DNA of 64,000 bases, taken from the NCBI GenBank assembly GCA_903862465.1, contig CAIOYH010000217.1:2608-66607 (forward strand), written 5' to 3'. Shown one piece after another: positions 1-64,000 of this stretch (positions are counted from its first letter, which is position 1; every line of letters starts with the position of its first letter). This DNA is from an uncultured bacterium (GTDB lineage Bacteria; Bacteroidota; Bacteroidia; Bacteroidales; CAIWKO01). A program made the position numbers and the translations under genes. The notes beneath the pieces are model-generated. The model ran no database searches. It saw nothing but the letters and a program-made list of their open reading frames with translations, and was not told the origin of the DNA.

Positions 1-1
1 T

Positions 2-484
2 GCCTTTTCTCCTATATCACTGTTGTTGTTGCCAAAAATAAGTAAGCTTGCGGCAGATAAAAACTATGACACCATCTTTAGTAATTCAAAAAAAATCATT
101 GCCATCACCTTGTTATTATCAGTATCAGCAGTACTTATCTTCGAATTTTTTGCCACCCCTATCATGCATATATATTTAAAAACTGCCCCTCCCCATTTAG
201 TAAATACAGCCCGCATCATTGCGTTGGGAATCCCGGGTTATACCTTATATATAGTACTGCGCTCTGTGTTGGATGCCTTGCATTATAGGGCAGTGAACAC
301 TCGCAACCTGTTGATTAGTTTTATTTTTTATTGTGTTGGCATCGTAATGTTGTTTTTGTTCAACATCCATTCCGAAACACTGATAGGGTTAAACATTTGG
401 ATTTTCTCTGTAAGTTTGAGCATTTTGGGGATATTAACCTATTTTGATTATCGTAAATCTAGAAACTCATTCTTAAAAAAATAA
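2..484 (+). CDS. C-terminal fragment of a Wzx/MOP-type polysaccharide flippase (5' end lies outside the window)
   Basis: The frame is open from base 2, with no stop before the listed TTG at 23. The product is a run of hydrophobic helices (IIAITLLLSVSAVLIFEFF, IIALGIPGYTLYIVL, LLISFIFYCVGIVMLFLF, IWIFSVSLSILGILTYF). It is adjacent to a glycan-synthesis cluster. Confidence 0.5.
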   Translation, partial: AFSPISLLLLPKISKLAADKNYDTIFSNSKKIIAITLLLSVSAVLIFEFFATPIMHIYLKTAPPHLVNTARIIALGIPGYTLYIVLRSVLDALHYRAVNTRNLLISFIFYCVGIVMLFLFNIHSETLIGLNIWIFSVSLSILGILTYFDYRKSRNSFLKK

Positions 485-498
485 AACGAAATCAAGGT

Positions 499-1089
499 TT
501 ATTTCATCCATTTGAAAAGGGTTTGAAAGATGATTTTTATATCAAGCATAAAGCTTTTTCGTTGGATGTATTCCATATTTAGTTTGATTTTATCGGGCAT
601 CACAAACTCAATATATCCCTTCTCGGCATCCTCAAATTTAGATAGAATTTCGTTTTCATTATAGTATTTTAAAGAAGCGAAATCGGTTAAGCCGGGTTTG
701 ACCGTAAGCACTTTCATCTGTTCCTGTGTATATAAATCAACATATTTGCGCACTTCGGGACGAGGACCAACGAAGCTCATATCGCCAAACAAAATGTTGA
801 GCAACTGCGGAAATTCATCCAATTTGTATTTGCGGAGGTAATATCCAACTCTTGTGATTCTCTTGTCTCTTGTGCCAACGGTTAATAAGCCTCTTTTGTC
901 CGCATCTTTATACATAGTGCGGATTTTGTAAAGTTTAAAATCGAGATTGTTTTTCCCAACTCTAGTTTGAAAATAAAAGATGCCCCCCTTGCTTTCCAAA
1001 AGAACTAAAACGGCAATAATAAATAGAAAGGGGAAAATGATTATCAATCCAAACAGAGAAGAAATAATATCAAAGCTACGTTTCAGCAT
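499..1089 (-). CDS. Bacterial sugar transferase (small monotopic initiating phosphoglycosyl transferase, PglC/WbaP C-terminal type)
   Basis: Has an N-terminal re-entrant helix (IISSLFGLIIIFPFLFIIAVLVLL) and the family motifs KLYKIRTM, DEFPQLLNILFGDMSFVGPRPE. Confidence 0.85.
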   Translation of the reverse strand: MLKRSFDIISSLFGLIIIFPFLFIIAVLVLLESKGGIFYFQTRVGKNNLDFKLYKIRTMYKDADKRGLLTVGTRDKRITRVGYYLRKYKLDEFPQLLNILFGDMSFVGPRPEVRKYVDLYTQEQMKVLTVKPGLTDFASLKYYNENEILSKFEDAEKGYIEFVMPDKIKLNMEYIQRKSFMLDIKIIFQTLFKWMK

Positions 1090-1119
1090 AAATCAAATAG
1101 ATAAAAGTTTAAAATGGGT

Positions 1120-2358
1120 TCATGTAATTTGAGTTTGAATCACTTCAATAAATTTCGTAGCCAAGCTGCTATTCACATGATTTGCCAATACATAATTTCT
1201 GCCATTCTCACCATAAGTAGCAAGAGTTTCATCTGATAAATGGCTCAGGGTTTTTATGGCTTGAGCTAAAGCAGTTGGGTTTTCAGGTTCAATTGAAATA
1301 CCACATTGGGCATCTGCCACCATATCGTTCCCTGCCTTAACAGCATGTATAATGGGTTTGGCAGACATCATATAATCCATAATTTTGTTCGGACTTATGC
1401 CAAACCTATATAGTTGAAATTGATCTTTCCATCCGATATAAAGTATATCAAAAAAAGATAGCAAATGCGGAATAGACCTTTTGGGGACGCTATCAAAAAT
1501 AAATACATGTTCCAAGGACTCCGTTTTAATTCTAGTTTCAAGATGTTGTTTCATAGGTCCTTTTCCAAACAAAACAAAGGCAATGGCATCGTCTGTCACT
1601 AGTTTTGCGGCATCCAAATAGCTGTCGAGTGCATTTGCCAATCCATAGGTACCCGTGTAGGCAATAATGCGTTTGTACTTTTTGCGAATGGCATTTAGGT
1701 TTGTTTTTACCTCTTCAGTGATAGCTTCAAAATCGTCCCATTCGCTCAAATTAATGCCATTGGGAATAAAAAACCATTTTTCAGCTTTCAGCCCGTGTGC
1801 CATCATGTGTTCTTTGGTTTTTGGAAGCATTGAAATCACTTTGTCGGACACTCGATAGGCAGTATTTTCTGCATATTGCATGAGCATAATAAACGGATGC
1901 CATTTGGAATAACCTCCCAATTCCATAGGGGAGAGGGGCCATAAATCATGGACTTCAAATAGAAGTTGCGCTTTGGATTTCTTAGCAATTTTCTTTGCAG
2001 GAAAAATATCCAAAGGATAGGTGGACGAAGCAATCACAACATCATAGTTTTTTCGTTTAAGCAATGTGGAAATGAGACGATACAATCTATAAATAAAAGT
2101 CAACATATTGATAAAACGTTTCGGGCTGTTCGATTGATATTTTGGTGTTCGTATCCACACATACTCTATCCCATCAATATTCTCGAACGCATATTTAGTG
2201 GTCATCTCAGGGTTTATAGTGCGAATATGAGAGTAAGATGCCGCAACAATACTTACGGAATGCCCTTGTTTTATCCATTCCTGAGCAAAATAATACGGAC
2301 GATATTCCATCCCTAATTTATCTGATCCGGCGTAATGATTAATTAATAAAATATTCAT
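1120..2358 (-). CDS. Glycosyltransferase family 4 (WbuB-like)
   Basis: Starts MNILLINHYAG..., has GT-B fold length, and carries a C-terminal GT4-type nucleotide-sugar region (GISIEPENPTALAQAI). Confidence 0.75.
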   Translation of the reverse strand: MNILLINHYAGSDKLGMEYRPYYFAQEWIKQGHSVSIVAASYSHIRTINPEMTTKYAFENIDGIEYVWIRTPKYQSNSPKRFINMLTFIYRLYRLISTLLKRKNYDVVIASSTYPLDIFPAKKIAKKSKAQLLFEVHDLWPLSPMELGGYSKWHPFIMLMQYAENTAYRVSDKVISMLPKTKEHMMAHGLKAEKWFFIPNGINLSEWDDFEAITEEVKTNLNAIRKKYKRIIAYTGTYGLANALDSYLDAAKLVTDDAIAFVLFGKGPMKQHLETRIKTESLEHVFIFDSVPKRSIPHLLSFFDILYIGWKDQFQLYRFGISPNKIMDYMMSAKPIIHAVKAGNDMVADAQCGISIEPENPTALAQAIKTLSHLSDETLATYGENGRNYVLANHVNSSLATKFIEVIQTQIT

Positions 2359-2418
2359 GGTTCAACTTCTTCTTATGCGTAGAGTATTTTGATGATGAAA
2401 AAAATAATTGTATTCACA

Positions 2419-3663
2419 TTAATCTGAATTGGAGCTAAACAAAAATGCAATAAAGAAACCAAAAAAGACGGTGCCTGCCTGAACTTCTAAAATAGATTCG
2501 GTAAGCATAGTCACGGTGACGATAATGAAAAATGATAATCCTAAGATGCTTTTACGTTTAATAGCTAATATCAGTATGGAACATACCAACAAAATAAGCA
2601 CTATGAACCCGCTTATACCTGTTGCCACAAAGGTTTGTACAAATTGGTTATGACAATTAAGGTTTTTTTCAATCCCATGATGGAATCCGTTTTTTACATA
2701 TTCTTCATTAAGATTTTTAGAAACATCGCCTGCCCCAACTCCCGTAAGCCAATGGTTTGAGATTATATCGGAGGAATATTTCCAAATAAGTATGCGTTGC
2801 TCCGAATCATTTTCAGTGTTGGGACTAATATTTTTTATGTTCTTTAGCGAACTAATCATGTCAACAAAGCGATTACCTACAAAAGGCACCATCTTTACAA
2901 CCATCACACTGCTAAGCATCATAGCACCTAGCAGTAGCAATACAAACCATATTTTCTTTTTAAAAACAGTGAACACAAATATGATTCCTAATACATTAAG
3001 AAACATCACTAGAATTCCTGCCTTTGAATTTAGGAGAAATACAAAAAGCATCAGGTAGAAAAGCAGCAAACAGAGTCCAACTCTTTTGATTAGTTTGCTG
3101 TTATGCCAAAGTTCAATTAATTTCAATAACACAATAGTTATGGAGAGATTGACATACATCGCTAGATAGGTGGGATGCTGAACATAGGAAAGATAGGTGT
3201 AAGTGAAAAAGTCTTTGGTGAAAAAGATAGTGAAACTGCGATAGAAGGCAATGCCAAAACAGGTAGTGGTAATAATAATCGCAGCCAAGACGTATAACAA
3301 TTGTATGTTTTGGAAGTGTTTTTTTGACCAAAAACGTTTCCCTATTAAAGATAGTAATAGCGGAAAAATGAGCAGGCTAAGTTTTACTTCTAAATCAAAT
3401 TTGCCTTTTTGGATATCTGTTGTAACCAACATGGATAAAGCATAAATGGCAAAAAATAGGATTGAAAATATTCTGATTATATTAAAATCAAATTGGATTT
3501 GTTTTCGCTGCTTAATAAAATAAAAAGCCCAACAAATAATAAAGAAGATGACAAAGAAAGGTATAATCTTTTTGTATAAAGGGATAGAAAAGGCAAGCAA
3601 TCCGATAGACCAATACAATGTGTCTAGCGCGGTAATCTTTTTTATTTTGTCCCCTAAAAGCAT
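2419..3663 (-). CDS. O-antigen ligase/polymerase-like polytopic membrane protein (Wzy_C type)
   Basis: About 10 TM helices and a Wzy_C-like signature, HNQFVQTFVATGISGF, after a large loop. Confidence 0.65.
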   Translation of the reverse strand: MLLGDKIKKITALDTLYWSIGLLAFSIPLYKKIIPFFVIFFIICWAFYFIKQRKQIQFDFNIIRIFSILFFAIYALSMLVTTDIQKGKFDLEVKLSLLIFPLLLSLIGKRFWSKKHFQNIQLLYVLAAIIITTTCFGIAFYRSFTIFFTKDFFTYTYLSYVQHPTYLAMYVNLSITIVLLKLIELWHNSKLIKRVGLCLLLFYLMLFVFLLNSKAGILVMFLNVLGIIFVFTVFKKKIWFVLLLLGAMMLSSVMVVKMVPFVGNRFVDMISSLKNIKNISPNTENDSEQRILIWKYSSDIISNHWLTGVGAGDVSKNLNEEYVKNGFHHGIEKNLNCHNQFVQTFVATGISGFIVLILLVCSILILAIKRKSILGLSFFIIVTVTMLTESILEVQAGTVFFGFFIAFLFSSNSD

Positions 3664-3664
3664 A

Positions 3665-5071
3665 TTACTTTTTACTGAATTTTGTTTTCAAGAATGCGAT
3701 GACGTCAAAATGAGCCAACAAAACGACTATGGCAGGCATTAATAATGCCTCCACAATTAATGGTTTGTATGCTTCGAAACCATTACGAATTAAGGTAGGG
3801 ATAAAGGCAATAAATAGCGAAGGAGCTAAAGAAAAGGCAATGAGTAGAAACTTATTGCGAATACGATAAAGGCGAACATTCATCCTAAAGATAAACGACC
3901 AAATAAATCCTAAAAAAACACCACCGATAAAAAGACCTAATATACCAAAGTTAATATACCATCCCGTTGCGTGATGAATGGTGTATCCCTGTCCTGGTTC
4001 TGCCTTCACAGCGTTGACATAATAGGTGTAAACATCCTCATCTCTATTCGGCATAATCATTTTTGGAATAAAAGATTCAGCCAAGTTTAATACACTCTTT
4101 CCATGGTTTATCGCCACATGTTTTGATAATGTGCCATACATGGAGAAATGCCCGTAAAACATTTCATTATTCAATAAAACATTCATATATGTAGGCACTT
4201 TTCTGTTTGTATATATCTCCATTTCTTCATGTGGCATATTACTATAATTCAGAATTGGCAAGCCGCGTACAAAATCGGTAAGCATAAGCGGGAAAATGAT
4301 AATACCAACAATGAGGGCAATTTTTTTCCATTCCACCTTTACATTGTTGCTGAAATAGAATAAAAAACAAAAGATGCCTGCAAACATCAAATCATGTTTG
4401 TTGCCAATAATTATGAAGAATAAGCTTACGACAAGAATATTAAGAAATATCATTATTCCATAAATGACGGAGGTTTGTTTAGAATAAAAGTATCGTACAT
4501 TCTTGGCTGAGAAATAGATTACTAAAGACAAATAAGCAGAAAACACCGAAATTAGATTAAACAGCATGTGTAAGGTGCCGAATTTATTAGGCGTGCACCT
4601 AATCATATAATAGAGGGATGTTTTGGTGTAATAGGCATCCATAAATTTTTGATGTACACATAGGTAGGATAAAACGATAGCAATGAAGCTAATTAGCAAT
4701 AGGTGTGTGGTGATTATAGAAATGGGTAATTTTTTGTTGGTTGGGAATGTCTCTTTTTTCCTGAACATAAACAGCATAGTAAGTTGCATGGAAATAAAGA
4801 AAATTCCGTAATAGATTATAGCTAGAAAATAGTTGTCGTCCAAGTGTAGTGGGAACATCTTCTTTTCAATAATGTAGTAGGTAAATCCAAAATCTTTACC
4901 TTTAAAGCCACTCAAAGCGTCCATAACGAAAAGCCAAGCGCCATTAAAAGTCCAATAATATATCAACAAGAAGCCAACAATAATGGCTATGCTATGGGTT
5001 TTCTTATAAATAAAATATCCAAGGACTCCTATTATAATGGTGATAAGACTTAAGAGAAGGATGTATTGCAT
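3665..5071 (-). CDS. Polytopic membrane protein, possibly a second polysaccharide polymerase/EpsG-like protein
   Basis: 468 aa, almost entirely TM helices. It abuts its neighbours in the glycan operon (3663/3665 and 5071/5072). Confidence 0.4.
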   Translation of the reverse strand: MQYILLLSLITIIIGVLGYFIYKKTHSIAIIVGFLLIYYWTFNGAWLFVMDALSGFKGKDFGFTYYIIEKKMFPLHLDDNYFLAIIYYGIFFISMQLTMLFMFRKKETFPTNKKLPISIITTHLLLISFIAIVLSYLCVHQKFMDAYYTKTSLYYMIRCTPNKFGTLHMLFNLISVFSAYLSLVIYFSAKNVRYFYSKQTSVIYGIMIFLNILVVSLFFIIIGNKHDLMFAGIFCFLFYFSNNVKVEWKKIALIVGIIIFPLMLTDFVRGLPILNYSNMPHEEMEIYTNRKVPTYMNVLLNNEMFYGHFSMYGTLSKHVAINHGKSVLNLAESFIPKMIMPNRDEDVYTYYVNAVKAEPGQGYTIHHATGWYINFGILGLFIGGVFLGFIWSFIFRMNVRLYRIRNKFLLIAFSLAPSLFIAFIPTLIRNGFEAYKPLIVEALLMPAIVVLLAHFDVIAFLKTKFSKK

Positions 5072-6055
5072 TTACTTTGTATTTAGAATTGTTTTATAAA
5101 CTTGTATGGTATTTTGACACGAATCAGTTCCGGAGAGATGTTGTGTAAGAAAGCTTTCGCGCAGATTATATGTGGGATTATTGTCCACTTGCCTAAAGAA
5201 CTCCACAAGATGTTTGGCAATATCTTGTGGGTCTTGGGTAGTCAATATGGCACCCTTCACATTGGTCAGACGTTTTTCTGTGTCACCAACAATGTTGCTT
5301 ACGATGGGTACATTACATGCCATTGCTTCCTTTATGATGGTGGGGCTTCCTTCACTATCACTGCACAATAGCACCACGTTGGACGCATTTAGCATCAAGG
5401 GGATTTTTTCAGGATCCATAGCGCCGCTTAATACTTCAAGACGGGTGGTAGGGAATTGTTTTCTTGTTAGTTCAATGGCGGCTGAAGCAATGTCTAAACG
5501 TTTTATTTTTGGATTGTTGCCATTAAATAGTACGACCAAATCTTGTTGATTCCAAGCGAGTGTTGCGCGGGCTTTGTCTCTCGGCATGGGTGTGAACACA
5601 TCTTCGTCAACGCCTAAAGGAATCACATGGGATTTGTAATGATATTTGCTTGGGATAAGATCTTTTAAAGCCTGACTTTGTGTTAGGTTGGCTACAGTTC
5701 TTTTTAAGCTATATCTTGATGCAAGTTTGGTGATTTTGTTGCGGAGAAAACTTTCTGAAACAGTAGTATTTAAATCGCTTCCTTGGAAGGTGATGACGGT
5801 TTTGGGATGCTTGAGGCAGGTGGTGAATAATCCGTTGATAGAGCCATAATGCGCATGAACGATATCAGGTTTTAGTTGTTTCATGATTTGCTTTACCTCT
5901 TTGCGAGCGCGGAACAAAGAGAAAAGATTGGTTCTAGATTTCAGGAAATAGACTTCGCCTTCAACGCCCATTTCTTGTAGTTTGCGGATTTGTCTTCTCG
6001 AAAAAATAAAACTACTCCCTTCGCCATCGCCGGGTATAATCCACAGTACTTTCAT
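5072..6055 (-). CDS. Glycosyltransferase family 4
   Basis: GT4-type EX7E-like segment CSDSEGSPTIIKEAMACNVPIV, with GT-B size. Confidence 0.75.
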   Translation of the reverse strand: MKVLWIIPGDGEGSSFIFSRRQIRKLQEMGVEGEVYFLKSRTNLFSLFRARKEVKQIMKQLKPDIVHAHYGSINGLFTTCLKHPKTVITFQGSDLNTTVSESFLRNKITKLASRYSLKRTVANLTQSQALKDLIPSKYHYKSHVIPLGVDEDVFTPMPRDKARATLAWNQQDLVVLFNGNNPKIKRLDIASAAIELTRKQFPTTRLEVLSGAMDPEKIPLMLNASNVVLLCSDSEGSPTIIKEAMACNVPIVSNIVGDTEKRLTNVKGAILTTQDPQDIAKHLVEFFRQVDNNPTYNLRESFLTQHLSGTDSCQNTIQVYKTILNTK

Positions 6056-6126
6056 AAGGAGAATCGGTTAGGTAAATTGCGAAAAAAGCTTAGAAATGGC
6101 ATATAAAGCATGGTTCAAATTTCTGT

Positions 6127-7338
6127 TTAGTTCCTGTTTTTGTTCACGGCAAATATCACTGTGTCTATCACTTCCTGCACCTGTTGGTCGGTCATGGTGA
6201 AGAAAACGGGCAGGGATATTTCCTTGGCATAATGTGAAAAGGCGTTGGGTACATCTTGAATGTTATAGCCATTGTCTTTATAAAATTTCAGTAGGGGCAA
6301 GGGTTGAAAATGGACGTTCACTGCCACTTCTTTCTCGAAAATGGTATCAATGATAGCATCGCGCAGCGACTCGTCAGCGTCTTTTATCTTTACGTTATAC
6401 ACATGAAAAGAGGAGCATTTGTCCGCAGGCTCGTGTTGGGGAAGGACAGCCCAATCCATAGCTTTAAAGGCATCGGAATACAGGGAGAATATGTGTTTAC
6501 GCTTAAGCATAATGTCGTGATATTCTTTTAACTGTGATACGCCTATGGCAGCCAATATGTCGGTCATATTCATCTTGTAGCCGGCTTCCAACACATCATA
6601 GCGCCAACCTTTTTTGACGGATTTTGCTAGGGCATCTTTGCTTTGTCCGTGGAGGCTTGAGATGTTGAGTTGGGCATAGATGGCATCGCAGTCGAAGGGT
6701 AGGGGCAGGTTGAGGGCGATGGCGCCGCCTTCGGATGTGGTGAGGTTCTTTACGGCATGAAAGGAGAAGACCGTGATATCGGTCAAGCTGCCCGTCTTCT
6801 TTCCGAAATAGGTGGCTCCCAAGGAATGTGCGGCATCTGACATCACCAATATCCTTCCTAGCTTCTGCTGAATTTCATTTTCAGGTTTAAATAGTTTCTG
6901 AATAGCTTCTTCGTTCACCAAAGCGTTTATCTCCTTGTAATCGCATGGGATACCGAACAAATCAACGGGCACGATGACTTTGGTTTTGGGCGTTATCGCT
7001 TTGCGGATATGTTCTACAGAAATATTGAAATCGTCGGGGCAGGAATCCACCATCACAGGCGTGGCGCCACAATGCATCACCACATTCGCCGTAGCGCAGT
7101 AGGTGTAAGCGGGGATGATGACTTCGTCGCCTTCCTTCACGCCAAACCACCGCAAAACCAACTCCAAACCCGCCGTAGCGGAGTTGAGGCAGAGGGTTTT
7201 TCGGTTGCCGCAATAGTCGGTCAACTGTTGTTCAAAAGCCTTGGTGACGGGTCCTGTGGTGATCCAACCCGACTGCAGCACTTTGGTTACGGCATCTATG
7301 GCATCTTGACTAATATATGGCGGCGAAAAAGGAATCAT
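6127..7338 (-). CDS. DegT/DnrJ/EryC1/StrS family PLP-dependent sugar aminotransferase
   Basis: N-terminus IPFSPPYISQDAIDAVTKVLQSGWITTGP, and a PLP-lysine motif FSFHAVKNLTTSEGG. Confidence 0.85.
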   Translation of the reverse strand: MIPFSPPYISQDAIDAVTKVLQSGWITTGPVTKAFEQQLTDYCGNRKTLCLNSATAGLELVLRWFGVKEGDEVIIPAYTYCATANVVMHCGATPVMVDSCPDDFNISVEHIRKAITPKTKVIVPVDLFGIPCDYKEINALVNEEAIQKLFKPENEIQQKLGRILVMSDAAHSLGATYFGKKTGSLTDITVFSFHAVKNLTTSEGGAIALNLPLPFDCDAIYAQLNISSLHGQSKDALAKSVKKGWRYDVLEAGYKMNMTDILAAIGVSQLKEYHDIMLKRKHIFSLYSDAFKAMDWAVLPQHEPADKCSSFHVYNVKIKDADESLRDAIIDTIFEKEVAVNVHFQPLPLLKFYKDNGYNIQDVPNAFSHYAKEISLPVFFTMTDQQVQEVIDTVIFAVNKNRN

Positions 7339-7479
7339 GGGCGTGTGAAAATGAAGTTATTCTGCTAGTTTAAATTAAAATTCAGACAAAGATACAATTT
7401 TTACTTCTTACGGGATGAAAAATTTATTGGACTAGCTACAAAAATGTATTTCTAAGCATCGTTAACCTAGGTATTTTTA

Positions 7480-8652
7480 TCAATACATGAGCAAGGTTTT
7501 GTGGAGTATTTCTGCCTGATGTTCAGCTTCCGCGAGGTCCCAATAATTTGTTTTTAGTTGGATGAGGCGCGGCTGAACGTACTCAGCATTGGGGCACAAC
7601 TTTTTTTGGTAGTGTTGCCACACCCGTGGGTCTTTTTGAATCACCTGCTGAAAAAACGGCTCGTTGTAGGTGAGTTTCCAAGCGGCATAAAAACTATCGC
7701 CACCGTTTTTCAGAAATAAGGCTCTGAAACGTTGCCAATCTGTTTCGGGATGTTCAGTTTTCAACAGCATGGCGTAGGTCCAATAAGCATTTTCGTAGCC
7801 TTCGGGCTGCGCTTGTGGGACAAGAAAATCGCAATCTTTCACCACTTCGTGAAACAGTTTCGCCACCGTTTTCTTCTGTTCCACCAATTCATCCGAACGT
7901 TCCACTTGGGCTAATGCCACGGCAGCGCAAAGTTCCGACATCTTGAAATTATAGCCGATGTTGATATGTCTGTCGAAATCGGGCTGCTGTAAAGTTTCGC
8001 GTTGTAGCGTGCTGCCCGTTGCCGTCAAGCCGTTGAATCCCAATCCGCAGAATTGACGAGCCTTTTGGGCAAGCATCGCATCGGGAGTGATTAGGATGCC
8101 GCCTTCGCCCGCGCTGAGGTGTTTGCTACCTTGAAAACTATAGGAGGCGAACTGCCCGAAACTGCCGACAAACTTGCCATTATATTTGCCCGAAAAACAT
8201 TGCGCATTATCTTCAATAAGAAAGAGATTGTGCTCGCGACACACATCTAGCAACGCGTCATAATCGGGAGGCAAACCATAGAGGGAAACAGAAAGGATGG
8301 CTTTGGTGCGCGACGTGATGCAGCGGCGCACGGATGCGGCATCCAAGGTGAAAGTGTCGGGAGAAATATCTGCAAAAACGGGCACGGAATTGTTGTGCAG
8401 TATGGCAAATGTTGGACTCGACATGGTGAGGGCAGGCACAATGACTTCGTCTGATGCCCCTAAGCCCAAAGCGGCGAGGGCAGTGTGCATGGTGCAGGTG
8501 CCGTTAGCATGGCTGATGGCGTAGCCCACCTGAAATTTCGCGACACAGGCTTGCTCAAGTCGTTGGTTGAATTGGGATTTTTTGGACGCCCGAAATTCAT
8601 TGTTTAAGGCTTCCATCACGTATTGGCGTTCGAGGAGGGTGATTCTGTTCAT
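7480..8652 (-). CDS. DegT/DnrJ/EryC1/StrS family aminotransferase (second copy)
   Basis: PLP-lysine motif YSFQGSKHLSAGEGG, with overall family length and pattern. Confidence 0.8.
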   Translation of the reverse strand: MNRITLLERQYVMEALNNEFRASKKSQFNQRLEQACVAKFQVGYAISHANGTCTMHTALAALGLGASDEVIVPALTMSSPTFAILHNNSVPVFADISPDTFTLDAASVRRCITSRTKAILSVSLYGLPPDYDALLDVCREHNLFLIEDNAQCFSGKYNGKFVGSFGQFASYSFQGSKHLSAGEGGILITPDAMLAQKARQFCGLGFNGLTATGSTLQRETLQQPDFDRHINIGYNFKMSELCAAVALAQVERSDELVEQKKTVAKLFHEVVKDCDFLVPQAQPEGYENAYWTYAMLLKTEHPETDWQRFRALFLKNGGDSFYAAWKLTYNEPFFQQVIQKDPRVWQHYQKKLCPNAEYVQPRLIQLKTNYWDLAEAEHQAEILHKTLLMY

Positions 8653-8691
8653 GAGTTAGAATTTTCTAGATTTATGTAATGAAATTCACGC

Positions 8692-9423
8692 CTACATAAT
8701 CACCGAATCCCAAATTTCGCTCGGGGTTCCATACGTACTATGTTTTCCTTTAAACATATAGCGCACATAATACCATGCCCGCATGCCTTCTTGGCTTGGC
8801 TCAAAAACATGTTTATATAATCCTCTGAAAACAACACCGTCGTAAGCAAACTCCTTCAGGCTAGGTGCGATGGTTTGTTTTTGGTCGGTGATGGCTATAA
8901 ACACCTGTATGTCTTTCACAAAGCTGTCTTTGGCTTTGCTTTTTCTACTGCCAATTTGCACAATACTCACCTGAACAAGATGCGCTGCTTCTAATATGCG
9001 TCCAAACAAAATCATTTCCGTGAGGGCGAGAGAAGTCGCCGATAGTTTTTGGTCGGGCATCGTGAGCCTCATAATTTCTTTTTGTGTTTCCTTCACCTTG
9101 GGGTTGTTGCGGATATAACGGCTGATAAACAAGCGCAAACTAGTTCCATCAATTATGTTTTTATTTCCGCTTTCATATTCCTTACGGGCAAGACGCATCT
9201 CAAATTTTTCGGATGATTTGGAATTTTTGTTTCTTACAATCTGCCAAATAGCATCCCAACGCATTTTGTTTTTGCCGGGAGTGGCGGTGAGCAATATCCA
9301 TTCGTCGAAGGCGCGTTGCGGCAAGTCCCAACTAGCAAAATAGCTGCCTGCGGAGGTCACAAATTGTTGCTGCCAACCGTCAAATTCGCTGTTGGCATGT
9401 GGAATAAAGTCTTTCGAAGCCAT
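8692..9423 (-). CDS. Hypothetical protein with an FN3-like C-terminal beta-sandwich tail; first gene of the polysaccharide operon
   Basis: 243-aa ORF on the same strand as the operon. Its C-terminal strand pattern RAWYYVRYMFKGKHSTYGTPSEIWDSVI resembles the FN3 F-G strands and the tails of the ORFs at 24554 and 44353. Confidence 0.5.
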   Translation of the reverse strand: MASKDFIPHANSEFDGWQQQFVTSAGSYFASWDLPQRAFDEWILLTATPGKNKMRWDAIWQIVRNKNSKSSEKFEMRLARKEYESGNKNIIDGTSLRLFISRYIRNNPKVKETQKEIMRLTMPDQKLSATSLALTEMILFGRILEAAHLVQVSIVQIGSRKSKAKDSFVKDIQVFIAITDQKQTIAPSLKEFAYDGVVFRGLYKHVFEPSQEGMRAWYYVRYMFKGKHSTYGTPSEIWDSVIM

Positions 9424-9653
9424 TTGTTCGTATGTTAATTGTTCTTAGTCTCGTTTCTTTTCCGCCTGCTTGTGTTTTAGATTAAGTTGCTGCACCGGCT
9501 AGCGGATAATTCGGTGCATATATATTTAAAGTACGTATGCGAAACCGTGAGATATTTGCTTCCATGCTGCAATTTCGGATTGCTATACTTCCGATGTCCG
9601 CAGGGAGTGTTCTAACCCGTACTAGGATGCTTCAGACTGCCCCCTACAATCTT

Positions 9654-9833
9654 CAGGGGTGACCCTCCATATTTTGGGGGCTCCCCTTATTATTTAGGGG
9701 GATTCCCTAAATAAATTAGGGTCTTCCCTAAAAAACTCGGGGGATTCCCTGAACATCTTGGGGGCTTCCCTAAAATAACTAGGGGATACCCTAGAAACAT
9801 CAGGGGACTCCCTAAACATCTAAGGGATAAGCA
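9654..9833. repeat. Tandem array, about 9 units of 21 bp with a GGGGnnTCCC palindromic core
   Basis: The TTCCC/CTCCC cores fall at 9661, 9682, 9703, 9724, 9745, 9766, 9787, 9808 and 9829, an exact 21-bp spacing. Confidence 0.9.
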
Positions 9834-10243
9834 GCTTTACACCCATTTGCAGTTGGAAACCCTCTAGTAGCAAGCGTTTAACTTCCTATGAGAAGATTTT
9901 CTCTTACAGTTTCTGCTGCAAATATACAAACATTTATTGGAATATACGCCCTTTGAAGAAAATATTTTCCTCTTGCAATTTCTTACTTAGTAACTGCACC
10001 CGCCTTACTGCAAATTGATTGCTCGAGAAAGCTGATAAGACTATTTTCTTTGCAGATAGAATGCGCAGAACAAGCTGCAGCAATAGCTAGAAGAATTATA
10101 GGGCGCTGAGAGGCTCTTAATGCTGACATTATCTCTCAATTTGATGATGCTATTCTTCTTGTATGAGGAGTTTCAAAGCCTATATCTTTAAGGATATCTT
10201 GTTTGATAGAAAAAAAAATTGCCCTCATTCGAGCAAATATGTT

Positions 10244-10251
10244 TACATTTG
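10244..10251 (+). promoter_or_regulatory. Bacteroidota-type -7 box (TACATTTG) upstream of aroK
   Basis: Matches TAnnTTTG and lies 18 nt upstream of the ATG at 10269. Confidence 0.4.
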
Positions 10252-10268
10252 TATCAACAATTTTATGA

Positions 10269-10796
10269 ATGATGAAAATATTTCTGTTAGGTTTTATGGG
10301 AAGCGGCAAGACCACTATGGGAGCGTGGTTAGCGGCGCATTATCGTTCGAAGCTTATTGATACCGACTGGATGGTGGAGGGAAAGCATCACAAATCTGTA
10401 GCTAAAATGTTTGAGCAAGATGGCGAGGAGGTTTTTCGCAAAGCGGAACATACGGTGCTGCAAAACATTCTTGAACAGGAAAAAGCTTGCGTTGTCGCTT
10501 GCGGAGGAGGGATGCCGTGCTTTTTTGATGCCATGGCGGCGATGAATGCAGCGGGGGCTACGGTATATTTAAAACTTTCTGCGGATTTGCTTTTCTCGCG
10601 GCTGCGCAAAGAAATAAATCAGCGTCCGCTTTTAGCGCAGCAAGAAGATTTGCAGGGATATATCACAGATACTTTAAAGCAAAGAGAACCCTATTATAGC
10701 CAAGCCAAACATACTGTCATCGTGCAAGATGGAGATACCATAGCGGAGGTTAAGCGGAGGATAGTCGCGGCGGTGGACAGGGAGCAGGGAGGGTGA
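10269..10796 (+). CDS. aroK: Shikimate kinase
   Basis: Walker A motif LLGFMGSGKTTMG at the N-terminus, about 170 aa, and the GGG motif (VVACGGGMP). Confidence 0.85.
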   Translation: MMKIFLLGFMGSGKTTMGAWLAAHYRSKLIDTDWMVEGKHHKSVAKMFEQDGEEVFRKAEHTVLQNILEQEKACVVACGGGMPCFFDAMAAMNAAGATVYLKLSADLLFSRLRKEINQRPLLAQQEDLQGYITDTLKQREPYYSQAKHTVIVQDGDTIAEVKRRIVAAVDREQGG

Positions 10797-10799
10797 AGT

Positions 10800-11150
10800 T
10801 TTAAGTTCCAAGATCCAAATACCACGGTACAAGACCCAAGATCCAAATTCCAAGCTCCAAATACCAAGGGATACCTCTACGAATTACGAATTTGCGAATT
10901 ACGAATTTTGACGCCGCGCCGAAAATCACAAAGTAAAGAATTGCCACGAAGACACGAAGACACAAAGTGACACAAAGTATTGCTATTCTTTATATAAAGC
11001 GTTTGAAATCTTCGTGTTTCCTAGCGGAATACTAGGCGGGCTTCGTGCCTTAGTGTCTTAGTGCCTTGGTGGTGGTTTTCTTAACTTGTGTCTTGAAACC
11101 CAAATCTTAAATCATAAATCAAAAATCTTAAATCAACAATTTCTTTTCAT
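10800..11150. repeat. Mosaic low-complexity 'word' repeat region (CCAAGATCCAAAT, CTACGAATTACGAAT, CACGAAGACAC, CACAAAGTGA, AAATCTTAAATC)
   Basis: Short 7-10-nt words are iterated with small changes. The same words recur at 24.2 kb and 32.0-32.5 kb. Confidence 0.8.
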
Positions 11151-11244
11151 TCTATAAAAAAGTAGTAATTTTATGCCTCTAAATCCGTTAGGTATAGCAA
11201 CAAATAGAAACATACAATCATTTATCGCAAAAGTATCACATTCC

Positions 11245-12396
11245 ATGATAAAACTAATCACCGTGGTAGGCGCACGCCCTCAGTTCATAAAAGCAGCAGC
11301 CATCAGCCGTGCCATACGTACCCATTTTGCTGACCGTATCAACGAAATTATTCTGCATACAGGGCAGCATTACGACGATAATATGTCGGCGATTTTCTTC
11401 GAGCAGCTTGGAATTCCGCAGCCCAAATATAATCTGAGCGTCGGCTCGAGCAATCATGGCAAACAAACTGCCGAGATGATGCTCAAGATAGAAGAAATCC
11501 TGCTGGAGGAACAACCCACCGCCGTGCTCATCTATGGCGACACCAACTCCACGCTGGCAGCCGCCCTTGCCGCCGCCAAAATCCATATCCCTGTGGTGCA
11601 CATTGAGGCGGGTTTGCGTTCGTTCAACAAAAAGATGCCCGAAGAAATCAACCGCATCTGCTCCGACCATGTGTCCACGCTGCTGTTTTCGCCCACCCAA
11701 AAAGGTATCGAAAACCTGCAACACGAAGGCTTCAACGTCAACAACCGTCCACCCTTCCATGTTGACAACCCGGGCACCTATCTCTGTGGCGATATCATGC
11801 TGGACAATGCCTTGTATTTCTCCAAGAAAGCGGATGAGCAACCCGACACTATCCTCAAGCGCCTGAATCTCACCGACAGCAACTACGTTTTGGTGACCTT
11901 GCATCGCGACACCAACACCGACAATCCCGACCGCCTGAAAGCCATCTTTCGCGGCATCAACACCATCAGCAAAACCCACAATCTGCGTATCATCTTCCCC
12001 CTGCATCCGCGCACCCAACGCAAAATTGACGAACTCCCCGACAGCGAAATCAAAGACATCCTCGCCAACAATCCCCTCATCGCCATCATCCCGCCTGCAC
12101 CATATCTGGACTTCATCCAATTGGAGAAAAATGCCCAACTCATCATCACCGACTCGGGCGGCATTCAAAAAGAAGCCTATTTCTTCAAAAATAAATGTTT
12201 GGTGCTGCGCAACGAAACCGAATGGGTGGAGCTTATCGAGTTGGGCGTCGCCCAATTGTGTCCCGCTAACGAACACCAAATTGTGCAAGGCTTCGAAAGC
12301 CTCTACAACAAACACGACTTGCAGTATCCCCAACTCTATGGCGATGGCACCGCTGCCGAATTCATACTCGCGCGCATCTTAGAGAATTTCGCCTAA
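11245..12396 (+). CDS. wecB: UDP-N-acetylglucosamine 2-epimerase (non-hydrolysing)
   Basis: MIKLITVVGARPQFIKAAAIS..., HTGQHYD, DSGGIQKEA. I prefer the internal ATG at 11245 over the listed start at 11173. Confidence 0.9.
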   Translation: MIKLITVVGARPQFIKAAAISRAIRTHFADRINEIILHTGQHYDDNMSAIFFEQLGIPQPKYNLSVGSSNHGKQTAEMMLKIEEILLEEQPTAVLIYGDTNSTLAAALAAAKIHIPVVHIEAGLRSFNKKMPEEINRICSDHVSTLLFSPTQKGIENLQHEGFNVNNRPPFHVDNPGTYLCGDIMLDNALYFSKKADEQPDTILKRLNLTDSNYVLVTLHRDTNTDNPDRLKAIFRGINTISKTHNLRIIFPLHPRTQRKIDELPDSEIKDILANNPLIAIIPPAPYLDFIQLEKNAQLIITDSGGIQKEAYFFKNKCLVLRNETEWVELIELGVAQLCPANEHQIVQGFESLYNKHDLQYPQLYGDGTAAEFILARILENFA

Positions 12397-12477
12397 GCGG
12401 GAAGTAATCTTATGTGATAAAGAAATCCGCCCCCATCCGCGTTGCCCCCCATCCGCCTTATCCGCGTGCCATCCTCC

Positions 12478-13848
12478 TCACCAAACTATCTTCCGCAGCC
12501 CTCTCTTTTTCAAGTATCCTTTGAGCAATATTTCGTAATCGGGATAATAAGTCGTGCTGATCAGGCAGCTTCTCAACTCGGCAGGCTCCACAATTTGCGT
12601 GGACATGTCCATATAGCCAAAGCCCACGTAGCGCATGTTTTCGACCATGATGATGGAACACTCGCCCACACTACGCCCACGGTCAATCAGCACAAAATTC
12701 TGTTCCCATTTCGGAAACTGCCGCAGCAAAAGCTGCACACGCTCGTTATACACCGCCACATCCTCCATGCCCGAACAGATGCCGTTGCATTTTTTGATAT
12801 GATGATTGAAGCAAGGCGAATGGGTCGCCATCAGCCCGCAATAGTTCACGCACAACTCGAATTCGTCTATCCAACGGTCCAACATTTCGCGCGCCCCCAT
12901 CAGCGAATTAAAAGATTTCAGCGTGTTGCCCGTTTCCAGGAAGTCTTCAATCTTCAGGTTGATGATGCCTGCGTCGTCCACCTCCCACACGATGCTGTGG
13001 GAATAGCTTTCGCTCAGGCGCTGCCGATTGTATTTGGGTTTATGCTTCTTGATTTCGGCAGATTCCAACAGCAAGGCGATAATCTCGCTGCCCGTATGCA
13101 CAAAATCCACGTTGGTCAGTTCGTGCAACATGCGCTTGCCTTTCTTGTCTTTTGTGTTGAAATGGCTTTGCGCCCGATTATACACATTGACGCTCTTGCC
13201 CACATAGATGATCTGCTGATCTTTATCCAAAAAATAATATACGCCGCATTCTTCGGGCAATTTCTTGAGGATATATTCCTTGATGTTGTCCACTCGTCGC
13301 GTCATGATCCTATCTACACCCATATTTTTATAGATGGGGTCGAAATCTTTTTGCTGCAAGAGCAACTCAAAGAGTTTGGCAGTAGCCACCGCATCGCCTT
13401 CTGCCCGATGACGCGCCGTATTGTCTATGCCCAAGGAGGCGCATAAATTCCCCAAGCTGTAGGATATCCTTCCGGGCAACAGCTTCCGCGAAAGACTCAC
13501 CGTGCACAGCTTGTCGCGCTTGAACTTATAGCCCAAAGAGGCGAATTCCTCCTTGATAAAGTTATAGTCGAAGCTCACATTGTGTGCCACAAAGATGCGT
13601 CCTTCGGTCAGCTCGATGATTTTGCGCGCCACTTCGTGAAACTTGGGCGCATCTGCCACCATTGCGTCGGTGATTTTCGTCAATTTCGAGTAGAAATGAC
13701 TGATATGACATTCGGGATTAATCAAGCTGGTGAACACTTCCACCACCTGCAATCCATCGTGCACCACGATACATATCTCCGTGATGCGTCCCTTGCGGAA
13801 TTCAAATTTCCCGCCACAGGTTTCTATATCTACAATCGCAAACATCAC
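12478..13848 (-). CDS. DnaQ-like 3'-5' exonuclease domain fused to a GIY-YIG nuclease domain (Cho/UvrC-N-like)
   Basis: Exo I motif FAIVDIETCGG, HNVSFDYNF, HRAEGDA, then the GIY-YIG motif GVYYFLDKDQQIIYVGKSVNVYNR. It overlaps the LexA-like gene by ATGA (13845-13848). Confidence 0.85.
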   Translation of the reverse strand: MMFAIVDIETCGGKFEFRKGRITEICIVVHDGLQVVEVFTSLINPECHISHFYSKLTKITDAMVADAPKFHEVARKIIELTEGRIFVAHNVSFDYNFIKEEFASLGYKFKRDKLCTVSLSRKLLPGRISYSLGNLCASLGIDNTARHRAEGDAVATAKLFELLLQQKDFDPIYKNMGVDRIMTRRVDNIKEYILKKLPEECGVYYFLDKDQQIIYVGKSVNVYNRAQSHFNTKDKKGKRMLHELTNVDFVHTGSEIIALLLESAEIKKHKPKYNRQRLSESYSHSIVWEVDDAGIINLKIEDFLETGNTLKSFNSLMGAREMLDRWIDEFELCVNYCGLMATHSPCFNHHIKKCNGICSGMEDVAVYNERVQLLLRQFPKWEQNFVLIDRGRSVGECSIIMVENMRYVGFGYMDMSTQIVEPAELRSCLISTTYYPDYEILLKGYLKKRGLRKIVW

Positions 13849-14606
13849 TCGTTCTTTATACGTTCAATATCCACCTTCATGCTGCGCAAAAAACTCATCA
13901 TGCTCTCCATGTTTATCTCTTCTTCTTTCTTGTCGGATGTTTTCAAACAACACACAAACTCCCAAATCTCCAAGATATCCTTGGCGTGAAGCTCATAAGG
14001 GCTGTAAACCTTATTATCCGAGCGCATCTCGAAGGTGACGTTGCCGGTGCGATACATCCGTTTATACACGATGCCTTCTTCCCGCGACAACACGATATAG
14101 GTTTTGCCGTCCTCCACGTCTCTGAGGTGCTCCACAAACCTGCCCACGATAAAGTCGCCCGTGCAAACCGGCAGCATAGAGTCGCCTTGTATCGGAAACG
14201 CGCGATGTTTCCCCGCAAACACAAAAGGCAGCTTCATCGAAGGCAGCATTTCCACATACTCCGGGTCGGAATAGCCGTTCAAATAGCCTGCCGAAGCCCG
14301 CTCGGTCACCACCTCTATCACGTCCCTGTTTTCTTTGTCAACGATGATAGGAAACAACACGCGATTGGTGCCGATGTTCATCAAGGCGGCTGCGTCGGTC
14401 TTGCGCAGGTCGGCTTTCACCAACAAATCTATGGAAATCCTGAAGTATTCGGAGATACGTATCAGCATCTCTATGGGCGGCTCGTTACGTCCTTCTTCAT
14501 AAGCCCCAAGCCGCGCACGTGTGATGTTCATGTCGTCGGCAAGTGTCTCTTGCGAGAGCTTTTTTAACTCTCTTAAATGGCGGATGTTATAAGATATTGT
14601 ACTCAT
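13845..14606 (-). CDS. CI-type HTH (XRE) plus S24 peptidase repressor (Bacteroidota 'non-canonical LexA')
   Basis: N-terminal HTH (LRELKKLSQETLADDMNITRARLGAYEEG) and a C-terminal S24 Ser/Lys pattern (FPIQGDSMLP ... IVYKRM). It is divergent from the dinB-dnaE2 pair. Confidence 0.8.
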   Translation of the reverse strand: MSTISYNIRHLRELKKLSQETLADDMNITRARLGAYEEGRNEPPIEMLIRISEYFRISIDLLVKADLRKTDAAALMNIGTNRVLFPIIVDKENRDVIEVVTERASAGYLNGYSDPEYVEMLPSMKLPFVFAGKHRAFPIQGDSMLPVCTGDFIVGRFVEHLRDVEDGKTYIVLSREEGIVYKRMYRTGNVTFEMRSDNKVYSPYELHAKDILEIWEFVCCLKTSDKKEEEINMESMMSFLRSMKVDIERIKNE

Positions 14607-14617
14607 AATTATATATT

Positions 14618-14632
14618 GCTACAAATTGTAGC
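14618..14632. promoter_or_regulatory. Perfect 15-bp palindrome GCTACAAATTGTAGC, a candidate operator of the LexA-like repressor
   Basis: Lies between a minus-strand TAnnTTTG box (plus-strand caaaggta at 14634-14641) and the repressor ATG (14606). This is in the divergent intergenic region shared with dinB. Confidence 0.5.
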
Positions 14633-14654
14633 GCAAAGGTACTACATTTAATAG

Positions 14655-14662
14655 TAACTTTG
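14655..14662 (+). promoter_or_regulatory. -7 box TAACTTTG upstream of dinB-dnaE2
   Basis: Matches TAnnTTTG, lies 27 nt upstream of the ATG at 14689, and overlaps an imperfect palindrome TACTA-N7-TAGTA (14640-14656). Confidence 0.4.
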
Positions 14663-14688
14663 TCGAAATAATAAAAATATATTTTGCA

Positions 14689-15849
14689 ATGGAACGCCGT
14701 ATCATACACATGGACTTAGACTCCTTTTTTGTTTCCGTCGAACGACTGATGGACAGCAGTTTGATAGGAAAGCCCGTCATCATTGGAGGCACCTCCGACC
14801 GAGGGGTGGTGGCGTCGTGCAGTTATGAAGCGCGCAAATTTGGTGTCCATTCTGCCATGCCGGGCAAGCTTGCCAAGCAAATGTGTCCCCAAGCGGTGTT
14901 CATTCGGGGCGATATGGACTTATATTCCAAACATTCCAACCTGGTCACCGAAATCATCAAAGAACGCTCCCCGTTGGTCGAAAAAGCTTCCATTGACGAG
15001 CATTATGTGGATATCACAGGCATGGATCGTTTTATCAAAAGTAGTATGCTTTGGACACACGAGCTGCGCAGCGAAATCATCCAACAGACGGGCTTGCCCA
15101 TCTCTTTTGGCTTATCGGTGAACAAAACCGTTTCGAAAGTTGCCACGGGCGAAGCCAAACCCAATGGCGAAAAACACGTGGATGCCGGCATCGAACGCCT
15201 TTTCCTGGCACCCTTATCCATAAAGAAAATACCGGGGATAGGCGGGAAGACCTATTCGCTGCTGCGCAATATGGGCGTAGAAAAAGTGGAGACCATACAG
15301 CAGATGCCTATGCTGATGATGCAAAAAGTGATGGGCGAAAACGGCGAAGTGATATGGAAAAAAGCCAACGGCATTGACAACAGTCCCGTGGTGCCCTATT
15401 CGGAACAAAAAAGCATGAGCAGCGAAACCACCTTCGACAAAGACACCACCGACATCGAACAGTTGAAACGGGTGCTGATGCGCATGATTGAGAAACTGGC
15501 ATTTGAATTGCGGAAATCGCGCAAAGTGACGGGATGCGTAACGCTCAAACTGCGCTATTCCGACTTTCAGACCCACACCTTTCAAAGCCGCATCGAATAC
15601 ACTGCCTCCGACCATGTGTTGCTCAACAAAGTGCTGGAACTCTTCAAAAAGAATTATTCCCGCCGAGTGTTGATACGACTGATAGGCATCAAATTTAGCA
15701 ACTTGGTTTCGGGCTTCACCCAAATCAACCTCTATGAAGATACTGAAGAAATGATTAACCTCTATCAATCCATAGATAAGATACGCAAACGCTACGGGTT
15801 CAAAGCCATCATGAAATGCATAAACATGAAACAAGCCCATGATTCTTAA
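14689..15849 (+). CDS. dinB: Y-family DNA polymerase (Pol IV type)
   Basis: The catalytic N-terminus IIHMDLDSFFVSVE is retained, followed by SCSYEARKFGVHSAMP. Its stop overlaps the dnaE2 start by 11 nt. Confidence 0.85.
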   Translation: MERRIIHMDLDSFFVSVERLMDSSLIGKPVIIGGTSDRGVVASCSYEARKFGVHSAMPGKLAKQMCPQAVFIRGDMDLYSKHSNLVTEIIKERSPLVEKASIDEHYVDITGMDRFIKSSMLWTHELRSEIIQQTGLPISFGLSVNKTVSKVATGEAKPNGEKHVDAGIERLFLAPLSIKKIPGIGGKTYSLLRNMGVEKVETIQQMPMLMMQKVMGENGEVIWKKANGIDNSPVVPYSEQKSMSSETTFDKDTTDIEQLKRVLMRMIEKLAFELRKSRKVTGCVTLKLRYSDFQTHTFQSRIEYTASDHVLLNKVLELFKKNYSRRVLIRLIGIKFSNLVSGFTQINLYEDTEEMINLYQSIDKIRKRYGFKAIMKCINMKQAHDS

Positions 15850-18781
15850 CGCACATTCCTATTATAGCTTGCGCTATGGCGTGATAGCCATCGAAGAGTT
15901 GGTGAAGCTTGCCGTTCAACATAACTATAGCGCCATCGCTCTCACCGACATCAACAACAGTTCGGGTATGTTGGAATTTGTGAAGCTGTGTGTCGAACAC
16001 CACATAAAGCCATTGGTGGGCATGGAATTCAGAAATCAGGACACTTTGCTCTATATCGCCATTGCCCGCAACAATGCAGGCTTCCGCGAAATCAACGAGC
16101 TGATGACCACCACCACCATGCAAAAACTGAAACTCCCCGCCCGCCCCGATTTTATGCATACCTATGTTATATATCCTTACGGAAAAACTCCCGCCGAACC
16201 TCTCCGCGACAACGAATACATAGGCATACGTCCTGCGCAGATGAAGAAACTGCTGCGCGAAAAAACCACTGCGACTCAGAAATTCGTCATACTGCACACC
16301 TGCACCTACAAAGACTTCCAAGGCTTCGAAACCCACAAGAAACTCCGCGCCGTTGCCCACAACCTATTGCTGTCGCAGCTCGAAGCCCATCAGATAGCCG
16401 CCACCGACGAGTTTATGCTGCCCGCCAAACAACTCCTGCAACTTTATGCCGACCATCCCCACATCATCCACAACACCGAACACATCATAGCCGACTGCAA
16501 TTTCACCTTCGATTTCAAAACCGTTAAGAACAAACGTATCTACACCTCTAATGTGTATGATGATAAGCTCTTGTTGGAGAAACTCGCCTTCGATGGTATG
16601 AGATATCGCTACGGCACCCACAACAAAATAGCCCGCCAACGCGTCACCAAGGAGTTGGAGATTATTGACACGCTCGGCTTCTCGTCCTATTTCCTCATCA
16701 CCGCCGACATCATCCGCTATTCTATGCAATGCGGCTTCTATCATGTGGGACGGGGAAGCGGCGCCAACAGTGTGGTGGCGTATTGCCTGCGCATCACCGA
16801 CGTGTGCCCCATCGAACTCGATTTGTATTTCGAACGCTTCTTGAATCCCAAACGCAAATCTCCTCCCGATTTCGATATAGATTACAGTTGGAAAGAGCGC
16901 GACCAAGTGATAGAATATATTTTCAAACGCTACGGACGCCAACATACCGCCTTGTTGGGAGCCATGTCAACCTTCAAAGACCGTTCCATCATCCGCGAGA
17001 TGGGCAAAGTGTATGGGCTGCCCAAAGAGGACATCGACCGCCTGATTAAGTTCCCCGACTCGCCCCTCAATCAAAGCGAAATTTGTCGCGACATCATGGC
17101 GCACTACAACGCCATCGAGGATTTTCCCAACCTGCGCAGCATCCATGCAGGGGGCATCTTGATTTCCGAAGAACCCATCACCGCCTACACCGCCCTCGAT
17201 ATGCCGCCCAAAGGTTTCCCCACCACCCAATTCGACATGTATCTGGCAGAAGACATCGGCTTCGAGAAACTCGACATCCTGAGTCAGCGCGGCATCGGAC
17301 ACATCAAGGATGCCGCCGAAATCATTTATCAAAACCGTGGCATCAAGGTGGATGTGCATGAGGTGAACAAATTCAAAACCGACCCCGTCGTGCGCCAACA
17401 GTTGAAGTCGGGCGACACCATCGGCTGTTTCTATATCGAAAGCCCCGCCATGCGCGGTTTGTTGAAAAAACTCCATTGCGACAACTATCTCACCCTCGTG
17501 GCAGCCAGTTCCATCATACGACCGGGCGTTGCCAAAAGCGGCATGATGAAAGAGTTTATCCATCGCTTTCATCATCCCAACGACTTCACCTATCTGCATC
17601 CCATCATGGAAGAACAACTGAAAGAAACCTACGGCGTGATGGTCTATCAGGAAGATGTGTTGAAGGTGGGGCATCATTTCGGCGGCTTGGATTTGGCTGA
17701 TGCCGATGTGTTGCGACGTATGATGAGCGGCAAATCGCGCAACAAAAAACACCTCGACGAAATCTCCGAGAAATACTATGCCCATTGCCGCGCCATGCAG
17801 TATCCCGACGCCTTGAGCAAAGAAGTGTGGCGACAAATCGAATCTTTTGCCGGCTACAGCTTCAGCAAAGCCCATTCGGCAAGCTATGCCGTGGAGAGTT
17901 TCCAAAGCCTCTTCCTCAAAACCTATTATCCCTTGGAGTTTATGATAGCCGTCATCAACAATTTCGGCGGATTCTATGCCACACGCGTCTATCTCAACGA
18001 AGCCCGCAAAGCCGGCGGCACCATCCATCTGCCCTGCGTAAACCACAGCCTCATGCTCACCACGCTCTATGGCACCGACGTCTATCTCGGTTTTGTCCAC
18101 ATCAAATCCCTCGAAAACACCATTGCCGAAACCATCGTCAGCGAGCGCCAACAGGCGGGCAACTACCTCAGCCTCGAAGATTTCATCCTGCGCACCCACA
18201 TCACACTCGAAGCCTTGCGCATACTCATCCGCATTGATGCCTTGCGCTTCACAGGCTCCAACAAACGCCAACTCCTGTGGCAAGCCCATATTCTTTTAGA
18301 CAAACAAAGCAACAAACCCCAAGACCAAAACCTCAAACTATTCTCCGTGGCGCTGCCCGCCTGGGAAGTCCCCGCATTGGTCCACAACCAAATCGAAGAC
18401 GTTTACGACGAACTGGAGTTGCTCGAATTCCCCGTCAGCCTGTCGCCTTTCCAACTCCTGAAAACCGACTACCGTAGCCCCTGCAACGCCTCCAACATGA
18501 TCAACCATCTGGGCAGCACCGTGCGCATGTTGGGCAATTATGTCACCTACAAATGGGTGCGCACCGTGCGGGGCGACACCATGGCGTTCGGCACTTTCCT
18601 AGACGAAGACGGCAACTTTTTCGACACCACCCATTTTCCCCAAAGCTTCAAAACCTATCCCTTCAGCGGCAGCGGCATCTATCTCCTGTTGGGCAAAATC
18701 GTCGAAGACTTTGGCTTCCCGAGCATGGAAGTGCAGAAAATGGCAAAACTGCCTGTGCATCCTGACCCGAGGGTGGGGTAG
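15839..18781 (+). CDS. dnaE2: Error-prone DNA polymerase III alpha-like subunit (DnaE2 type)
   Basis: N-terminal PHP domain (LNAHSYYSLRYG, ALTDINN) and Pol III alpha core motifs (PDFDIDY, GRGSGANSVVAY, FSKAHSASYA). At 980 aa it lacks the long DnaE1 C-terminus. Confidence 0.85.
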   Translation: MILNAHSYYSLRYGVIAIEELVKLAVQHNYSAIALTDINNSSGMLEFVKLCVEHHIKPLVGMEFRNQDTLLYIAIARNNAGFREINELMTTTTMQKLKLPARPDFMHTYVIYPYGKTPAEPLRDNEYIGIRPAQMKKLLREKTTATQKFVILHTCTYKDFQGFETHKKLRAVAHNLLLSQLEAHQIAATDEFMLPAKQLLQLYADHPHIIHNTEHIIADCNFTFDFKTVKNKRIYTSNVYDDKLLLEKLAFDGMRYRYGTHNKIARQRVTKELEIIDTLGFSSYFLITADIIRYSMQCGFYHVGRGSGANSVVAYCLRITDVCPIELDLYFERFLNPKRKSPPDFDIDYSWKERDQVIEYIFKRYGRQHTALLGAMSTFKDRSIIREMGKVYGLPKEDIDRLIKFPDSPLNQSEICRDIMAHYNAIEDFPNLRSIHAGGILISEEPITAYTALDMPPKGFPTTQFDMYLAEDIGFEKLDILSQRGIGHIKDAAEIIYQNRGIKVDVHEVNKFKTDPVVRQQLKSGDTIGCFYIESPAMRGLLKKLHCDNYLTLVAASSIIRPGVAKSGMMKEFIHRFHHPNDFTYLHPIMEEQLKETYGVMVYQEDVLKVGHHFGGLDLADADVLRRMMSGKSRNKKHLDEISEKYYAHCRAMQYPDALSKEVWRQIESFAGYSFSKAHSASYAVESFQSLFLKTYYPLEFMIAVINNFGGFYATRVYLNEARKAGGTIHLPCVNHSLMLTTLYGTDVYLGFVHIKSLENTIAETIVSERQQAGNYLSLEDFILRTHITLEALRILIRIDALRFTGSNKRQLLWQAHILLDKQSNKPQDQNLKLFSVALPAWEVPALVHNQIEDVYDELELLEFPVSLSPFQLLKTDYRSPCNASNMINHLGSTVRMLGNYVTYKWVRTVRGDTMAFGTFLDEDGNFFDTTHFPQSFKTYPFSGSGIYLLLGKIVEDFGFPSMEVQKMAKLPVHPDPRVG

Positions 18782-19333
18782 GGGATTTTAGATTTTTTTA
18801 CCACAAGAGACACATAGTGTTTTAGGCTTTGTACTCCGTGTGAATTTACTTTGTATAGCTTTTGAAAAAACTATGTTCGCAAGTCAGCATGATAGCGTCA
18901 TTCGAAGTCAAAACTATTTTTAAATACCTTCCTTGTTTAACACTCTATTTATTATTACCTCTTTGAACACATTTAGGTTCTACACTTTTTATTAAGAAAA
19001 TTCAAGCCCCCTACCTAATTCGCATCCGCCTACTTTAAAGAATATCCAAAAGATTGACAGCAAGCTACTATAAGTTCAAGATGTATAGTTTTTAACATTA
19101 ATTAGGTATTTGCTTACCTATTTAACTTCTTTTTTTTGTACATTTACAAATCTTTATAAGTAAAATTAATTTTGATTGCAACTTATGGAAGCTATAATTT
19201 CACTTAAGATTTGGAAATTGAAATCAAAATTAATCATGATATTTCACTTACCCGAACGACTCTCAGGAACGCTACGTGCGAATTATACAACTTATTTTTA
19301 AAATTGTGTAACACCAACTAACCTAAACTTCTT

Positions 19334-19341
19334 TACCTTTG
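19334..19341 (+). promoter_or_regulatory. -7 box TACCTTTG upstream of the first surface-protein gene
   Basis: Matches TAnnTTTG and lies about 65 nt upstream of the ORF start at 19405. Confidence 0.35.
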
Positions 19342-19404
19342 CAAATCAAGAAAATATAACATGGAGTAAACTTATACTAGTAAAACAGCACATAAACTTG
19401 GAAA

Positions 19405-21546
19405 ATGACATCAAGATTGCATATATTATATATGGTACCGAATAATCTGTTTTATTGCGCAATCAATAAAAGGTTTATCTTTCAGGTAGTGTTGCTTTTA
19501 TTGCCTTTCACTTTGGTGGCACAAGTGAATACAACCAATTGTCCCAATAGTGATTTCTCCATGCATAACTTCACAAACTGGACCGGCTTTTATGGTATTG
19601 ATGGAGATTGTGGTAATACGTATGTTACGGGTATCAGTACGAATGCTAACCCCACCTTATCACATCATACCATTATAACTACCAATGGGTTTGATCCTTA
19701 TACGAATAATGGCTTACAACTAATACCTCCCGGAGTGGGACAGGTAGCTAAGTTAGGTAACAATGGAACCAATTGCGGTTATGAAGGCTTATCCTATCAA
19801 TTGACAGTTGACACCAATGTTAGCGGTTTATTTATTTACCATTTTGCTGCTGTTTTACAAGAACCCGGTCATCCCCCTAACGAACAACCCAAGTTTACGG
19901 TTCAAATTTTTGATGCTTTTGGCAATGTGATGGCAACTTCTTGTGCAAACTTCATCTATGTTGCAGGCACTCCGGGAATGAACGCTACGTGTAACGCAAA
20001 TATTTGTTGGTTCAATTGGAGAACTATTGGGATAAGTTTGAAGCAATACCAAGGACAGACAATTCGAGTGGTTTTCACAACCTATGATTGTACACGCGGA
20101 CAACATTTTGGGTATGCCTATCTGTATGCCTATTGTTATCCACGAAAAATCAACCTTAGATATTGCGCCAATAATGCTCAAGCAACACTTACAGCCCCTA
20201 GCGGCTTCAATTATCTTTGGTCGCCGGGAGGTGCCACAACACAAAATCTAACCGTAAACAATCCTGTGAACAATACGCTTTATACCTGCATAATTACATC
20301 CCCAACCAATAATGCCTGCACAGACACCTTAAAAACTTTTATCACAATTAGTCCTACCTATAATCTCTCTCAAAATGCCACTATTTGTTCAGGGAGCAGT
20401 TATACCTTGCCCAATGGTACGGTGGTTTCAACCGCCGGTAGCTATCTGTCTCACTTGACTACCTTAGTTACGGGCTGTGACAGTAATATAACGGTCAACG
20501 TAAATGTAAATCCCAATATTACGCCAACATTTAACCCTGTAGCTCCTATCTGTTCGGGAGCCACATTAGCTGCCTTGCCTACCACATCTCTGAATGGTAT
20601 CACGGGAACATGGTCGCCTGCTTTGAATAATACCGCAACAACCACCTACACATTTACTCCATTCGGAGGGCAATGTGCTGTTACAACAACGATGACTATA
20701 ACTGTAACCCCCAATATTACGCCAACATTTAACCCTGTAGCTCCTATCTGTTCGGGAGCAAGCTTGTCTGCCTTACCAAGCATATCTCTGAATGGCATAA
20801 CAGGGACTTGGTCACCTGCCTTGAATAATGCGGCTACAACAACCTACACATTTACGCCGACCCTTGGGCTATGTGCCACACTAGCAACAATGACTATAAA
20901 TGTAAATCCCATTTTTACGCCAACATTTAACCCTGTCACCCCTATCTGTTCGGGAGCAACTTTATCTGCTTTGCCAACCACATCGCTGAATGGAATAACA
21001 GGCTTATGGTCACCTGCAATGAACAATACGGCAACAACTATCTACACATTTACGCCAACAGCAGGGCAATGCGCCACAACCGCTACGATGACGATAACCG
21101 TAAATCCAATTATCACTCCAACCTTTACTGCCGTACCCCCCATCTGTATTGGAGCAACAGTAGCTGCCTTGCCTACAACATCTTTGAATGGCATAACAGG
21201 AACATGGTCTCCTGCCTTGAATAATACAGCAACAACTACCTATACATTTACGCCTACCCCGGGACAATGCGCTTCAACAGTAACTATGACCATCACCGTC
21301 AATCCAAATATTACTCCTATCTTTCCTCCTTTAGGTCCCTATTGTGTTGGAGCAACACCGGCTTTACTAACAACCACATCAACCAATGGAATCACAGGAC
21401 TATGGAACCCTGCCTCAATTTCAACAGCAACCGCAGGAAACACCTTTTATACGTTCACCCCAACAGCAGGACAGTGTGCTACTGATACCAATATGTCTAT
21501 AATCATAAATCCAAACCCAAATCCAAGCAATATCTTTCATCAATAA
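19405..21546 (+). CDS. Secreted repeat-rich surface protein (five 66-aa Ig-like modules)
   Basis: Signal-like N-terminus (FIFQVVLLLLPFTLVAQ), a Cys-rich N-terminal domain, then 5 modules PNITPTFNPVAPICSGA...GQCA..TMTITVN. Ends in NPNPNPSNIFHQ. Confidence 0.7.
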   Translation: MTSRLHILYMVPNNLFYCAINKRFIFQVVLLLLPFTLVAQVNTTNCPNSDFSMHNFTNWTGFYGIDGDCGNTYVTGISTNANPTLSHHTIITTNGFDPYTNNGLQLIPPGVGQVAKLGNNGTNCGYEGLSYQLTVDTNVSGLFIYHFAAVLQEPGHPPNEQPKFTVQIFDAFGNVMATSCANFIYVAGTPGMNATCNANICWFNWRTIGISLKQYQGQTIRVVFTTYDCTRGQHFGYAYLYAYCYPRKINLRYCANNAQATLTAPSGFNYLWSPGGATTQNLTVNNPVNNTLYTCIITSPTNNACTDTLKTFITISPTYNLSQNATICSGSSYTLPNGTVVSTAGSYLSHLTTLVTGCDSNITVNVNVNPNITPTFNPVAPICSGATLAALPTTSLNGITGTWSPALNNTATTTYTFTPFGGQCAVTTTMTITVTPNITPTFNPVAPICSGASLSALPSISLNGITGTWSPALNNAATTTYTFTPTLGLCATLATMTINVNPIFTPTFNPVTPICSGATLSALPTTSLNGITGLWSPAMNNTATTIYTFTPTAGQCATTATMTITVNPIITPTFTAVPPICIGATVAALPTTSLNGITGTWSPALNNTATTTYTFTPTPGQCASTVTMTITVNPNITPIFPPLGPYCVGATPALLTTTSTNGITGLWNPASISTATAGNTFYTFTPTAGQCATDTNMSIIINPNPNPSNIFHQ
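20512..21502 (+). repeat. Five tandem 198-bp coding repeats (66-aa modules)
   Basis: Unit anchors at 20512, 20710, 20908, 21106 and 21304. Confidence 0.85.
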
Positions 21547-21578
21547 TTAAAAATAATATTAATTAAAATAAATACGCC

Positions 21579-23147
21579 ATGAAAAATTCGAGATTATTAT
21601 TACTAGTTTGTCTTTTCGTTTTTGTGTCAATAAAAGTAAAAGCACAAATCCCGAGTGGATATGTTCAAAATCCTGCAACCCAATCGGTGTGCAAAGATGA
21701 AATTAAAGACTATTATATTTCAGGAAGTATTGGTTCTACCTTTACGTGGGAAATAGTTGCTCCAGGTGGTGCTGCCAATATCATTTTACCGGCTTCCGGA
21801 AATGGACCGGTGTTCGGTGTGAATCTCGACCACATCCAAATCATTTGGGGGACGGACGGCGTTTTCACCTTACAAGTTACGGAGACCACGAATTCAATAC
21901 CGGCGTGTAGCGTAACAAGAACCATGGTGATAAACGTAAACCCCAACATCACACCCACCTTTGCCGCTTTAGGTCCCTATTGTTTAGGCGCCTCGCCCGG
22001 TGTATTGCCTACAACTTCCACAAATTTATACACGGGGACATGGAACCCTGCAATCATATCTACAACACTTGTCGGAAACCTTACTTATACCTTCACGCCC
22101 ACAGCCGGACAATGCGCCACCACGGCTATCATGTCAATAACAATAAACCCATTACCTATTGCAACCGCCACCAACAATGGTCCTATCTGCGCCAACACCA
22201 CCTTATCTTTAACAGGCGGCACAAACGGTATGACAACTTACAATTGGTCAGGTCCGAACACCTATGCAAACACTACCCAAAGCCCCGTCGTTTCTGCCCT
22301 AGCCACCCCATCCATGTCCGGCATATATACCTTAACTATCAGCGACGGAACCTGCACCAACTCTGCATCTACCAATGTAACCGTTAACCCCTTACCCACT
22401 GCCATCGCCGCCAACAATGGTCCTATTTGCGCCAACACCTCTTTATCCCTAACAGGTGGCGCAAACGGCATGACCTCTTACTCATGGTCAGGTCCAAACA
22501 CATTTGCAAACAACACCCAAAGTCCTGTCGTTTCTGCAATTGCAACACCTGCAATGTCGGGAACCTATACTTTAACTATCAGCGACGGAACTTGTACCAA
22601 TTCTGCCTCAACAAACGTAAACGTCAACCCCTTGCCTACTGCCACCGCCACCAACAATGGTCCTATCTGCGCCAACACCACCTTATCCTTAACAGGCGGC
22701 GCAAACGGCATGACATCTTACAATTGGTCAGGACCCAACACCTTTTCAAACAACACCCAAAGCCCTGTCGTTTCTACCAACGCCACACCTGCAATGTCGG
22801 GAACCTACACCTTAACTATCAGCGACGGAACCTGTACCAACTCCGCATCTACCAATGTAACCGTCAATCCATTACCCATTGCCACCGCTTCCAACAACGG
22901 ACCTATATGCGAAGGGGCAACCTTATCCTTGCTCGGCGGCACAAACGGCATGACATCTTACAATTGGACAGGACCCAACACCTACGCAAACGCTACCCAA
23001 AGCCCCGTTGTTTCAACAAACGCTACGCTATCCATGTCAGGAACATACACCTTAACCATCAGCAACGGAACCTGTACCAACACAGCATCCACCAATGTAA
23101 CCATCAATCCTTTGCCCAACCCTTCAGGCATTTGGCATAATCCTTAA
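21579..23147 (+). CDS. Secreted repeat-rich surface protein (one 66-aa module plus four near-identical 80-aa Ig-like modules)
   Basis: Signal peptide MKNSRLLLLVCLFVFVSIKVKAQ, and 4 modules PLP.A.A.NNGPIC...YNWSGPNT...GTYTLTISDGTCTNSASTNVTVN. Ends in NPLPNPSGIWHNP. Confidence 0.75.
   Translation: MKNSRLLLLVCLFVFVSIKVKAQIPSGYVQNPATQSVCKDEIKDYYISGSIGSTFTWEIVAPGGAANIILPASGNGPVFGVNLDHIQIIWGTDGVFTLQVTETTNSIPACSVTRTMVINVNPNITPTFAALGPYCLGASPGVLPTTSTNLYTGTWNPAIISTTLVGNLTYTFTPTAGQCATTAIMSITINPLPIATATNNGPICANTTLSLTGGTNGMTTYNWSGPNTYANTTQSPVVSALATPSMSGIYTLTISDGTCTNSASTNVTVNPLPTAIAANNGPICANTSLSLTGGANGMTSYSWSGPNTFANNTQSPVVSAIATPAMSGTYTLTISDGTCTNSASTNVNVNPLPTATATNNGPICANTTLSLTGGANGMTSYNWSGPNTFSNNTQSPVVSTNATPAMSGTYTLTISDGTCTNSASTNVTVNPLPIATASNNGPICEGATLSLLGGTNGMTSYNWTGPNTYANATQSPVVSTNATLSMSGTYTLTISNGTCTNTASTNVTINPLPNPSGIWHNP
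22148..23107 (+). repeat. Four tandem 240-bp coding repeats (80-aa modules), very similar at the DNA level
   Basis: AACAATGG anchors at 22173, 22413, 22653 and 22893. Confidence 0.85.
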
Positions 23148-23170
23148 ACCCTGATTGAATCACCCGGCTC

Positions 23171-24166
23171 ATGAAAAAACAGTTCATCATAATTTGTTTA
23201 GTACTCCTTACGCTCCCAAGCAATGCCCAAGTGGACACTGTTTGCGTGGGTACTATCCATACCTATGGTGTAAATGGCAGCCTTGGCTCCACCTATACAT
23301 GGAATGTAAACGGCTGCACCATATTATCCAACCCTGCCACCAACAATTCCATTGATGTTCATTGGGACGCTGTTGGCATACATCCCATTTCCGTAACAGA
23401 AACCAACATCAATCATTGCAGCAAGACCATATTAGACTCCGTATTGGTTCTCCCCTTACCTTATGTCAACTTCGAAACTGACACAACCATCTGCTGCTCA
23501 ACCCAACCCTTCACCTTGATAGCCACCAATCCCAATGCCACCTACCTATGGCAAGACGGCTCCACAGCCTCCTCCTTCCCTGTCACCACAGCAGGAACCT
23601 ATTGGGTCCAAGTCTCCTTGGGCAATTCATGCTCCATCATAGATTCTATTCATGTCGATTGCGCCATAGTCCCGTCCGACAATTTCTTCCTACACGACAC
23701 CACACTTTGTGAAGGACTCCCTTTAGATGTCACCATCCCCAACTATTACAACTCAATCAGGTGGTCTGATGGAGACATACTCAGCTACACAAAGCGGTTT
23801 GAACTCCCCGGCTACTACTATGTAGAATTAAAAAGCCAATGCCTCTCCCTATTTAAAGACTTCAACCTATTCTACAAAGATTGCAATTGCTATTTATACT
23901 ATCCCAATGCTTTCACGCCCAACGAAGACAACATCAACGAATGCTTCGCCGCCAAATACGAATGCGACTTCGACTACTATCACTTCTATATCTACAACCG
24001 TTGGGGCGAACTCATTTTCCACACCAACGACCCATCCGCCTGTTGGGACGGCACCTACAAAAACCGCGTCGTTCCCCAAGGCGTCTATGTATGGATAGTT
24101 GATTACTCCGGCACCATCACCCACGGCATGCAAACTCGAAAAGGAACCGTCACGGTGGTGAAGTAG
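23171..24166 (+). CDS. Surface protein with a T9SS type B (gliding-motility-associated, CHU_C-like) C-terminal sorting domain
   Basis: Signal peptide MKKQFIIICLVLLTLPSNAQ, and a C-terminus YYPNAFTPNEDNINECF...FYIYNRWGELIFHTND...CWDGTYKNRVVPQGVYVWIVDY...KGTVTVVK. Confidence 0.8.
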   Translation: MKKQFIIICLVLLTLPSNAQVDTVCVGTIHTYGVNGSLGSTYTWNVNGCTILSNPATNNSIDVHWDAVGIHPISVTETNINHCSKTILDSVLVLPLPYVNFETDTTICCSTQPFTLIATNPNATYLWQDGSTASSFPVTTAGTYWVQVSLGNSCSIIDSIHVDCAIVPSDNFFLHDTTLCEGLPLDVTIPNYYNSIRWSDGDILSYTKRFELPGYYYVELKSQCLSLFKDFNLFYKDCNCYLYYPNAFTPNEDNINECFAAKYECDFDYYHFYIYNRWGELIFHTNDPSACWDGTYKNRVVPQGVYVWIVDYSGTITHGMQTRKGTVTVVK

Positions 24167-24214
24167 CTCCTATTTTGCCATATATTTTCCCTTTTGGAAA
24201 AAGGTATTTTTTAT

Positions 24215-24490
24215 TTTATTACCACGGAGGCACTAAGGGCACTAAGTTACACTAAGAGAAATTAACCACATAGACACATAGGCACATAGGAGAAATATTT
24301 ATTGTGTTCCTGCCTGACTGCATCACGCATGCAGGCTTGTGTTTTTCACCTTGTGTAACTTGTGGTAAAGAAAACAAATAACCACAAAGGACACAATAGA
24401 AAGCACAAAGAGTACAACGTTTCTCTGTTTACCTCTGTGTTTTCCTCTGTTCACTCTGTGTTTAAAATATACTTCTATGTGGTAAGCCCA
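24215..24490. repeat. Mosaic 'word' repeat region between convergent genes (CACTAAG, CACATAG, CACAAAG, CTCTGTGT words) with a central hairpin CTGCAT-CACGC-ATGCAG
   Basis: Iterated 8-10-nt words and partially inverted copies (ACCACATAG ... CTATGTGGT). Confidence 0.75.
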
Positions 24491-24553
24491 AAAAAAAACA
24501 GGAACACATCGTATCCCTGTCTTTTCCAACATCCTTTTTTGTCTTGTTTTTCC

Positions 24554-25171
24554 TCATCTGATGGTGAATAATATCGGATCGCTACCTTCCATCAAACCAT
24601 CAGAAGTCACCGAACGAACTCTGAACCAGAGTTTCGTATCGGGCGTATAACCTTTCAGATTGGTTTTGCGTTGGGTGGAAGCACCTGCAAAAAGCCAATC
24701 TTTGTCCGCAGCAGGTAAAGTGCTTGTGGCACTCACCTGCCAAATATAGGCGCCTGCTTTTGGAAAAGCAACGCATCCTATAGTCATTTCACCTGAAGCC
24801 ACGCCCGCGATAATCCAAAAATCATCCCGTTGCGATGGAATAGGTTCCTTAGATAATTCAAAACCACTACTGATAAGTATGTTTTCGTTCCCTTGAGCTA
24901 TCCCCTCAACATACCATGCCAATCTACGTAAAACATTTACACTTTTTTTCTTCGACTCTTTTAAGTCTGCTTTATCTTGCTTACTTCCATCTTTAGCTGT
25001 AGCGGCTTTGCTTTCGGTATCATCCAAAGCGGTTTTCAGGCTGGCTAAAGTGGGATCAGGAGTCACGAAATTAGGATTGTTGGACATTTTGGTGTGAACC
25101 GAACGTCCGAACACAATGAGCGCCGGTGCTGCCAGGCGCCAAAAACTTAACAAAATTCTTTTCATTCTCAT
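24554..25171 (-). CDS. Hypothetical protein with an FN3-like C-terminal tail
   Basis: C-terminus TKLWFRVRSVTSDGLMEGSDPILFTI has an FN3 F-G strand-like pattern. An alternative start is the ATG at 25087 (MSNNPNF...). The longer form would add a signal-like MRMKRILLSFWRLAAPALIVFG. Confidence 0.5.
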   Translation of the reverse strand: MRMKRILLSFWRLAAPALIVFGRSVHTKMSNNPNFVTPDPTLASLKTALDDTESKAATAKDGSKQDKADLKESKKKSVNVLRRLAWYVEGIAQGNENILISSGFELSKEPIPSQRDDFWIIAGVASGEMTIGCVAFPKAGAYIWQVSATSTLPAADKDWLFAGASTQRKTNLKGYTPDTKLWFRVRSVTSDGLMEGSDPILFTIR

Positions 25172-25312
25172 AACTGTAATTTTTTTTTGATTAATATTTA
25201 TGTTGACTTAAAAAAAGGATGTTCTTTTGGAATTTGAAGCAAGGTGTCGTTTGCAACATCTGTAAATTCAGGATGCTACCTGCAATTTTTTCCGAAACAA
25301 ATCGAACCCGAT

Positions 25313-25627
25313 CCCTACCACTTGTCATCGGGTCCATACTACTTGTAAAAGGGACAAAACCACTTGTAACAGGTAGATTACTTGTTGTAAAAAATACAAT
25401 ACCATGTGTAAAAAGTAGATTACTAGTTGTAAAAAGTACAATACCACTTGTAAAAGGTCGAATACCACTTGTAATCGTACCACTACCACCTGTAATTGGT
25501 CGAATACCACTTGCAATCGGACCAATACCACTTGTAATCGGTCGAATACCACTTGTAATCGGACCACTACCACTTGTAATCAGACCAATACCACTTGTAA
25601 TCGGTCGAGTTTCAATTGAAATTACGT
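25313..25627. repeat. Tandem array, 15 units of exactly 21 bp (consensus ACCACTTGTAATCGGTCGAAT)
   Basis: CTTGT anchors run from 25321, 25342, 25363 through to 25594, all 21 bp apart with no indels. Confidence 0.92.
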
Positions 25628-25968
25628 GCATGCCAATTATTACTGACTGAATATCAGTTGCCTTTAAGAATTTACAATATCCTATTGACGGGAAGCTAGC
25701 ACGAAAACCAACCAACCGCATAGCTTCGACCGAAATACGCAAATTTGTATTCTGATTCGTTTTGCTCCCATACAGATGGAACAGCAAAAAGCAAAACAAG
25801 CCTTGTTTCCGATTCAAATTTGCTATGTTGTTACTTTTATTCATATTTATTTTAGAATTGTCAAATATTCTTTTTACTTTTGCTCTCTCATTTTTGGTTT
25901 TGCTGTTGTTTTTTTTTGCTTTCCGAAAACAAAAGTACATCCAATGAAAAGCGAAATGCTAGGCATAT

Positions 25969-26031
25969 CAGTTAACGGTAGGATTTTTTCAGTTAACGGT
26001 AGGTTTTGGACAGTTAACGGTAAAATGGGGT
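25969..26031. repeat. Three 21-bp direct repeats CAGTTAACGGTAgg (GTTAAC palindromic core)
   Basis: Copies start at 25969, 25990 and 26011, about 235 bp upstream of the 26266 operon. Confidence 0.85.
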
Positions 26032-26265
26032 TTTTATAAATTGAGATTTTTTTTGTTTTTTTTATTGTTGAATTAATTTTATTTGTAATTTTACAGGCTG
26101 AAATATTTAAATAGGTTTTATATTGAAAAGAGTGGAAAAATATTATGGGTCGAAGCAGCCGCTGAACCTCAACCTTAACGTAAAAATGGGTGGTTTATTA
26201 ATTGCCAAAACTCCAAAAAGAAAAATAAATTTTGATTAGCATTTACAAGCAAAAAATTAAAAACA

Positions 26266-29013
26266 ATGGAAGAAAGAAACTGTCTCATATTAACACAGTA
26301 TAGGAATGATTATGCAGGTGATTATAATGATTTCATTGGCAAATATTATCATTTCCCTGTTTCCTTAAATAAAAACTATCTTAATGAATTCGAATCATTA
26401 CCAATTGAAGTGATTTTCAACGAACCTGAAAAACATGGGAAGGGGGAATTTTATGCTTATGGAAAAATTAATAACAAACCATTCGTTGACAAGAAAAACC
26501 AAGACCATTATTTCGTAGAAATTTCAGATTTCAAATTTTTTTCTAAGCCTGTTTACTTTAAAAATGAAAAGGGTGAAATATTAGAAAAAATATTCAATTC
26601 TGAATTTTATAATTACAATAATGCCGTAAGGAAAATTCGACCACAATTTTTAGACGAATTGTGTCTTGACGGAGGAATACTTTTAAACTTCAAAGCCGAT
26701 GCACACCTTGTCCAAGTTTTAGGAGAACAACTTATCGCATCCGAACGAGTTGGAATTTTAGAGTTGGTAAAAAATTCAATAGATGCAGGAGCATCATATT
26801 GCAATGTGAAAATTGAAAAAGTTCCGCCCCCACTTCCAGCAATATCCGAAACGCTTTATGAATTCAATGAGTTTGATGGACCCGTTATTGTCATTGAAGA
26901 TGATGGAAGCGGAATGACAAAGGAACAAATTGAAATGGGGTGGTTAAGACCTGCCTCCACATTAAAAACAAATGTGAAAGAACAATTAAAGCGTGAAAGA
27001 GAAAAAGCAATCAGAGAGAATAAACTTGAAACCTTTGAGAACTACTTAAAAATTATCAGAGCAGAAAACAAAGGAAGAATACCATTAGGAGAAAAAGGAG
27101 TAGGAAGATTTGCAAGCCATCGCCTTGGAAAAAAATTAATTATCAAAACCAAAATTGAAGAAAACAACTATGAGTATGTTTTGAAAATTGATTGGGATGA
27201 TTTTAATTTTCTTAATGGTTCACATAAAGATTTAGATGATGTGAAAGTTACTTTGACACGACAATCACCTTCAAGGGATTACGGAATAAAAAACAGCGGA
27301 ACGCAACTAATAATTTTTGGTGGCAGAGAAGGATTTGAATTGACAGAAAATGAAATTAAAGAAATAAACCGGACAATTTTAAAACTCAATTCTCCAAACC
27401 CAAATCCAAATTCCAAAACTCCTACTTTCAAAGCATCATTCTTTTGCCAACAAGTAAAAGCGTTAGACGAAGAAATTACTTACAAGAAATACGACCCTGT
27501 ATTTAGTATTTACGGGATTGTTGACGAGTGGGGAAATTTCGAATACGAATATATTTTTGAACCGCCTTACAATGTTCCATTAGCAAGTTTTAATCGCAAA
27601 GACCAAAAGTTAGATTTAAAAACCATTGACAAAAATCATTGGTTCAAAATAGAGAACGAAAGAAAACTTTGGCGTAAACCCGCTTGCGGTTCTTTCTACA
27701 TCCACATAGATGTTTGGTATCGAGATAGACCTTGGATAGGAAATTCAGATGATGAAAAAGAATTCAAACATTATTTAGAAGATTACGGAGGATTATCAAT
27801 ATACAGAGATGGAATAAATGTTTTTTCAGCAGAGAACGGAACAGAAACAGATTGGCTAGGTTTGCGGCAAAGACAAATCAAGCAATCATACAGAATGTCA
27901 TATTACCATATGATGGGTAATATTGAAATTGACCAATCCACAAACATTGACCTGATAGATAAAACGAATAGAGAAGGCATGATTAAAAATCGTGCATTCA
28001 ATGACTTGACCGAATTGGTGAAAGCAGTTACATATTTTCTTGAAATAGATTACATCGGCAAGAGAGACGAATACAATAAATTGTCAGGCGATTTAGTAAG
28101 AGAACCAAAAGCACTTAAAGGATTTCCAGACCAATCGGCAAAAATTATTTCAAACATAAATGCCAACTACGACATTGCTTTAGACCGCTATAAACTTTTT
28201 GAAAACATAAAAGAACTTGGCGACATCAGCGAAAGAAAAGGCAAGTTGGTTGATTTGTCAAAGTCATTACACAACCTTGAAGACAACTTAAAACAAATTC
28301 AAGAAGTGCAAGAAATGCTTACAGAGCAAGCAGGTTTTGGTTTAGGCATTGCCGTTGCATTGCATGAAATCAGCAAAACTACTTCAAATTTTTATTACGG
28401 AGTTTTAGAAGTGCTTGAAAGCGGCAAATTTGAAAAAATAAAGCTTGAAGATTTAAAGGACACTTCACAAGCATTAGAATCTGAAATTCTAAGACTAAGT
28501 CCGCTTAGAGCATTAAGAAACGAAGACCCAATACAATTCAAGGTTTCAAAATCGGTTACTTATGTTCTTTCAGTTTTCAAAAGAAGGTTCAAGGCATTAA
28601 ATATTGATTTTGATTACAACACCGACCAAGATTTTGAAATCAAAGCAAGGTATGGAGCATTAAATCAAATACTCACAAACCTATTTGACAACTCTTGTTA
28701 TTGGATGGACAAGCCGGAAATAATAGACCGGAAAATCAGATTGAGAATTGATGCAGCCGACAGAACAATAATTGTTGCTGACAATGGAGAAGGAATTCAC
28801 GATTCAATTATGCCATACTTGTTTCAGCCTGGATACAGCTTAAAATTTCCACCAAGCGGCTTAGGGCTTTATGTTTGTAAACACTACATGAATATAATGA
28901 AAAAGAGAGGAGATATTTATTTGGCAAAGGAAAGAGACCAGATTCAAGGATTAAATGGAGCTCAATTCTTACTTGACTTTTCAAAAGTAATTTCCAATGA
29001 AGATGAAAAATAA
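26266..29013 (+). CDS. Dual-GHKL protein: unassigned N-terminal domain, MORC/Hsp90/MutL-style ATPase module, and a C-terminal histidine-kinase core (DHp + CA)
   Basis: Bergerat motifs ELVKNSIDAG (N170), IEDDGSGM (D212-G216) and GEKGVGRFA. C-terminal H-box ALHEISKT (H700), N box NLFDNSCYW, G1 ADNGEGI, G2 SGLGLYVCK. Confidence 0.75.
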   Translation: MEERNCLILTQYRNDYAGDYNDFIGKYYHFPVSLNKNYLNEFESLPIEVIFNEPEKHGKGEFYAYGKINNKPFVDKKNQDHYFVEISDFKFFSKPVYFKNEKGEILEKIFNSEFYNYNNAVRKIRPQFLDELCLDGGILLNFKADAHLVQVLGEQLIASERVGILELVKNSIDAGASYCNVKIEKVPPPLPAISETLYEFNEFDGPVIVIEDDGSGMTKEQIEMGWLRPASTLKTNVKEQLKREREKAIRENKLETFENYLKIIRAENKGRIPLGEKGVGRFASHRLGKKLIIKTKIEENNYEYVLKIDWDDFNFLNGSHKDLDDVKVTLTRQSPSRDYGIKNSGTQLIIFGGREGFELTENEIKEINRTILKLNSPNPNPNSKTPTFKASFFCQQVKALDEEITYKKYDPVFSIYGIVDEWGNFEYEYIFEPPYNVPLASFNRKDQKLDLKTIDKNHWFKIENERKLWRKPACGSFYIHIDVWYRDRPWIGNSDDEKEFKHYLEDYGGLSIYRDGINVFSAENGTETDWLGLRQRQIKQSYRMSYYHMMGNIEIDQSTNIDLIDKTNREGMIKNRAFNDLTELVKAVTYFLEIDYIGKRDEYNKLSGDLVREPKALKGFPDQSAKIISNINANYDIALDRYKLFENIKELGDISERKGKLVDLSKSLHNLEDNLKQIQEVQEMLTEQAGFGLGIAVALHEISKTTSNFYYGVLEVLESGKFEKIKLEDLKDTSQALESEILRLSPLRALRNEDPIQFKVSKSVTYVLSVFKRRFKALNIDFDYNTDQDFEIKARYGALNQILTNLFDNSCYWMDKPEIIDRKIRLRIDAADRTIIVADNGEGIHDSIMPYLFQPGYSLKFPPSGLGLYVCKHYMNIMKKRGDIYLAKERDQIQGLNGAQFLLDFSKVISNEDEK

Positions 29014-29884
29014 ATCAATAGACATATTTCTAATTGATGATGAGTTTCCTAAAACTTCGGAATTCACATCGGCATCAATTTATGATTCAGCTATTCATTC
29101 AGACAATCTCTATCAACTTGCAATTTCTCAATCATGGAAAGGCCTACAACCACTTCAAAAGTTGATAAAAGATATTGTAACAAGTAACCCATTTAAGGAA
29201 AATCACATTCAGTTGACTGGTTATACAAAGCCAACACAATGTTTGACAGATATTGAAAACGGAATCAAACCTGATCTTATAATTTACGATTGGGAATACG
29301 GAATGCCTAACCCGAGTGAATCGCAAGAATGGTTATTGGATATTCTTTCAAAGACAAAAGCATTTGTTTTTATTTACTCAAAAGTAAGGGATGAAATCCC
29401 TCAATTTTTGAATAAAAAAGTGTTTGATGAATATGCTTCAAGGTTTCAATTGTTTGAAAAAGGAAATACAAAGATGTCCATTTTTTCTTCTGAAGAGTTT
29501 ATTTTTCAATATATTTTAAATAGACTAAGTAATGAATATGAAATAATAATACAAGGAGAAAGAATTCAGTTTAAACAAAATGGATTTCTTAAAAAAGCAG
29601 AAGATATATTGTATTTAGAAAAAATTTTGGGGAAGAAAAAATTATTGCAAATATTAAAGGAAAAAGTAAAAATTATTTCAGATGAAACCCTAGTAAAGAT
29701 ATTATCTGAATTTAATGAAAAAATATACTTTGATGAATTGAACAATTTGCTAATTACAGCTGATTCAAAAATGCTAATTACAAAATACAAACCTGAAAAA
29801 TTACTAACGTATTTAGAAGTTGTTAAACAATACGGAATCAAAACTTTGGCAAGTGTTTTAGAGATAGGAATAGCAAAGATTTAA
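28997..29884 (+). CDS. Receiver (REC)-like domain protein with an unassigned C-terminal half
   Basis: IDIFLIDDE (D14, D15), PDLIIYDWEY (D98) and AFVFIYSK (S128) follow the REC beta1/beta3/beta4 pattern, with a long insert between beta1 and beta3. Its start overlaps the stop of the upstream gene by 17 nt. Confidence 0.5.
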   Translation: MKMKNKSIDIFLIDDEFPKTSEFTSASIYDSAIHSDNLYQLAISQSWKGLQPLQKLIKDIVTSNPFKENHIQLTGYTKPTQCLTDIENGIKPDLIIYDWEYGMPNPSESQEWLLDILSKTKAFVFIYSKVRDEIPQFLNKKVFDEYASRFQLFEKGNTKMSIFSSEEFIFQYILNRLSNEYEIIIQGERIQFKQNGFLKKAEDILYLEKILGKKKLLQILKEKVKIISDETLVKILSEFNEKIYFDELNNLLITADSKMLITKYKPEKLLTYLEVVKQYGIKTLASVLEIGIAKI

Positions 29885-29886
29885 TT

Positions 29887-30426
29887 ATGAGTGTCATACT
29901 TAAACATATAGGAAATAAATGGCAACCTATTCCTCCATTCAATAGGTCTGATAAAAAAACTATTGAAGAAGATTTAAAGGATGGTGAAGCGGAATATGAA
30001 GTGTGTGCAGAATTCATACATATCGTGGAGTGGGATGGAAAGCCACCCCTATTGATTGAACTGACTTTTGATGAAATTGCCGCATTAAAGCAAGACCCAA
30101 ATGAATTTAGAAAAAATCGAGAATTTTATCGTTCTAAATGTTTTTTGTGGATTATTGATAATCATTCATTAAAAATTGCACGAGAGAAAATTAGAAATGA
30201 AAAACGGGCTCTTGATCCAGATTATATATGCCATACTAACTTAACTAATGCAGGACAAGCATATATTGGGGGAGAAATATTATTTGGCGAAGATGGATTC
30301 ATATATATAAACTATTATTCTGATAGATACGGAGGCAGAAATACCCCCGAAGAACTTTGGATAGCATCCAAGGGGATTTTTAGAGATTTAGGCTATACTC
30401 ATCTTGTAGATTTCTTAGAATTATGA
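29887..30426 (+). CDS. Hypothetical protein (179 aa), function unknown
   Basis: ORF packed between its neighbours (3-nt gap upstream, ATGA overlap downstream). I recognise no motif; the only conserved-looking patch is CHTNLTNAGQAYIGGE...YYSDRYGG. Confidence 0.55.
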   Translation: MSVILKHIGNKWQPIPPFNRSDKKTIEEDLKDGEAEYEVCAEFIHIVEWDGKPPLLIELTFDEIAALKQDPNEFRKNREFYRSKCFLWIIDNHSLKIAREKIRNEKRALDPDYICHTNLTNAGQAYIGGEILFGEDGFIYINYYSDRYGGRNTPEELWIASKGIFRDLGYTHLVDFLEL

Positions 30427-31448
30427 ACCTTTACTCAATTGACATTTTCAGCGGTTGTGGTGGTCTTACAGAAGGAATGCACCAAGCCAATTTCAAAACT
30501 CAAATTGCATTTGAGATTGATGAAATTGCCTCAAAAGCATATCACCTAAACCATCCTGACACACTAGTTATTACAAAAGATATTCGGAATGTTTCTATTT
30601 TAGAAATACAAAAGCAACTGAATGGCAAAACGATTCATTTATTAGCCGGTTGTCCACCTTGTCAAGGTTTTTCTTCAATAAGAAGGCTTAATAGAACAAC
30701 ACCTGTTGCTGATGATAGAAATAATTTGATTATGGAGTATGTGCGTCTTGTGAAAGCATTGAAACCATACACAATAATGTTAGAGAATGTTCCGGGTCTT
30801 ATTGAATATGATTTATTTAAGGAAGCAATTAATATTTTGACAGAGGAACTAGAATATAATGTGGATTTCAAAGTAGTGAATGTGAAAAATTATGGAGTGC
30901 CTCAAAGCAGAAGAAGATTAGTTTTGGTTGGCTCACGATTAGGTGAAATTAATGTTGCCGATCCGGTAAATGGAAAAAGAACCGTTAGGCAAACAATTGG
31001 CAATTTACCATTACCTGAAAATTCTAATGACCCAGTTCATAAAATATTTCCAACTCACAAACCACACATTCAGGAACGAATTGAAATAACTCCCAAGAAT
31101 GGAGGTAGTAGAAAAGATTTGCCTGGAAAATATTTATTGAAATGTCACAAAGCTGAAAATGTTGGATTTAATGATGTATATGGCAGATTACGTTGGGATG
31201 ATTATTCAACAACTATTACAGGCGGGTGTCTGAATCCTTCAAAAGGAAGGTTTTTACATCCCGAACAAAATCGAAACATTTCAGCTAGAGAAGCTGCCCT
31301 ACTTCAATCCTTTCCTCCGGATTATAAATTTCCAACAAATATTCCATCGTCGAAACTTGCTTTATTGATTGGTAATGCATTGCCTCCTAATTTTAGTTAC
31401 ATTCAATCTGAAAACATAAAAGAACATTTATTGATACACCTTGGCTGA
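30423..31448 (+). CDS. dcm: DNA (cytosine-5)-methyltransferase
   Basis: Motif I DIFSGCGG, IV GCPPCQGFS, VI ENVPG, VIII QSRRR, IX REAALLQSFP, X GNALPP. Confidence 0.92.
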   Translation: MNLYSIDIFSGCGGLTEGMHQANFKTQIAFEIDEIASKAYHLNHPDTLVITKDIRNVSILEIQKQLNGKTIHLLAGCPPCQGFSSIRRLNRTTPVADDRNNLIMEYVRLVKALKPYTIMLENVPGLIEYDLFKEAINILTEELEYNVDFKVVNVKNYGVPQSRRRLVLVGSRLGEINVADPVNGKRTVRQTIGNLPLPENSNDPVHKIFPTHKPHIQERIEITPKNGGSRKDLPGKYLLKCHKAENVGFNDVYGRLRWDDYSTTITGGCLNPSKGRFLHPEQNRNISAREAALLQSFPPDYKFPTNIPSSKLALLIGNALPPNFSYIQSENIKEHLLIHLG

Positions 31449-31561
31449 TATCTTTTTCCGTCACTAAAACTTTGCAATTTCGAACTAAGTAAATAGTAGT
31501 TTGCAACTCCCCAATAACAAAAGCTTAATTGACAATAAAAACCTGATAATTTTTTAAAATC

Positions 31562-31972
31562 ATGAATGAAGATGTAATATACTATCCTAGATTAAAGAGG
31601 TTTCTTGATAAAATAGATGATCTTACCTGTAAGGAAATAGACGCACTAATAGCTGTTTTGCAAAAAGAAGCACAACTGAGAGAGACGAATGGGAGAAAGG
31701 TATTTGAAGATTCGAAATCAGGTGTCACCATTGAAGAATTTACAAAAGAAATAGAGATGACACAAAGATTAAAATATGCCTTGATGGAAATGGGAGATCA
31801 TAGTGGTCGGTCTTTTATTGACGAAATCACTCGGAAAAAATTTCTTCAATTCAGAAATGTTGGAGAGAAATCTTGGTCGGAATTCATAGACATAATAGAT
31901 AATCGTTTACAAGGCACCCGCTTCGAAGCTCAGCAGGATTTTCTAAGAAAGCACTTTAAGATAGAGCACTGA
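31562..31972 (+). CDS. Small protein with an RNA polymerase alpha-CTD-like helix-hairpin-helix segment
   Basis: MTQRLKYALMEMG...IDEITRKKFLQFRNVGEKSWSEFIDII resembles the alpha-CTD pattern (R..N.L....I..I..L......NFG.KS..E). Confidence 0.4.
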   Translation: MNEDVIYYPRLKRFLDKIDDLTCKEIDALIAVLQKEAQLRETNGRKVFEDSKSGVTIEEFTKEIEMTQRLKYALMEMGDHSGRSFIDEITRKKFLQFRNVGEKSWSEFIDIIDNRLQGTRFEAQQDFLRKHFKIEH

Positions 31973-32012
31973 TACCCCTTGGGTTTGCCCATAAAGATAA
32001 TTCGGATATAAC

Positions 32013-32465
32013 GTCTCTGTGTATCTCCAAATCTCTGTGTAGCCCTGTGTAACTTACCCTGTATTAAAATACCAAGCTCCAAAGACCAAATACCAAATCC
32101 CAAGGTTTGCCACTACGAATGTTCGAATTACGAATGGCTAAAATATCTCTGTGTATCTCCAAATCTCTGTGTAGCTCAGTGTAACTTACCCTGTATTAAA
32201 ATACCAAGCTCCAAATACCAAATACCAAATCCCAAGGTTTGCCACTACGAATGTTCGAATTACGAATGACTAAAATATCTCTGTGTATCTCCCAATCTCT
32301 GTGTAGCTCAGTGTAACTTACCCTGTATTAAAATACCAAGCTCCAAATGCCAAATACCAAATCCCAAGGTTTGCCACTACGAATGTTCGAATTACGAATG
32401 GCTAAAATATCTCTGTGTATCTCCCAAGCTCCGTGTAGCTCTGTGTAACTTACCTCAAAACGAAA
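32013..32465. repeat. Tandem 132-bp repeat, 3 full units plus a partial fourth
   Basis: ATCTCTGTGTATCTCC anchors at 32013, 32145, 32277 and 32409. The units differ at only a few positions and are built from the same words as the 10.8-kb mosaic. Confidence 0.92.
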
Positions 32466-32518
32466 TCCCAAGCTCCAAATCTAAATTCTAAAATCATAAA
32501 TCTAAAATCCTCAGCCCA

Positions 32519-32549
32519 TAAAAAAAGCGCCCCATTTATTCGAGGCGCT
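32519..32549 (-). terminator. Rho-independent terminator of gdhA
   Basis: AGCGCC(32526-32531)/GGCGCT(32544-32549) stem, followed on the minus strand by a T-run. Confidence 0.7.
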
Positions 32550-32579
32550 TTAGTGCAAGTAGTGATTAAGTTTTTTATC

Positions 32580-33977
<1,398 letters not shown>

Positions 33978-34173
33978 TCAACCTGGCAATACTTTTTTTG
34001 GTTTTTTTTTATCCATAAAATACTAAATTTTAATTACCTAAGATTCGGATAGGCTATCAAATTACTACCGAATTTAATTCTGCTTTATACATACAGAAAA
34101 ATACGTGTTTTACTTAGAAGCTAATTGGCATTTATTGCCTTATTTTATGCCGTTTTTAATACCCAAAAATTGC

Positions 34174-37100
34174 ATGAGTAATATTATAGATAATCAGAAA
34201 GAACTTCAAAAACTTGTGGCTGAAAACACAGAGCGTTTGAAGGAATTAGCGTGTATAAATTTTACGACGCAAGTGATTCGCGAAGGCAGGCCCATAGACG
34301 AATCCTTGCAAAAGATTTGTTCCAAGCTACCCAATGCATGGCAGTATCCTGAGTTTACTGTTGCCAGAATCATCTATGACGATTTGGTGTTTGCTACCAA
34401 AGATTTCGAGGTGACAGAATGGAAACAAAGTCAAACATTTTCCACCATTGACGACAAAAAAGGTTGTGTGGAGATTTATTATACCAAAGAATTTCCAATC
34501 TGCAACGAAGGTCCTTTCCTAAAAGAGGAACGAAATCTGATTGAAAACATCTCCAATTTGATTGTTGGGCATATAAATTCCTTGCTTGCCAAACTTATCA
34601 TCAACAAAACAAAGGCAGGGGAATCTCCTTCAGATGACAAAACGGGTCAAAACCAAAACAACATTAGTGGCAGGCAGCTTCTGCAACGTTTTTTAAATAA
34701 ACAAAATTATCAGCGCGATGTGTTTCATGATTTGATGCCGTTCAAGGTTCGAGAAATATTAATTGTGGCAAACCTCTATGATGCTTATAATATTGAAAAG
34801 GAGGGGCGCTTTGTGGAACATTTTCTTGGAGAGTATCATCAACTGAATTTAACGTCTATGCCGCGAGTCACAGGAGTGTCGTCGTCTGAAGAGGTGTTTT
34901 CACAGTTACGCTCAAAGCATTTTGATTTGGTTATCTTCATGGTGGGCGTTGACAGAAATGTGCCTATCGAAATCAGTCAAGAGATAAAAGATTCTTTTCC
35001 GTATATACCTATATTTTTATTGTTGAATAATAGTAGCGATGTTGAGTATTTCGAAAAAAAGAAATTAACGTATAAATCCATAAACAATATTTTTGTTTGG
35101 AATGGCGATCCAAAGGTGTTTTTTGCCATGGTGAAACATCTTGAAGACAAGGTGAATGTTGACAACGACACCAAACTAGGCTTTGTGAAAGTAATATTAT
35201 TGGTAGAGGATTCTGCGATTTACTATTCGCGTTACTTACCTTTATTATATACGAACGTATTATTGCAAACGCAACGCATCATAGAAGACGTTAGTTCGGA
35301 TGAATTGTTGAAGGTGCTTAGGCTCCGCGCTAGACCAAAGATTTTATTGGCTTCCAACTATGAGGAGGCTATACAGATCTTCAATAATTACAAAGAGTTT
35401 ATGCTGTGTTTAATTACAGATGTGAAATATAATAAAGACGGCATTGAAGATGAAAATGCAGGGGTTCATCTTGTGGAATATGTACGCAGTCAAATAAAAG
35501 ATATTCCGATAGTGCTGCAATCTTCAGACAAAGAAAACGCCAATAAAGCCTACGAGCTGAAAACAATTTTCATTGACAAAAACTCTGCTACCTTGCTTCA
35601 AGACGTGCAAAGTTTTATCACTCACTATTTGGGTTTTGGTAATTTCATCTACAAGAACGCCGATGGAAAACAAATTGCTGTTGCCCGCTCTTTGAAAGAA
35701 TTTGAGAACTATTTGAAGATTATTCCTGACGATTCGCTCATTTATCATGCAAAACGTGATCATTTTTCTTTGTGGTTTATGGCGCGCGGAGAGGTTCAGC
35801 TAGCACGATATATTAGCACCTATAAAATAGATGATTTCAAAACAACAAAAGATTTGCGCGATTTCCTGTTACATTCCATTGAGATGCATCGCAACGAGCA
35901 GAACAAGGGGAAAGTTATCAGTTTCGAGGAAGTTGACAATTTGGAAGAGAGTAGCATCATTAGTTTGGCTTCCGGATCTTTGGGAGGGAAGGGGCGAGGC
36001 GTTTCGTTTATCAACACCTTGATTTATCATTTCGATTTTCACCATCTCATTCCCAACATCAACATTCGTTGTCCGAAAACTCTTATCATTGGCACTGATG
36101 AGTTTGAGTACTTCTTAGATAGAAACAAGCTTCGAGCGATCATCAACGACGGCACCGATTATGAAACACTGAAAGAGCATTTCGTGAAAGGTACGCTGAC
36201 CGAAGGATTGATTAAGCGATTGCGCAAGGTGCTTAAATTGATTCGGAATCCTTTGGCAGTGCGTTCTTCAGGATTGTTCGAAGATTCCTTGAAACAACCC
36301 TTTGCAGGGATTTTCGAGACCTACCTTCTCCCCAATTCTCATCCCGATATTGATGTTTGCTTGACTCAATTGATGACTGCAATCAAATTGGTGTTTGCCT
36401 CTGTCTATTCCAAGGTGGCTCGTGGCTATGTGGAAGCGATTAATTACAACATTGAGGATGAAAAGATGGCGATAGTGTTGCAAGAAGTGGTTGGGAATCG
36501 TTATGACGATTGCTTCTATCCGCATATTAGCGGCGTTGCACAGTCCTATAATTACTACCCGTTTGGACACATGAAACCCGAAGAAGGCGTGGCAGTGGCT
36601 GCAGTAGGTTTGGGCACCTATGTGGTGGATGGCGAAAAGGCATATCGCTTTTCGCCCAAATATCCAACCACTGAAAATTATACGCCGAAAGATTTATATA
36701 AAAATTCGCAGTTGCATTTCTATGCTGTTGACTTAAGCAACAAAGATGTCAATTTGATGGAAGGCGAAGAAGCCGGTTTGATTAAACAAGATATAGATAT
36801 TGCTGAAGCCCAAGGCACATTAAGACATTGTGCTTCCGTTTTCGATGCACCTAACGAACGAATTATCCCCGGTTTGACACATCCCGGACCACGCATCGTT
36901 AATTTTGCCAACATTCTTAAATACAATTACACTCCCTTGGCAGAGACCATACAGGTGGTGTTAGATATAGTAAAAGAGGCTCTCGGAACTCCCGTAGAGA
37001 TTGAATTCGCTGTTGATTTGAATAAAGATAGTCAGAACCGTGCATCCTTTTATTTATTACAGATAAAACCCTTATTGGGCAATTCTACTGATTATGAAAT

Positions 37101-37632
37101 CAAAATGGACGAAATCAATAAGGATAAAATGTTGATCTATGCCGAAAAATCTATGGGGAATGGCAAGGTGGATACGATCAGCGACGTGATTTATGTGGAT
37201 ATTGATGTTTTCGACAAATCGAAGACCGAAGAGATGGCTAAAGAGATTGATGAACTCAATTCCTATATGGTGAAACAAAACAAACATTACATACTTATTG
37301 GTCCCGGACGTTGGGGAACACGCGACAAATGGATAGGCATACCGGTATATTGGCCCCAAATATCCAATGCACGTTTTATCATTGAAACGAGTTTGGAAGA
37401 TTTTCCATTAGATGCATCTTCGGGTTCCCATTTCTTTCATAACGTTACGTCAATGAACATTGGGTATTTTTCGGTACAACCCGAAATTAGCGATAGCTTC
37501 ATTTCGTGGGATGTGTTGAATGCGCAAACCCTACTCAAGCAAACAAAGTATTTTAAACATGTTGCATTCGAAAAGCCTTTGACCGTAAGGATGGATGGTA
37601 AAAAGCGGATTACAGTTATTTCGTATGAATAA
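34174..37632 (+). CDS. Multidomain sensor protein: GAF-like N-terminal domain, two receiver-like domains and a C-terminal PEP/pyruvate-binding (PPDK_N ATP-grasp) domain
   Basis: KVREILIVANLYD and VKVILLVEDSAIYYS are REC-like beta1 strands. SLGGKGRGVSFIN and AVRSSGLFEDS match PPDK_N/PEP synthase nucleotide-binding motifs. I prefer the ATG at 34174 over the GTG at 34105. Confidence 0.7.
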   Translation: MSNIIDNQKELQKLVAENTERLKELACINFTTQVIREGRPIDESLQKICSKLPNAWQYPEFTVARIIYDDLVFATKDFEVTEWKQSQTFSTIDDKKGCVEIYYTKEFPICNEGPFLKEERNLIENISNLIVGHINSLLAKLIINKTKAGESPSDDKTGQNQNNISGRQLLQRFLNKQNYQRDVFHDLMPFKVREILIVANLYDAYNIEKEGRFVEHFLGEYHQLNLTSMPRVTGVSSSEEVFSQLRSKHFDLVIFMVGVDRNVPIEISQEIKDSFPYIPIFLLLNNSSDVEYFEKKKLTYKSINNIFVWNGDPKVFFAMVKHLEDKVNVDNDTKLGFVKVILLVEDSAIYYSRYLPLLYTNVLLQTQRIIEDVSSDELLKVLRLRARPKILLASNYEEAIQIFNNYKEFMLCLITDVKYNKDGIEDENAGVHLVEYVRSQIKDIPIVLQSSDKENANKAYELKTIFIDKNSATLLQDVQSFITHYLGFGNFIYKNADGKQIAVARSLKEFENYLKIIPDDSLIYHAKRDHFSLWFMARGEVQLARYISTYKIDDFKTTKDLRDFLLHSIEMHRNEQNKGKVISFEEVDNLEESSIISLASGSLGGKGRGVSFINTLIYHFDFHHLIPNINIRCPKTLIIGTDEFEYFLDRNKLRAIINDGTDYETLKEHFVKGTLTEGLIKRLRKVLKLIRNPLAVRSSGLFEDSLKQPFAGIFETYLLPNSHPDIDVCLTQLMTAIKLVFASVYSKVARGYVEAINYNIEDEKMAIVLQEVVGNRYDDCFYPHISGVAQSYNYYPFGHMKPEEGVAVAAVGLGTYVVDGEKAYRFSPKYPTTENYTPKDLYKNSQLHFYAVDLSNKDVNLMEGEEAGLIKQDIDIAEAQGTLRHCASVFDAPNERIIPGLTHPGPRIVNFANILKYNYTPLAETIQVVLDIVKEALGTPVEIEFAVDLNKDSQNRASFYLLQIKPLLGNSTDYEIKMDEINKDKMLIYAEKSMGNGKVDTISDVIYVDIDVFDKSKTEEMAKEIDELNSYMVKQNKHYILIGPGRWGTRDKWIGIPVYWPQISNARFIIETSLEDFPLDASSGSHFFHNVTSMNIGYFSVQPEISDSFISWDVLNAQTLLKQTKYFKHVAFEKPLTVRMDGKKRITVISYE

Positions 37633-37734
37633 ATAATGGTATTACTCAACGTAACAAAAAGAAAGCGTCATTCGTAAATGCCTTCACAAGTTCATTAGTC
37701 TTAATGCAATTTGAGAACTTAATTTTATCCAAAT

Positions 37735-38244
37735 ATGGGAAGAAACGATAATATCAAACGAGCAAAAAAGCTAAAGGAAGCTAAGCGTAAGCGAGAGCAA
37801 GAAGCCATGATTGACTCTGGGCAAGGACCTGCACAGAGTGAAATAAAGAAAAGAGTTACCTCACAAGGTGCTGAAGTAAGATTAAATAAAAGTCCTGTCA
37901 AATATTCTAATTTGCTTAAAGATTTTGCTGAGCCATTTTTAGAAAAGGAAGATTCAATAAACGACCTGAAAACAAAACTCTTTTTTGGTATCCATGTGTG
38001 GAATGCAGCTATCATGAAAGAAAGAAATAATGAAGTCTATTTAAAACTTAGACATGACACATTGTCAGTTCTAAGAGATATCCAAGAAGGCGAAAAGGTT
38101 TTTGATAATATGGTGAAGCGCAAAGAAGATAAATTTGCAGAATATAAAAATTTTATTGTTGACTTCGAAATTAAGAAAATGAAAGGCGTGGATTATGAAT
38201 TGTCTGTTGCCACCTCTTCATATTTTAGAGAAGAAAAGATTTAA
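37735..38244 (+). CDS. Hypothetical protein with a basic N-terminus
   Basis: 169-aa ORF with no recognisable motifs. Confidence 0.45.
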   Translation: MGRNDNIKRAKKLKEAKRKREQEAMIDSGQGPAQSEIKKRVTSQGAEVRLNKSPVKYSNLLKDFAEPFLEKEDSINDLKTKLFFGIHVWNAAIMKERNNEVYLKLRHDTLSVLRDIQEGEKVFDNMVKRKEDKFAEYKNFIVDFEIKKMKGVDYELSVATSSYFREEKI

Positions 38245-39258
38245 TAATCAAAACACAAACACTATTAAAGGTAAAGTTTCATACCTTTATATTGAATCAA
38301 AGTATGAACTGACAAATTGAAATCTCGATTTTAAAAGAACATTAAATCAAAGATTTATAACATTTTAAAACGATCCACTAGAATAGTATTCAATCAAAAC
38401 AAAATATTTTTATTAGCTACTAAAAAGATGAACAAATATGGCATAAAATTTGTTATGGGCTTTGAGAAATAATAATATGACAATTTTTCATGTTTTGTAT
38501 GTCCTGCTTGTTTCTAATAGAAAAATTGACATAAATATATAGGCATGATAAAAAATATTTGAAAAAACTACTAATATTTATTACTTTTGTACGTTTATTA
38601 TCTTGGCTGATAAAATTTGAATAGAGTACGTTAGGATAGTTTGCAAAAAAGAAGAATTTTTTAAGGTGATGTATTCAACAAAATATAAATCGGCTTATTA
38701 TTAATAAATTGGTTTTGAGCAACATTAACTTGACACTAAAAATGAACAAATTGAGAACAAATTTATAGATGATTTATTATAGAATTTTTTAATGCTATTA
38801 GGATTGACTCACATATTACCATTGTTTCTCAGAGCGATAAGCCCTGTGATTGGATTCTATTTGCTGTCTATTGTTCCTATTACTTTAGAGCCTGACTTTT
38901 CTTATTTTAATTCAAAAGTAAGACAATCTTCTTATTTGTTTTCATATACACGATTGTTCAGTCCTGAGCTGAATAAAGAATTTGCGGATTATTCTGAAGA
39001 GCGCACGCGTCGTGTGCCTGTTGGTTTAACTACGGTTGGCAACAAATTAAGTAATTCGGAGTTATTCTATTTTATAACGAATGCGGAATCCACAGTATGT
39101 AAACACAGCGGTGCATTATATGTGGGTGCCAAAATTCTTTTATGGTTATATGCTGTACATTGAATTTAGAATAATGCCATCAAAGAAGAAATTTATTTTA
39201 TCGACAAACAATAACAAAACAAATTTTAATCATTAAACCTTAAATCAATAATAAAACC

Positions 39259-40068
39259 ATGAAAAATTTAAAATTATTTTTAGTAGCAGTAATGCTTATG
39301 ACTGGATTTTCAGTTTTAGCACAAGTAAAAACTCCAAAAGATTTATATCCAAATCCAATGGGAAATCTTCGTTTCATTTCACCTCAAGTGAATTTGCAGA
39401 ATGTAAATAACACGGACACCAAAACAGATACATTGAAAATGTACAATGATTGGAACAAGAATATGACTTTTACATTTTCTAAATTGCCTGACTATATTAC
39501 CGTAAAAGCAGTTCCTGAAAGCTTGAAACCAGGTCAAAAAGGATACGTTCTAGTTACGTATAATGCACAAAAACGTAATGATTATGGATATATGTATGAC
39601 AGATTTACCATTCAAACCAACGATAGCTTGCAACCAGAAAAGACTGTAACAATTTCAGTGAACATTGTTGAAGATTTCTCAAAATTAACTCCGGAACAAT
39701 TACTGAATGCACCTAAAATTAAATTCGAAAATCCTACTTATGATTTCGGAACCATTAAACAAGGTGACAAAGCTGAATATGATTTCGTATTCACCAATGT
39801 TGGCAAAAGCGAATTAATCATCAGAAAAACTAAAGGTTCATGCGGATGTACTGTAGGAACTCCTGAAAAATCTAATTTGATGCCGGGCGAAAGCAGCAAA
39901 ATGCACGTAACCTTTAATTCAGCAGGAAAATCTGGTGAACAAAGCAAAACTGTGACCGTTACTTGTAATGATCCTTCAAACGCCGCAGCGATGGTTACCA
40001 TCAAAGGAAAAGTTGAAGTACCAGCGCCTACACAGGAAGGAACACCAACACCTACTCCAACTCATTAA
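39259..40068 (+). CDS. DUF1573 domain-containing secreted protein
   Basis: Signal peptide MKNLKLFLVAVMLMTGFSVLAQ, and the DUF1573 pattern YDFGTIKQGDKAEYDFVFTNVGKSELIIRKTKGSCGCT. Confidence 0.8.
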   Translation: MKNLKLFLVAVMLMTGFSVLAQVKTPKDLYPNPMGNLRFISPQVNLQNVNNTDTKTDTLKMYNDWNKNMTFTFSKLPDYITVKAVPESLKPGQKGYVLVTYNAQKRNDYGYMYDRFTIQTNDSLQPEKTVTISVNIVEDFSKLTPEQLLNAPKIKFENPTYDFGTIKQGDKAEYDFVFTNVGKSELIIRKTKGSCGCTVGTPEKSNLMPGESSKMHVTFNSAGKSGEQSKTVTVTCNDPSNAAAMVTIKGKVEVPAPTQEGTPTPTPTH

Positions 40069-40086
40069 TATTTTAATCAAAAAAAA

Positions 40087-40116
40087 AGTCCTGCTTCAAG
40101 CGGGACTTTTTTTTTG
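40087..40116 (+). terminator. Rho-independent terminator
   Basis: AGTCCTGC-TTCAA-GCGGGACT hairpin followed by a T-run. An A-run on the other side could make it bidirectional. Confidence 0.75.
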
Positions 40117-40274
40117 CTTATTCTTTTCTACTTTGCGATAGACCTATTAAAAGTATGTTGCTAATTCCTATCCATTCTAAAGGCTCCATTCAATAGTCGC
40201 ACAAGGGATACATGATTCGCTTGCTTGGATAATCACACACTATCCGTTTCGTATATAGTATTCTCTTCTACACC

Positions 40275-40306
40275 ATAAAAAAAGCCGTCCTAATTTAGAA
40301 CGGCTT
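40275..40306 (-). terminator. Rho-independent terminator of ppdK
   Basis: AAGCCGT(40282-40288)/ACGGCTT(40300-40306) stem with a minus-strand T-run. Confidence 0.7.
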
Positions 40307-40327
40307 TCTTCATGTATTCAAACTAAT

Positions 40328-43108
40328 TTATTTTTTCTTCACTACTTTCTTTGCTTTTGCAGCAGGTTTCTTAGCAGCAGGAGCAGTCTTTTTACCTTTG
40401 ATTGCGGCTTGAGCAGCAGCCAAACGAGCTATTGGCACGCGGAAAGGCGAACAGCTTACATAACTAAGTCCTGTCTTGTAACAGAATTCCACTGAAGCAG
40501 GGTCGCCGCCTTGTTCGCCGCAAATACCAACTTTGAGGTCTTTGCGCGTGGCGCGTCCTTTTGCAACAGCCATTTCTATCAATTGACCTGTTCCGTCTTG
40601 ATCTATGGTTTGGAACGGATCAGCAGCTAAGATTTTCTGATCGAGATATTCGTTCATGAATCCACCTATATCGTCGCGGCTAAAGCCAAAGGTCATCTGC
40701 GTTAAATCGTTGGTGCCAAATGAAAAGAACTGCGCTGTTTTTGCCATACGGTCGGCTAACAAACATGCACGTGGAATCTCAATCATCGTACCATACAAAT
40801 AATCTATAGCTTTCACCTTGAATTTCTCACAAACTTCAGCGTAAACCTTGTCGGCTACCTTTTTGGTAACATCCAATTCGCCTACTTCGCAGGTAACAGG
40901 AATCATAATCTCTGGTTTGGGATGATGACCTTCGTTGAGAAGCTCCACAGCCGATTCGAAGATAGCGCGGAATTGCATCTCCGAAACCTCAGGATAGGTA
41001 ACACTCAAACGAACGCCACGATGTCCCATCATAGGGTTGTTTTCGTGCAATGCTTCGCCACGTTTTGCAACGGCAGCCACATCAATCTTAAGCTCTTTGG
41101 CTAACTCCGCTTGCTTTTCAGGACTCTGAGGAACAAATTCGTGCAAAGGAGGATCCAAAAGGCGGAAGGTTACGGGTAGCGTGTCCATAGCCAACAAAGT
41201 AGCTTTAATATCTTTCTTCACATAAGGATACAACTCGTTCAGAGCTTTTTTACGTTCTTCCAAAGTATTACTCAAAATCATCTTACGCAATGCCAACAAA
41301 GGCTTTTCGGAACCAACACCATAGAACATGTGTTCGGTGCGGAACAAGCCGATTCCCTCTGCGCCATAATCGCGTGCAATCTTAGCATCTTCAGGTGTTT
41401 CTGCGTTGGTGCGAACTCCCATGGTGCGGAATTTGTCAACGATTTTCATATAAGCTTTGAAACGTGGATTCTCAGAAGCATCCATCAGCTTCAAGCCCGT
41501 TTGATACACGAAGCCTTTGGTTCCGTTCATAGTAACAACATCTCCTTCTTTCAACACGATGTTCGTGCCTTCAACCTTAGCGGTTTTAGAAACAGGGTCA
41601 ACGTGAAGTTTGCCGGCACCAACGATGCAGCATTTTCCCCATCCACGTGCCACCAAAGCAGCATGAGATGTCATCCCGCCGCGAGCCGTCAAAATACCTA
41701 CAGCAGCGCGCATACCTTCAACATCTTCAGGATTGGTTTCCTCACGGATGAGTATCACCGTCTTTCCTTGACGTTCCCAAGCTACGGCATCTTCAGCAGT
41801 AAACACCAACTGACCTACAGCAGCACCCGGACCGGCTGGCAAACCTTTCACCAACACTGACACCTTCTTCTCTTCGGCAGGGTCGCAAATCGGATGCAAG
41901 AGTTCGTCCAACTGAGCAGGTTCAACGCGCATCACGGCGGTTTTTTCGTCTATCAGTTTTTCTTTCAACATATCCATAGCCATGTTCAACGCAGCGGTTC
42001 CTGTACGTTTTCCGGCACGACATTGTAACATATAGAGTTTCTTCTCTTGTATGGTGAACTCAATGTCGAGCATATCTTTATAATTCTTTTCTAAAATCAA
42101 ACGAATTTTGTCAAGCTCGACATACGTCTTTGGCATTTGCTCTTGCATGCTCATCAGATGTTTGTTTTGGTCGTTCTTGGTATCGTTGTTCAATGGGCTG
42201 GGGGTGCGAATTCCGGCAACCACATCTTCGCCTTGCGCATTGATGAGCCATTCACCATAAAATAAATTCTCACCTGTTGCCGGGTTACGCGTAAACGCAA
42301 CGCCTGTAGCCGAGGTGTCGCCCATATTGCCAAACACCATCGCTTGAACATTCACCGCAGTACCCCATTCATCAGGAATACCTTCAATGCGACGATAAGA
42401 AATTGCTTTCTTGCCATTCCAGCTTTTGAAAACAGCCTTGATACCTCCAAACAATTGTTCTTTTGCATCATCGGGAAACGCTTTGCCTATCTCTTGCTTG
42501 ATTCTTTTTTTGAATTCATCTGCCAAAAACTTCAAATCGTCGGCGCTGAGTTCAGTATCTTCCTTAACTTTTTTAGATTTCTTATACGCATCCAACATAT
42601 CGTCCAATTTCTTGCGGATGTTCAAGTCAAGCCCTTCAGCTTTGTCCATAACCACATCAGCATACATCATAATCAACCTACGATAGGAATCCCACACAAA
42701 GCGCGGGTTGTTGGTTTTTTTGATTAATCCCGGAATCGTGGCAGTGCACAATCCAACGTTCAAAACCGTGTCCATCATGCCTGGCATAGACGAACGAGCG
42801 CCCGAACGACAAGACAGTAGCAATGGATTCGTAGCATCGCCATATTTCATAGCCATCTCCGATTCCACCATTTTCATTCCATTCCAAACTTCATCGAACA
42901 ATGATTTTGGCAATTCGCAATTGTTTGCGTAATAAGCAGTACAACATTCTGTAGTAATGGTCAATCCGGCTGGAACGGGCAACCCAAGGTTCACCATTTC
43001 AGCCAAGTTAGCTCCTTTACCACCCAGCAGGTTTTTCATATCTGCCTTTCCATCGGCTTTTTTACCACCGAAATAATAAACGTACTTTGTTGTGTTTTCT
43101 TTCGACAT
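40328..43108 (-). CDS. ppdK: Pyruvate, phosphate dikinase, with a Lys/Ala/Pro-rich C-terminal tail
   Basis: GGKGANLAEM, the phospho-His region GGMTSHAALVARG, and the C-terminal PEP-utilizer TIM motifs FFSFGTNDLTQ and CGEQGGDP. The last ~27 aa are KGKKTAPAAKKPAAKAKKVVKKK. Confidence 0.95.
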   Translation of the reverse strand: MSKENTTKYVYYFGGKKADGKADMKNLLGGKGANLAEMVNLGLPVPAGLTITTECCTAYYANNCELPKSLFDEVWNGMKMVESEMAMKYGDATNPLLLSCRSGARSSMPGMMDTVLNVGLCTATIPGLIKKTNNPRFVWDSYRRLIMMYADVVMDKAEGLDLNIRKKLDDMLDAYKKSKKVKEDTELSADDLKFLADEFKKRIKQEIGKAFPDDAKEQLFGGIKAVFKSWNGKKAISYRRIEGIPDEWGTAVNVQAMVFGNMGDTSATGVAFTRNPATGENLFYGEWLINAQGEDVVAGIRTPSPLNNDTKNDQNKHLMSMQEQMPKTYVELDKIRLILEKNYKDMLDIEFTIQEKKLYMLQCRAGKRTGTAALNMAMDMLKEKLIDEKTAVMRVEPAQLDELLHPICDPAEEKKVSVLVKGLPAGPGAAVGQLVFTAEDAVAWERQGKTVILIREETNPEDVEGMRAAVGILTARGGMTSHAALVARGWGKCCIVGAGKLHVDPVSKTAKVEGTNIVLKEGDVVTMNGTKGFVYQTGLKLMDASENPRFKAYMKIVDKFRTMGVRTNAETPEDAKIARDYGAEGIGLFRTEHMFYGVGSEKPLLALRKMILSNTLEERKKALNELYPYVKKDIKATLLAMDTLPVTFRLLDPPLHEFVPQSPEKQAELAKELKIDVAAVAKRGEALHENNPMMGHRGVRLSVTYPEVSEMQFRAIFESAVELLNEGHHPKPEIMIPVTCEVGELDVTKKVADKVYAEVCEKFKVKAIDYLYGTMIEIPRACLLADRMAKTAQFFSFGTNDLTQMTFGFSRDDIGGFMNEYLDQKILAADPFQTIDQDGTGQLIEMAVAKGRATRKDLKVGICGEQGGDPASVEFCYKTGLSYVSCSPFRVPIARLAAAQAAIKGKKTAPAAKKPAAKAKKVVKKK

Positions 43109-43261
43109 TCTTTTATTCCTCCTTTTAATGTGTTTTAGTTAATATTTTTTATTGAAAATGAGGGTGCAAATATAAAACTTTTTCAGTATTCTGAGATGAT
43201 TTTTTTTATTTTTCTGCATGATTTTTTTTAGAGTCGGCTCTATTGTTCGATTGTTGGATTG

Positions 43262-44335
43262 TTATTGCGGTTGATTTGTTTCAGCTTGCGTTTGATTCGA
43301 CGGATGTAACTTTTGATAGGCAAAGATACAGCACGCCTTCACATCAAAATGCCGTTGGATTTGTTGTTTTATCTCGCTGACAACATAAGGTTGAACAAGC
43401 TTCACTTTCTCATAATAATCCATCAGCATTTCTGCGGAAGCGATGCCAAGGAATAGTTTCGAGTCGGTGTTTTCTGCGCTTTGATTCCGCAGATGACTCA
43501 AATAGAGACTACCGTTCAGCGATTGTTGCACGGGTGTTATATGTTCAAGGAGTTTCTCGCTACACAAATCCTTAATCCTTGCCATATTCTCCGGCAGGAA
43601 ATTAATGCCAATCAGCGCTTCCGACAATTCTTTCAAATTAGTTTTGAATGGCAACAGCGCGGGTTGCAAATCATTGCGAGTATATTTTATTTGATTATAA
43701 GATAACCCAATGGCAAGAGGAACTTCCCAAAGAGGGATTTTCATAAAATCACAATTGGTGGGGTCTAGCGCATCGAGCAGGGCAGGGGTGAAGAATTCTT
43801 CTAGTTTCTCATCCAACCCAAATAAATTATCTCTTTCGAGCATCTTTTGATAAATGGGCTGGATGAAAACGTCCTCCTTTTTCGGGTCAGCAATATAATC
43901 AAGGAAAGGAATATGCATTATGCCATCTCCAATAAATGTATTAATTTCCACCAAATTATAATGCTTGATAAATCCCTTATGGTTTTTAATTATACTCTCT
44001 TTCAACATATTGACACCGTTTATGTATTGGATGGTTTCCTTAAGAGCTTGTTTGTTTTTAAACTTAGAATTTTTTACTTTCTGCGTCGCTTTAAGAACAT
44101 TCCCTATATGTTTAATTTTAGCTATATTCGGTTTGTCAAATCTGTAAATTCCAAAATTATAGGCAATTAACTGCTCATTCGATAATCTTTCAACATCAAA
44201 AGTAAATGAGTTAGCCCAAGGAGCATTTGCGCATAAGACAATATCGTCCGCTATAAATATCATGGATTGAATGTCGTTGAATTTGTTTTTGAATTCAATT
44301 TCTGATTCATCGCTATCAAATATACTAATGTTCAT
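43262..44335 (-). CDS. Hypothetical protein
   Basis: Long ORF downstream of the FN3-tail ORF. The listed GTG start at 44431 overlaps the upstream gene by 79 nt, whereas the ATG at 44335 (MNISIFDSDESE) leaves a 17-nt gap, so I prefer it. Confidence 0.5.
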   Translation of the reverse strand: MNISIFDSDESEIEFKNKFNDIQSMIFIADDIVLCANAPWANSFTFDVERLSNEQLIAYNFGIYRFDKPNIAKIKHIGNVLKATQKVKNSKFKNKQALKETIQYINGVNMLKESIIKNHKGFIKHYNLVEINTFIGDGIMHIPFLDYIADPKKEDVFIQPIYQKMLERDNLFGLDEKLEEFFTPALLDALDPTNCDFMKIPLWEVPLAIGLSYNQIKYTRNDLQPALLPFKTNLKELSEALIGINFLPENMARIKDLCSEKLLEHITPVQQSLNGSLYLSHLRNQSAENTDSKLFLGIASAEMLMDYYEKVKLVQPYVVSEIKQQIQRHFDVKACCIFAYQKLHPSNQTQAETNQPQ

Positions 44336-44352
44336 CTTATGCCAAATCAGTA

Positions 44353-45030
44353 TTATGTGATGATAAAACTCAGCGGTATGCTGGGCGGTCCCGATTCTCC
44401 TGAGGGACTTATATACCATGTGATTAGCCACGCTTCTTTGCCCTTATCTTCCGGTTTGAAAATCAATTTGTAAGACACAGAGCCGGTAGTATCTAAGGTA
44501 ATATATTTATCCTGAGTTGGTTCAGGGGCGCCAAAGGCAACTATAGCCATTTTGCGTCCAATTTTCGCCACATCCACCGGGCGCGATTTTGCTGAGTCGT
44601 GCGGCGGATTGGGATTGGAGGTGAAAATCTGCACAACCGATTTACTTCGCGAACTCTCCGAATTGTGAGGTGCGAATTTCGGTGCAGGCACTTTTCTGCG
44701 CCTTGAGGAATCTTTATGAATGTAAAGTGACCCATAATCAGCACCTAACAATTTGACGTCGAGATGCGCTTTCAGTTGCTTTTTCAATCCATTCATTTCG
44801 GGACGAAAAATTTTATACGCTTTTTTAATATTCATTATGGTCGGATTGGTATGCTTTGTGGGGTTTAAATACTCGTCATAGGCGGCGTCAAAATCCGCTT
44901 TATGGGTATCAATTGAAACCACACGGGATTCGGGTATCAAAAGCCGTTCACGTGTACCGGGCGTGTGCAAATAGGGTACGGACACGTCGGTTTCGATTTT
45001 AAAATCCATATATTCCTGACTTAATAACAT
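44353..45030 (-). CDS. Hypothetical protein with an FN3-like C-terminal tail
   Basis: C-terminus KEAWLITWYISPSGESGPPSIPLSFII matches the tail pattern of the ORFs at 8692 and 24554. Confidence 0.5.
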   Translation of the reverse strand: MLLSQEYMDFKIETDVSVPYLHTPGTRERLLIPESRVVSIDTHKADFDAAYDEYLNPTKHTNPTIMNIKKAYKIFRPEMNGLKKQLKAHLDVKLLGADYGSLYIHKDSSRRRKVPAPKFAPHNSESSRSKSVVQIFTSNPNPPHDSAKSRPVDVAKIGRKMAIVAFGAPEPTQDKYITLDTTGSVSYKLIFKPEDKGKEAWLITWYISPSGESGPPSIPLSFIIT

Positions 45031-45224
45031 CGTTTATTTTTCTTTTTTAATTAATAGGATTGAAATACGGTGTAAAATTACTAAGATTTTTTCTAATATA
45101 GATATGTTGTGATTAAATTTATTATTATTATTTTTTGAGATAGAAATTCATGAATTCAAATTAATTGAAAATGAATTAGTTTCGAAATGAAATCAATTTA
45201 AGTTACATTGCGTTGCATGTCAAT

Positions 45225-45520
45225 TCATTTTCATCTGCCTTAAAATATATTGGATTCTATTTAAAAGGAATCCTATTGCGTTTTAATAGAATCCTATTGC
45301 GCTTAAATACAATCCAATTCAGCTTATGCAGAAACCAATTTCGCTTAAACAGGAACAAATTCAACTTAAACAGAAATCAATTCACATTAAAGCGAAACCA
45401 ATTCACATTAAACATAAAACAAATCACATTAAACCGAAATCAATTCACATCAATCCGAAATACATTCACATTAAATCGAAACACATTCAAATTAATCCGA
45501 AACCAATTTAGATAAATCTA
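45225..45520. repeat. Tandem array, about 14 units of 21 bp (right-hand consensus AATCAATTCACATTAAACCGA)
   Basis: (C/A)TTAAA anchors at 45239, 45260, 45281, 45302, 45323, 45344, 45365, 45386, 45407, 45428, 45449, 45470 and 45491. Confidence 0.9.
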
Positions 45521-45760
45521 AAACGAATGGAAGTTATGCTCAAACGAATTGAAAACACATCGTCTTGTTTCTGTTAAAAGCAAAAATAAAAGTATAATAA
45601 GCTTAAAATAAAACAATTCAAAGATTGACCTATTGAATATTTACTTGAGCTGAATGCATATAAGAAAAGGTAAATAGCTTCTGAGCTAAATAAAAATCCA
45701 AGCATTCAACAATAAAACAATTCAACAACAAAACCATTTCACTATATACCCTATCTCATT

Positions 45761-45843
45761 CAATGACCAATAAATGACAATCAAATGACAATCAATGACC
45801 ATAAATGACCATTAATGCCCACCAAATGACAACCCAATGACCA
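45761..45843. repeat. Eight AATGAC(C) motifs phased at 10-11 bp
   Basis: AATGAC/AATGCC at 45762, 45773, 45784, 45794, 45804, 45814, 45825 and 45836. This is the same word as the 60-kb array. Confidence 0.8.
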
Positions 45844-45855
45844 TCCTTAGGAGCC

Positions 45856-45886
45856 AAAAAAAAGCCGCCCACAACGTGAACGGCTT
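45856..45886 (-). terminator. Rho-independent terminator of the DUF4476 gene
   Basis: AAGCCG/CGGCTT stem with a minus-strand T-run, 23 nt after the stop. Confidence 0.6.
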
Positions 45887-45908
45887 TCCCTAGATTCGTT
45901 TCGGAAGC

Positions 45909-46952
45909 TTATCTGCCCCCATTAATAAAGGTGTTCAACTCATCAATTGAGCTTTCAAACGTGAACGCATCGTTGAGTTTGAAATAGTTTCCTTGGTCAT
46001 ACACATGGCTGTAAGCAAACTTAGCATACTCCAATTTGCTAGCTTCAAATGAAAACAACGCCATAATTTCGCGCACTTGTGAACAGAAAAGGCAATTGGC
46101 TGAAGTCACTTGCTTTGCAATGGTCAGCTTGCTGTCTTCAAATGATTTGGAAGCGATGGACGCTTTAGCCGATTGAAAATCATTTGCATTCATGGGCCAA
46201 GGACATCCTACGTTTCCGCTGTAGCCTTGCATCATATAATGGTCGCCGCCACGATGATCGCCGCCGTCACGGTCGTGATGCTCCTCGTTGCCATAGCCGT
46301 TGGTGTGGGTTTCGTTTATGGTCACTCCGCCGTTTGATGAAGTCGTCGTAGTTGTAGTTGTTGTGGTTGATGTAACACCTGTGCCGCTCACGCCTGTATT
46401 TATTGCAGTTCCGTTGGCATTCACATTCACATTCATGTTCACCGCTTGCCCCGTAACAGGGTCAACAACCGATATGCCTACACCACCGTTGCCCATGTTG
46501 CCATTGGTGTTCGTGGTAACTTGATTCGTGGTCACTTGCGTGGTGGTCGTAACAGGTCTTTCCTCCAACAATAGCGGTTGGCTGTATTGCGTAGTGGTCA
46601 CAACCGGGTTTTCTTGATAACTGTTCATTTGTGCAACCCAATTACCTTTTTTGTCTTGCTTCACAATATAATTGAGGCTCAAAAATTTTCCATCCCCATC
46701 GCGTGTAAAAAGATTTTTGTCGATTGGAGGAATAGAGGCATTGGCGAAAATGACTTTCGCTTTGTAGTTAGCTGCCGTCAGACCGGTGACTTTCACACTT
46801 GTCTGAGGTTGATCATTTTGTTTAATCCCGTTAATGATAAGCGTAAACTGTTGCCCATCCATATTAAAGAATGTGACATCTGACGATTGCGCAACAATCT
46901 TCATCGAAAACGCTGCAATGAGTAAACAAACTAAAAGAACTGATTTTTTCAT
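45909..46952 (-). CDS. DUF4476 domain-containing secreted protein
   Basis: Signal peptide MKKSVLLVCLLIAAFSMKIVAQ, a Thr-rich linker, and a C-terminus FQSAKASIASKSFEDSKLTIAKQV...FSFEASKLEYAKFAY typical of DUF4476. Confidence 0.75.
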   Translation of the reverse strand: MKKSVLLVCLLIAAFSMKIVAQSSDVTFFNMDGQQFTLIINGIKQNDQPQTSVKVTGLTAANYKAKVIFANASIPPIDKNLFTRDGDGKFLSLNYIVKQDKKGNWVAQMNSYQENPVVTTTQYSQPLLLEERPVTTTTQVTTNQVTTNTNGNMGNGGVGISVVDPVTGQAVNMNVNVNANGTAINTGVSGTGVTSTTTTTTTTTSSNGGVTINETHTNGYGNEEHHDRDGGDHRGGDHYMMQGYSGNVGCPWPMNANDFQSAKASIASKSFEDSKLTIAKQVTSANCLFCSQVREIMALFSFEASKLEYAKFAYSHVYDQGNYFKLNDAFTFESSIDELNTFINGGR

Positions 46953-47143
46953 GGTTTTAATTTTTATAAGTTAGACTTTGATTGAAATTTCGCTCTGCAA
47001 AAATAATAATAAAACTTGACAAAACGATATATTGATGAAAATTTCATAAGCAATTTTTGTGCCACTATAAAAATAAATGAAAATTTCTTCAAAGAAATAT
47101 GGTCAATTCAAAAAATACTTGTAGGTTTGTAAAAAATATTTCT

Positions 47144-48457
47144 ATGAGCAAGTTTATTGGTATCAGACATGAGGATAAATATGTGATGGAGCGTAGAGCC
47201 CCTCTGACTCCCAAGCATATCGAACGATTGATAAAGCATCACAAGTTGGATTTCGTTGTACAACATTCCGACAAAAGAGTTTTCAAAGAAGACGAATTTA
47301 TAAAAGCAGGCGCCAAAATGGCGAAGGATTTGAAGAAATGCGACATCATTTTGGGGATAAAAGAAATGCCTGTGGAGGTATTCGAACCCGAGAAAACCTA
47401 CGTCTTTTTCTCCCATGTCATCAAGGGACAATCCTATAATATGCCCATGCTCAAGCGGATGATAGACCTAAAGTGTAACCTCATTGATTATGAGAAAATC
47501 GTTGACGAGCAAGGCAAACGGCTTATTTTCTTTGGCAGATATGCCGGATTGGCAGGCATGATCAACACGATTTGGGCGTTTGGTTTGCGTCTGAAATATT
47601 TTGGGAAAGATACCGCTCTCACCAAAATCAAACAAGCACACAAATACAATTCCCTAGCAGAAGCCAAGGAAGACATCTCGATGATAGGGCAGAAGCTAGC
47701 AGAAAAAGGCATCACCGAAGGACTGAAACCTTTCGTGGTGGGGTTCACGGGCTATGGCAATGTATCCAACGGCGCCCAAGAGATATTGGGTTTGTTGCCT
47801 ACCAAGGAGATTTCGCCCGAGAAACTCCTCACGCTGAAGAATCGTCCGAACATCCCCGAGAACATTTTATATAAGGTGATTTTTCGGGAAGAAGATATCT
47901 ACGAACGCATTGATGGCGCGGAGTTCGATTTGCTCGATCTGTATGCCAATCCACACGACTACAAGAGCAAGTTCGAGAAATACGTGCCCCATCTGTCCGT
48001 GCTGATGAATTGCATGTATTGGGACAGCCGCTATCCGCGCATTCTCACCAAAGACTATCTCAAGAAGCTTTTCACCAAAGGCAAGGCAAAGCTCACCGTG
48101 ATAGGCGACATCACCTGCGACCCCGATGGCTCCATAGAGTGTACGCATACGGGCACCCACATAGAAGATCCGATTTTTGTCTATGACCCCCTCACCGATA
48201 CCTATCAGATGGGCTACGAGGGCAATGGCGTTCTCGATATGGCTGTGGATATTCTGCCCAGCGAGTTGCCCCGCGACGCTTCCTACTCATTTGGCGACAT
48301 GTTGGTGAATTTCATCAAGCCCATAGCCAATGCCGACTACGAGATGTCCTTCGAGGATTTAGACTTGCCGAGAGCTATTAAGAAAGGTATGATATTGCAC
48401 CGAGGCGAATTCACACCGGAATATAAATATATGGAGAGTTTTGTGGCTAATCTTTAG
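47144..48457 (+). CDS. Alanine dehydrogenase/PNT-family enzyme, lysine-ketoglutarate reductase (saccharopine dehydrogenase, L-lysine-forming)-like
   Basis: N-terminus FIGIRHEDKYVMERRAPLTPKHI resembles the LKR N-terminus. I prefer the ATG at 47144 (MSKFIG) over 47099. Confidence 0.6.
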   Translation: MSKFIGIRHEDKYVMERRAPLTPKHIERLIKHHKLDFVVQHSDKRVFKEDEFIKAGAKMAKDLKKCDIILGIKEMPVEVFEPEKTYVFFSHVIKGQSYNMPMLKRMIDLKCNLIDYEKIVDEQGKRLIFFGRYAGLAGMINTIWAFGLRLKYFGKDTALTKIKQAHKYNSLAEAKEDISMIGQKLAEKGITEGLKPFVVGFTGYGNVSNGAQEILGLLPTKEISPEKLLTLKNRPNIPENILYKVIFREEDIYERIDGAEFDLLDLYANPHDYKSKFEKYVPHLSVLMNCMYWDSRYPRILTKDYLKKLFTKGKAKLTVIGDITCDPDGSIECTHTGTHIEDPIFVYDPLTDTYQMGYEGNGVLDMAVDILPSELPRDASYSFGDMLVNFIKPIANADYEMSFEDLDLPRAIKKGMILHRGEFTPEYKYMESFVANL

Positions 48458-49571
48458 CCGAAAAGCTTTGCTGAATAATACGGGCAGCTTTCGCAGAAGC
48501 GCCTTGATATCCTAGTTTTTCTTTTAACTGATGATAGTCGGATTGCATCTGCGCAATCGTAGCCGCATCGTATAGAATTTGATGTAATTCGGATTTTAGT
48601 TGATGATGATTCAAGTCATGTTGAATCAATTCGGAAACGATTTTTTTATCCATGATTAGATTCACCAACGAGATATACTTCACTTTAATCAAACGTTTTG
48701 CAATTTGATACGAGAAGTTTGAGCCTTTATAACAAACCACTTCGGGCACCTCCAAAAGCGCCGTCTCCAAAGTTGCCGTCCCCGAAGTGACCAACGCAGC
48801 CGTTGAATTCATCAGCAAATCGTAGGTTTTGTTATACACAATGTGCACATCTTTACCCTGAATCAATGTGGAATAAAACTCCGCTTCGCGAGAAGGAGCT
48901 CCGGCTATAACGAATTGCACCTCTTTGAAATCGTCTTGAACCGAAAGCATAATCTTCAGCATCCGACTAATCTCTTGTTTACGACTGCCGGGCAGCAAGG
49001 CAACGATAGGCTTTTCGCTCAAATGATGCTCCGTTCGGAAATCTTTAAAGTTGGTTGTCTTTTTATACTGTTCAATAGCATCGAGTAGGGGATGCCCAAC
49101 AAAGTCAACTTCCACATTAAATCTCTGATAGAAATCCTTTTCAAAAGGCAATATGACCAACATTTTGTCAACGGTTTTCTTTATTTTGTGAACTCGAGAC
49201 TGTTTCCATGCCCAAATTTGCGGCGAAATGTAATAATAAACCTTTATACCTTTCGCATGAGCGAATTCGGCTATACGCAGATTGAAAGCGGGATAATCCA
49301 CAAGGATGAGCACATCAGGTTGAAAGCTCAGGATGTCATGTTTGCAATAACGCAGATTACCTAAGATGGTTCGCAAGTGCATCAAAACCTCTGCAAATCC
49401 CATGAAAGAGATATCTCTGATATGTTTAACGATTTCCACACCTTGCCCTTGCATCAAATCCCCACCCCAACAGCGGAAAAAAGCCTGCGTATCGTTTTGT
49501 TTTATCTCTCGAATCAAATTAGAAGCATGAAGGTCGCCCGATGCTTCACCGGCAATTACATAATATTTCAT
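48447..49571 (-). CDS. lpxB: Lipid-A-disaccharide synthase
   Basis: MKYYVIAGEASGDLHASNLIREIK, VDYPAFNLRIA, and SGTATLE near the C-terminal half. Confidence 0.9.
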   Translation of the reverse strand: MKYYVIAGEASGDLHASNLIREIKQNDTQAFFRCWGGDLMQGQGVEIVKHIRDISFMGFAEVLMHLRTILGNLRYCKHDILSFQPDVLILVDYPAFNLRIAEFAHAKGIKVYYYISPQIWAWKQSRVHKIKKTVDKMLVILPFEKDFYQRFNVEVDFVGHPLLDAIEQYKKTTNFKDFRTEHHLSEKPIVALLPGSRKQEISRMLKIMLSVQDDFKEVQFVIAGAPSREAEFYSTLIQGKDVHIVYNKTYDLLMNSTAALVTSGTATLETALLEVPEVVCYKGSNFSYQIAKRLIKVKYISLVNLIMDKKIVSELIQHDLNHHQLKSELHQILYDAATIAQMQSDYHQLKEKLGYQGASAKAARIIQQSFSAKD

Positions 49572-50359
49572 GGGTTTTGATTGAGATGAATAAGAGATTG
49601 TCGCTGCATCTCCGAGCAGATAATGGCTGTAGCTATAGACGCATTCAACGACTCCACATGTGTTTCGGCTGCGTTGCCCGATGGGATAAATATCTTGTGG
49701 GTAACAAGCGAAGCAATGTCAGCAGAAATGCCGTTGGCTTCGTTGCCGATAAGTAGAAAACCATAAGCAGCAAATCCTTCGCCATACACGATGTTTCCTT
49801 CGAGAAAAGCTCCATAGACGGGCACAGCAGCGTTTTGTATCACACGTTTCAAATCCTCATAAAAGATATTTACACGGGCAATAGAGCCCATACTTGCCTG
49901 CACAGTTTTAGCATTATAAGCATCCACACAAGTCTCCGAGCAGACAATATTCTTATGACCAAACCAATCGGCTATGCGAATAATTGTGCCCAGATTCCCG
50001 GGATCACGAATGTCATCCAAAGCAATTATCATGGATTTCGAACTCAGTTCCACATCAAATTGCCGTTGTGGAATTTCAGCAACAGCCAACACCTGATTGG
50101 GCGTGGTGAGCGAACTGATTTTCGTAAGCTCTTCAAACGAAACAGGAACGATTGTTTTCGCCTTATGGACGAGTTCCGAATGTGCCTCTATCCATTCACC
50201 CAAAGCATAAATCACCGAAATCGCAACAGAACTGTCAAGCAGGTCGCCAACAATTTTCGAACCTTCGGCAATAAATTCCTGATGTTGTATCCGAAATTTC
50301 TTCAACCGAAGCGCATGGATATATTTTATTTCGTTCTTGCTTATCATATAAAAGTGCAA
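49568..50359 (-). CDS. TrmH/SpoU-family RNA 2'-O-methyltransferase
   Basis: ALDDIRDPGNLGTIIRIADWFG, LLIGNEANGIS, and SLNASIATAI (SPOUT knot motifs). Has an ATGA overlap with lpxB. Confidence 0.85.
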   Translation of the reverse strand: MHFYMISKNEIKYIHALRLKKFRIQHQEFIAEGSKIVGDLLDSSVAISVIYALGEWIEAHSELVHKAKTIVPVSFEELTKISSLTTPNQVLAVAEIPQRQFDVELSSKSMIIALDDIRDPGNLGTIIRIADWFGHKNIVCSETCVDAYNAKTVQASMGSIARVNIFYEDLKRVIQNAAVPVYGAFLEGNIVYGEGFAAYGFLLIGNEANGISADIASLVTHKIFIPSGNAAETHVESLNASIATAIICSEMQRQSLIHLNQNP

Positions 50360-50362
50360 AAA

Positions 50363-50389
50363 TAAAAAAATCCCGACATATAGTCGGGA
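50363..50389 (-). terminator. Rho-independent terminator after rplI
   Basis: TCCCGAC-ATATA-GTCGGGA hairpin with a minus-strand T-run. Confidence 0.75.
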
Positions 50390-50425
50390 TTAAATTATAA
50401 ATTAAAATGAAATAGCTGCTTTCGC

Positions 50426-50875
50426 TTATTCAGCAATAACTTCAAATTTGATTTCAACTTTGATTTCTTTGTAGATATTCACCCGTGCAGTGTAAGTTCC
50501 CAATTCTTTCACATGATCGCCATCAACGAATATTTTCTTGCGGTCGATGTCATAATTAAATTGTTCTTTGATAGCATCTGCAATTTGAATAGCATTCACC
50601 GAACCGAAAATCTTTCCTGATGTACCGGCTTTTGCGCCAATTTTCACCGTGATATTTTCCAATGCTTTAGCAAGCGTTTCTGATTGGCTTCTGATTTTGT
50701 TTTCTTTAAAAGCTTTCTGACGAATCATTTCGGCATGTTCTTTTTCAGAAGAAGGCGTGAGCATAATAGCAAAGCCTTGAGGGATAAGGAAGTTTCTAGC
50801 GTAGCCATTCTTCACCTTAACGATTTCATGGGCATAACCCAATTTATTAATGTCTTGTTTTAATATTATTTTCAT
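50426..50875 (-). CDS. rplI: 50S ribosomal protein L9
   Basis: MKIILKQDINKLGYAHEIVKVKNGYARNFLIPQG, in the conserved rpsF-rpsR-rplI order. Confidence 0.95.
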   Translation of the reverse strand: MKIILKQDINKLGYAHEIVKVKNGYARNFLIPQGFAIMLTPSSEKEHAEMIRQKAFKENKIRSQSETLAKALENITVKIGAKAGTSGKIFGSVNAIQIADAIKEQFNYDIDRKKIFVDGDHVKELGTYTARVNIYKEIKVEIKFEVIAE

Positions 50876-50890
50876 GGTTCGACTCTCCTC

Positions 50891-51163
50891 TTATTTTAAT
50901 AAATCGGCTACATAAGGTAATAAAGCGATGTGGCGAGCTCTTTTAATTGCTTTTGCCAGTTTACGTTGATATTTCAACGAGGTACCTGTGAGTCTGCGTG
51001 GTAAAATCTTGCCTTGTTCGTTGATAAATCTGAGCAAAAAAGTCTCATCTTTATAGTCAATAAACTTGATGCCGTGTTTTTTGAAGCGGCAATATTTTTT
51101 CTTTTTAACATCAACCGTAATTGGAGTTAAATATCTGATTTCGCTGTCGTTTTGTGCTGTCAT
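50891..51163 (-). CDS. rpsR: 30S ribosomal protein S18
   Basis: [29 protein letters not shown]...[19 protein letters not shown]. Confidence 0.95.
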
Positions 51164-51189
51164 AATTTCTATAGGTTTTTGTTACACGT

Positions 51190-51543
51190 TTAGGATACCA
51201 CTTTTTCTTTTGCTGCTTTTTCGCTGCGTTTTCTTTCTTTGAACGCCACGGCATGTTTGTCGAGCGATACCGTCAAAAAGCGCAAGAATCTTTCGTCGCG
51301 TTTGAAGGCAACTTCCAATGGCGCAATAACGCTAGGTTCTGATTTGAATTCAATCAGGTGATAAAATCCTGTAGATTTCTTTTGAATTGGGTAAGCAAGC
51401 TTGCGCAAGCCCCAACTGTCTGATATCACAATTTCTGCTCCTTTTTCAACGAGTAAATCATGATATTTCTTTACCGCTTCCTTTACCTGATCTTCAGATA
51501 AAACGGGAGTTAAAATGAAAACGGTTTCATAATGATTTGTCAT
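51190..51543 (-). CDS. rpsF: 30S ribosomal protein S6
   Basis: [25 protein letters not shown]...[23 protein letters not shown]. Confidence 0.95.
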
Positions 51544-51688
51544 TTCTTTTAATGTTTAGTAAGTAATAATTTTATTGTTTCCAAAAATGGAGTGCAAAAG
51601 TATGAATAATATTTGGATTGGCAATACAAAAGCAAGAAAAAACATTAAACTTCATCAAAACATAAAACAATTAAAATCAATTCCGATG

Positions 51689-53203
51689 TCATTTTTTGTT
51701 TTCAAGTTCGCCAAAGATGATGGCGGTGTAAACATATATGTCGGCATCTTTCCATCCGTTCCAACCAATTCCGGCTTTGTCTTGAGCGCAATGTCCTAAG
51801 AATTCTTCCTTGGTCCAATTAGTTTGTGTTGCCACTTGAGGCAAGAAAGTGCCCCCATAATTGCCTTTGATGATATAAATGCCATGCTTCCCCAATTCAA
51901 TTTCATCTATAGAATTTATTTTTCGAAGTGGCGAAAGTACTGAAATTTCAATATCAATCTGACTCAACTCGACAGAAGTTACCGTGTCAAAACGCGTATC
52001 TTCATTTGCCGAAGCTTTTGTCATGTCTTGAATGATTTTGTATAAAGGTTTTTTCGCAGTGAACTGCCCGATACAACCCCGTAGATTGCCATTTTTATGC
52101 AAAGTAACAAAGGCTCCACAGTTTTGCTTGATAGTATTGGACATCTTCGTCGTGTCAACATCGGGTGTTTTGCCGGTTTTCACAAACTCCGCTAAGGTGT
52201 TGCGAGCAATTTGCAATAGAACGCTTTTATCAGCATCACTAAGGGTGAATTCAGAGGTCTCAGCTTTGTTCTGAGTAACAACAATAGCATGGTATCCGAC
52301 AACTTGCAAGGAATCTCCATACTTGGGAGCATCGCCTGAATTTTTATATTCCAAAGGAATAATTTGCACACCTTCTATTTTTTGAGTCATATAGAGCAGG
52401 GTCAACACAGAAGTCCATCCGCACAAACTCGTTTGAAGATTCGTGATGTTGAGTTTGTTGTTTGCATTTAATGTCTTCAGTAAAGCCGAAGGTGAATTAC
52501 TTTTTATGGCATCGCAGGTAAGTTTATCCACATTCGTGGCATCGGCATACTTGGGATAATGCGAAAAATCGGTGCTTATCACGAATAAATTATCCGAAGT
52601 GAAATAAGGCGACAACACTTTGGCAACTTCCTCGCAAACCCGTGCATCATCTGTTCCGATGATAATTGGAATTATTCGAAACGGCTTCTTTAGATGATAT
52701 TGCAAAAACGGCAACTGTACTTCGATGCTGTGTTCGAGCTTGTGCGCATCATTCTTCTTAATAAAAATACTATTGTCTTTGATGAGGTTCTTGCCAAATG
52801 CGGTGTCCACTTCAACTATGCCCAAGGGCGTTATAAAATTGCCATCAACAAACACGGCGGCAGCATTAAAATACGCTCTATGGCTCGAACCAATAACAAA
52901 AATATGTTGATAGTCCTTTTCTGCATCAATTTGATTGAAACTTGTTGCTGCCACTTCGCCCGAAAACACATATCCTGCATGGGGCGCAATAATAGCAAGG
53001 ACATTTTCGTTTTGCTTGGGCAAAGCTTTTGAAAAAAGGTTTTTCATATCGCTCATCAAGGTCACGGAATCGGCAGCATAAAACTGTCCGGCAACGGCAG
53101 CCTTACGGTCATTGGGATTTGGAGGTGTATTTTGTGAATTACAACATTCAGACATAATCAAAAAATTTACGAATACAATAAATAAGAATCGAAACATGTT
53201 CAA
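51689..53203 (-). CDS. Memo-like (AmmeMemoRadiSam protein B) and AMMECR1 (protein A) fusion with a signal-like N-terminus
   Basis: AGQFYAAD...AIIAPHAGYVFSGEVAA is Memo. GAFVTLHKNGNLRGCIG is AMMECR1. The N-terminus MNMFRFLFIVFVNFLIMSECC is hydrophobic. Confidence 0.8.
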   Translation of the reverse strand: MNMFRFLFIVFVNFLIMSECCNSQNTPPNPNDRKAAVAGQFYAADSVTLMSDMKNLFSKALPKQNENVLAIIAPHAGYVFSGEVAATSFNQIDAEKDYQHIFVIGSSHRAYFNAAAVFVDGNFITPLGIVEVDTAFGKNLIKDNSIFIKKNDAHKLEHSIEVQLPFLQYHLKKPFRIIPIIIGTDDARVCEEVAKVLSPYFTSDNLFVISTDFSHYPKYADATNVDKLTCDAIKSNSPSALLKTLNANNKLNITNLQTSLCGWTSVLTLLYMTQKIEGVQIIPLEYKNSGDAPKYGDSLQVVGYHAIVVTQNKAETSEFTLSDADKSVLLQIARNTLAEFVKTGKTPDVDTTKMSNTIKQNCGAFVTLHKNGNLRGCIGQFTAKKPLYKIIQDMTKASANEDTRFDTVTSVELSQIDIEISVLSPLRKINSIDEIELGKHGIYIIKGNYGGTFLPQVATQTNWTKEEFLGHCAQDKAGIGWNGWKDADIYVYTAIIFGELENKK

Positions 53204-53314
53204 CGGCTTTGTACAAAATTACAGAAAAAAAACATCCCAATTCAAATAAATGTAGAATATTTTATGGTTAGTTGAACAAATATGCCTATTTTTGGATTTT
53301 GAAAAACTATTATT

Positions 53315-54016
53315 ATGGAAGTCACACAAAAAACACGCAGCAATGCCATCATCCAACTTGAGAAAATTTCGGTATTTCAACACCATGTTTTGATAGTAAC
53401 CGATGTGTCTTTATTTATCGGACGCGGCGAATTTGTTTACCTTATCGGACCTACAGGAAGCGGAAAAAGCAGCTTGTTGAAACTGATGTATGCCGATTTG
53501 CCTGCCGTGGATGGCTTTGCACAGGTGGCAGGCTATGATTTGCGCAAGATAAAACAAAAGCAAGTTCCTTTCTTGCGACGCAAAATTGGCATAGTGTTTC
53601 AGGATTTTCAATTGTTGACCGACCGTACGGTGAACGAAAACTTGCTCTTTGTGATGCGTGCCACAGGATGGAACAATAAAATTGACATCAAACAGCGAAG
53701 TATAGAGGTGTTGGATATGGTTGGCTTGAGCGACAAAGGCAACAAAATGCCTAATCAGCTTTCGGGAGGCGAACAACAGCGGGTTGCTATTGCACGTGCA
53801 TTAATCAATCATCCCGAAGTTATTTTGGCTGACGAACCCACCGGAAACCTCGACCCAAACACATCCGAAGATATTCTAAAAGTGTTATTAAATATAAGCC
53901 AAACCGGAACGGCTGTGCTGATGGCTACGCATGATTATTCCTTATTCAAAAGATTTCCATCACGAACATTGCAGATTGAAGATGGACGTTTACTCGAGAA
54001 ATCGGATTCTCAATAA
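53315..54016 (+). CDS. ftsE: Cell-division ABC ATPase FtsE-like
   Basis: Walker A GPTGSGKSS, signature LSGGEQQRVAIARAL, Walker B ILADEPTGNLD. About 230 aa. Confidence 0.8.
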   Translation: MEVTQKTRSNAIIQLEKISVFQHHVLIVTDVSLFIGRGEFVYLIGPTGSGKSSLLKLMYADLPAVDGFAQVAGYDLRKIKQKQVPFLRRKIGIVFQDFQLLTDRTVNENLLFVMRATGWNNKIDIKQRSIEVLDMVGLSDKGNKMPNQLSGGEQQRVAIARALINHPEVILADEPTGNLDPNTSEDILKVLLNISQTGTAVLMATHDYSLFKRFPSRTLQIEDGRLLEKSDSQ

Positions 54017-55134
54017 AAAAGCATATTGATTAGGGCTTGGGTGTTGTGGTCATTGGAAAAACCATTGCACAGCAGTATCTCGTTCCTCTTGCTAATTTCA
54101 TTCAAATCGAAATCTTTTTCGAACAAAGATTTCAGTTCTTGCTTCATTCTTTCGGCAGTATCTCTGCAAACGCAGATACTTTCAAGACCTGTTTTGTCAA
54201 TCATCGGGGTATTCACCAAACAGTATCTACCGCGAAACAATGCCGCCAACAGCTTTAATTTGATGCCCGTTGATTGAAAAGTGGGCAGGATGTTCACATG
54301 AGCATCGGCAATCAGTTCATAGATATCGTCACTGTTGATATTGGTCTTTAGTTGAATGTTTGCTTTGCCCGCAATAGCATTTTTCAATTCTTTGGATGGC
54401 TTGTTGCCTGCAATAATCAAGGGAATTTCGCTATCGTTGAAAACCTGTTCAACCAAAAACATGGCGGCTTGATTGTTTTCGCCCACATCCATGCTGCCAT
54501 GATACAACGCATACGAGCCTCTTCCCGGTTTAGAACTTACGACTTCATTGGGATGAAATGCCGATATCGTTTGAGCTTTTTTATATTTTTTAGAGAAATA
54601 GGCAGTATCATTCTTTGATATGGCAGCTATGCCTTGGGCATAATCCAACACTTTTTCGTATCGGGCAAGTTTCCCGGCTTCGTTCAAAAAATAATACCGT
54701 TTGAAAAGATTTTTTTCAACTTGCGCAAGATTGTAATAATAGTCATGTTCAATATTATGAGTTCTGACTATCTTCCTGCGATTGCGGATGCGTTTGTCAT
54801 TTAGAAAAGATGTGGTATGCAATCCTTCAAACAAAATGGGGTAGTCATCGTGAAGCAATAAACTCAGCAAATCCTTTGAATCGCGAGTAGTAACAATATA
54901 GGGTTTGCGATTAAATAGTTTGGTTTTTGATATGTTGCGTTTAAAATAATGAACATCTTCGCATAAACTATTGAGCAGTTCGGAGGGTTTTCTGTCATAC
55001 TCGAAGCAATACAGATGAATTTTTACACCTGCAGTATGCAGACATTTTATTTTATAAAAGATATCAATAGCCCCCCCATAATTGACGGGCACCGGAATGT
55101 CGAAGGCTATTATATGTAGATGTTTGTCAGGCAT
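54010..55134 (-). CDS. Glycosyltransferase (GT4-like)
   Basis: GT-B size, with a C-terminal region IPLIIAGNKP...NILPTFQSTGIKLKLLAALFRG. Confidence 0.65.
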   Translation of the reverse strand: MPDKHLHIIAFDIPVPVNYGGAIDIFYKIKCLHTAGVKIHLYCFEYDRKPSELLNSLCEDVHYFKRNISKTKLFNRKPYIVTTRDSKDLLSLLLHDDYPILFEGLHTTSFLNDKRIRNRRKIVRTHNIEHDYYYNLAQVEKNLFKRYYFLNEAGKLARYEKVLDYAQGIAAISKNDTAYFSKKYKKAQTISAFHPNEVVSSKPGRGSYALYHGSMDVGENNQAAMFLVEQVFNDSEIPLIIAGNKPSKELKNAIAGKANIQLKTNINSDDIYELIADAHVNILPTFQSTGIKLKLLAALFRGRYCLVNTPMIDKTGLESICVCRDTAERMKQELKSLFEKDFDLNEISKRNEILLCNGFSNDHNTQALINMLFY

Positions 55135-56242
55135 ATTTTTGTAGCATGTTCAACAATGTTTTTTCTTCGGCTTCCCAATTGAGTTTTTCGGCAGCATGCT
55201 TTAGATTCTTTTTCCAAACAGCCCTTGCTGTTGTATCTGTTACCATGAAGTGCATTTTTTCAGCGATATGTTGGGGTTCATGAGAATCAATGGTGCACCC
55301 AATTTGGTATTCGTCAATAATCCTTTTAATTTCAATCAAAGGGGATGCAAGAATGGGAATACCTGCATGGATGTAATCAAAAAGTTTGTTGGGCAAACTA
55401 TAACGATAGTTGATATTGGTGTCTTTGTCGAGGGTGAGTCCCAAATCGGCATTGGCAGTATAATGAAATAATTGCGCCATCGGTTGTTTGGCAACGAACA
55501 TCACTTTGCCACGATATTCGGGCTGTTGAGCTGTTTCTTTCAAGCTAGAAATCACATCGCCATCGCCCACTATCAACAGTATTGTGTCTTCCATAAATTG
55601 CATAGCTTCCAACGCTTCTTCGGCGCCTCGCTGCATGTTGATGCCTGCTCCTTGCAGGATGATGATGTGTTTATCCTCAGGCAATCCAAGCTCCTTGCGT
55701 GATTTGATGTTTGCGGTGGAATGCAGGGGCGAAATGTTGCGAACAACGGTAAGTTCTTTGTGGTATTCGCTTTGATACAAGTCGGCGATAGAGCGATTGA
55801 CCGTAATGATGTCTGTTAATTTGGGAAACACGTAGCGCTCGATGCGTTTCCATGTCTTCTGCACAAAAGGTCTTTCGATAAGTTCAGGCACTTCGGTGAA
55901 ATATTCATGACTATCATACACCAAAGGGATTCTTTTGGTACGTGACACGAGATAGTTCGGCAACAGGGTATCCAAATCATTGGCAAAAAGCAAATCGGCT
56001 TTTGTAAACAGGAGTAAAAAGAAGAGTCGAATGTTGAAAAATCCATAAAAGAGAAAGCCTTTCTGAAAAATCATGTTGAAGCGAAACATGCGATAATTGC
56101 GTTGGGGCAAGTTGTAGCTATTTTTCTTTCGCCTGCCCACAAGCAACACGACAAAGCCAAGCTTTACTAAGGTATTGCAGGTTTTATCCACTCGTTGGTC
56201 GGTAACAAGGTCGTTAATCACAGAAACGATAGCTCTCTTCAA
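55127..56242 (-). CDS. Glycosyltransferase family 4
   Basis: ILLIVGDGD, LPNKLFDYIHAGIPILASP. Has an 8-nt overlap with the downstream GT gene. Confidence 0.75.
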   Translation of the reverse strand: MKRAIVSVINDLVTDQRVDKTCNTLVKLGFVVLLVGRRKKNSYNLPQRNYRMFRFNMIFQKGFLFYGFFNIRLFFLLLFTKADLLFANDLDTLLPNYLVSRTKRIPLVYDSHEYFTEVPELIERPFVQKTWKRIERYVFPKLTDIITVNRSIADLYQSEYHKELTVVRNISPLHSTANIKSRKELGLPEDKHIIILQGAGINMQRGAEEALEAMQFMEDTILLIVGDGDVISSLKETAQQPEYRGKVMFVAKQPMAQLFHYTANADLGLTLDKDTNINYRYSLPNKLFDYIHAGIPILASPLIEIKRIIDEYQIGCTIDSHEPQHIAEKMHFMVTDTTARAVWKKNLKHAAEKLNWEAEEKTLLNMLQKYA

Positions 56243-56528
56243 GGTATTTTTTTACTTGATAAATGAATTTCGTTATAAACGTTCAATAATAAAGTATCGT
56301 ATGTATTTGGGAAATAAAAAAAGCAGACTTTCGTATGCTTTAGATATCAAGAAAAGAGTTTAAACCTTTATTGATTTTCCACATCAAATCGTCCGCTGAA
56401 ACCTTATATAAAGGTGTAAACTATCTTTCCATACTTGCGAACCGTTTCCAGCGGATGTGGTGATAGCCATACCTGAATTCCAATAGACATCGCGAAGTTT
56501 GCCGGAAGCACTTTACAAGTGTCGAAAG

Positions 56529-56738
56529 CTTCCGTCAGTGGTGAAATATACTTTTTGTAACTGTCGAACCCTTCCGTCAGTAGTGAAATATGAGTTTGGT
56601 AACTGTCGAACCCTTCCGTCAGTAGTGAAATATGAGTTTGGTAACTGTAAAAGTTTTCCGTCAGTAGTGAAATATGACTTTGGTAACTGTAAAAGTCTTC
56701 CGTCAGTAGTGAAATATAGGTTCGACACTTAGGAATAC
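56529..56738. repeat. Tandem array, 5 units of 42 bp (CTTCCGTCAGTAGTGAAATATGAGTTTGGTAACTGTCGAACC)
   Basis: CTTCCGTCAG anchors at 56529, 56571, 56613, 56655 and 56697. A related inverted word, GTTTGCCGGAAG, lies at about 56497-56508. Confidence 0.9.
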
Positions 56739-56841
56739 CTTCCAACGCCGCATAAACCCTCGAATTTGATTTTAGAAAAATATACCCTTAAGCAAAACAA
56801 CCCCTGTAAATATCAAATTTACAGAGGTCGTTTTTTGTTGT

Positions 56842-56928
56842 TGGTGCCCGGAACAGGACTCGAACCTGCACACCCTTGCGAATACTAGTCCCTGAAACTA
56901 GCGCGTCTACCAATTCCGCCATCCGGGC
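56842..56928 (-). tRNA. tRNA-Leu (anticodon CAG), CCA encoded
   Basis: The reverse complement folds as a cloverleaf: acceptor GCCCGGA/TCCGGGC, anticodon stem CTAGT/ACTAG with loop TTCAGGG, a long variable arm, and T-loop TTCGAGT. Confidence 0.9.
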
Positions 56929-56975
56929 GATTTCGTTATTTTTGAATAGGTAATGCTTATTGATTGTCGTATAAA

Positions 56976-57023
56976 TTTAGCAGTTACTAGTTGTCGGTTG
57001 AATGATTACTAGTAACTGCTAAA
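56976..57023 (-). other. Perfect 16-bp-stem hairpin between the two tRNA genes
   Basis: TTTAGCAGTTACTAGT (56976-56991) and ACTAGTAACTGCTAAA (57008-57023) are exact reverse complements. Confidence 0.8.
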
Positions 57024-57029
57024 GTCAAT

Positions 57030-57116
57030 TGGTGCCCAGGACAAGACTTGAACTTGCACGTCCGTAAGGACACTACCCCCTCAAAGTAGCGTGTCTGCCA
57101 ATTTCACCACCTGGGC
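57030..57116 (-). tRNA. tRNA-Leu (anticodon GAG), CCA encoded
   Basis: Acceptor GCCCAGG/CCTGGGC, anticodon stem CTACT/GGTAG with loop TTGAGGG, a long variable arm, and T-loop TTCAAGT. Confidence 0.88.
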
Positions 57117-57441
57117 TTTTCGCCTGCAAAAGTACGTAAAATTTGAATTCAACAACATAAATAATACGTTTTTTTTATTTTATGTTGAGTTTAGGTTTTG
57201 TTTTTAAACGATAACATCCGCGAAAAGTAGGATTTATTTATAGGATTCGTAGCAGACTGCCGCTTGTGATGCCCTGTTGAAGTTCTTCTTGATATCTTTA
57301 AAGAAAGAATTTTTAGACGGCTTTGCATCAAAGTTCTACACAAAAAACACGCTGCACTTTGCTTGCATTGCAGCTTTCTGAAAAACAAATCAACTGCTTG
57401 AAAACAACATTTCGTAAAAGATATCCATCAAAAAATTAAAC

Positions 57442-57470
57442 AAAAAAAAACCGGGCTAAAGAAGCCCGGC
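57442..57470 (-). terminator. Rho-independent terminator of the 57512-57856 gene
   Basis: CCGGGC(57451-57456)/GCCCGG(57464-57469) stem with a 9-nt minus-strand T-run. Confidence 0.75.
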
Positions 57471-57511
57471 TAAACGCATAAAACACTGGAAAGAACGAGA
57501 GCTGACTTAAA

Positions 57512-57856
57512 TTATTTTTTAGGAGCCGGTTTAGGAGCTGGCTTTGTTTCTGTGGTTGGTTTAGGTTTTGTTGTGGTGTGGGTTGCTGGTTTGGGTTTTT
57601 CTTCTTTTACAAAAACACCTTTGTCGTTGTAAACCAAAGTAATCTTGTTAGCTTCTTTTGCTGCAATAACTTCAAAAGTAACTACTTTGTTTGTCTCAAC
57701 TTTAAACGCATTTTTAATTTCGTAACCCGCGTAATTTCTTCTAACATGATCCGTGATATCTTTTTTTAATTCTGTTGTTTTCATTGCGGTTCTTGTCTGT
57801 GCACTTGCTACACTAACAAAAAGAACTGCCATCATCAATACTATTAGCTTTTTCAT
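57512..57856 (-). CDS. Small secreted protein with a Lys/Pro/Thr-rich tail
   Basis: Signal peptide MKKLIVLMMAVLFVSVASAQ, and tail KPKPATHTTTKPKPTTETKPAPKPAPKK. Confidence 0.6.
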   Translation of the reverse strand: MKKLIVLMMAVLFVSVASAQTRTAMKTTELKKDITDHVRRNYAGYEIKNAFKVETNKVVTFEVIAAKEANKITLVYNDKGVFVKEEKPKPATHTTTKPKPTTETKPAPKPAPKK

Positions 57857-57953
57857 TTTAAATTGGTTTTTTAAATTAATTATGATGCAAAATTATACCC
57901 CAATTTTGAAGGAATATTGTAGTTGAAAAATATTTTTGAAAAAAATGCATTTT

Positions 57954-59231
57954 CTATAAAAGTTTTTTTGAATCAAGATTAATTTCAATAGTATGCAACC
58001 CATCATGATGGGCATAATCAATAATTAAATCATTGGTATCCACTATCTTTTTTACGATGGCTAAACCTAATCCCAATGAATCAGGTTTCGATGAATCTTT
58101 CATGAATCTTTGAAAAAGTTCTTCAGTATTTGTAGTTAGTTTGTTGCCGCTATTGGAAATAATAAAACTTGATGTGCTAATTTTAATAAATATGGTACCG
58201 TTCTGTAGGTTATGTTTAATGGCATTGTTCAAAAGATTTGACAGTAAAATGTCCACCAAAGTAGGATTCATTTCAATAATACATTCATCTTGATATGCTT
58301 TCGTGACGATTATTCCTTTTTCGCAGATGAGTTCCGAAAAGTTTCCCAAAAGTTTGTCGAGCAACAAATTTATGTTTATTGATTTGGTTTCATGAAACTG
58401 CAAACTTTCTATACGCGTGATTAACACCAAAGCCCGACTCATTTTAGACAAACGCGAAGTGGACTCTGTGATAGATTGTATCACTTTCAGTTGTTCGTGA
58501 TTGAGGCTCTCGTCTTGGATAAGTAATTCAACTTTGGCGCGTATGATGGATAGGGGAGTCTGCATTTCGTGCGAAGCATTTTCCGTAAATTCTTTCAGAC
58601 TCAAAAAGTCAGAATGAATTTTCTCTGACATGATATTCAACACTTCATTCAGTAAAGTGAATTCTGTTGTGGCTGTTTTTGGCAACTTCAAACCCGGAGT
58701 TCTCCCAACATTATAATTCTTCAGTATTCCTAAGGTAGTATAAAAAGGTCTAAGAAGTCGTTTTGATACGGTGAAATTGGTCAACATCATCACCGCAAGC
58801 AAGGAAATAAACAGAAAAAACATCAACAGCAATATATCTCTTATTAAATCCCCTTTATTAATAAGCGATTTGCTGATGTCTATTTTAAATGTTTTGGTAT
58901 ATAGTTTAATATTGGACTCCAACATCCTGAACGGAATATAATCGTTTTCGATGCTATCATAGATAATGGTATCGCTAATTTTTTGGTATGGTGCAACTAA
59001 TCCATCATTATCAATAACTTTAATCTGATTCTCGAAACTCGTATAAAAATCAGGAATAGAATCTGAAACCATTAACTTCTGAATGATGCGCGCTTTCTCC
59101 AATTCAAGGCTTTGGTCAACTTCTTGATAGATTTGGGTCTTTAAATTAAAATAAAATATGATGCCGCCAACGATGAAGGTTATCAACGAAAACAGTAACA
59201 ACAGTATGGTGTTTTTTACAAGAAGTTTCAT
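57954..59231 (-). CDS. Sensor histidine kinase (two TM helices, DHp + CA)
   Basis: H-box FTENASHEMQTPLSII, N box LLSNLLNNAIKH, and G2 GLGLAIVKKIV. Confidence 0.85.
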   Translation of the reverse strand: MKLLVKNTILLLLFSLITFIVGGIIFYFNLKTQIYQEVDQSLELEKARIIQKLMVSDSIPDFYTSFENQIKVIDNDGLVAPYQKISDTIIYDSIENDYIPFRMLESNIKLYTKTFKIDISKSLINKGDLIRDILLLMFFLFISLLAVMMLTNFTVSKRLLRPFYTTLGILKNYNVGRTPGLKLPKTATTEFTLLNEVLNIMSEKIHSDFLSLKEFTENASHEMQTPLSIIRAKVELLIQDESLNHEQLKVIQSITESTSRLSKMSRALVLITRIESLQFHETKSININLLLDKLLGNFSELICEKGIIVTKAYQDECIIEMNPTLVDILLSNLLNNAIKHNLQNGTIFIKISTSSFIISNSGNKLTTNTEELFQRFMKDSSKPDSLGLGLAIVKKIVDTNDLIIDYAHHDGLHTIEINLDSKKLL

Positions 59232-59905
59232 AGCGTCGAGAACTTATACCCCATACCATACACATTTAATATATAATCGGTATCGGTTTTTTCCATGATT
59301 TTCTTTCGGAGGTTCTTAATATGGGTATAAATAAAATTGAATGAATCTGCAGCATCCATATCATCGCCCCACAGATGTTCAGCTATGGACTCTCTGTTGA
59401 GCACCCTGTTTTTGTTAGCAATGAAAAACAGCAGCAACTCATATTCCTTACGCGTAAGCACTATCAACTGATTGTTCACAAAAACCTCCGCCGAGTCGGG
59501 CAATATCTTTATTTCGTTAATCACTATCTCATTCTTCCCCTCGAAGGATTTCCTCCGAATCACCGATTTGACTCTAGCATTCAACTCTGCCAAATGAAAA
59601 GGCTTGGTCAGATAATCATCCGCACCAATTTCCAAACCAATGATTTTATCATCAAGCGCACTGCGTGCAGAAACAATGATGATACCCGTTTGGCTACTAA
59701 TTTTCTTCACCGCTTTGATGATGTCCAACCCATTGCCATCGGGCAACGTCAGGTCAACAATGAGGCAATCATAATGATAAAGATTGATCTTTTCTTCTGC
59801 TGCATCAAACGTCATGGCAGTTTCGCAAACAAAGCCTTCCTTTTCGAAGAAAGCAGAGATGGATTCTGACAACACTTTTTCGTCTTCGATAATGAGTAGT
59901 TTCAT
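59228..59905 (-). CDS. OmpR/PhoB-family response regulator
   Basis: MKLLIIEDE, CLIVDLTLPDGNG, IIVSA, KPF, and a winged-helix C-terminus (LTRKEYELLLFF...VYGMGYKF). I prefer the ATG at 59905, because the listed 60034 start reads into the tandem array. Confidence 0.9.
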   Translation of the reverse strand: MKLLIIEDEKVLSESISAFFEKEGFVCETAMTFDAAEEKINLYHYDCLIVDLTLPDGNGLDIIKAVKKISSQTGIIIVSARSALDDKIIGLEIGADDYLTKPFHLAELNARVKSVIRRKSFEGKNEIVINEIKILPDSAEVFVNNQLIVLTRKEYELLLFFIANKNRVLNRESIAEHLWGDDMDAADSFNFIYTHIKNLRKKIMEKTDTDYILNVYGMGYKFSTL

Positions 59906-59990
59906 GATGATTTTTCTTTTCAATGTAAGGACTTCAAAAGTACAAATTTTTAATGAACTCAAAGAAATATTTACCTGATTTTTTTTAGAC

Positions 59991-60755
59991 TTAATGACCA
60001 ATGACCATAAATGACGCGCAGCCAATGACCACAAATGACGCGCAGCAAATGACCAATGACCTCAAATGACGCACAGCAAATGACCACAAATGACGCGCAG
60101 CCAATGACCATAAATGACACGCAGCCAATGACCACAAATGACACCCAGCAAATGACCTCAAATGACGCGCAGCAAATGACCTCAAATGACGCGCAGCAAA
60201 TGACCAATGACCTCAAATGACGCACAGCAAATGACCTCAAATGACGCGCAGCAAATGACCTAATGACAACAAATGACGCGCAGCAAATGACCACAAATGA
60301 CGCGCAGCCAATGACAACAAATCACGCGCAGCCAATGACCACAAATGACGCGCAGCAAATGACCACAAATGACACGCAGCCAATGACCATAAATGACACG
60401 CAGCCAATGACCATAAATGACACCCAGCAAATGACCTCAAATGAAGCGCAGCAAATGACCTAATGACAACAAATGACGCACAGCAAATGACCTCAATTGA
60501 CGCGCAGCAAATGACCTAATGACAACAAATGACGCGCAGCAAATGACCAATGACAACAAATCACGCGCAGCCAATGACCTCAAATGACGCGCAGCAAATG
60601 ACCAATGACCAAAAATGACGCGCAGCAAATGACCAATGACCTCCAATGACGCGCAGCAAATGACCAATGACCACAAATGACGCGCAGCAAATGACCATAA
60701 ATGACACGCAGCAAATGACCTCAAATGACGCGCAGCAAATGCCTAATGACCACAA
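59991..60755. repeat. About 765-bp tandem array, about 28 units of 24 bp (AAATGACGCGCAGCAAATGACCAC); 10 units carry an extra 7-8 bp AATGACC insert
   Basis: ATGACG anchors are spaced 24 bp (18 times) or 31-32 bp (9 times) from 60011 to 60725. The AATGAC word occurs more than 60 times. Confidence 0.92.
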
Positions 60756-62722
60756 TATTTATACAAAGTATTATAAGCCTCCTTTATCCCCAATTCCCCT
60801 GCCTTGCTTATATCCTTACATCCCTGCTCCGTATTCCCCAAAAACAAATACATCAACCCTCTATTATAATACGCCTCCGCAAAATCAGTATCATAAAACA
60901 CCGCAATAGAATAATCCAGTATCGCACCTCCAAAATCCCGCAACACCGACTTCACGTTTCCACGATTATAATATGCCAACGGAAACTTCCCATTTTTGTT
61001 TATCGCCATCGTATAATCCTGCATCGCCTGCAAATAAAAATTCTGATTAAACGTAGGCGTATTATTCATAAACAACTGCGAGTTCAGCTGTTCCCTTTCC
61101 TCCTGCTGCCCTAAAACAAAATGCAGATTCCCTTTCATAAACCACGCCAAATAACCCACCGACGTACTATCACCCATCCGATTCGCCATCTCCAACGCTT
61201 CCGCATAATTCACCATCGACGCCGCAAACACACTCCGCCACATATATCTAAACGCCGACACCGTATCCCCGCCATACATTGAATCAAACACAACACGCAT
61301 CTTCGCCACACTATCCGCATGTAAGCTCACCGTCTTCGTCGTAAACATCATGCTAAAACCTCTATTCCTAAACCCATTCAGTTGCTCCAACTCCTTATTA
61401 AACTTCCCATAACCTCCCGCCTCACCTCTTTTCGCCAACAAAACACTATACTGCGGCTTAATCGTGATTTCATTTTGTTTAAACTGTATCCTCCCCCTTG
61501 TCGTATCATTACTCACATACTCCGACCTAAATTCAAACATCTTCTTAAAATTGACTATCTCCTCCTCACTATAATGTATCGAATCATTATTCGTCATCAG
61601 CATGTCGGCTATTCTTTTATCATTTTCGGCAGCCTTATAATTTTTCATCTCACTATAGGCTGCCGACCTATAAAAATACGCCTGATAAAACGTCGGATAC
61701 AATCCTATCACCACGCTATAATCCGCCACCGCACCCTTATAATCCTTCAATTGATCCTTCACATTCGCCCGATAAAAAAACGCAAACACATTCTTCGGAT
61801 TCAGCGCAATCACCCTCCCATAATCCTCCCGCGCCTCCTCAAAACTTCGATGTTGCGCCTCCAAACTCGCCCTATTATAATAACACTCCGCATTATACGG
61901 CGCCAACTCCGTCACCTTCGTATAATTCCACAACGCCTTCTCATAATCATTCTTATCATGATAATAACTCGCCAAATAATAATACCCCATCACATTCCCC
62001 GAATCTTTCCCTATCGTATATTCAAAATCCTCTTTGGCCCCCAACGAATCCCCCCAAAACAATTTAATCTGACCCCGCAAAATAAACGCATTATAATTCT
62101 TCCCATCTATCCCTATCGCTTTCTCACAATCCCGAAGCGCAGCCTCAAACTGCTTCCCATCCAAATGCAAAATACTCCTATTCAAATACGAATTAAAATT
62201 CTTTGGATTCAACACCAGCGCCATCCTAAAATCCTCCAATGCCGCCACACTATCATCAATTTGCGTCTTCGCATAACCCCGCGCATTAAAATAATCCGAA
62301 TTCGTACAATTTATCCCTATCGCCCTATCAAAAAAACCTATCGCATCCGCATAATCTTTCTCCTCTGTTTTTATGACACCCAAATAATAATACGCAGGAC
62401 TATATCCATGATGAATACGAATCGTCTGTTCAAAATCCTCCGCCGCCCCAACCAAATCATCCAACTCCATTTTTGCCACACCTCTATAAAAATACGCCTG
62501 ATGATTCTCCGGCGTATTCTCTATCACTTTATTAAACACAGCAATCGCCCCCGTAAAATCATTCTTCCCCAACTTCCCCTGCCCATCCATCATATAAAAA
62601 TTCATATTCAACTGCGCGTATGTCCTAAACGCCCCGCCATAACCGCCCACCAACAGCACCACAAACACATATTTCACCAAAACCTTCAACACACCAAATT
62701 CATTTTCCAAAAATAACCCCAA
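60743..62722 (-). CDS. TPR repeat protein (probably secreted or membrane-anchored)
   Basis: More than 12 consecutive TPR-like 34-aa units (AYFYRGVAKMELDD..., AYYYLGVIKTEEKDY..., ECYYNRASLEAQ...) and a hydrophobic N-terminus VKYVFVVLLVGG. The exact start is uncertain. Confidence 0.8.
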   Translation of the reverse strand: MGLFLENEFGVLKVLVKYVFVVLLVGGYGGAFRTYAQLNMNFYMMDGQGKLGKNDFTGAIAVFNKVIENTPENHQAYFYRGVAKMELDDLVGAAEDFEQTIRIHHGYSPAYYYLGVIKTEEKDYADAIGFFDRAIGINCTNSDYFNARGYAKTQIDDSVAALEDFRMALVLNPKNFNSYLNRSILHLDGKQFEAALRDCEKAIGIDGKNYNAFILRGQIKLFWGDSLGAKEDFEYTIGKDSGNVMGYYYLASYYHDKNDYEKALWNYTKVTELAPYNAECYYNRASLEAQHRSFEEAREDYGRVIALNPKNVFAFFYRANVKDQLKDYKGAVADYSVVIGLYPTFYQAYFYRSAAYSEMKNYKAAENDKRIADMLMTNNDSIHYSEEEIVNFKKMFEFRSEYVSNDTTRGRIQFKQNEITIKPQYSVLLAKRGEAGGYGKFNKELEQLNGFRNRGFSMMFTTKTVSLHADSVAKMRVVFDSMYGGDTVSAFRYMWRSVFAASMVNYAEALEMANRMGDSTSVGYLAWFMKGNLHFVLGQQEEREQLNSQLFMNNTPTFNQNFYLQAMQDYTMAINKNGKFPLAYYNRGNVKSVLRDFGGAILDYSIAVFYDTDFAEAYYNRGLMYLFLGNTEQGCKDISKAGELGIKEAYNTLYKYCGH

Positions 62723-63070
62723 AATCCCACTTTTATTGCCTTTCCCATCAATAAATCCCCACTCAAACCTAAACCTCCCATCACAATCATAAATCTCAAA
62801 TCTTTTTTGGGCGCATCCCTCCTACGTCGGGTCGGGCTTTCCGTTCCAAGTCCTCGCGCCTGAAAAACGGCGCTGTGGGCTTTTCTCTCCAATCCCTTGC
62901 GCTCCTGCCCCGTGTCTATCCCTTGGACTCTTAATCTAACATTTATTGCCTCCTAAAACCTTCTTCCCACCCTCCAAAACCTTAATAGAAATAACAACCA
63001 AACGAAATCCTCCAACCTTCTAACCTTCTTATATTTTCAAATAGTATTAAACCCGAAATCTTCCAATTAC

Positions 63071-63260
63071 ATCCCTCCCTATTATAGCCCCTTTTCAAGG
63101 GGTTGGGGTTTCTTAATTCAAATAACCCACCCCAAACAATTATATCCCTCCCTATTATAGCCCCTTTTTAACCTGTCCCGTACACAAAGTGTCGGGAGGG
63201 GCTTGGGGTTTTCACCATACCATTCATCCCTACTTATATTCCCATGCCCTGTAGGGGCAG
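63071..63260. repeat. Two to three copies of a ~73-bp element (ATCCCTCCCTATTATAGCCCCTTTT ... GGGGTTGGGGTT) with C/G-run hairpins
   Basis: Exact 25-mers at 63071 and 63144, with a degenerate third copy at about 63225. Hairpins are CCCCTT-TTC-AAGGGG and GGGGCAGAA-AATC-TTCTGCCCC. Confidence 0.7.
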
Positions 63261-63349
63261 AAAATCTTCTGCCCCGCTTGACTTCTGCCCCGATTGTAGT
63301 TTCTGTCATCCTACAAACCCCGTTAAGGGTGATATATTTATAACCCCGA

Positions 63350-64000
63350 CTATTCTTTTATAAATTTCTGAATTGAATTGCCCTGTTCAGTCCTTATCTT
63401 TATTATATAAATCCCTTTTTTTAAATTTTCAATATCAATATGTGTCGTTTTCTCTACTGTATTGATGCTTGTTATAACTTGCCCACTCATAGTTGAAATT
63501 TCCACTGTGGCTTTTTCTATATTTTCTATGGTTATAATATTTGTAGCAGGATTTGGATAAATGCTCATAACAGATTCCGGCAAGTTATTTATTCCAACAG
63601 TAATATCACAATTGGTACTAGCTGATCCTGCTGTTTGCGACAACACAATATTAGTTGGCTGATTCCCATAATTCGTTATCATCAGTATATAATATTCATC
63701 TGTAACCCCATTTGGAATATAACAAGTTTCAAATGCGGAAGCAGTATAACTGCAATCTATAAGATTTCCTTGTGGATACGGACACACCCCCTGTGGATTA
63801 TCGCTACAACAAGGAGGTGCACAGCTAGCTGTAAGTTGAGAAGTACACGGTGCTGTTTGATTAGAAAAAGGTCCCCAACATGCGAAATCAATATCAGCAC
63901 CAGGCACAGGTGTAATTTTAATTGTCATATCTCCTGAATTGGCTATCCGAAAATAAAACCATCTCGGATTAGGTTGAGAATATAAACATCCATAATTTGG
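63350..64000 (-). CDS. Secreted protein with a T9SS type A (Por_Secre_tail) C-terminal sorting domain; 5' end lies outside the window
   Basis: C-terminus MSIYPNPATNIITIENIEKATVEISTMSGQVI...GIYIIKIRTEQGNSIQKFIKE. The frame stays open upstream of the listed ATG (63928) to the window edge. Confidence 0.75.
   Translation of the reverse strand, partial: PNYGCLYSQPNPRWFYFRIANSGDMTIKITPVPGADIDFACWGPFSNQTAPCTSQLTASCAPPCCSDNPQGVCPYPQGNLIDCSYTASAFETCYIPNGVTDEYYILMITNYGNQPTNIVLSQTAGSASTNCDITVGINNLPESVMSIYPNPATNIITIENIEKATVEISTMSGQVITSINTVEKTTHIDIENLKKGIYIIKIRTEQGNSIQKFIKE

Follow-up and report, generated by a model that had tools for sequence, protein, structure and literature searches.

What does a tandem array with a strict period of 21 bp do in front of a small bacterial gene, and why do several such arrays, with unrelated unit sequences, occur within one stretch of chromosome? 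These questions are raised by the window analysed here (the whole stretch of DNA, 64,000 nucleotides), in which an earlier note had described five arrays upstream of minus-strand genes. Domains encoded in the window include DUF4476 and Por_Secre_tail, and the nearest relatives were found among Bacteroidota MAGs.

The focal array and its surroundings

The focal array, A2, was delineated by TRF, an ungapped repeat search and an in-register print, and was compared with its orthologue in L001 (AlinenLipids_bin-6511), the closest genome representative with 96% identity over 7.7 kb. The region comprises the following features.

24554 to 25171, minus strand: gene p205, downstream of A2; 205 aa, with a basic helical N-domain (about residues 1–100), a linker and a C-terminal FN3 domain
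25172 to 25315, minus strand: spacer between A2 and the start codon, with the element GAACATCCTT at 25216–25225 on the gene strand
25316 to 25609, no strand assigned: array A2, 14 units of 21 bp with 0 indels
25610 to 25967, minus strand: unique DNA upstream of A2, 93% identical to L001, with the Bacteroidetes-type −7 motif TACTTTTG at 25930–25937 on the gene strand
25968 to 26030, no strand assigned: mini-array A2b, three units of 21 bp, unit CAGTTAACGGTAGG (TRF, in-register print)

The repeat unit of A2 is TACCACTTGTAATCGGTCGAA; it is laid out as 12 conserved bp (TACCACTTGTAA) followed by 9 variable bp, and the top autocorrelation lags of the intergenic region are 21, 42 and 63. The exact 21-bp register described in the earlier note holds over the entire array, but the 15 units counted there come down to 14 clear units plus a degenerate one, as the unit preceding A2 (25295–25315) resembles the others at only about 61%. 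Drift into A-rich variants (GTAAAAAGTA) is seen in the left half (25337–25441). The orthologue in L001 has exactly 14 units and the same flanks, is more homogeneous in sequence and is likewise accompanied by the CAGTTAACGG triplet, which in the window is positioned just upstream of the −7 motif TACTTTTG. The homology block shared by the window and L001 extends from 24236 to 26033, and beyond both ends the window has insertions or different DNA; A2b lies at the edge of this block, 360 bp away from A2 and directly upstream of the −7-like motif. The core of A2 was found again in the array of a further relative, L077.

The window and L065 share the element GAACATCCTT in the spacer, and L068 and L070 have it with one or two substitutions. 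Some 55 nt ahead of the ATG, an element GAACATCCTTTG is kept with one or two substitutions across four otherwise unalignable leaders. The spacer element (GAACATCCTT/GAACATCCTTTG) resembles a −33 element and may have a role in the promoter.

Other arrays in the window

Four further arrays had been assigned the same or a related period. Together with the genes downstream of two of them they are listed here.

8692 to 9423, minus strand: gene p243, downstream of A1; 243 aa, with a helical N-domain, a linker and an FN3-like sandwich
9661 to 9828, no strand assigned: array A1, 8 units of 21 bp with the dyad core AGGGGAnTCCCCT, predicted to be strongly curved
44353 to 45030, minus strand: gene p225, downstream of A3; 225 aa, a distant relative of p243 via its C-terminal domain
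45236 to 45508, no strand assigned: array A3, 13 units of 21 bp, unit AATTCACATTAAACCGAAATC
56525 to 56738, no strand assigned: array A4, about five 42-bp units, flanked by two tRNA-Leu genes on one side and a glycosyltransferase gene on the other
59991 to 60755, no strand assigned: array A5, 765 bp of 24-bp units with 7-bp indels (AATGACC words)

The assignment stands for A1 and A3, with top autocorrelation lags of 21, 42 and 63 in their regions. A4 gave a lag of 42 only, and the identity between the two halves of its unit is 0.10, indicating a true 42-mer with no 21-bp substructure; its membership of the 21-bp class is doubtful. A5, with lags of 24 and 48 and with indels amounting to 10–19% (mostly 7-bp AATGACC insertions), is not in 21-bp phase and falls outside the class. 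It adjoins, on the upstream side, an operon for an OmpR-type response regulator and a histidine kinase. The distances from array to start codon (238, 145, 206, 283 and 86 bp for A1 to A5, the second of these to the start codon of p205) agree with the approximately 90–290 bp given before. The arrays occupy the 5′ regions of genes as proposed, but the common orientation of these genes on the minus strand proved incidental, and what recurs is a gene family (see below).

That the unit sequences are unrelated was borne out both in the window and between clades of metagenomic loci. The cores are private: within the 64 kb, each was found solely in its own array. A3 is identical in two other assemblies (three in all). 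In total, the window contains eight arrays of at least 100 bp, four of which have a period of 21 or 42 bp; the remaining four are two coding repeats (198 and 240 bp), one of 132 bp and one of 24/48 bp. This density is indeed far above expectation, given that no array of at least 100 bp was present in 486 kb of control DNA, which consisted of unrelated aroK-centred loci, mostly from other Bacteroidota and some from other phyla.

Association of the arrays with a gene family

The analysis beyond the window made use of a metagenome set of 31 loci with p205 homologues (31–39% identity), to which closer relatives were added. Nearly all of the approximately 40 homologous loci, at 31–92% identity, have an array 10–740 bp upstream of the gene. 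For the p205 homologues of the metagenome set, 28 loci had more than 200 bp of upstream sequence, and in 26 of these an array was located 68–737 bp upstream of the start codon; the exceptions (L055 and L056) contain a decayed array with a 21-bp autocorrelation peak still visible. Closer p205 relatives with arrays are L001, L065–67, L070/71 and L077. The sole family member among the closer relatives with no array and no 21-bp periodicity is L068/L069. The other genes of the window behave similarly: two 21-bp arrays lie upstream of a 50%-identical p225 homologue (L074/L075), 21-bp arrays with the core CACCGGTG lie upstream of a 41%-identical p243 homologue (L076), and an array of 13 units precedes a p225/p243-like gene in L054.

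The periods were 21, 42, 63 or 105 bp, with higher-order TRF periods of up to 126 bp, and most arrays had 0% indels. The family loci add up to 433 kb and contain 44 arrays of at least 100 bp, of which 41 had a period that is a multiple of 21. The recurrence described in the earlier note is real and extends far past the window. The 42-mers are paired, diverged 21-mers, with an identity of 0.54 when shifted by 21 (background 0.25). A 7-bp substructure is absent from the 21-mers, which ruled out an STRR-like composition.

The genes next to the modules vary by locus, and no neighbouring gene or domain recurs among the 58 flanking ORFs, which left no conserved neighbour as a module partner; what is conserved is therefore the array together with its gene. 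Likewise, no DNA-binding gene, of the LytTR type or other, recurs among these 58 ORFs, and none was detected in the window ORFs that were scanned. A tRNA gene is present at only 3 of 31 loci, and tRNA-linked integration was rejected on this basis. Overall, the recurring partner is a gene family with a helical N-domain and an FN3 domain, downstream of the array, and the module, in which the gene of a small helical + FN3 protein follows a 21-bp-phased tandem array, is found in many copies per genome among uncultured Bacteroidota of one lineage.

Promoter signals were assessed as well. The consensus of the Bacteroidetes −7 promoter motif is TAnnTTTG. In the 350 bp upstream of 24 arrays, this motif occurred 16 times on the gene strand and 6 times on the opposite strand, with 5.1 expected by chance, and a sigma-70 promoter scan gave results at chance level. 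Candidate promoter elements flank the arrays on both sides.

The downstream proteins

None of p205, p243 and p225 matched a family in Pfam, NCBIfam or PHROG. AlphaFold models, which cover two of the three window proteins (p205 and p243), have one architecture, in which a disordered linker connects a helical N-domain to a seven-stranded sandwich that matches FN3 domains both by sequence profile and by fold. The homology between p243 and p225 is weak (hhalign E=0.003) and located in the C-terminal domain. A relationship in sequence between p205 and either p243 or p225 was tested with HMM and hhalign comparisons and rejected as not significant; the likeness of p205 and p243 is at the level of the fold. 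Structure searches with the N-domains yielded FN3 matches only, and no DNA-binding fold was recognised among them. The net charge of the p205 N-domain is about +8 by our own count. The p205 family comprises 2649 clusters at 50% identity (E≤1e-10), a number that includes some FN3-only matches inside large multi-repeat proteins; the best matches are mostly full-length proteins of about 204 aa.

Unit anatomy and sequence turnover

A typical unit has a conserved core of roughly 9–14 bp followed by a variable spacer, and many of the cores are loop-less palindromes (CACCGGTG, AAGCAGCTGCTT, CATGCATG, GGGAnTCCC). Arrays are common to loci whose N-domains are at least about 75–90% identical. When L035/L036 were compared with L040 (N-domains 74–77% identical), 42–49% of the array 9-mers were shared and only 8–13% of those in the flank between array and ATG, which suggests a constraint on the sequence of the units. 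Turnover is nevertheless fast: the arrays of L046 and of L048/50/52 are unrelated, with proteins that are about 80% identical.

Variable copy number was observed in some comparisons and not in others. Array lengths differ by 168 bp between L074 and L075 and by 42 bp both between L058 and L059 and between L042 and L053; these differences between close relatives correspond to whole units, in comparisons that rest on assemblies in which short reads may have collapsed arrays. A2 kept 14 units in the window and L001 despite about 10% divergence, and A3 did not change at all. Assemblies break or show gaps at the arrays. In the flanks, indels of 1–9 bp were found in more diverged pairs.

The p205 genes of the window and L065 are mosaic. 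Nucleotides 1–269 are 62–77% identical and nucleotides 270–569 are 92–97% identical, while the arrays in front of them are entirely different. It follows from these alignments that the array and the first 90 codons (the N-terminal helical domain) were exchanged jointly. L077, with an N-domain about 76% identical, has retained the A2 core.

Phased protein-binding sites as the preferred explanation

At 10.5 bp per turn of B-DNA, no length shorter than 21 bp is whole both in base pairs and in turns. Across the arrays the period alone is invariant, and periods near 31/32 or 52/53 bp do not occur, in keeping with a fundamental unit of 21 bp. We favour the explanation that an array is a helix-face-phased battery of protein-binding sites that acts in cis on the adjacent gene, although we hold it tentatively and at somewhat less than an even chance. 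With two turns of B-DNA per unit, all units would present the same face of the helix, and putative sites of the operator, iteron or centromere-like type would lie in phase next to the gene. A protein loading cooperatively on this one face could then set the expression of the gene or build a nucleoprotein filament. We infer protein binding as such, the identity of the protein and the regulatory outcome.

Several observations point towards binding sites. The arrays are linked to a gene family, and their periods are multiples of 21 in 41 of 44 cases, against the complete absence of such arrays from the 486 kb of control loci. The units consist of a conserved core and a variable spacer, the cores are often palindromic and are private within the window, and array 9-mers are shared more than flank 9-mers in the L035/L036 versus L040 comparison. 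On the other hand, the core/spacer pattern could partly reflect a higher-order repeat structure rather than selection, the N-domains have no recognised DNA-binding fold, and no DNA-binding gene recurs next to the modules or among the scanned ORFs of the window. Established operators carry 2–3 sites and the arrays 5–25. Furthermore, one family member (L068/L069) lacks an array, and the replacement of units between proteins that are about 80% identical would demand many fast-changing specificities.

The first candidate binder is encoded by the adjacent gene itself, in the form of the basic helical N-domain. It would fit the co-replacement of array and N-domain relative to L065, the private core of each array, the retention of the A2 core in L077 and the charge of about +8, but physical linkage alone would give the same co-replacement. 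A more far-reaching version holds that the modules are self-recognising pairs, in which a basic, fast-evolving N-domain binds its own 21-bp-phased array and polymerises on one face of it, and in which array and N-domain are exchanged as a specificity cassette. The many orthogonal pairs per genome would then be heritable switches or chromosome-marking filaments, and no ordinary operators. We consider this version unlikely.

The second candidates are LytTR-type regulators. LytTR operators are 9-bp direct repeats 12 bp apart, for example ACCACTTAC-12-ACCACTTGC, and their repeat sequences are poorly conserved between systems, length and spacing being conserved (PMC6193735). When the A2 unit is read as ACCACTTGT + 12 bp, it corresponds to the published consensus ACCACTT[AG]N (PMC6193735). 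A position weight matrix from 45 published sites gave p=0.014 for A2 and p=0.004 for the L001 array, and no match in the approximately 26 other arrays; the generic consensus is too loose to be informative. A LytTR motif common to all arrays was therefore rejected, as only A2 matches, and this match may be due to chance. No LytTR domain or gene was present in the window ORFs that were scanned or in the 58 neighbouring ORFs; one contig with a p243 homologue has a LytTR gene directly upstream. For A2, the resemblance is only a lead and not a classification.

Spacer, leader and neutral explanations

The arrays could also be structural or tunable spacers with no sequence-specific binder, in which a multiple of the helical repeat is selected and copy number tunes expression as in promoter VNTRs. 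Gain or loss of a unit would move the flanking elements apart or closer together with no change in their rotational setting, or the array would form a coherently bent or superhelical stretch. Such a role agrees with unit sequences that are unrelated and a period that is the only invariant, with length differences of whole units (168 bp in L074/L075, 42 bp in L058/L059 and in L042/L053), and with candidate promoter elements on either side of the arrays. As for bending, the earlier note had proposed that A-tracts repeated once per unit add up to planar curvature. The wedge-model path, calculated with parameters taken from general knowledge and thus giving indicative figures only, predicts strong curvature for A1, L049, L050, L065, L075 and the second L054 array, but A2 itself, its orthologue in L001, and the arrays of L057, L042 and L076 are as straight as random DNA or straighter. 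General A-tract curvature was rejected in view of this heterogeneity. In addition, the 14 units kept between the window and L001 at about 10% divergence and the identity of A3 in three assemblies do not suggest tuning by copy number, and the flank indels of 1–9 bp in more diverged pairs imply that the overall phase is not strictly kept. The cores of one clade are conserved above the neighbouring flank, and the restriction of the arrays to one gene family is left unexplained. We regard a spacer function as rather unlikely, while giving it some weight.

A role of the arrays as RNA, in a long 5′ leader with for instance repeated sites for an RNA-binding protein (possibly the gene's own basic N-domain) that control translation or stability, is in our estimate quite improbable. 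The excess of TAnnTTTG upstream of the arrays on the gene strand (16 against 5.1 expected, with 6 on the opposite strand) speaks in favour of such a leader, and many arrays have folding z-scores of −4 to −10, values that arise because of the dyad cores. Structure is not general, however: the z-score of A2 is −0.8 and those of L070, L054, L041 and L075 are above +1, a heterogeneity on which general RNA structure was rejected. Loop-less palindromic cores suit double-stranded DNA rather than hairpins, an exact period of 21 nt has no rationale in RNA, and a −33-like element is conserved downstream of the array in four lineages. A search of the arrays against Rfam gave no family match.

Neutral origin is a further explanation, and in our judgement a very improbable one. 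The arrays would be by-products of slippage or unequal crossing-over in the recombination-prone 5′ region of a mobile, fast-evolving gene family, with 21 bp as a mutational bias. The fast turnover of unit sequences, the assembly breaks and gaps, the array-free family member and the mosaic gene, which indicates recombination at the locus, can all be read in this way. Yet only 21 bp and its multiples are seen in about 25 independent arrays, to which no known mutational process corresponds; the rule extends to a minimum of two gene families, probably to three, whose relationship is distant at best; the arrays persist over protein identities from 31 to 92%; and the 486 kb from other genomes have none.

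Coding potential

The earlier note had reported frames open across the arrays on both strands and took these to argue for non-coding DNA. Within the window, fully open frames are restricted to A2 (two frames) and A4 (one frame), and stops occur in every frame of A1 and A3 (at least 1) and of A5 (at least 5). Since a consensus 21-mer has a chance of roughly 70% of being open in any one frame, open frames mean little in either direction; the non-coding conclusion itself stands on other grounds. Not one gene-strand frame is open in L036, L037, L040, L047–49 and L052, and the consensus unit of L049 has stops in all three of them. Open frames are equally frequent on the opposite strand, and the variation between units shows no mod-3 bias in 26 arrays, with permutation p-values that look uniform. 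Because some arrays have stops in every gene-strand frame and there is neither a strand preference nor a codon-position bias, the arrays are non-coding.

An argument to the contrary is a 249-aa minus-strand ORF with PITSGIG repeats (25191–25940), which spans A2 and is open in both the window and L001. Its substitutions by codon position number 7/4/12 in the unique N-terminal part, a weak third-position excess, but 1/5/3 in the C-terminal part; indels are present at both ends (25207 and 25926), and the ORF has no family match. That the arrays encode heptad-repeat peptides, for example through translation of this ORF upstream of the FN3 gene, is hardly credible despite the equivalence of 21 bp to seven codons and the fact that gene callers sometimes call such ORFs, and coding heptad repeats were rejected because stops are present and neither a preferred strand nor a bias by codon position is seen.

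Comparison with known systems

Full-text literature searches yielded no account of arrays of this kind in prokaryotes. Should the arrays prove functional, they would represent a cis-element recognised by geometry, the exact two-turn period, and not by sequence, and tied to an unannotated protein family of thousands of 50%-identity clusters. They would give many Bacteroidota genes that lack annotation a function or at least a point of entry, would explain the assembly breaks at these loci and would constitute a natural set of orthogonal pairs of a DNA array and its partner.

Several known classes of repeats share some of the properties of the modules. CRISPR arrays had been set aside in the earlier note, correctly so, as the units here are head-to-tail with no spacers and cas-like domains are absent from the ORFs scanned. 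The contingency-locus promoter VNTRs include the 7-bp repeats upstream of hmw in Haemophilus influenzae and the TAAA tract of Neisseria nadA. As in the present arrays, a 5′ tract is found in members of multigene families; its copy number varies between strains, as was seen for the arrays in three pairs of relatives, but the units are 1–7 bp rather than 21 bp, and a fixed period across unrelated sequences is particular to the arrays. The latter also lack slippage-prone short units (1–9 bp) and any 7-bp substructure, and their copy number was stable in two comparisons.

Plasmid and phage iterons are direct repeats of 17–22 bp, in helical phase and with private sequences. The modules differ from them in their chromosomal housekeeping context, in that no origin features were seen, and in the nature of the adjacent product, which is helical + FN3 and has no match to Rep families; the earlier view that these are not Rep-associated iterons was thus confirmed. 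The LytTR operators of AgrA, ComE and HdrR/BrsR (PMC6193735) are, like A2, direct repeats with a 21-bp period (9 bp + 12 bp). They occur as pairs, some 10 bp in front of the −35 element, and the operon concerned includes the gene of the LytTR regulator (PMC6193735). Here there are 5–25 copies, and a LytTR gene is absent from the scanned window ORFs and from the 58 neighbours.

Partition centromeres comprise parC/ParR of R1 and pSK41, tubC/TubR, and the heptad arrays bound by the omega repressor of pSM19035. In these systems, helically phased tandem repeats lie directly upstream of the gene for the protein that coats them, and site and protein diversify together. The modules share with them a phased tandem array upstream of a gene for a small protein. 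They differ in being chromosomal, with varying housekeeping neighbours and several copies per genome, in encoding a helical + FN3 protein rather than an RHH or wHTH protein, and in that the gene stands alone, no ParA, ParM or TubZ NTPase gene having been found beside the modules. By analogy, the modules would be phased tandem binding-site arrays beside a cognate gene that depart from the definitions of iteron/Rep, centromere/ParR and LytTR systems alike, and there is a real chance that they are further removed from known systems than that.

Copy number of the arrays

A single 21-bp array, present in two assemblies, was found to contain 7.5 copies in one (locus L074, 5460-5617) versus 15.5 in the other (L075, 4633-4958). 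The two versions differ in length by 168 bp (8 units), with flanks that are otherwise collinear. Assemblies break or leave N runs inside the arrays (L065, 1946-2045; the contigs of P0027-P0036, homologues of the FN3-type protein p243; and the start of locus L077). The contigs with p243 homologues are mostly shorter than 3 kb, and array copy numbers from short-read assemblies are therefore minimum estimates. The contig of P0029 carries a stand-alone LytTR-domain gene (141 aa) directly upstream of the p243 homologue, at a distance of 428 bp.

Mosaic structure of p205

Comparison of p205 (24554-25171, minus strand), the gene downstream of the 21-bp array A2, with its counterpart in L065 (2332-2943) revealed a mosaic with a sharp breakpoint around codon 90. 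The nucleotide identity is 62–77% on the 5' side and 92–97% on the 3' side, and the switch falls where the helical N-domain gives way to the linker-FN3 part.

Surroundings of the arrays A4 and A5

Arrays and neighboring genes in the window.
45760-45845, AATGAC-word array with a 10/11-bp period
56842-57116, pair of tRNA-Leu genes with the anticodons CAG and GAG, directly upstream of array A4 (42-bp units)
57954-59231, histidine kinase
59228-60034, OmpR-type response regulator
59991-60755, array A5 (765 bp), 24-bp units with 7-bp indels

Array A5 is made up of AATGACC words at 10- and 14-bp spacing and lies 86 bp upstream of the operon for the response regulator and histidine kinase; the array at 45760-45845 has its word in common with A5. 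Sites of OmpR/PhoB-type regulators are typically direct half-sites about 10 bp apart.

A tRNA gene is also located a few hundred bp upstream of the array in L065 and L076, and about 1.5 kb upstream in L070; the remaining 27 of the 31 loci lack one.

DNA absent from the closest relative

Two segments of the window are missing from L001, the closest relative with orthologous p205 and A2.
18782-24236, insertion with three genes (19405-21546, 21579-23147 and 23171-24166)
26034-32000, low-GC island (31–34% GC)
26266-29013, in the island, gene for a 915-aa protein carrying two GHKL ATPase domains
30423-31448, in the island, C-5 cytosine DNA methylase

Long coding tandem repeats (198 bp, 240 bp) are present in two of the three genes of the insertion. 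The island, whose left edge directly abuts the CAGTTAACGG triplet (25968-26030), is probably a defence island.

Word-rich intergenic stretches

Short tandem words fill three intergenic stretches of the window, each positioned at gene 3' ends.
10803-11212, word-rich stretch
24229-24463, word-rich stretch
32014-32509, word-rich stretch

The words are CCAAATA, TACGAAT, CACGAAGA, CTTAGTGC, CACATAG and AAATCAT, and a 132-bp unit in 3.3 copies also occurs among the word-rich stretches of the window. Equivalents are found in L001 and L065, for instance three copies of ACACATAG about 70 bp beyond the p205 orthologue's stop codon. These stretches recall the heptamer repeats found in cyanobacteria and Beggiatoaceae (PMC4679880).
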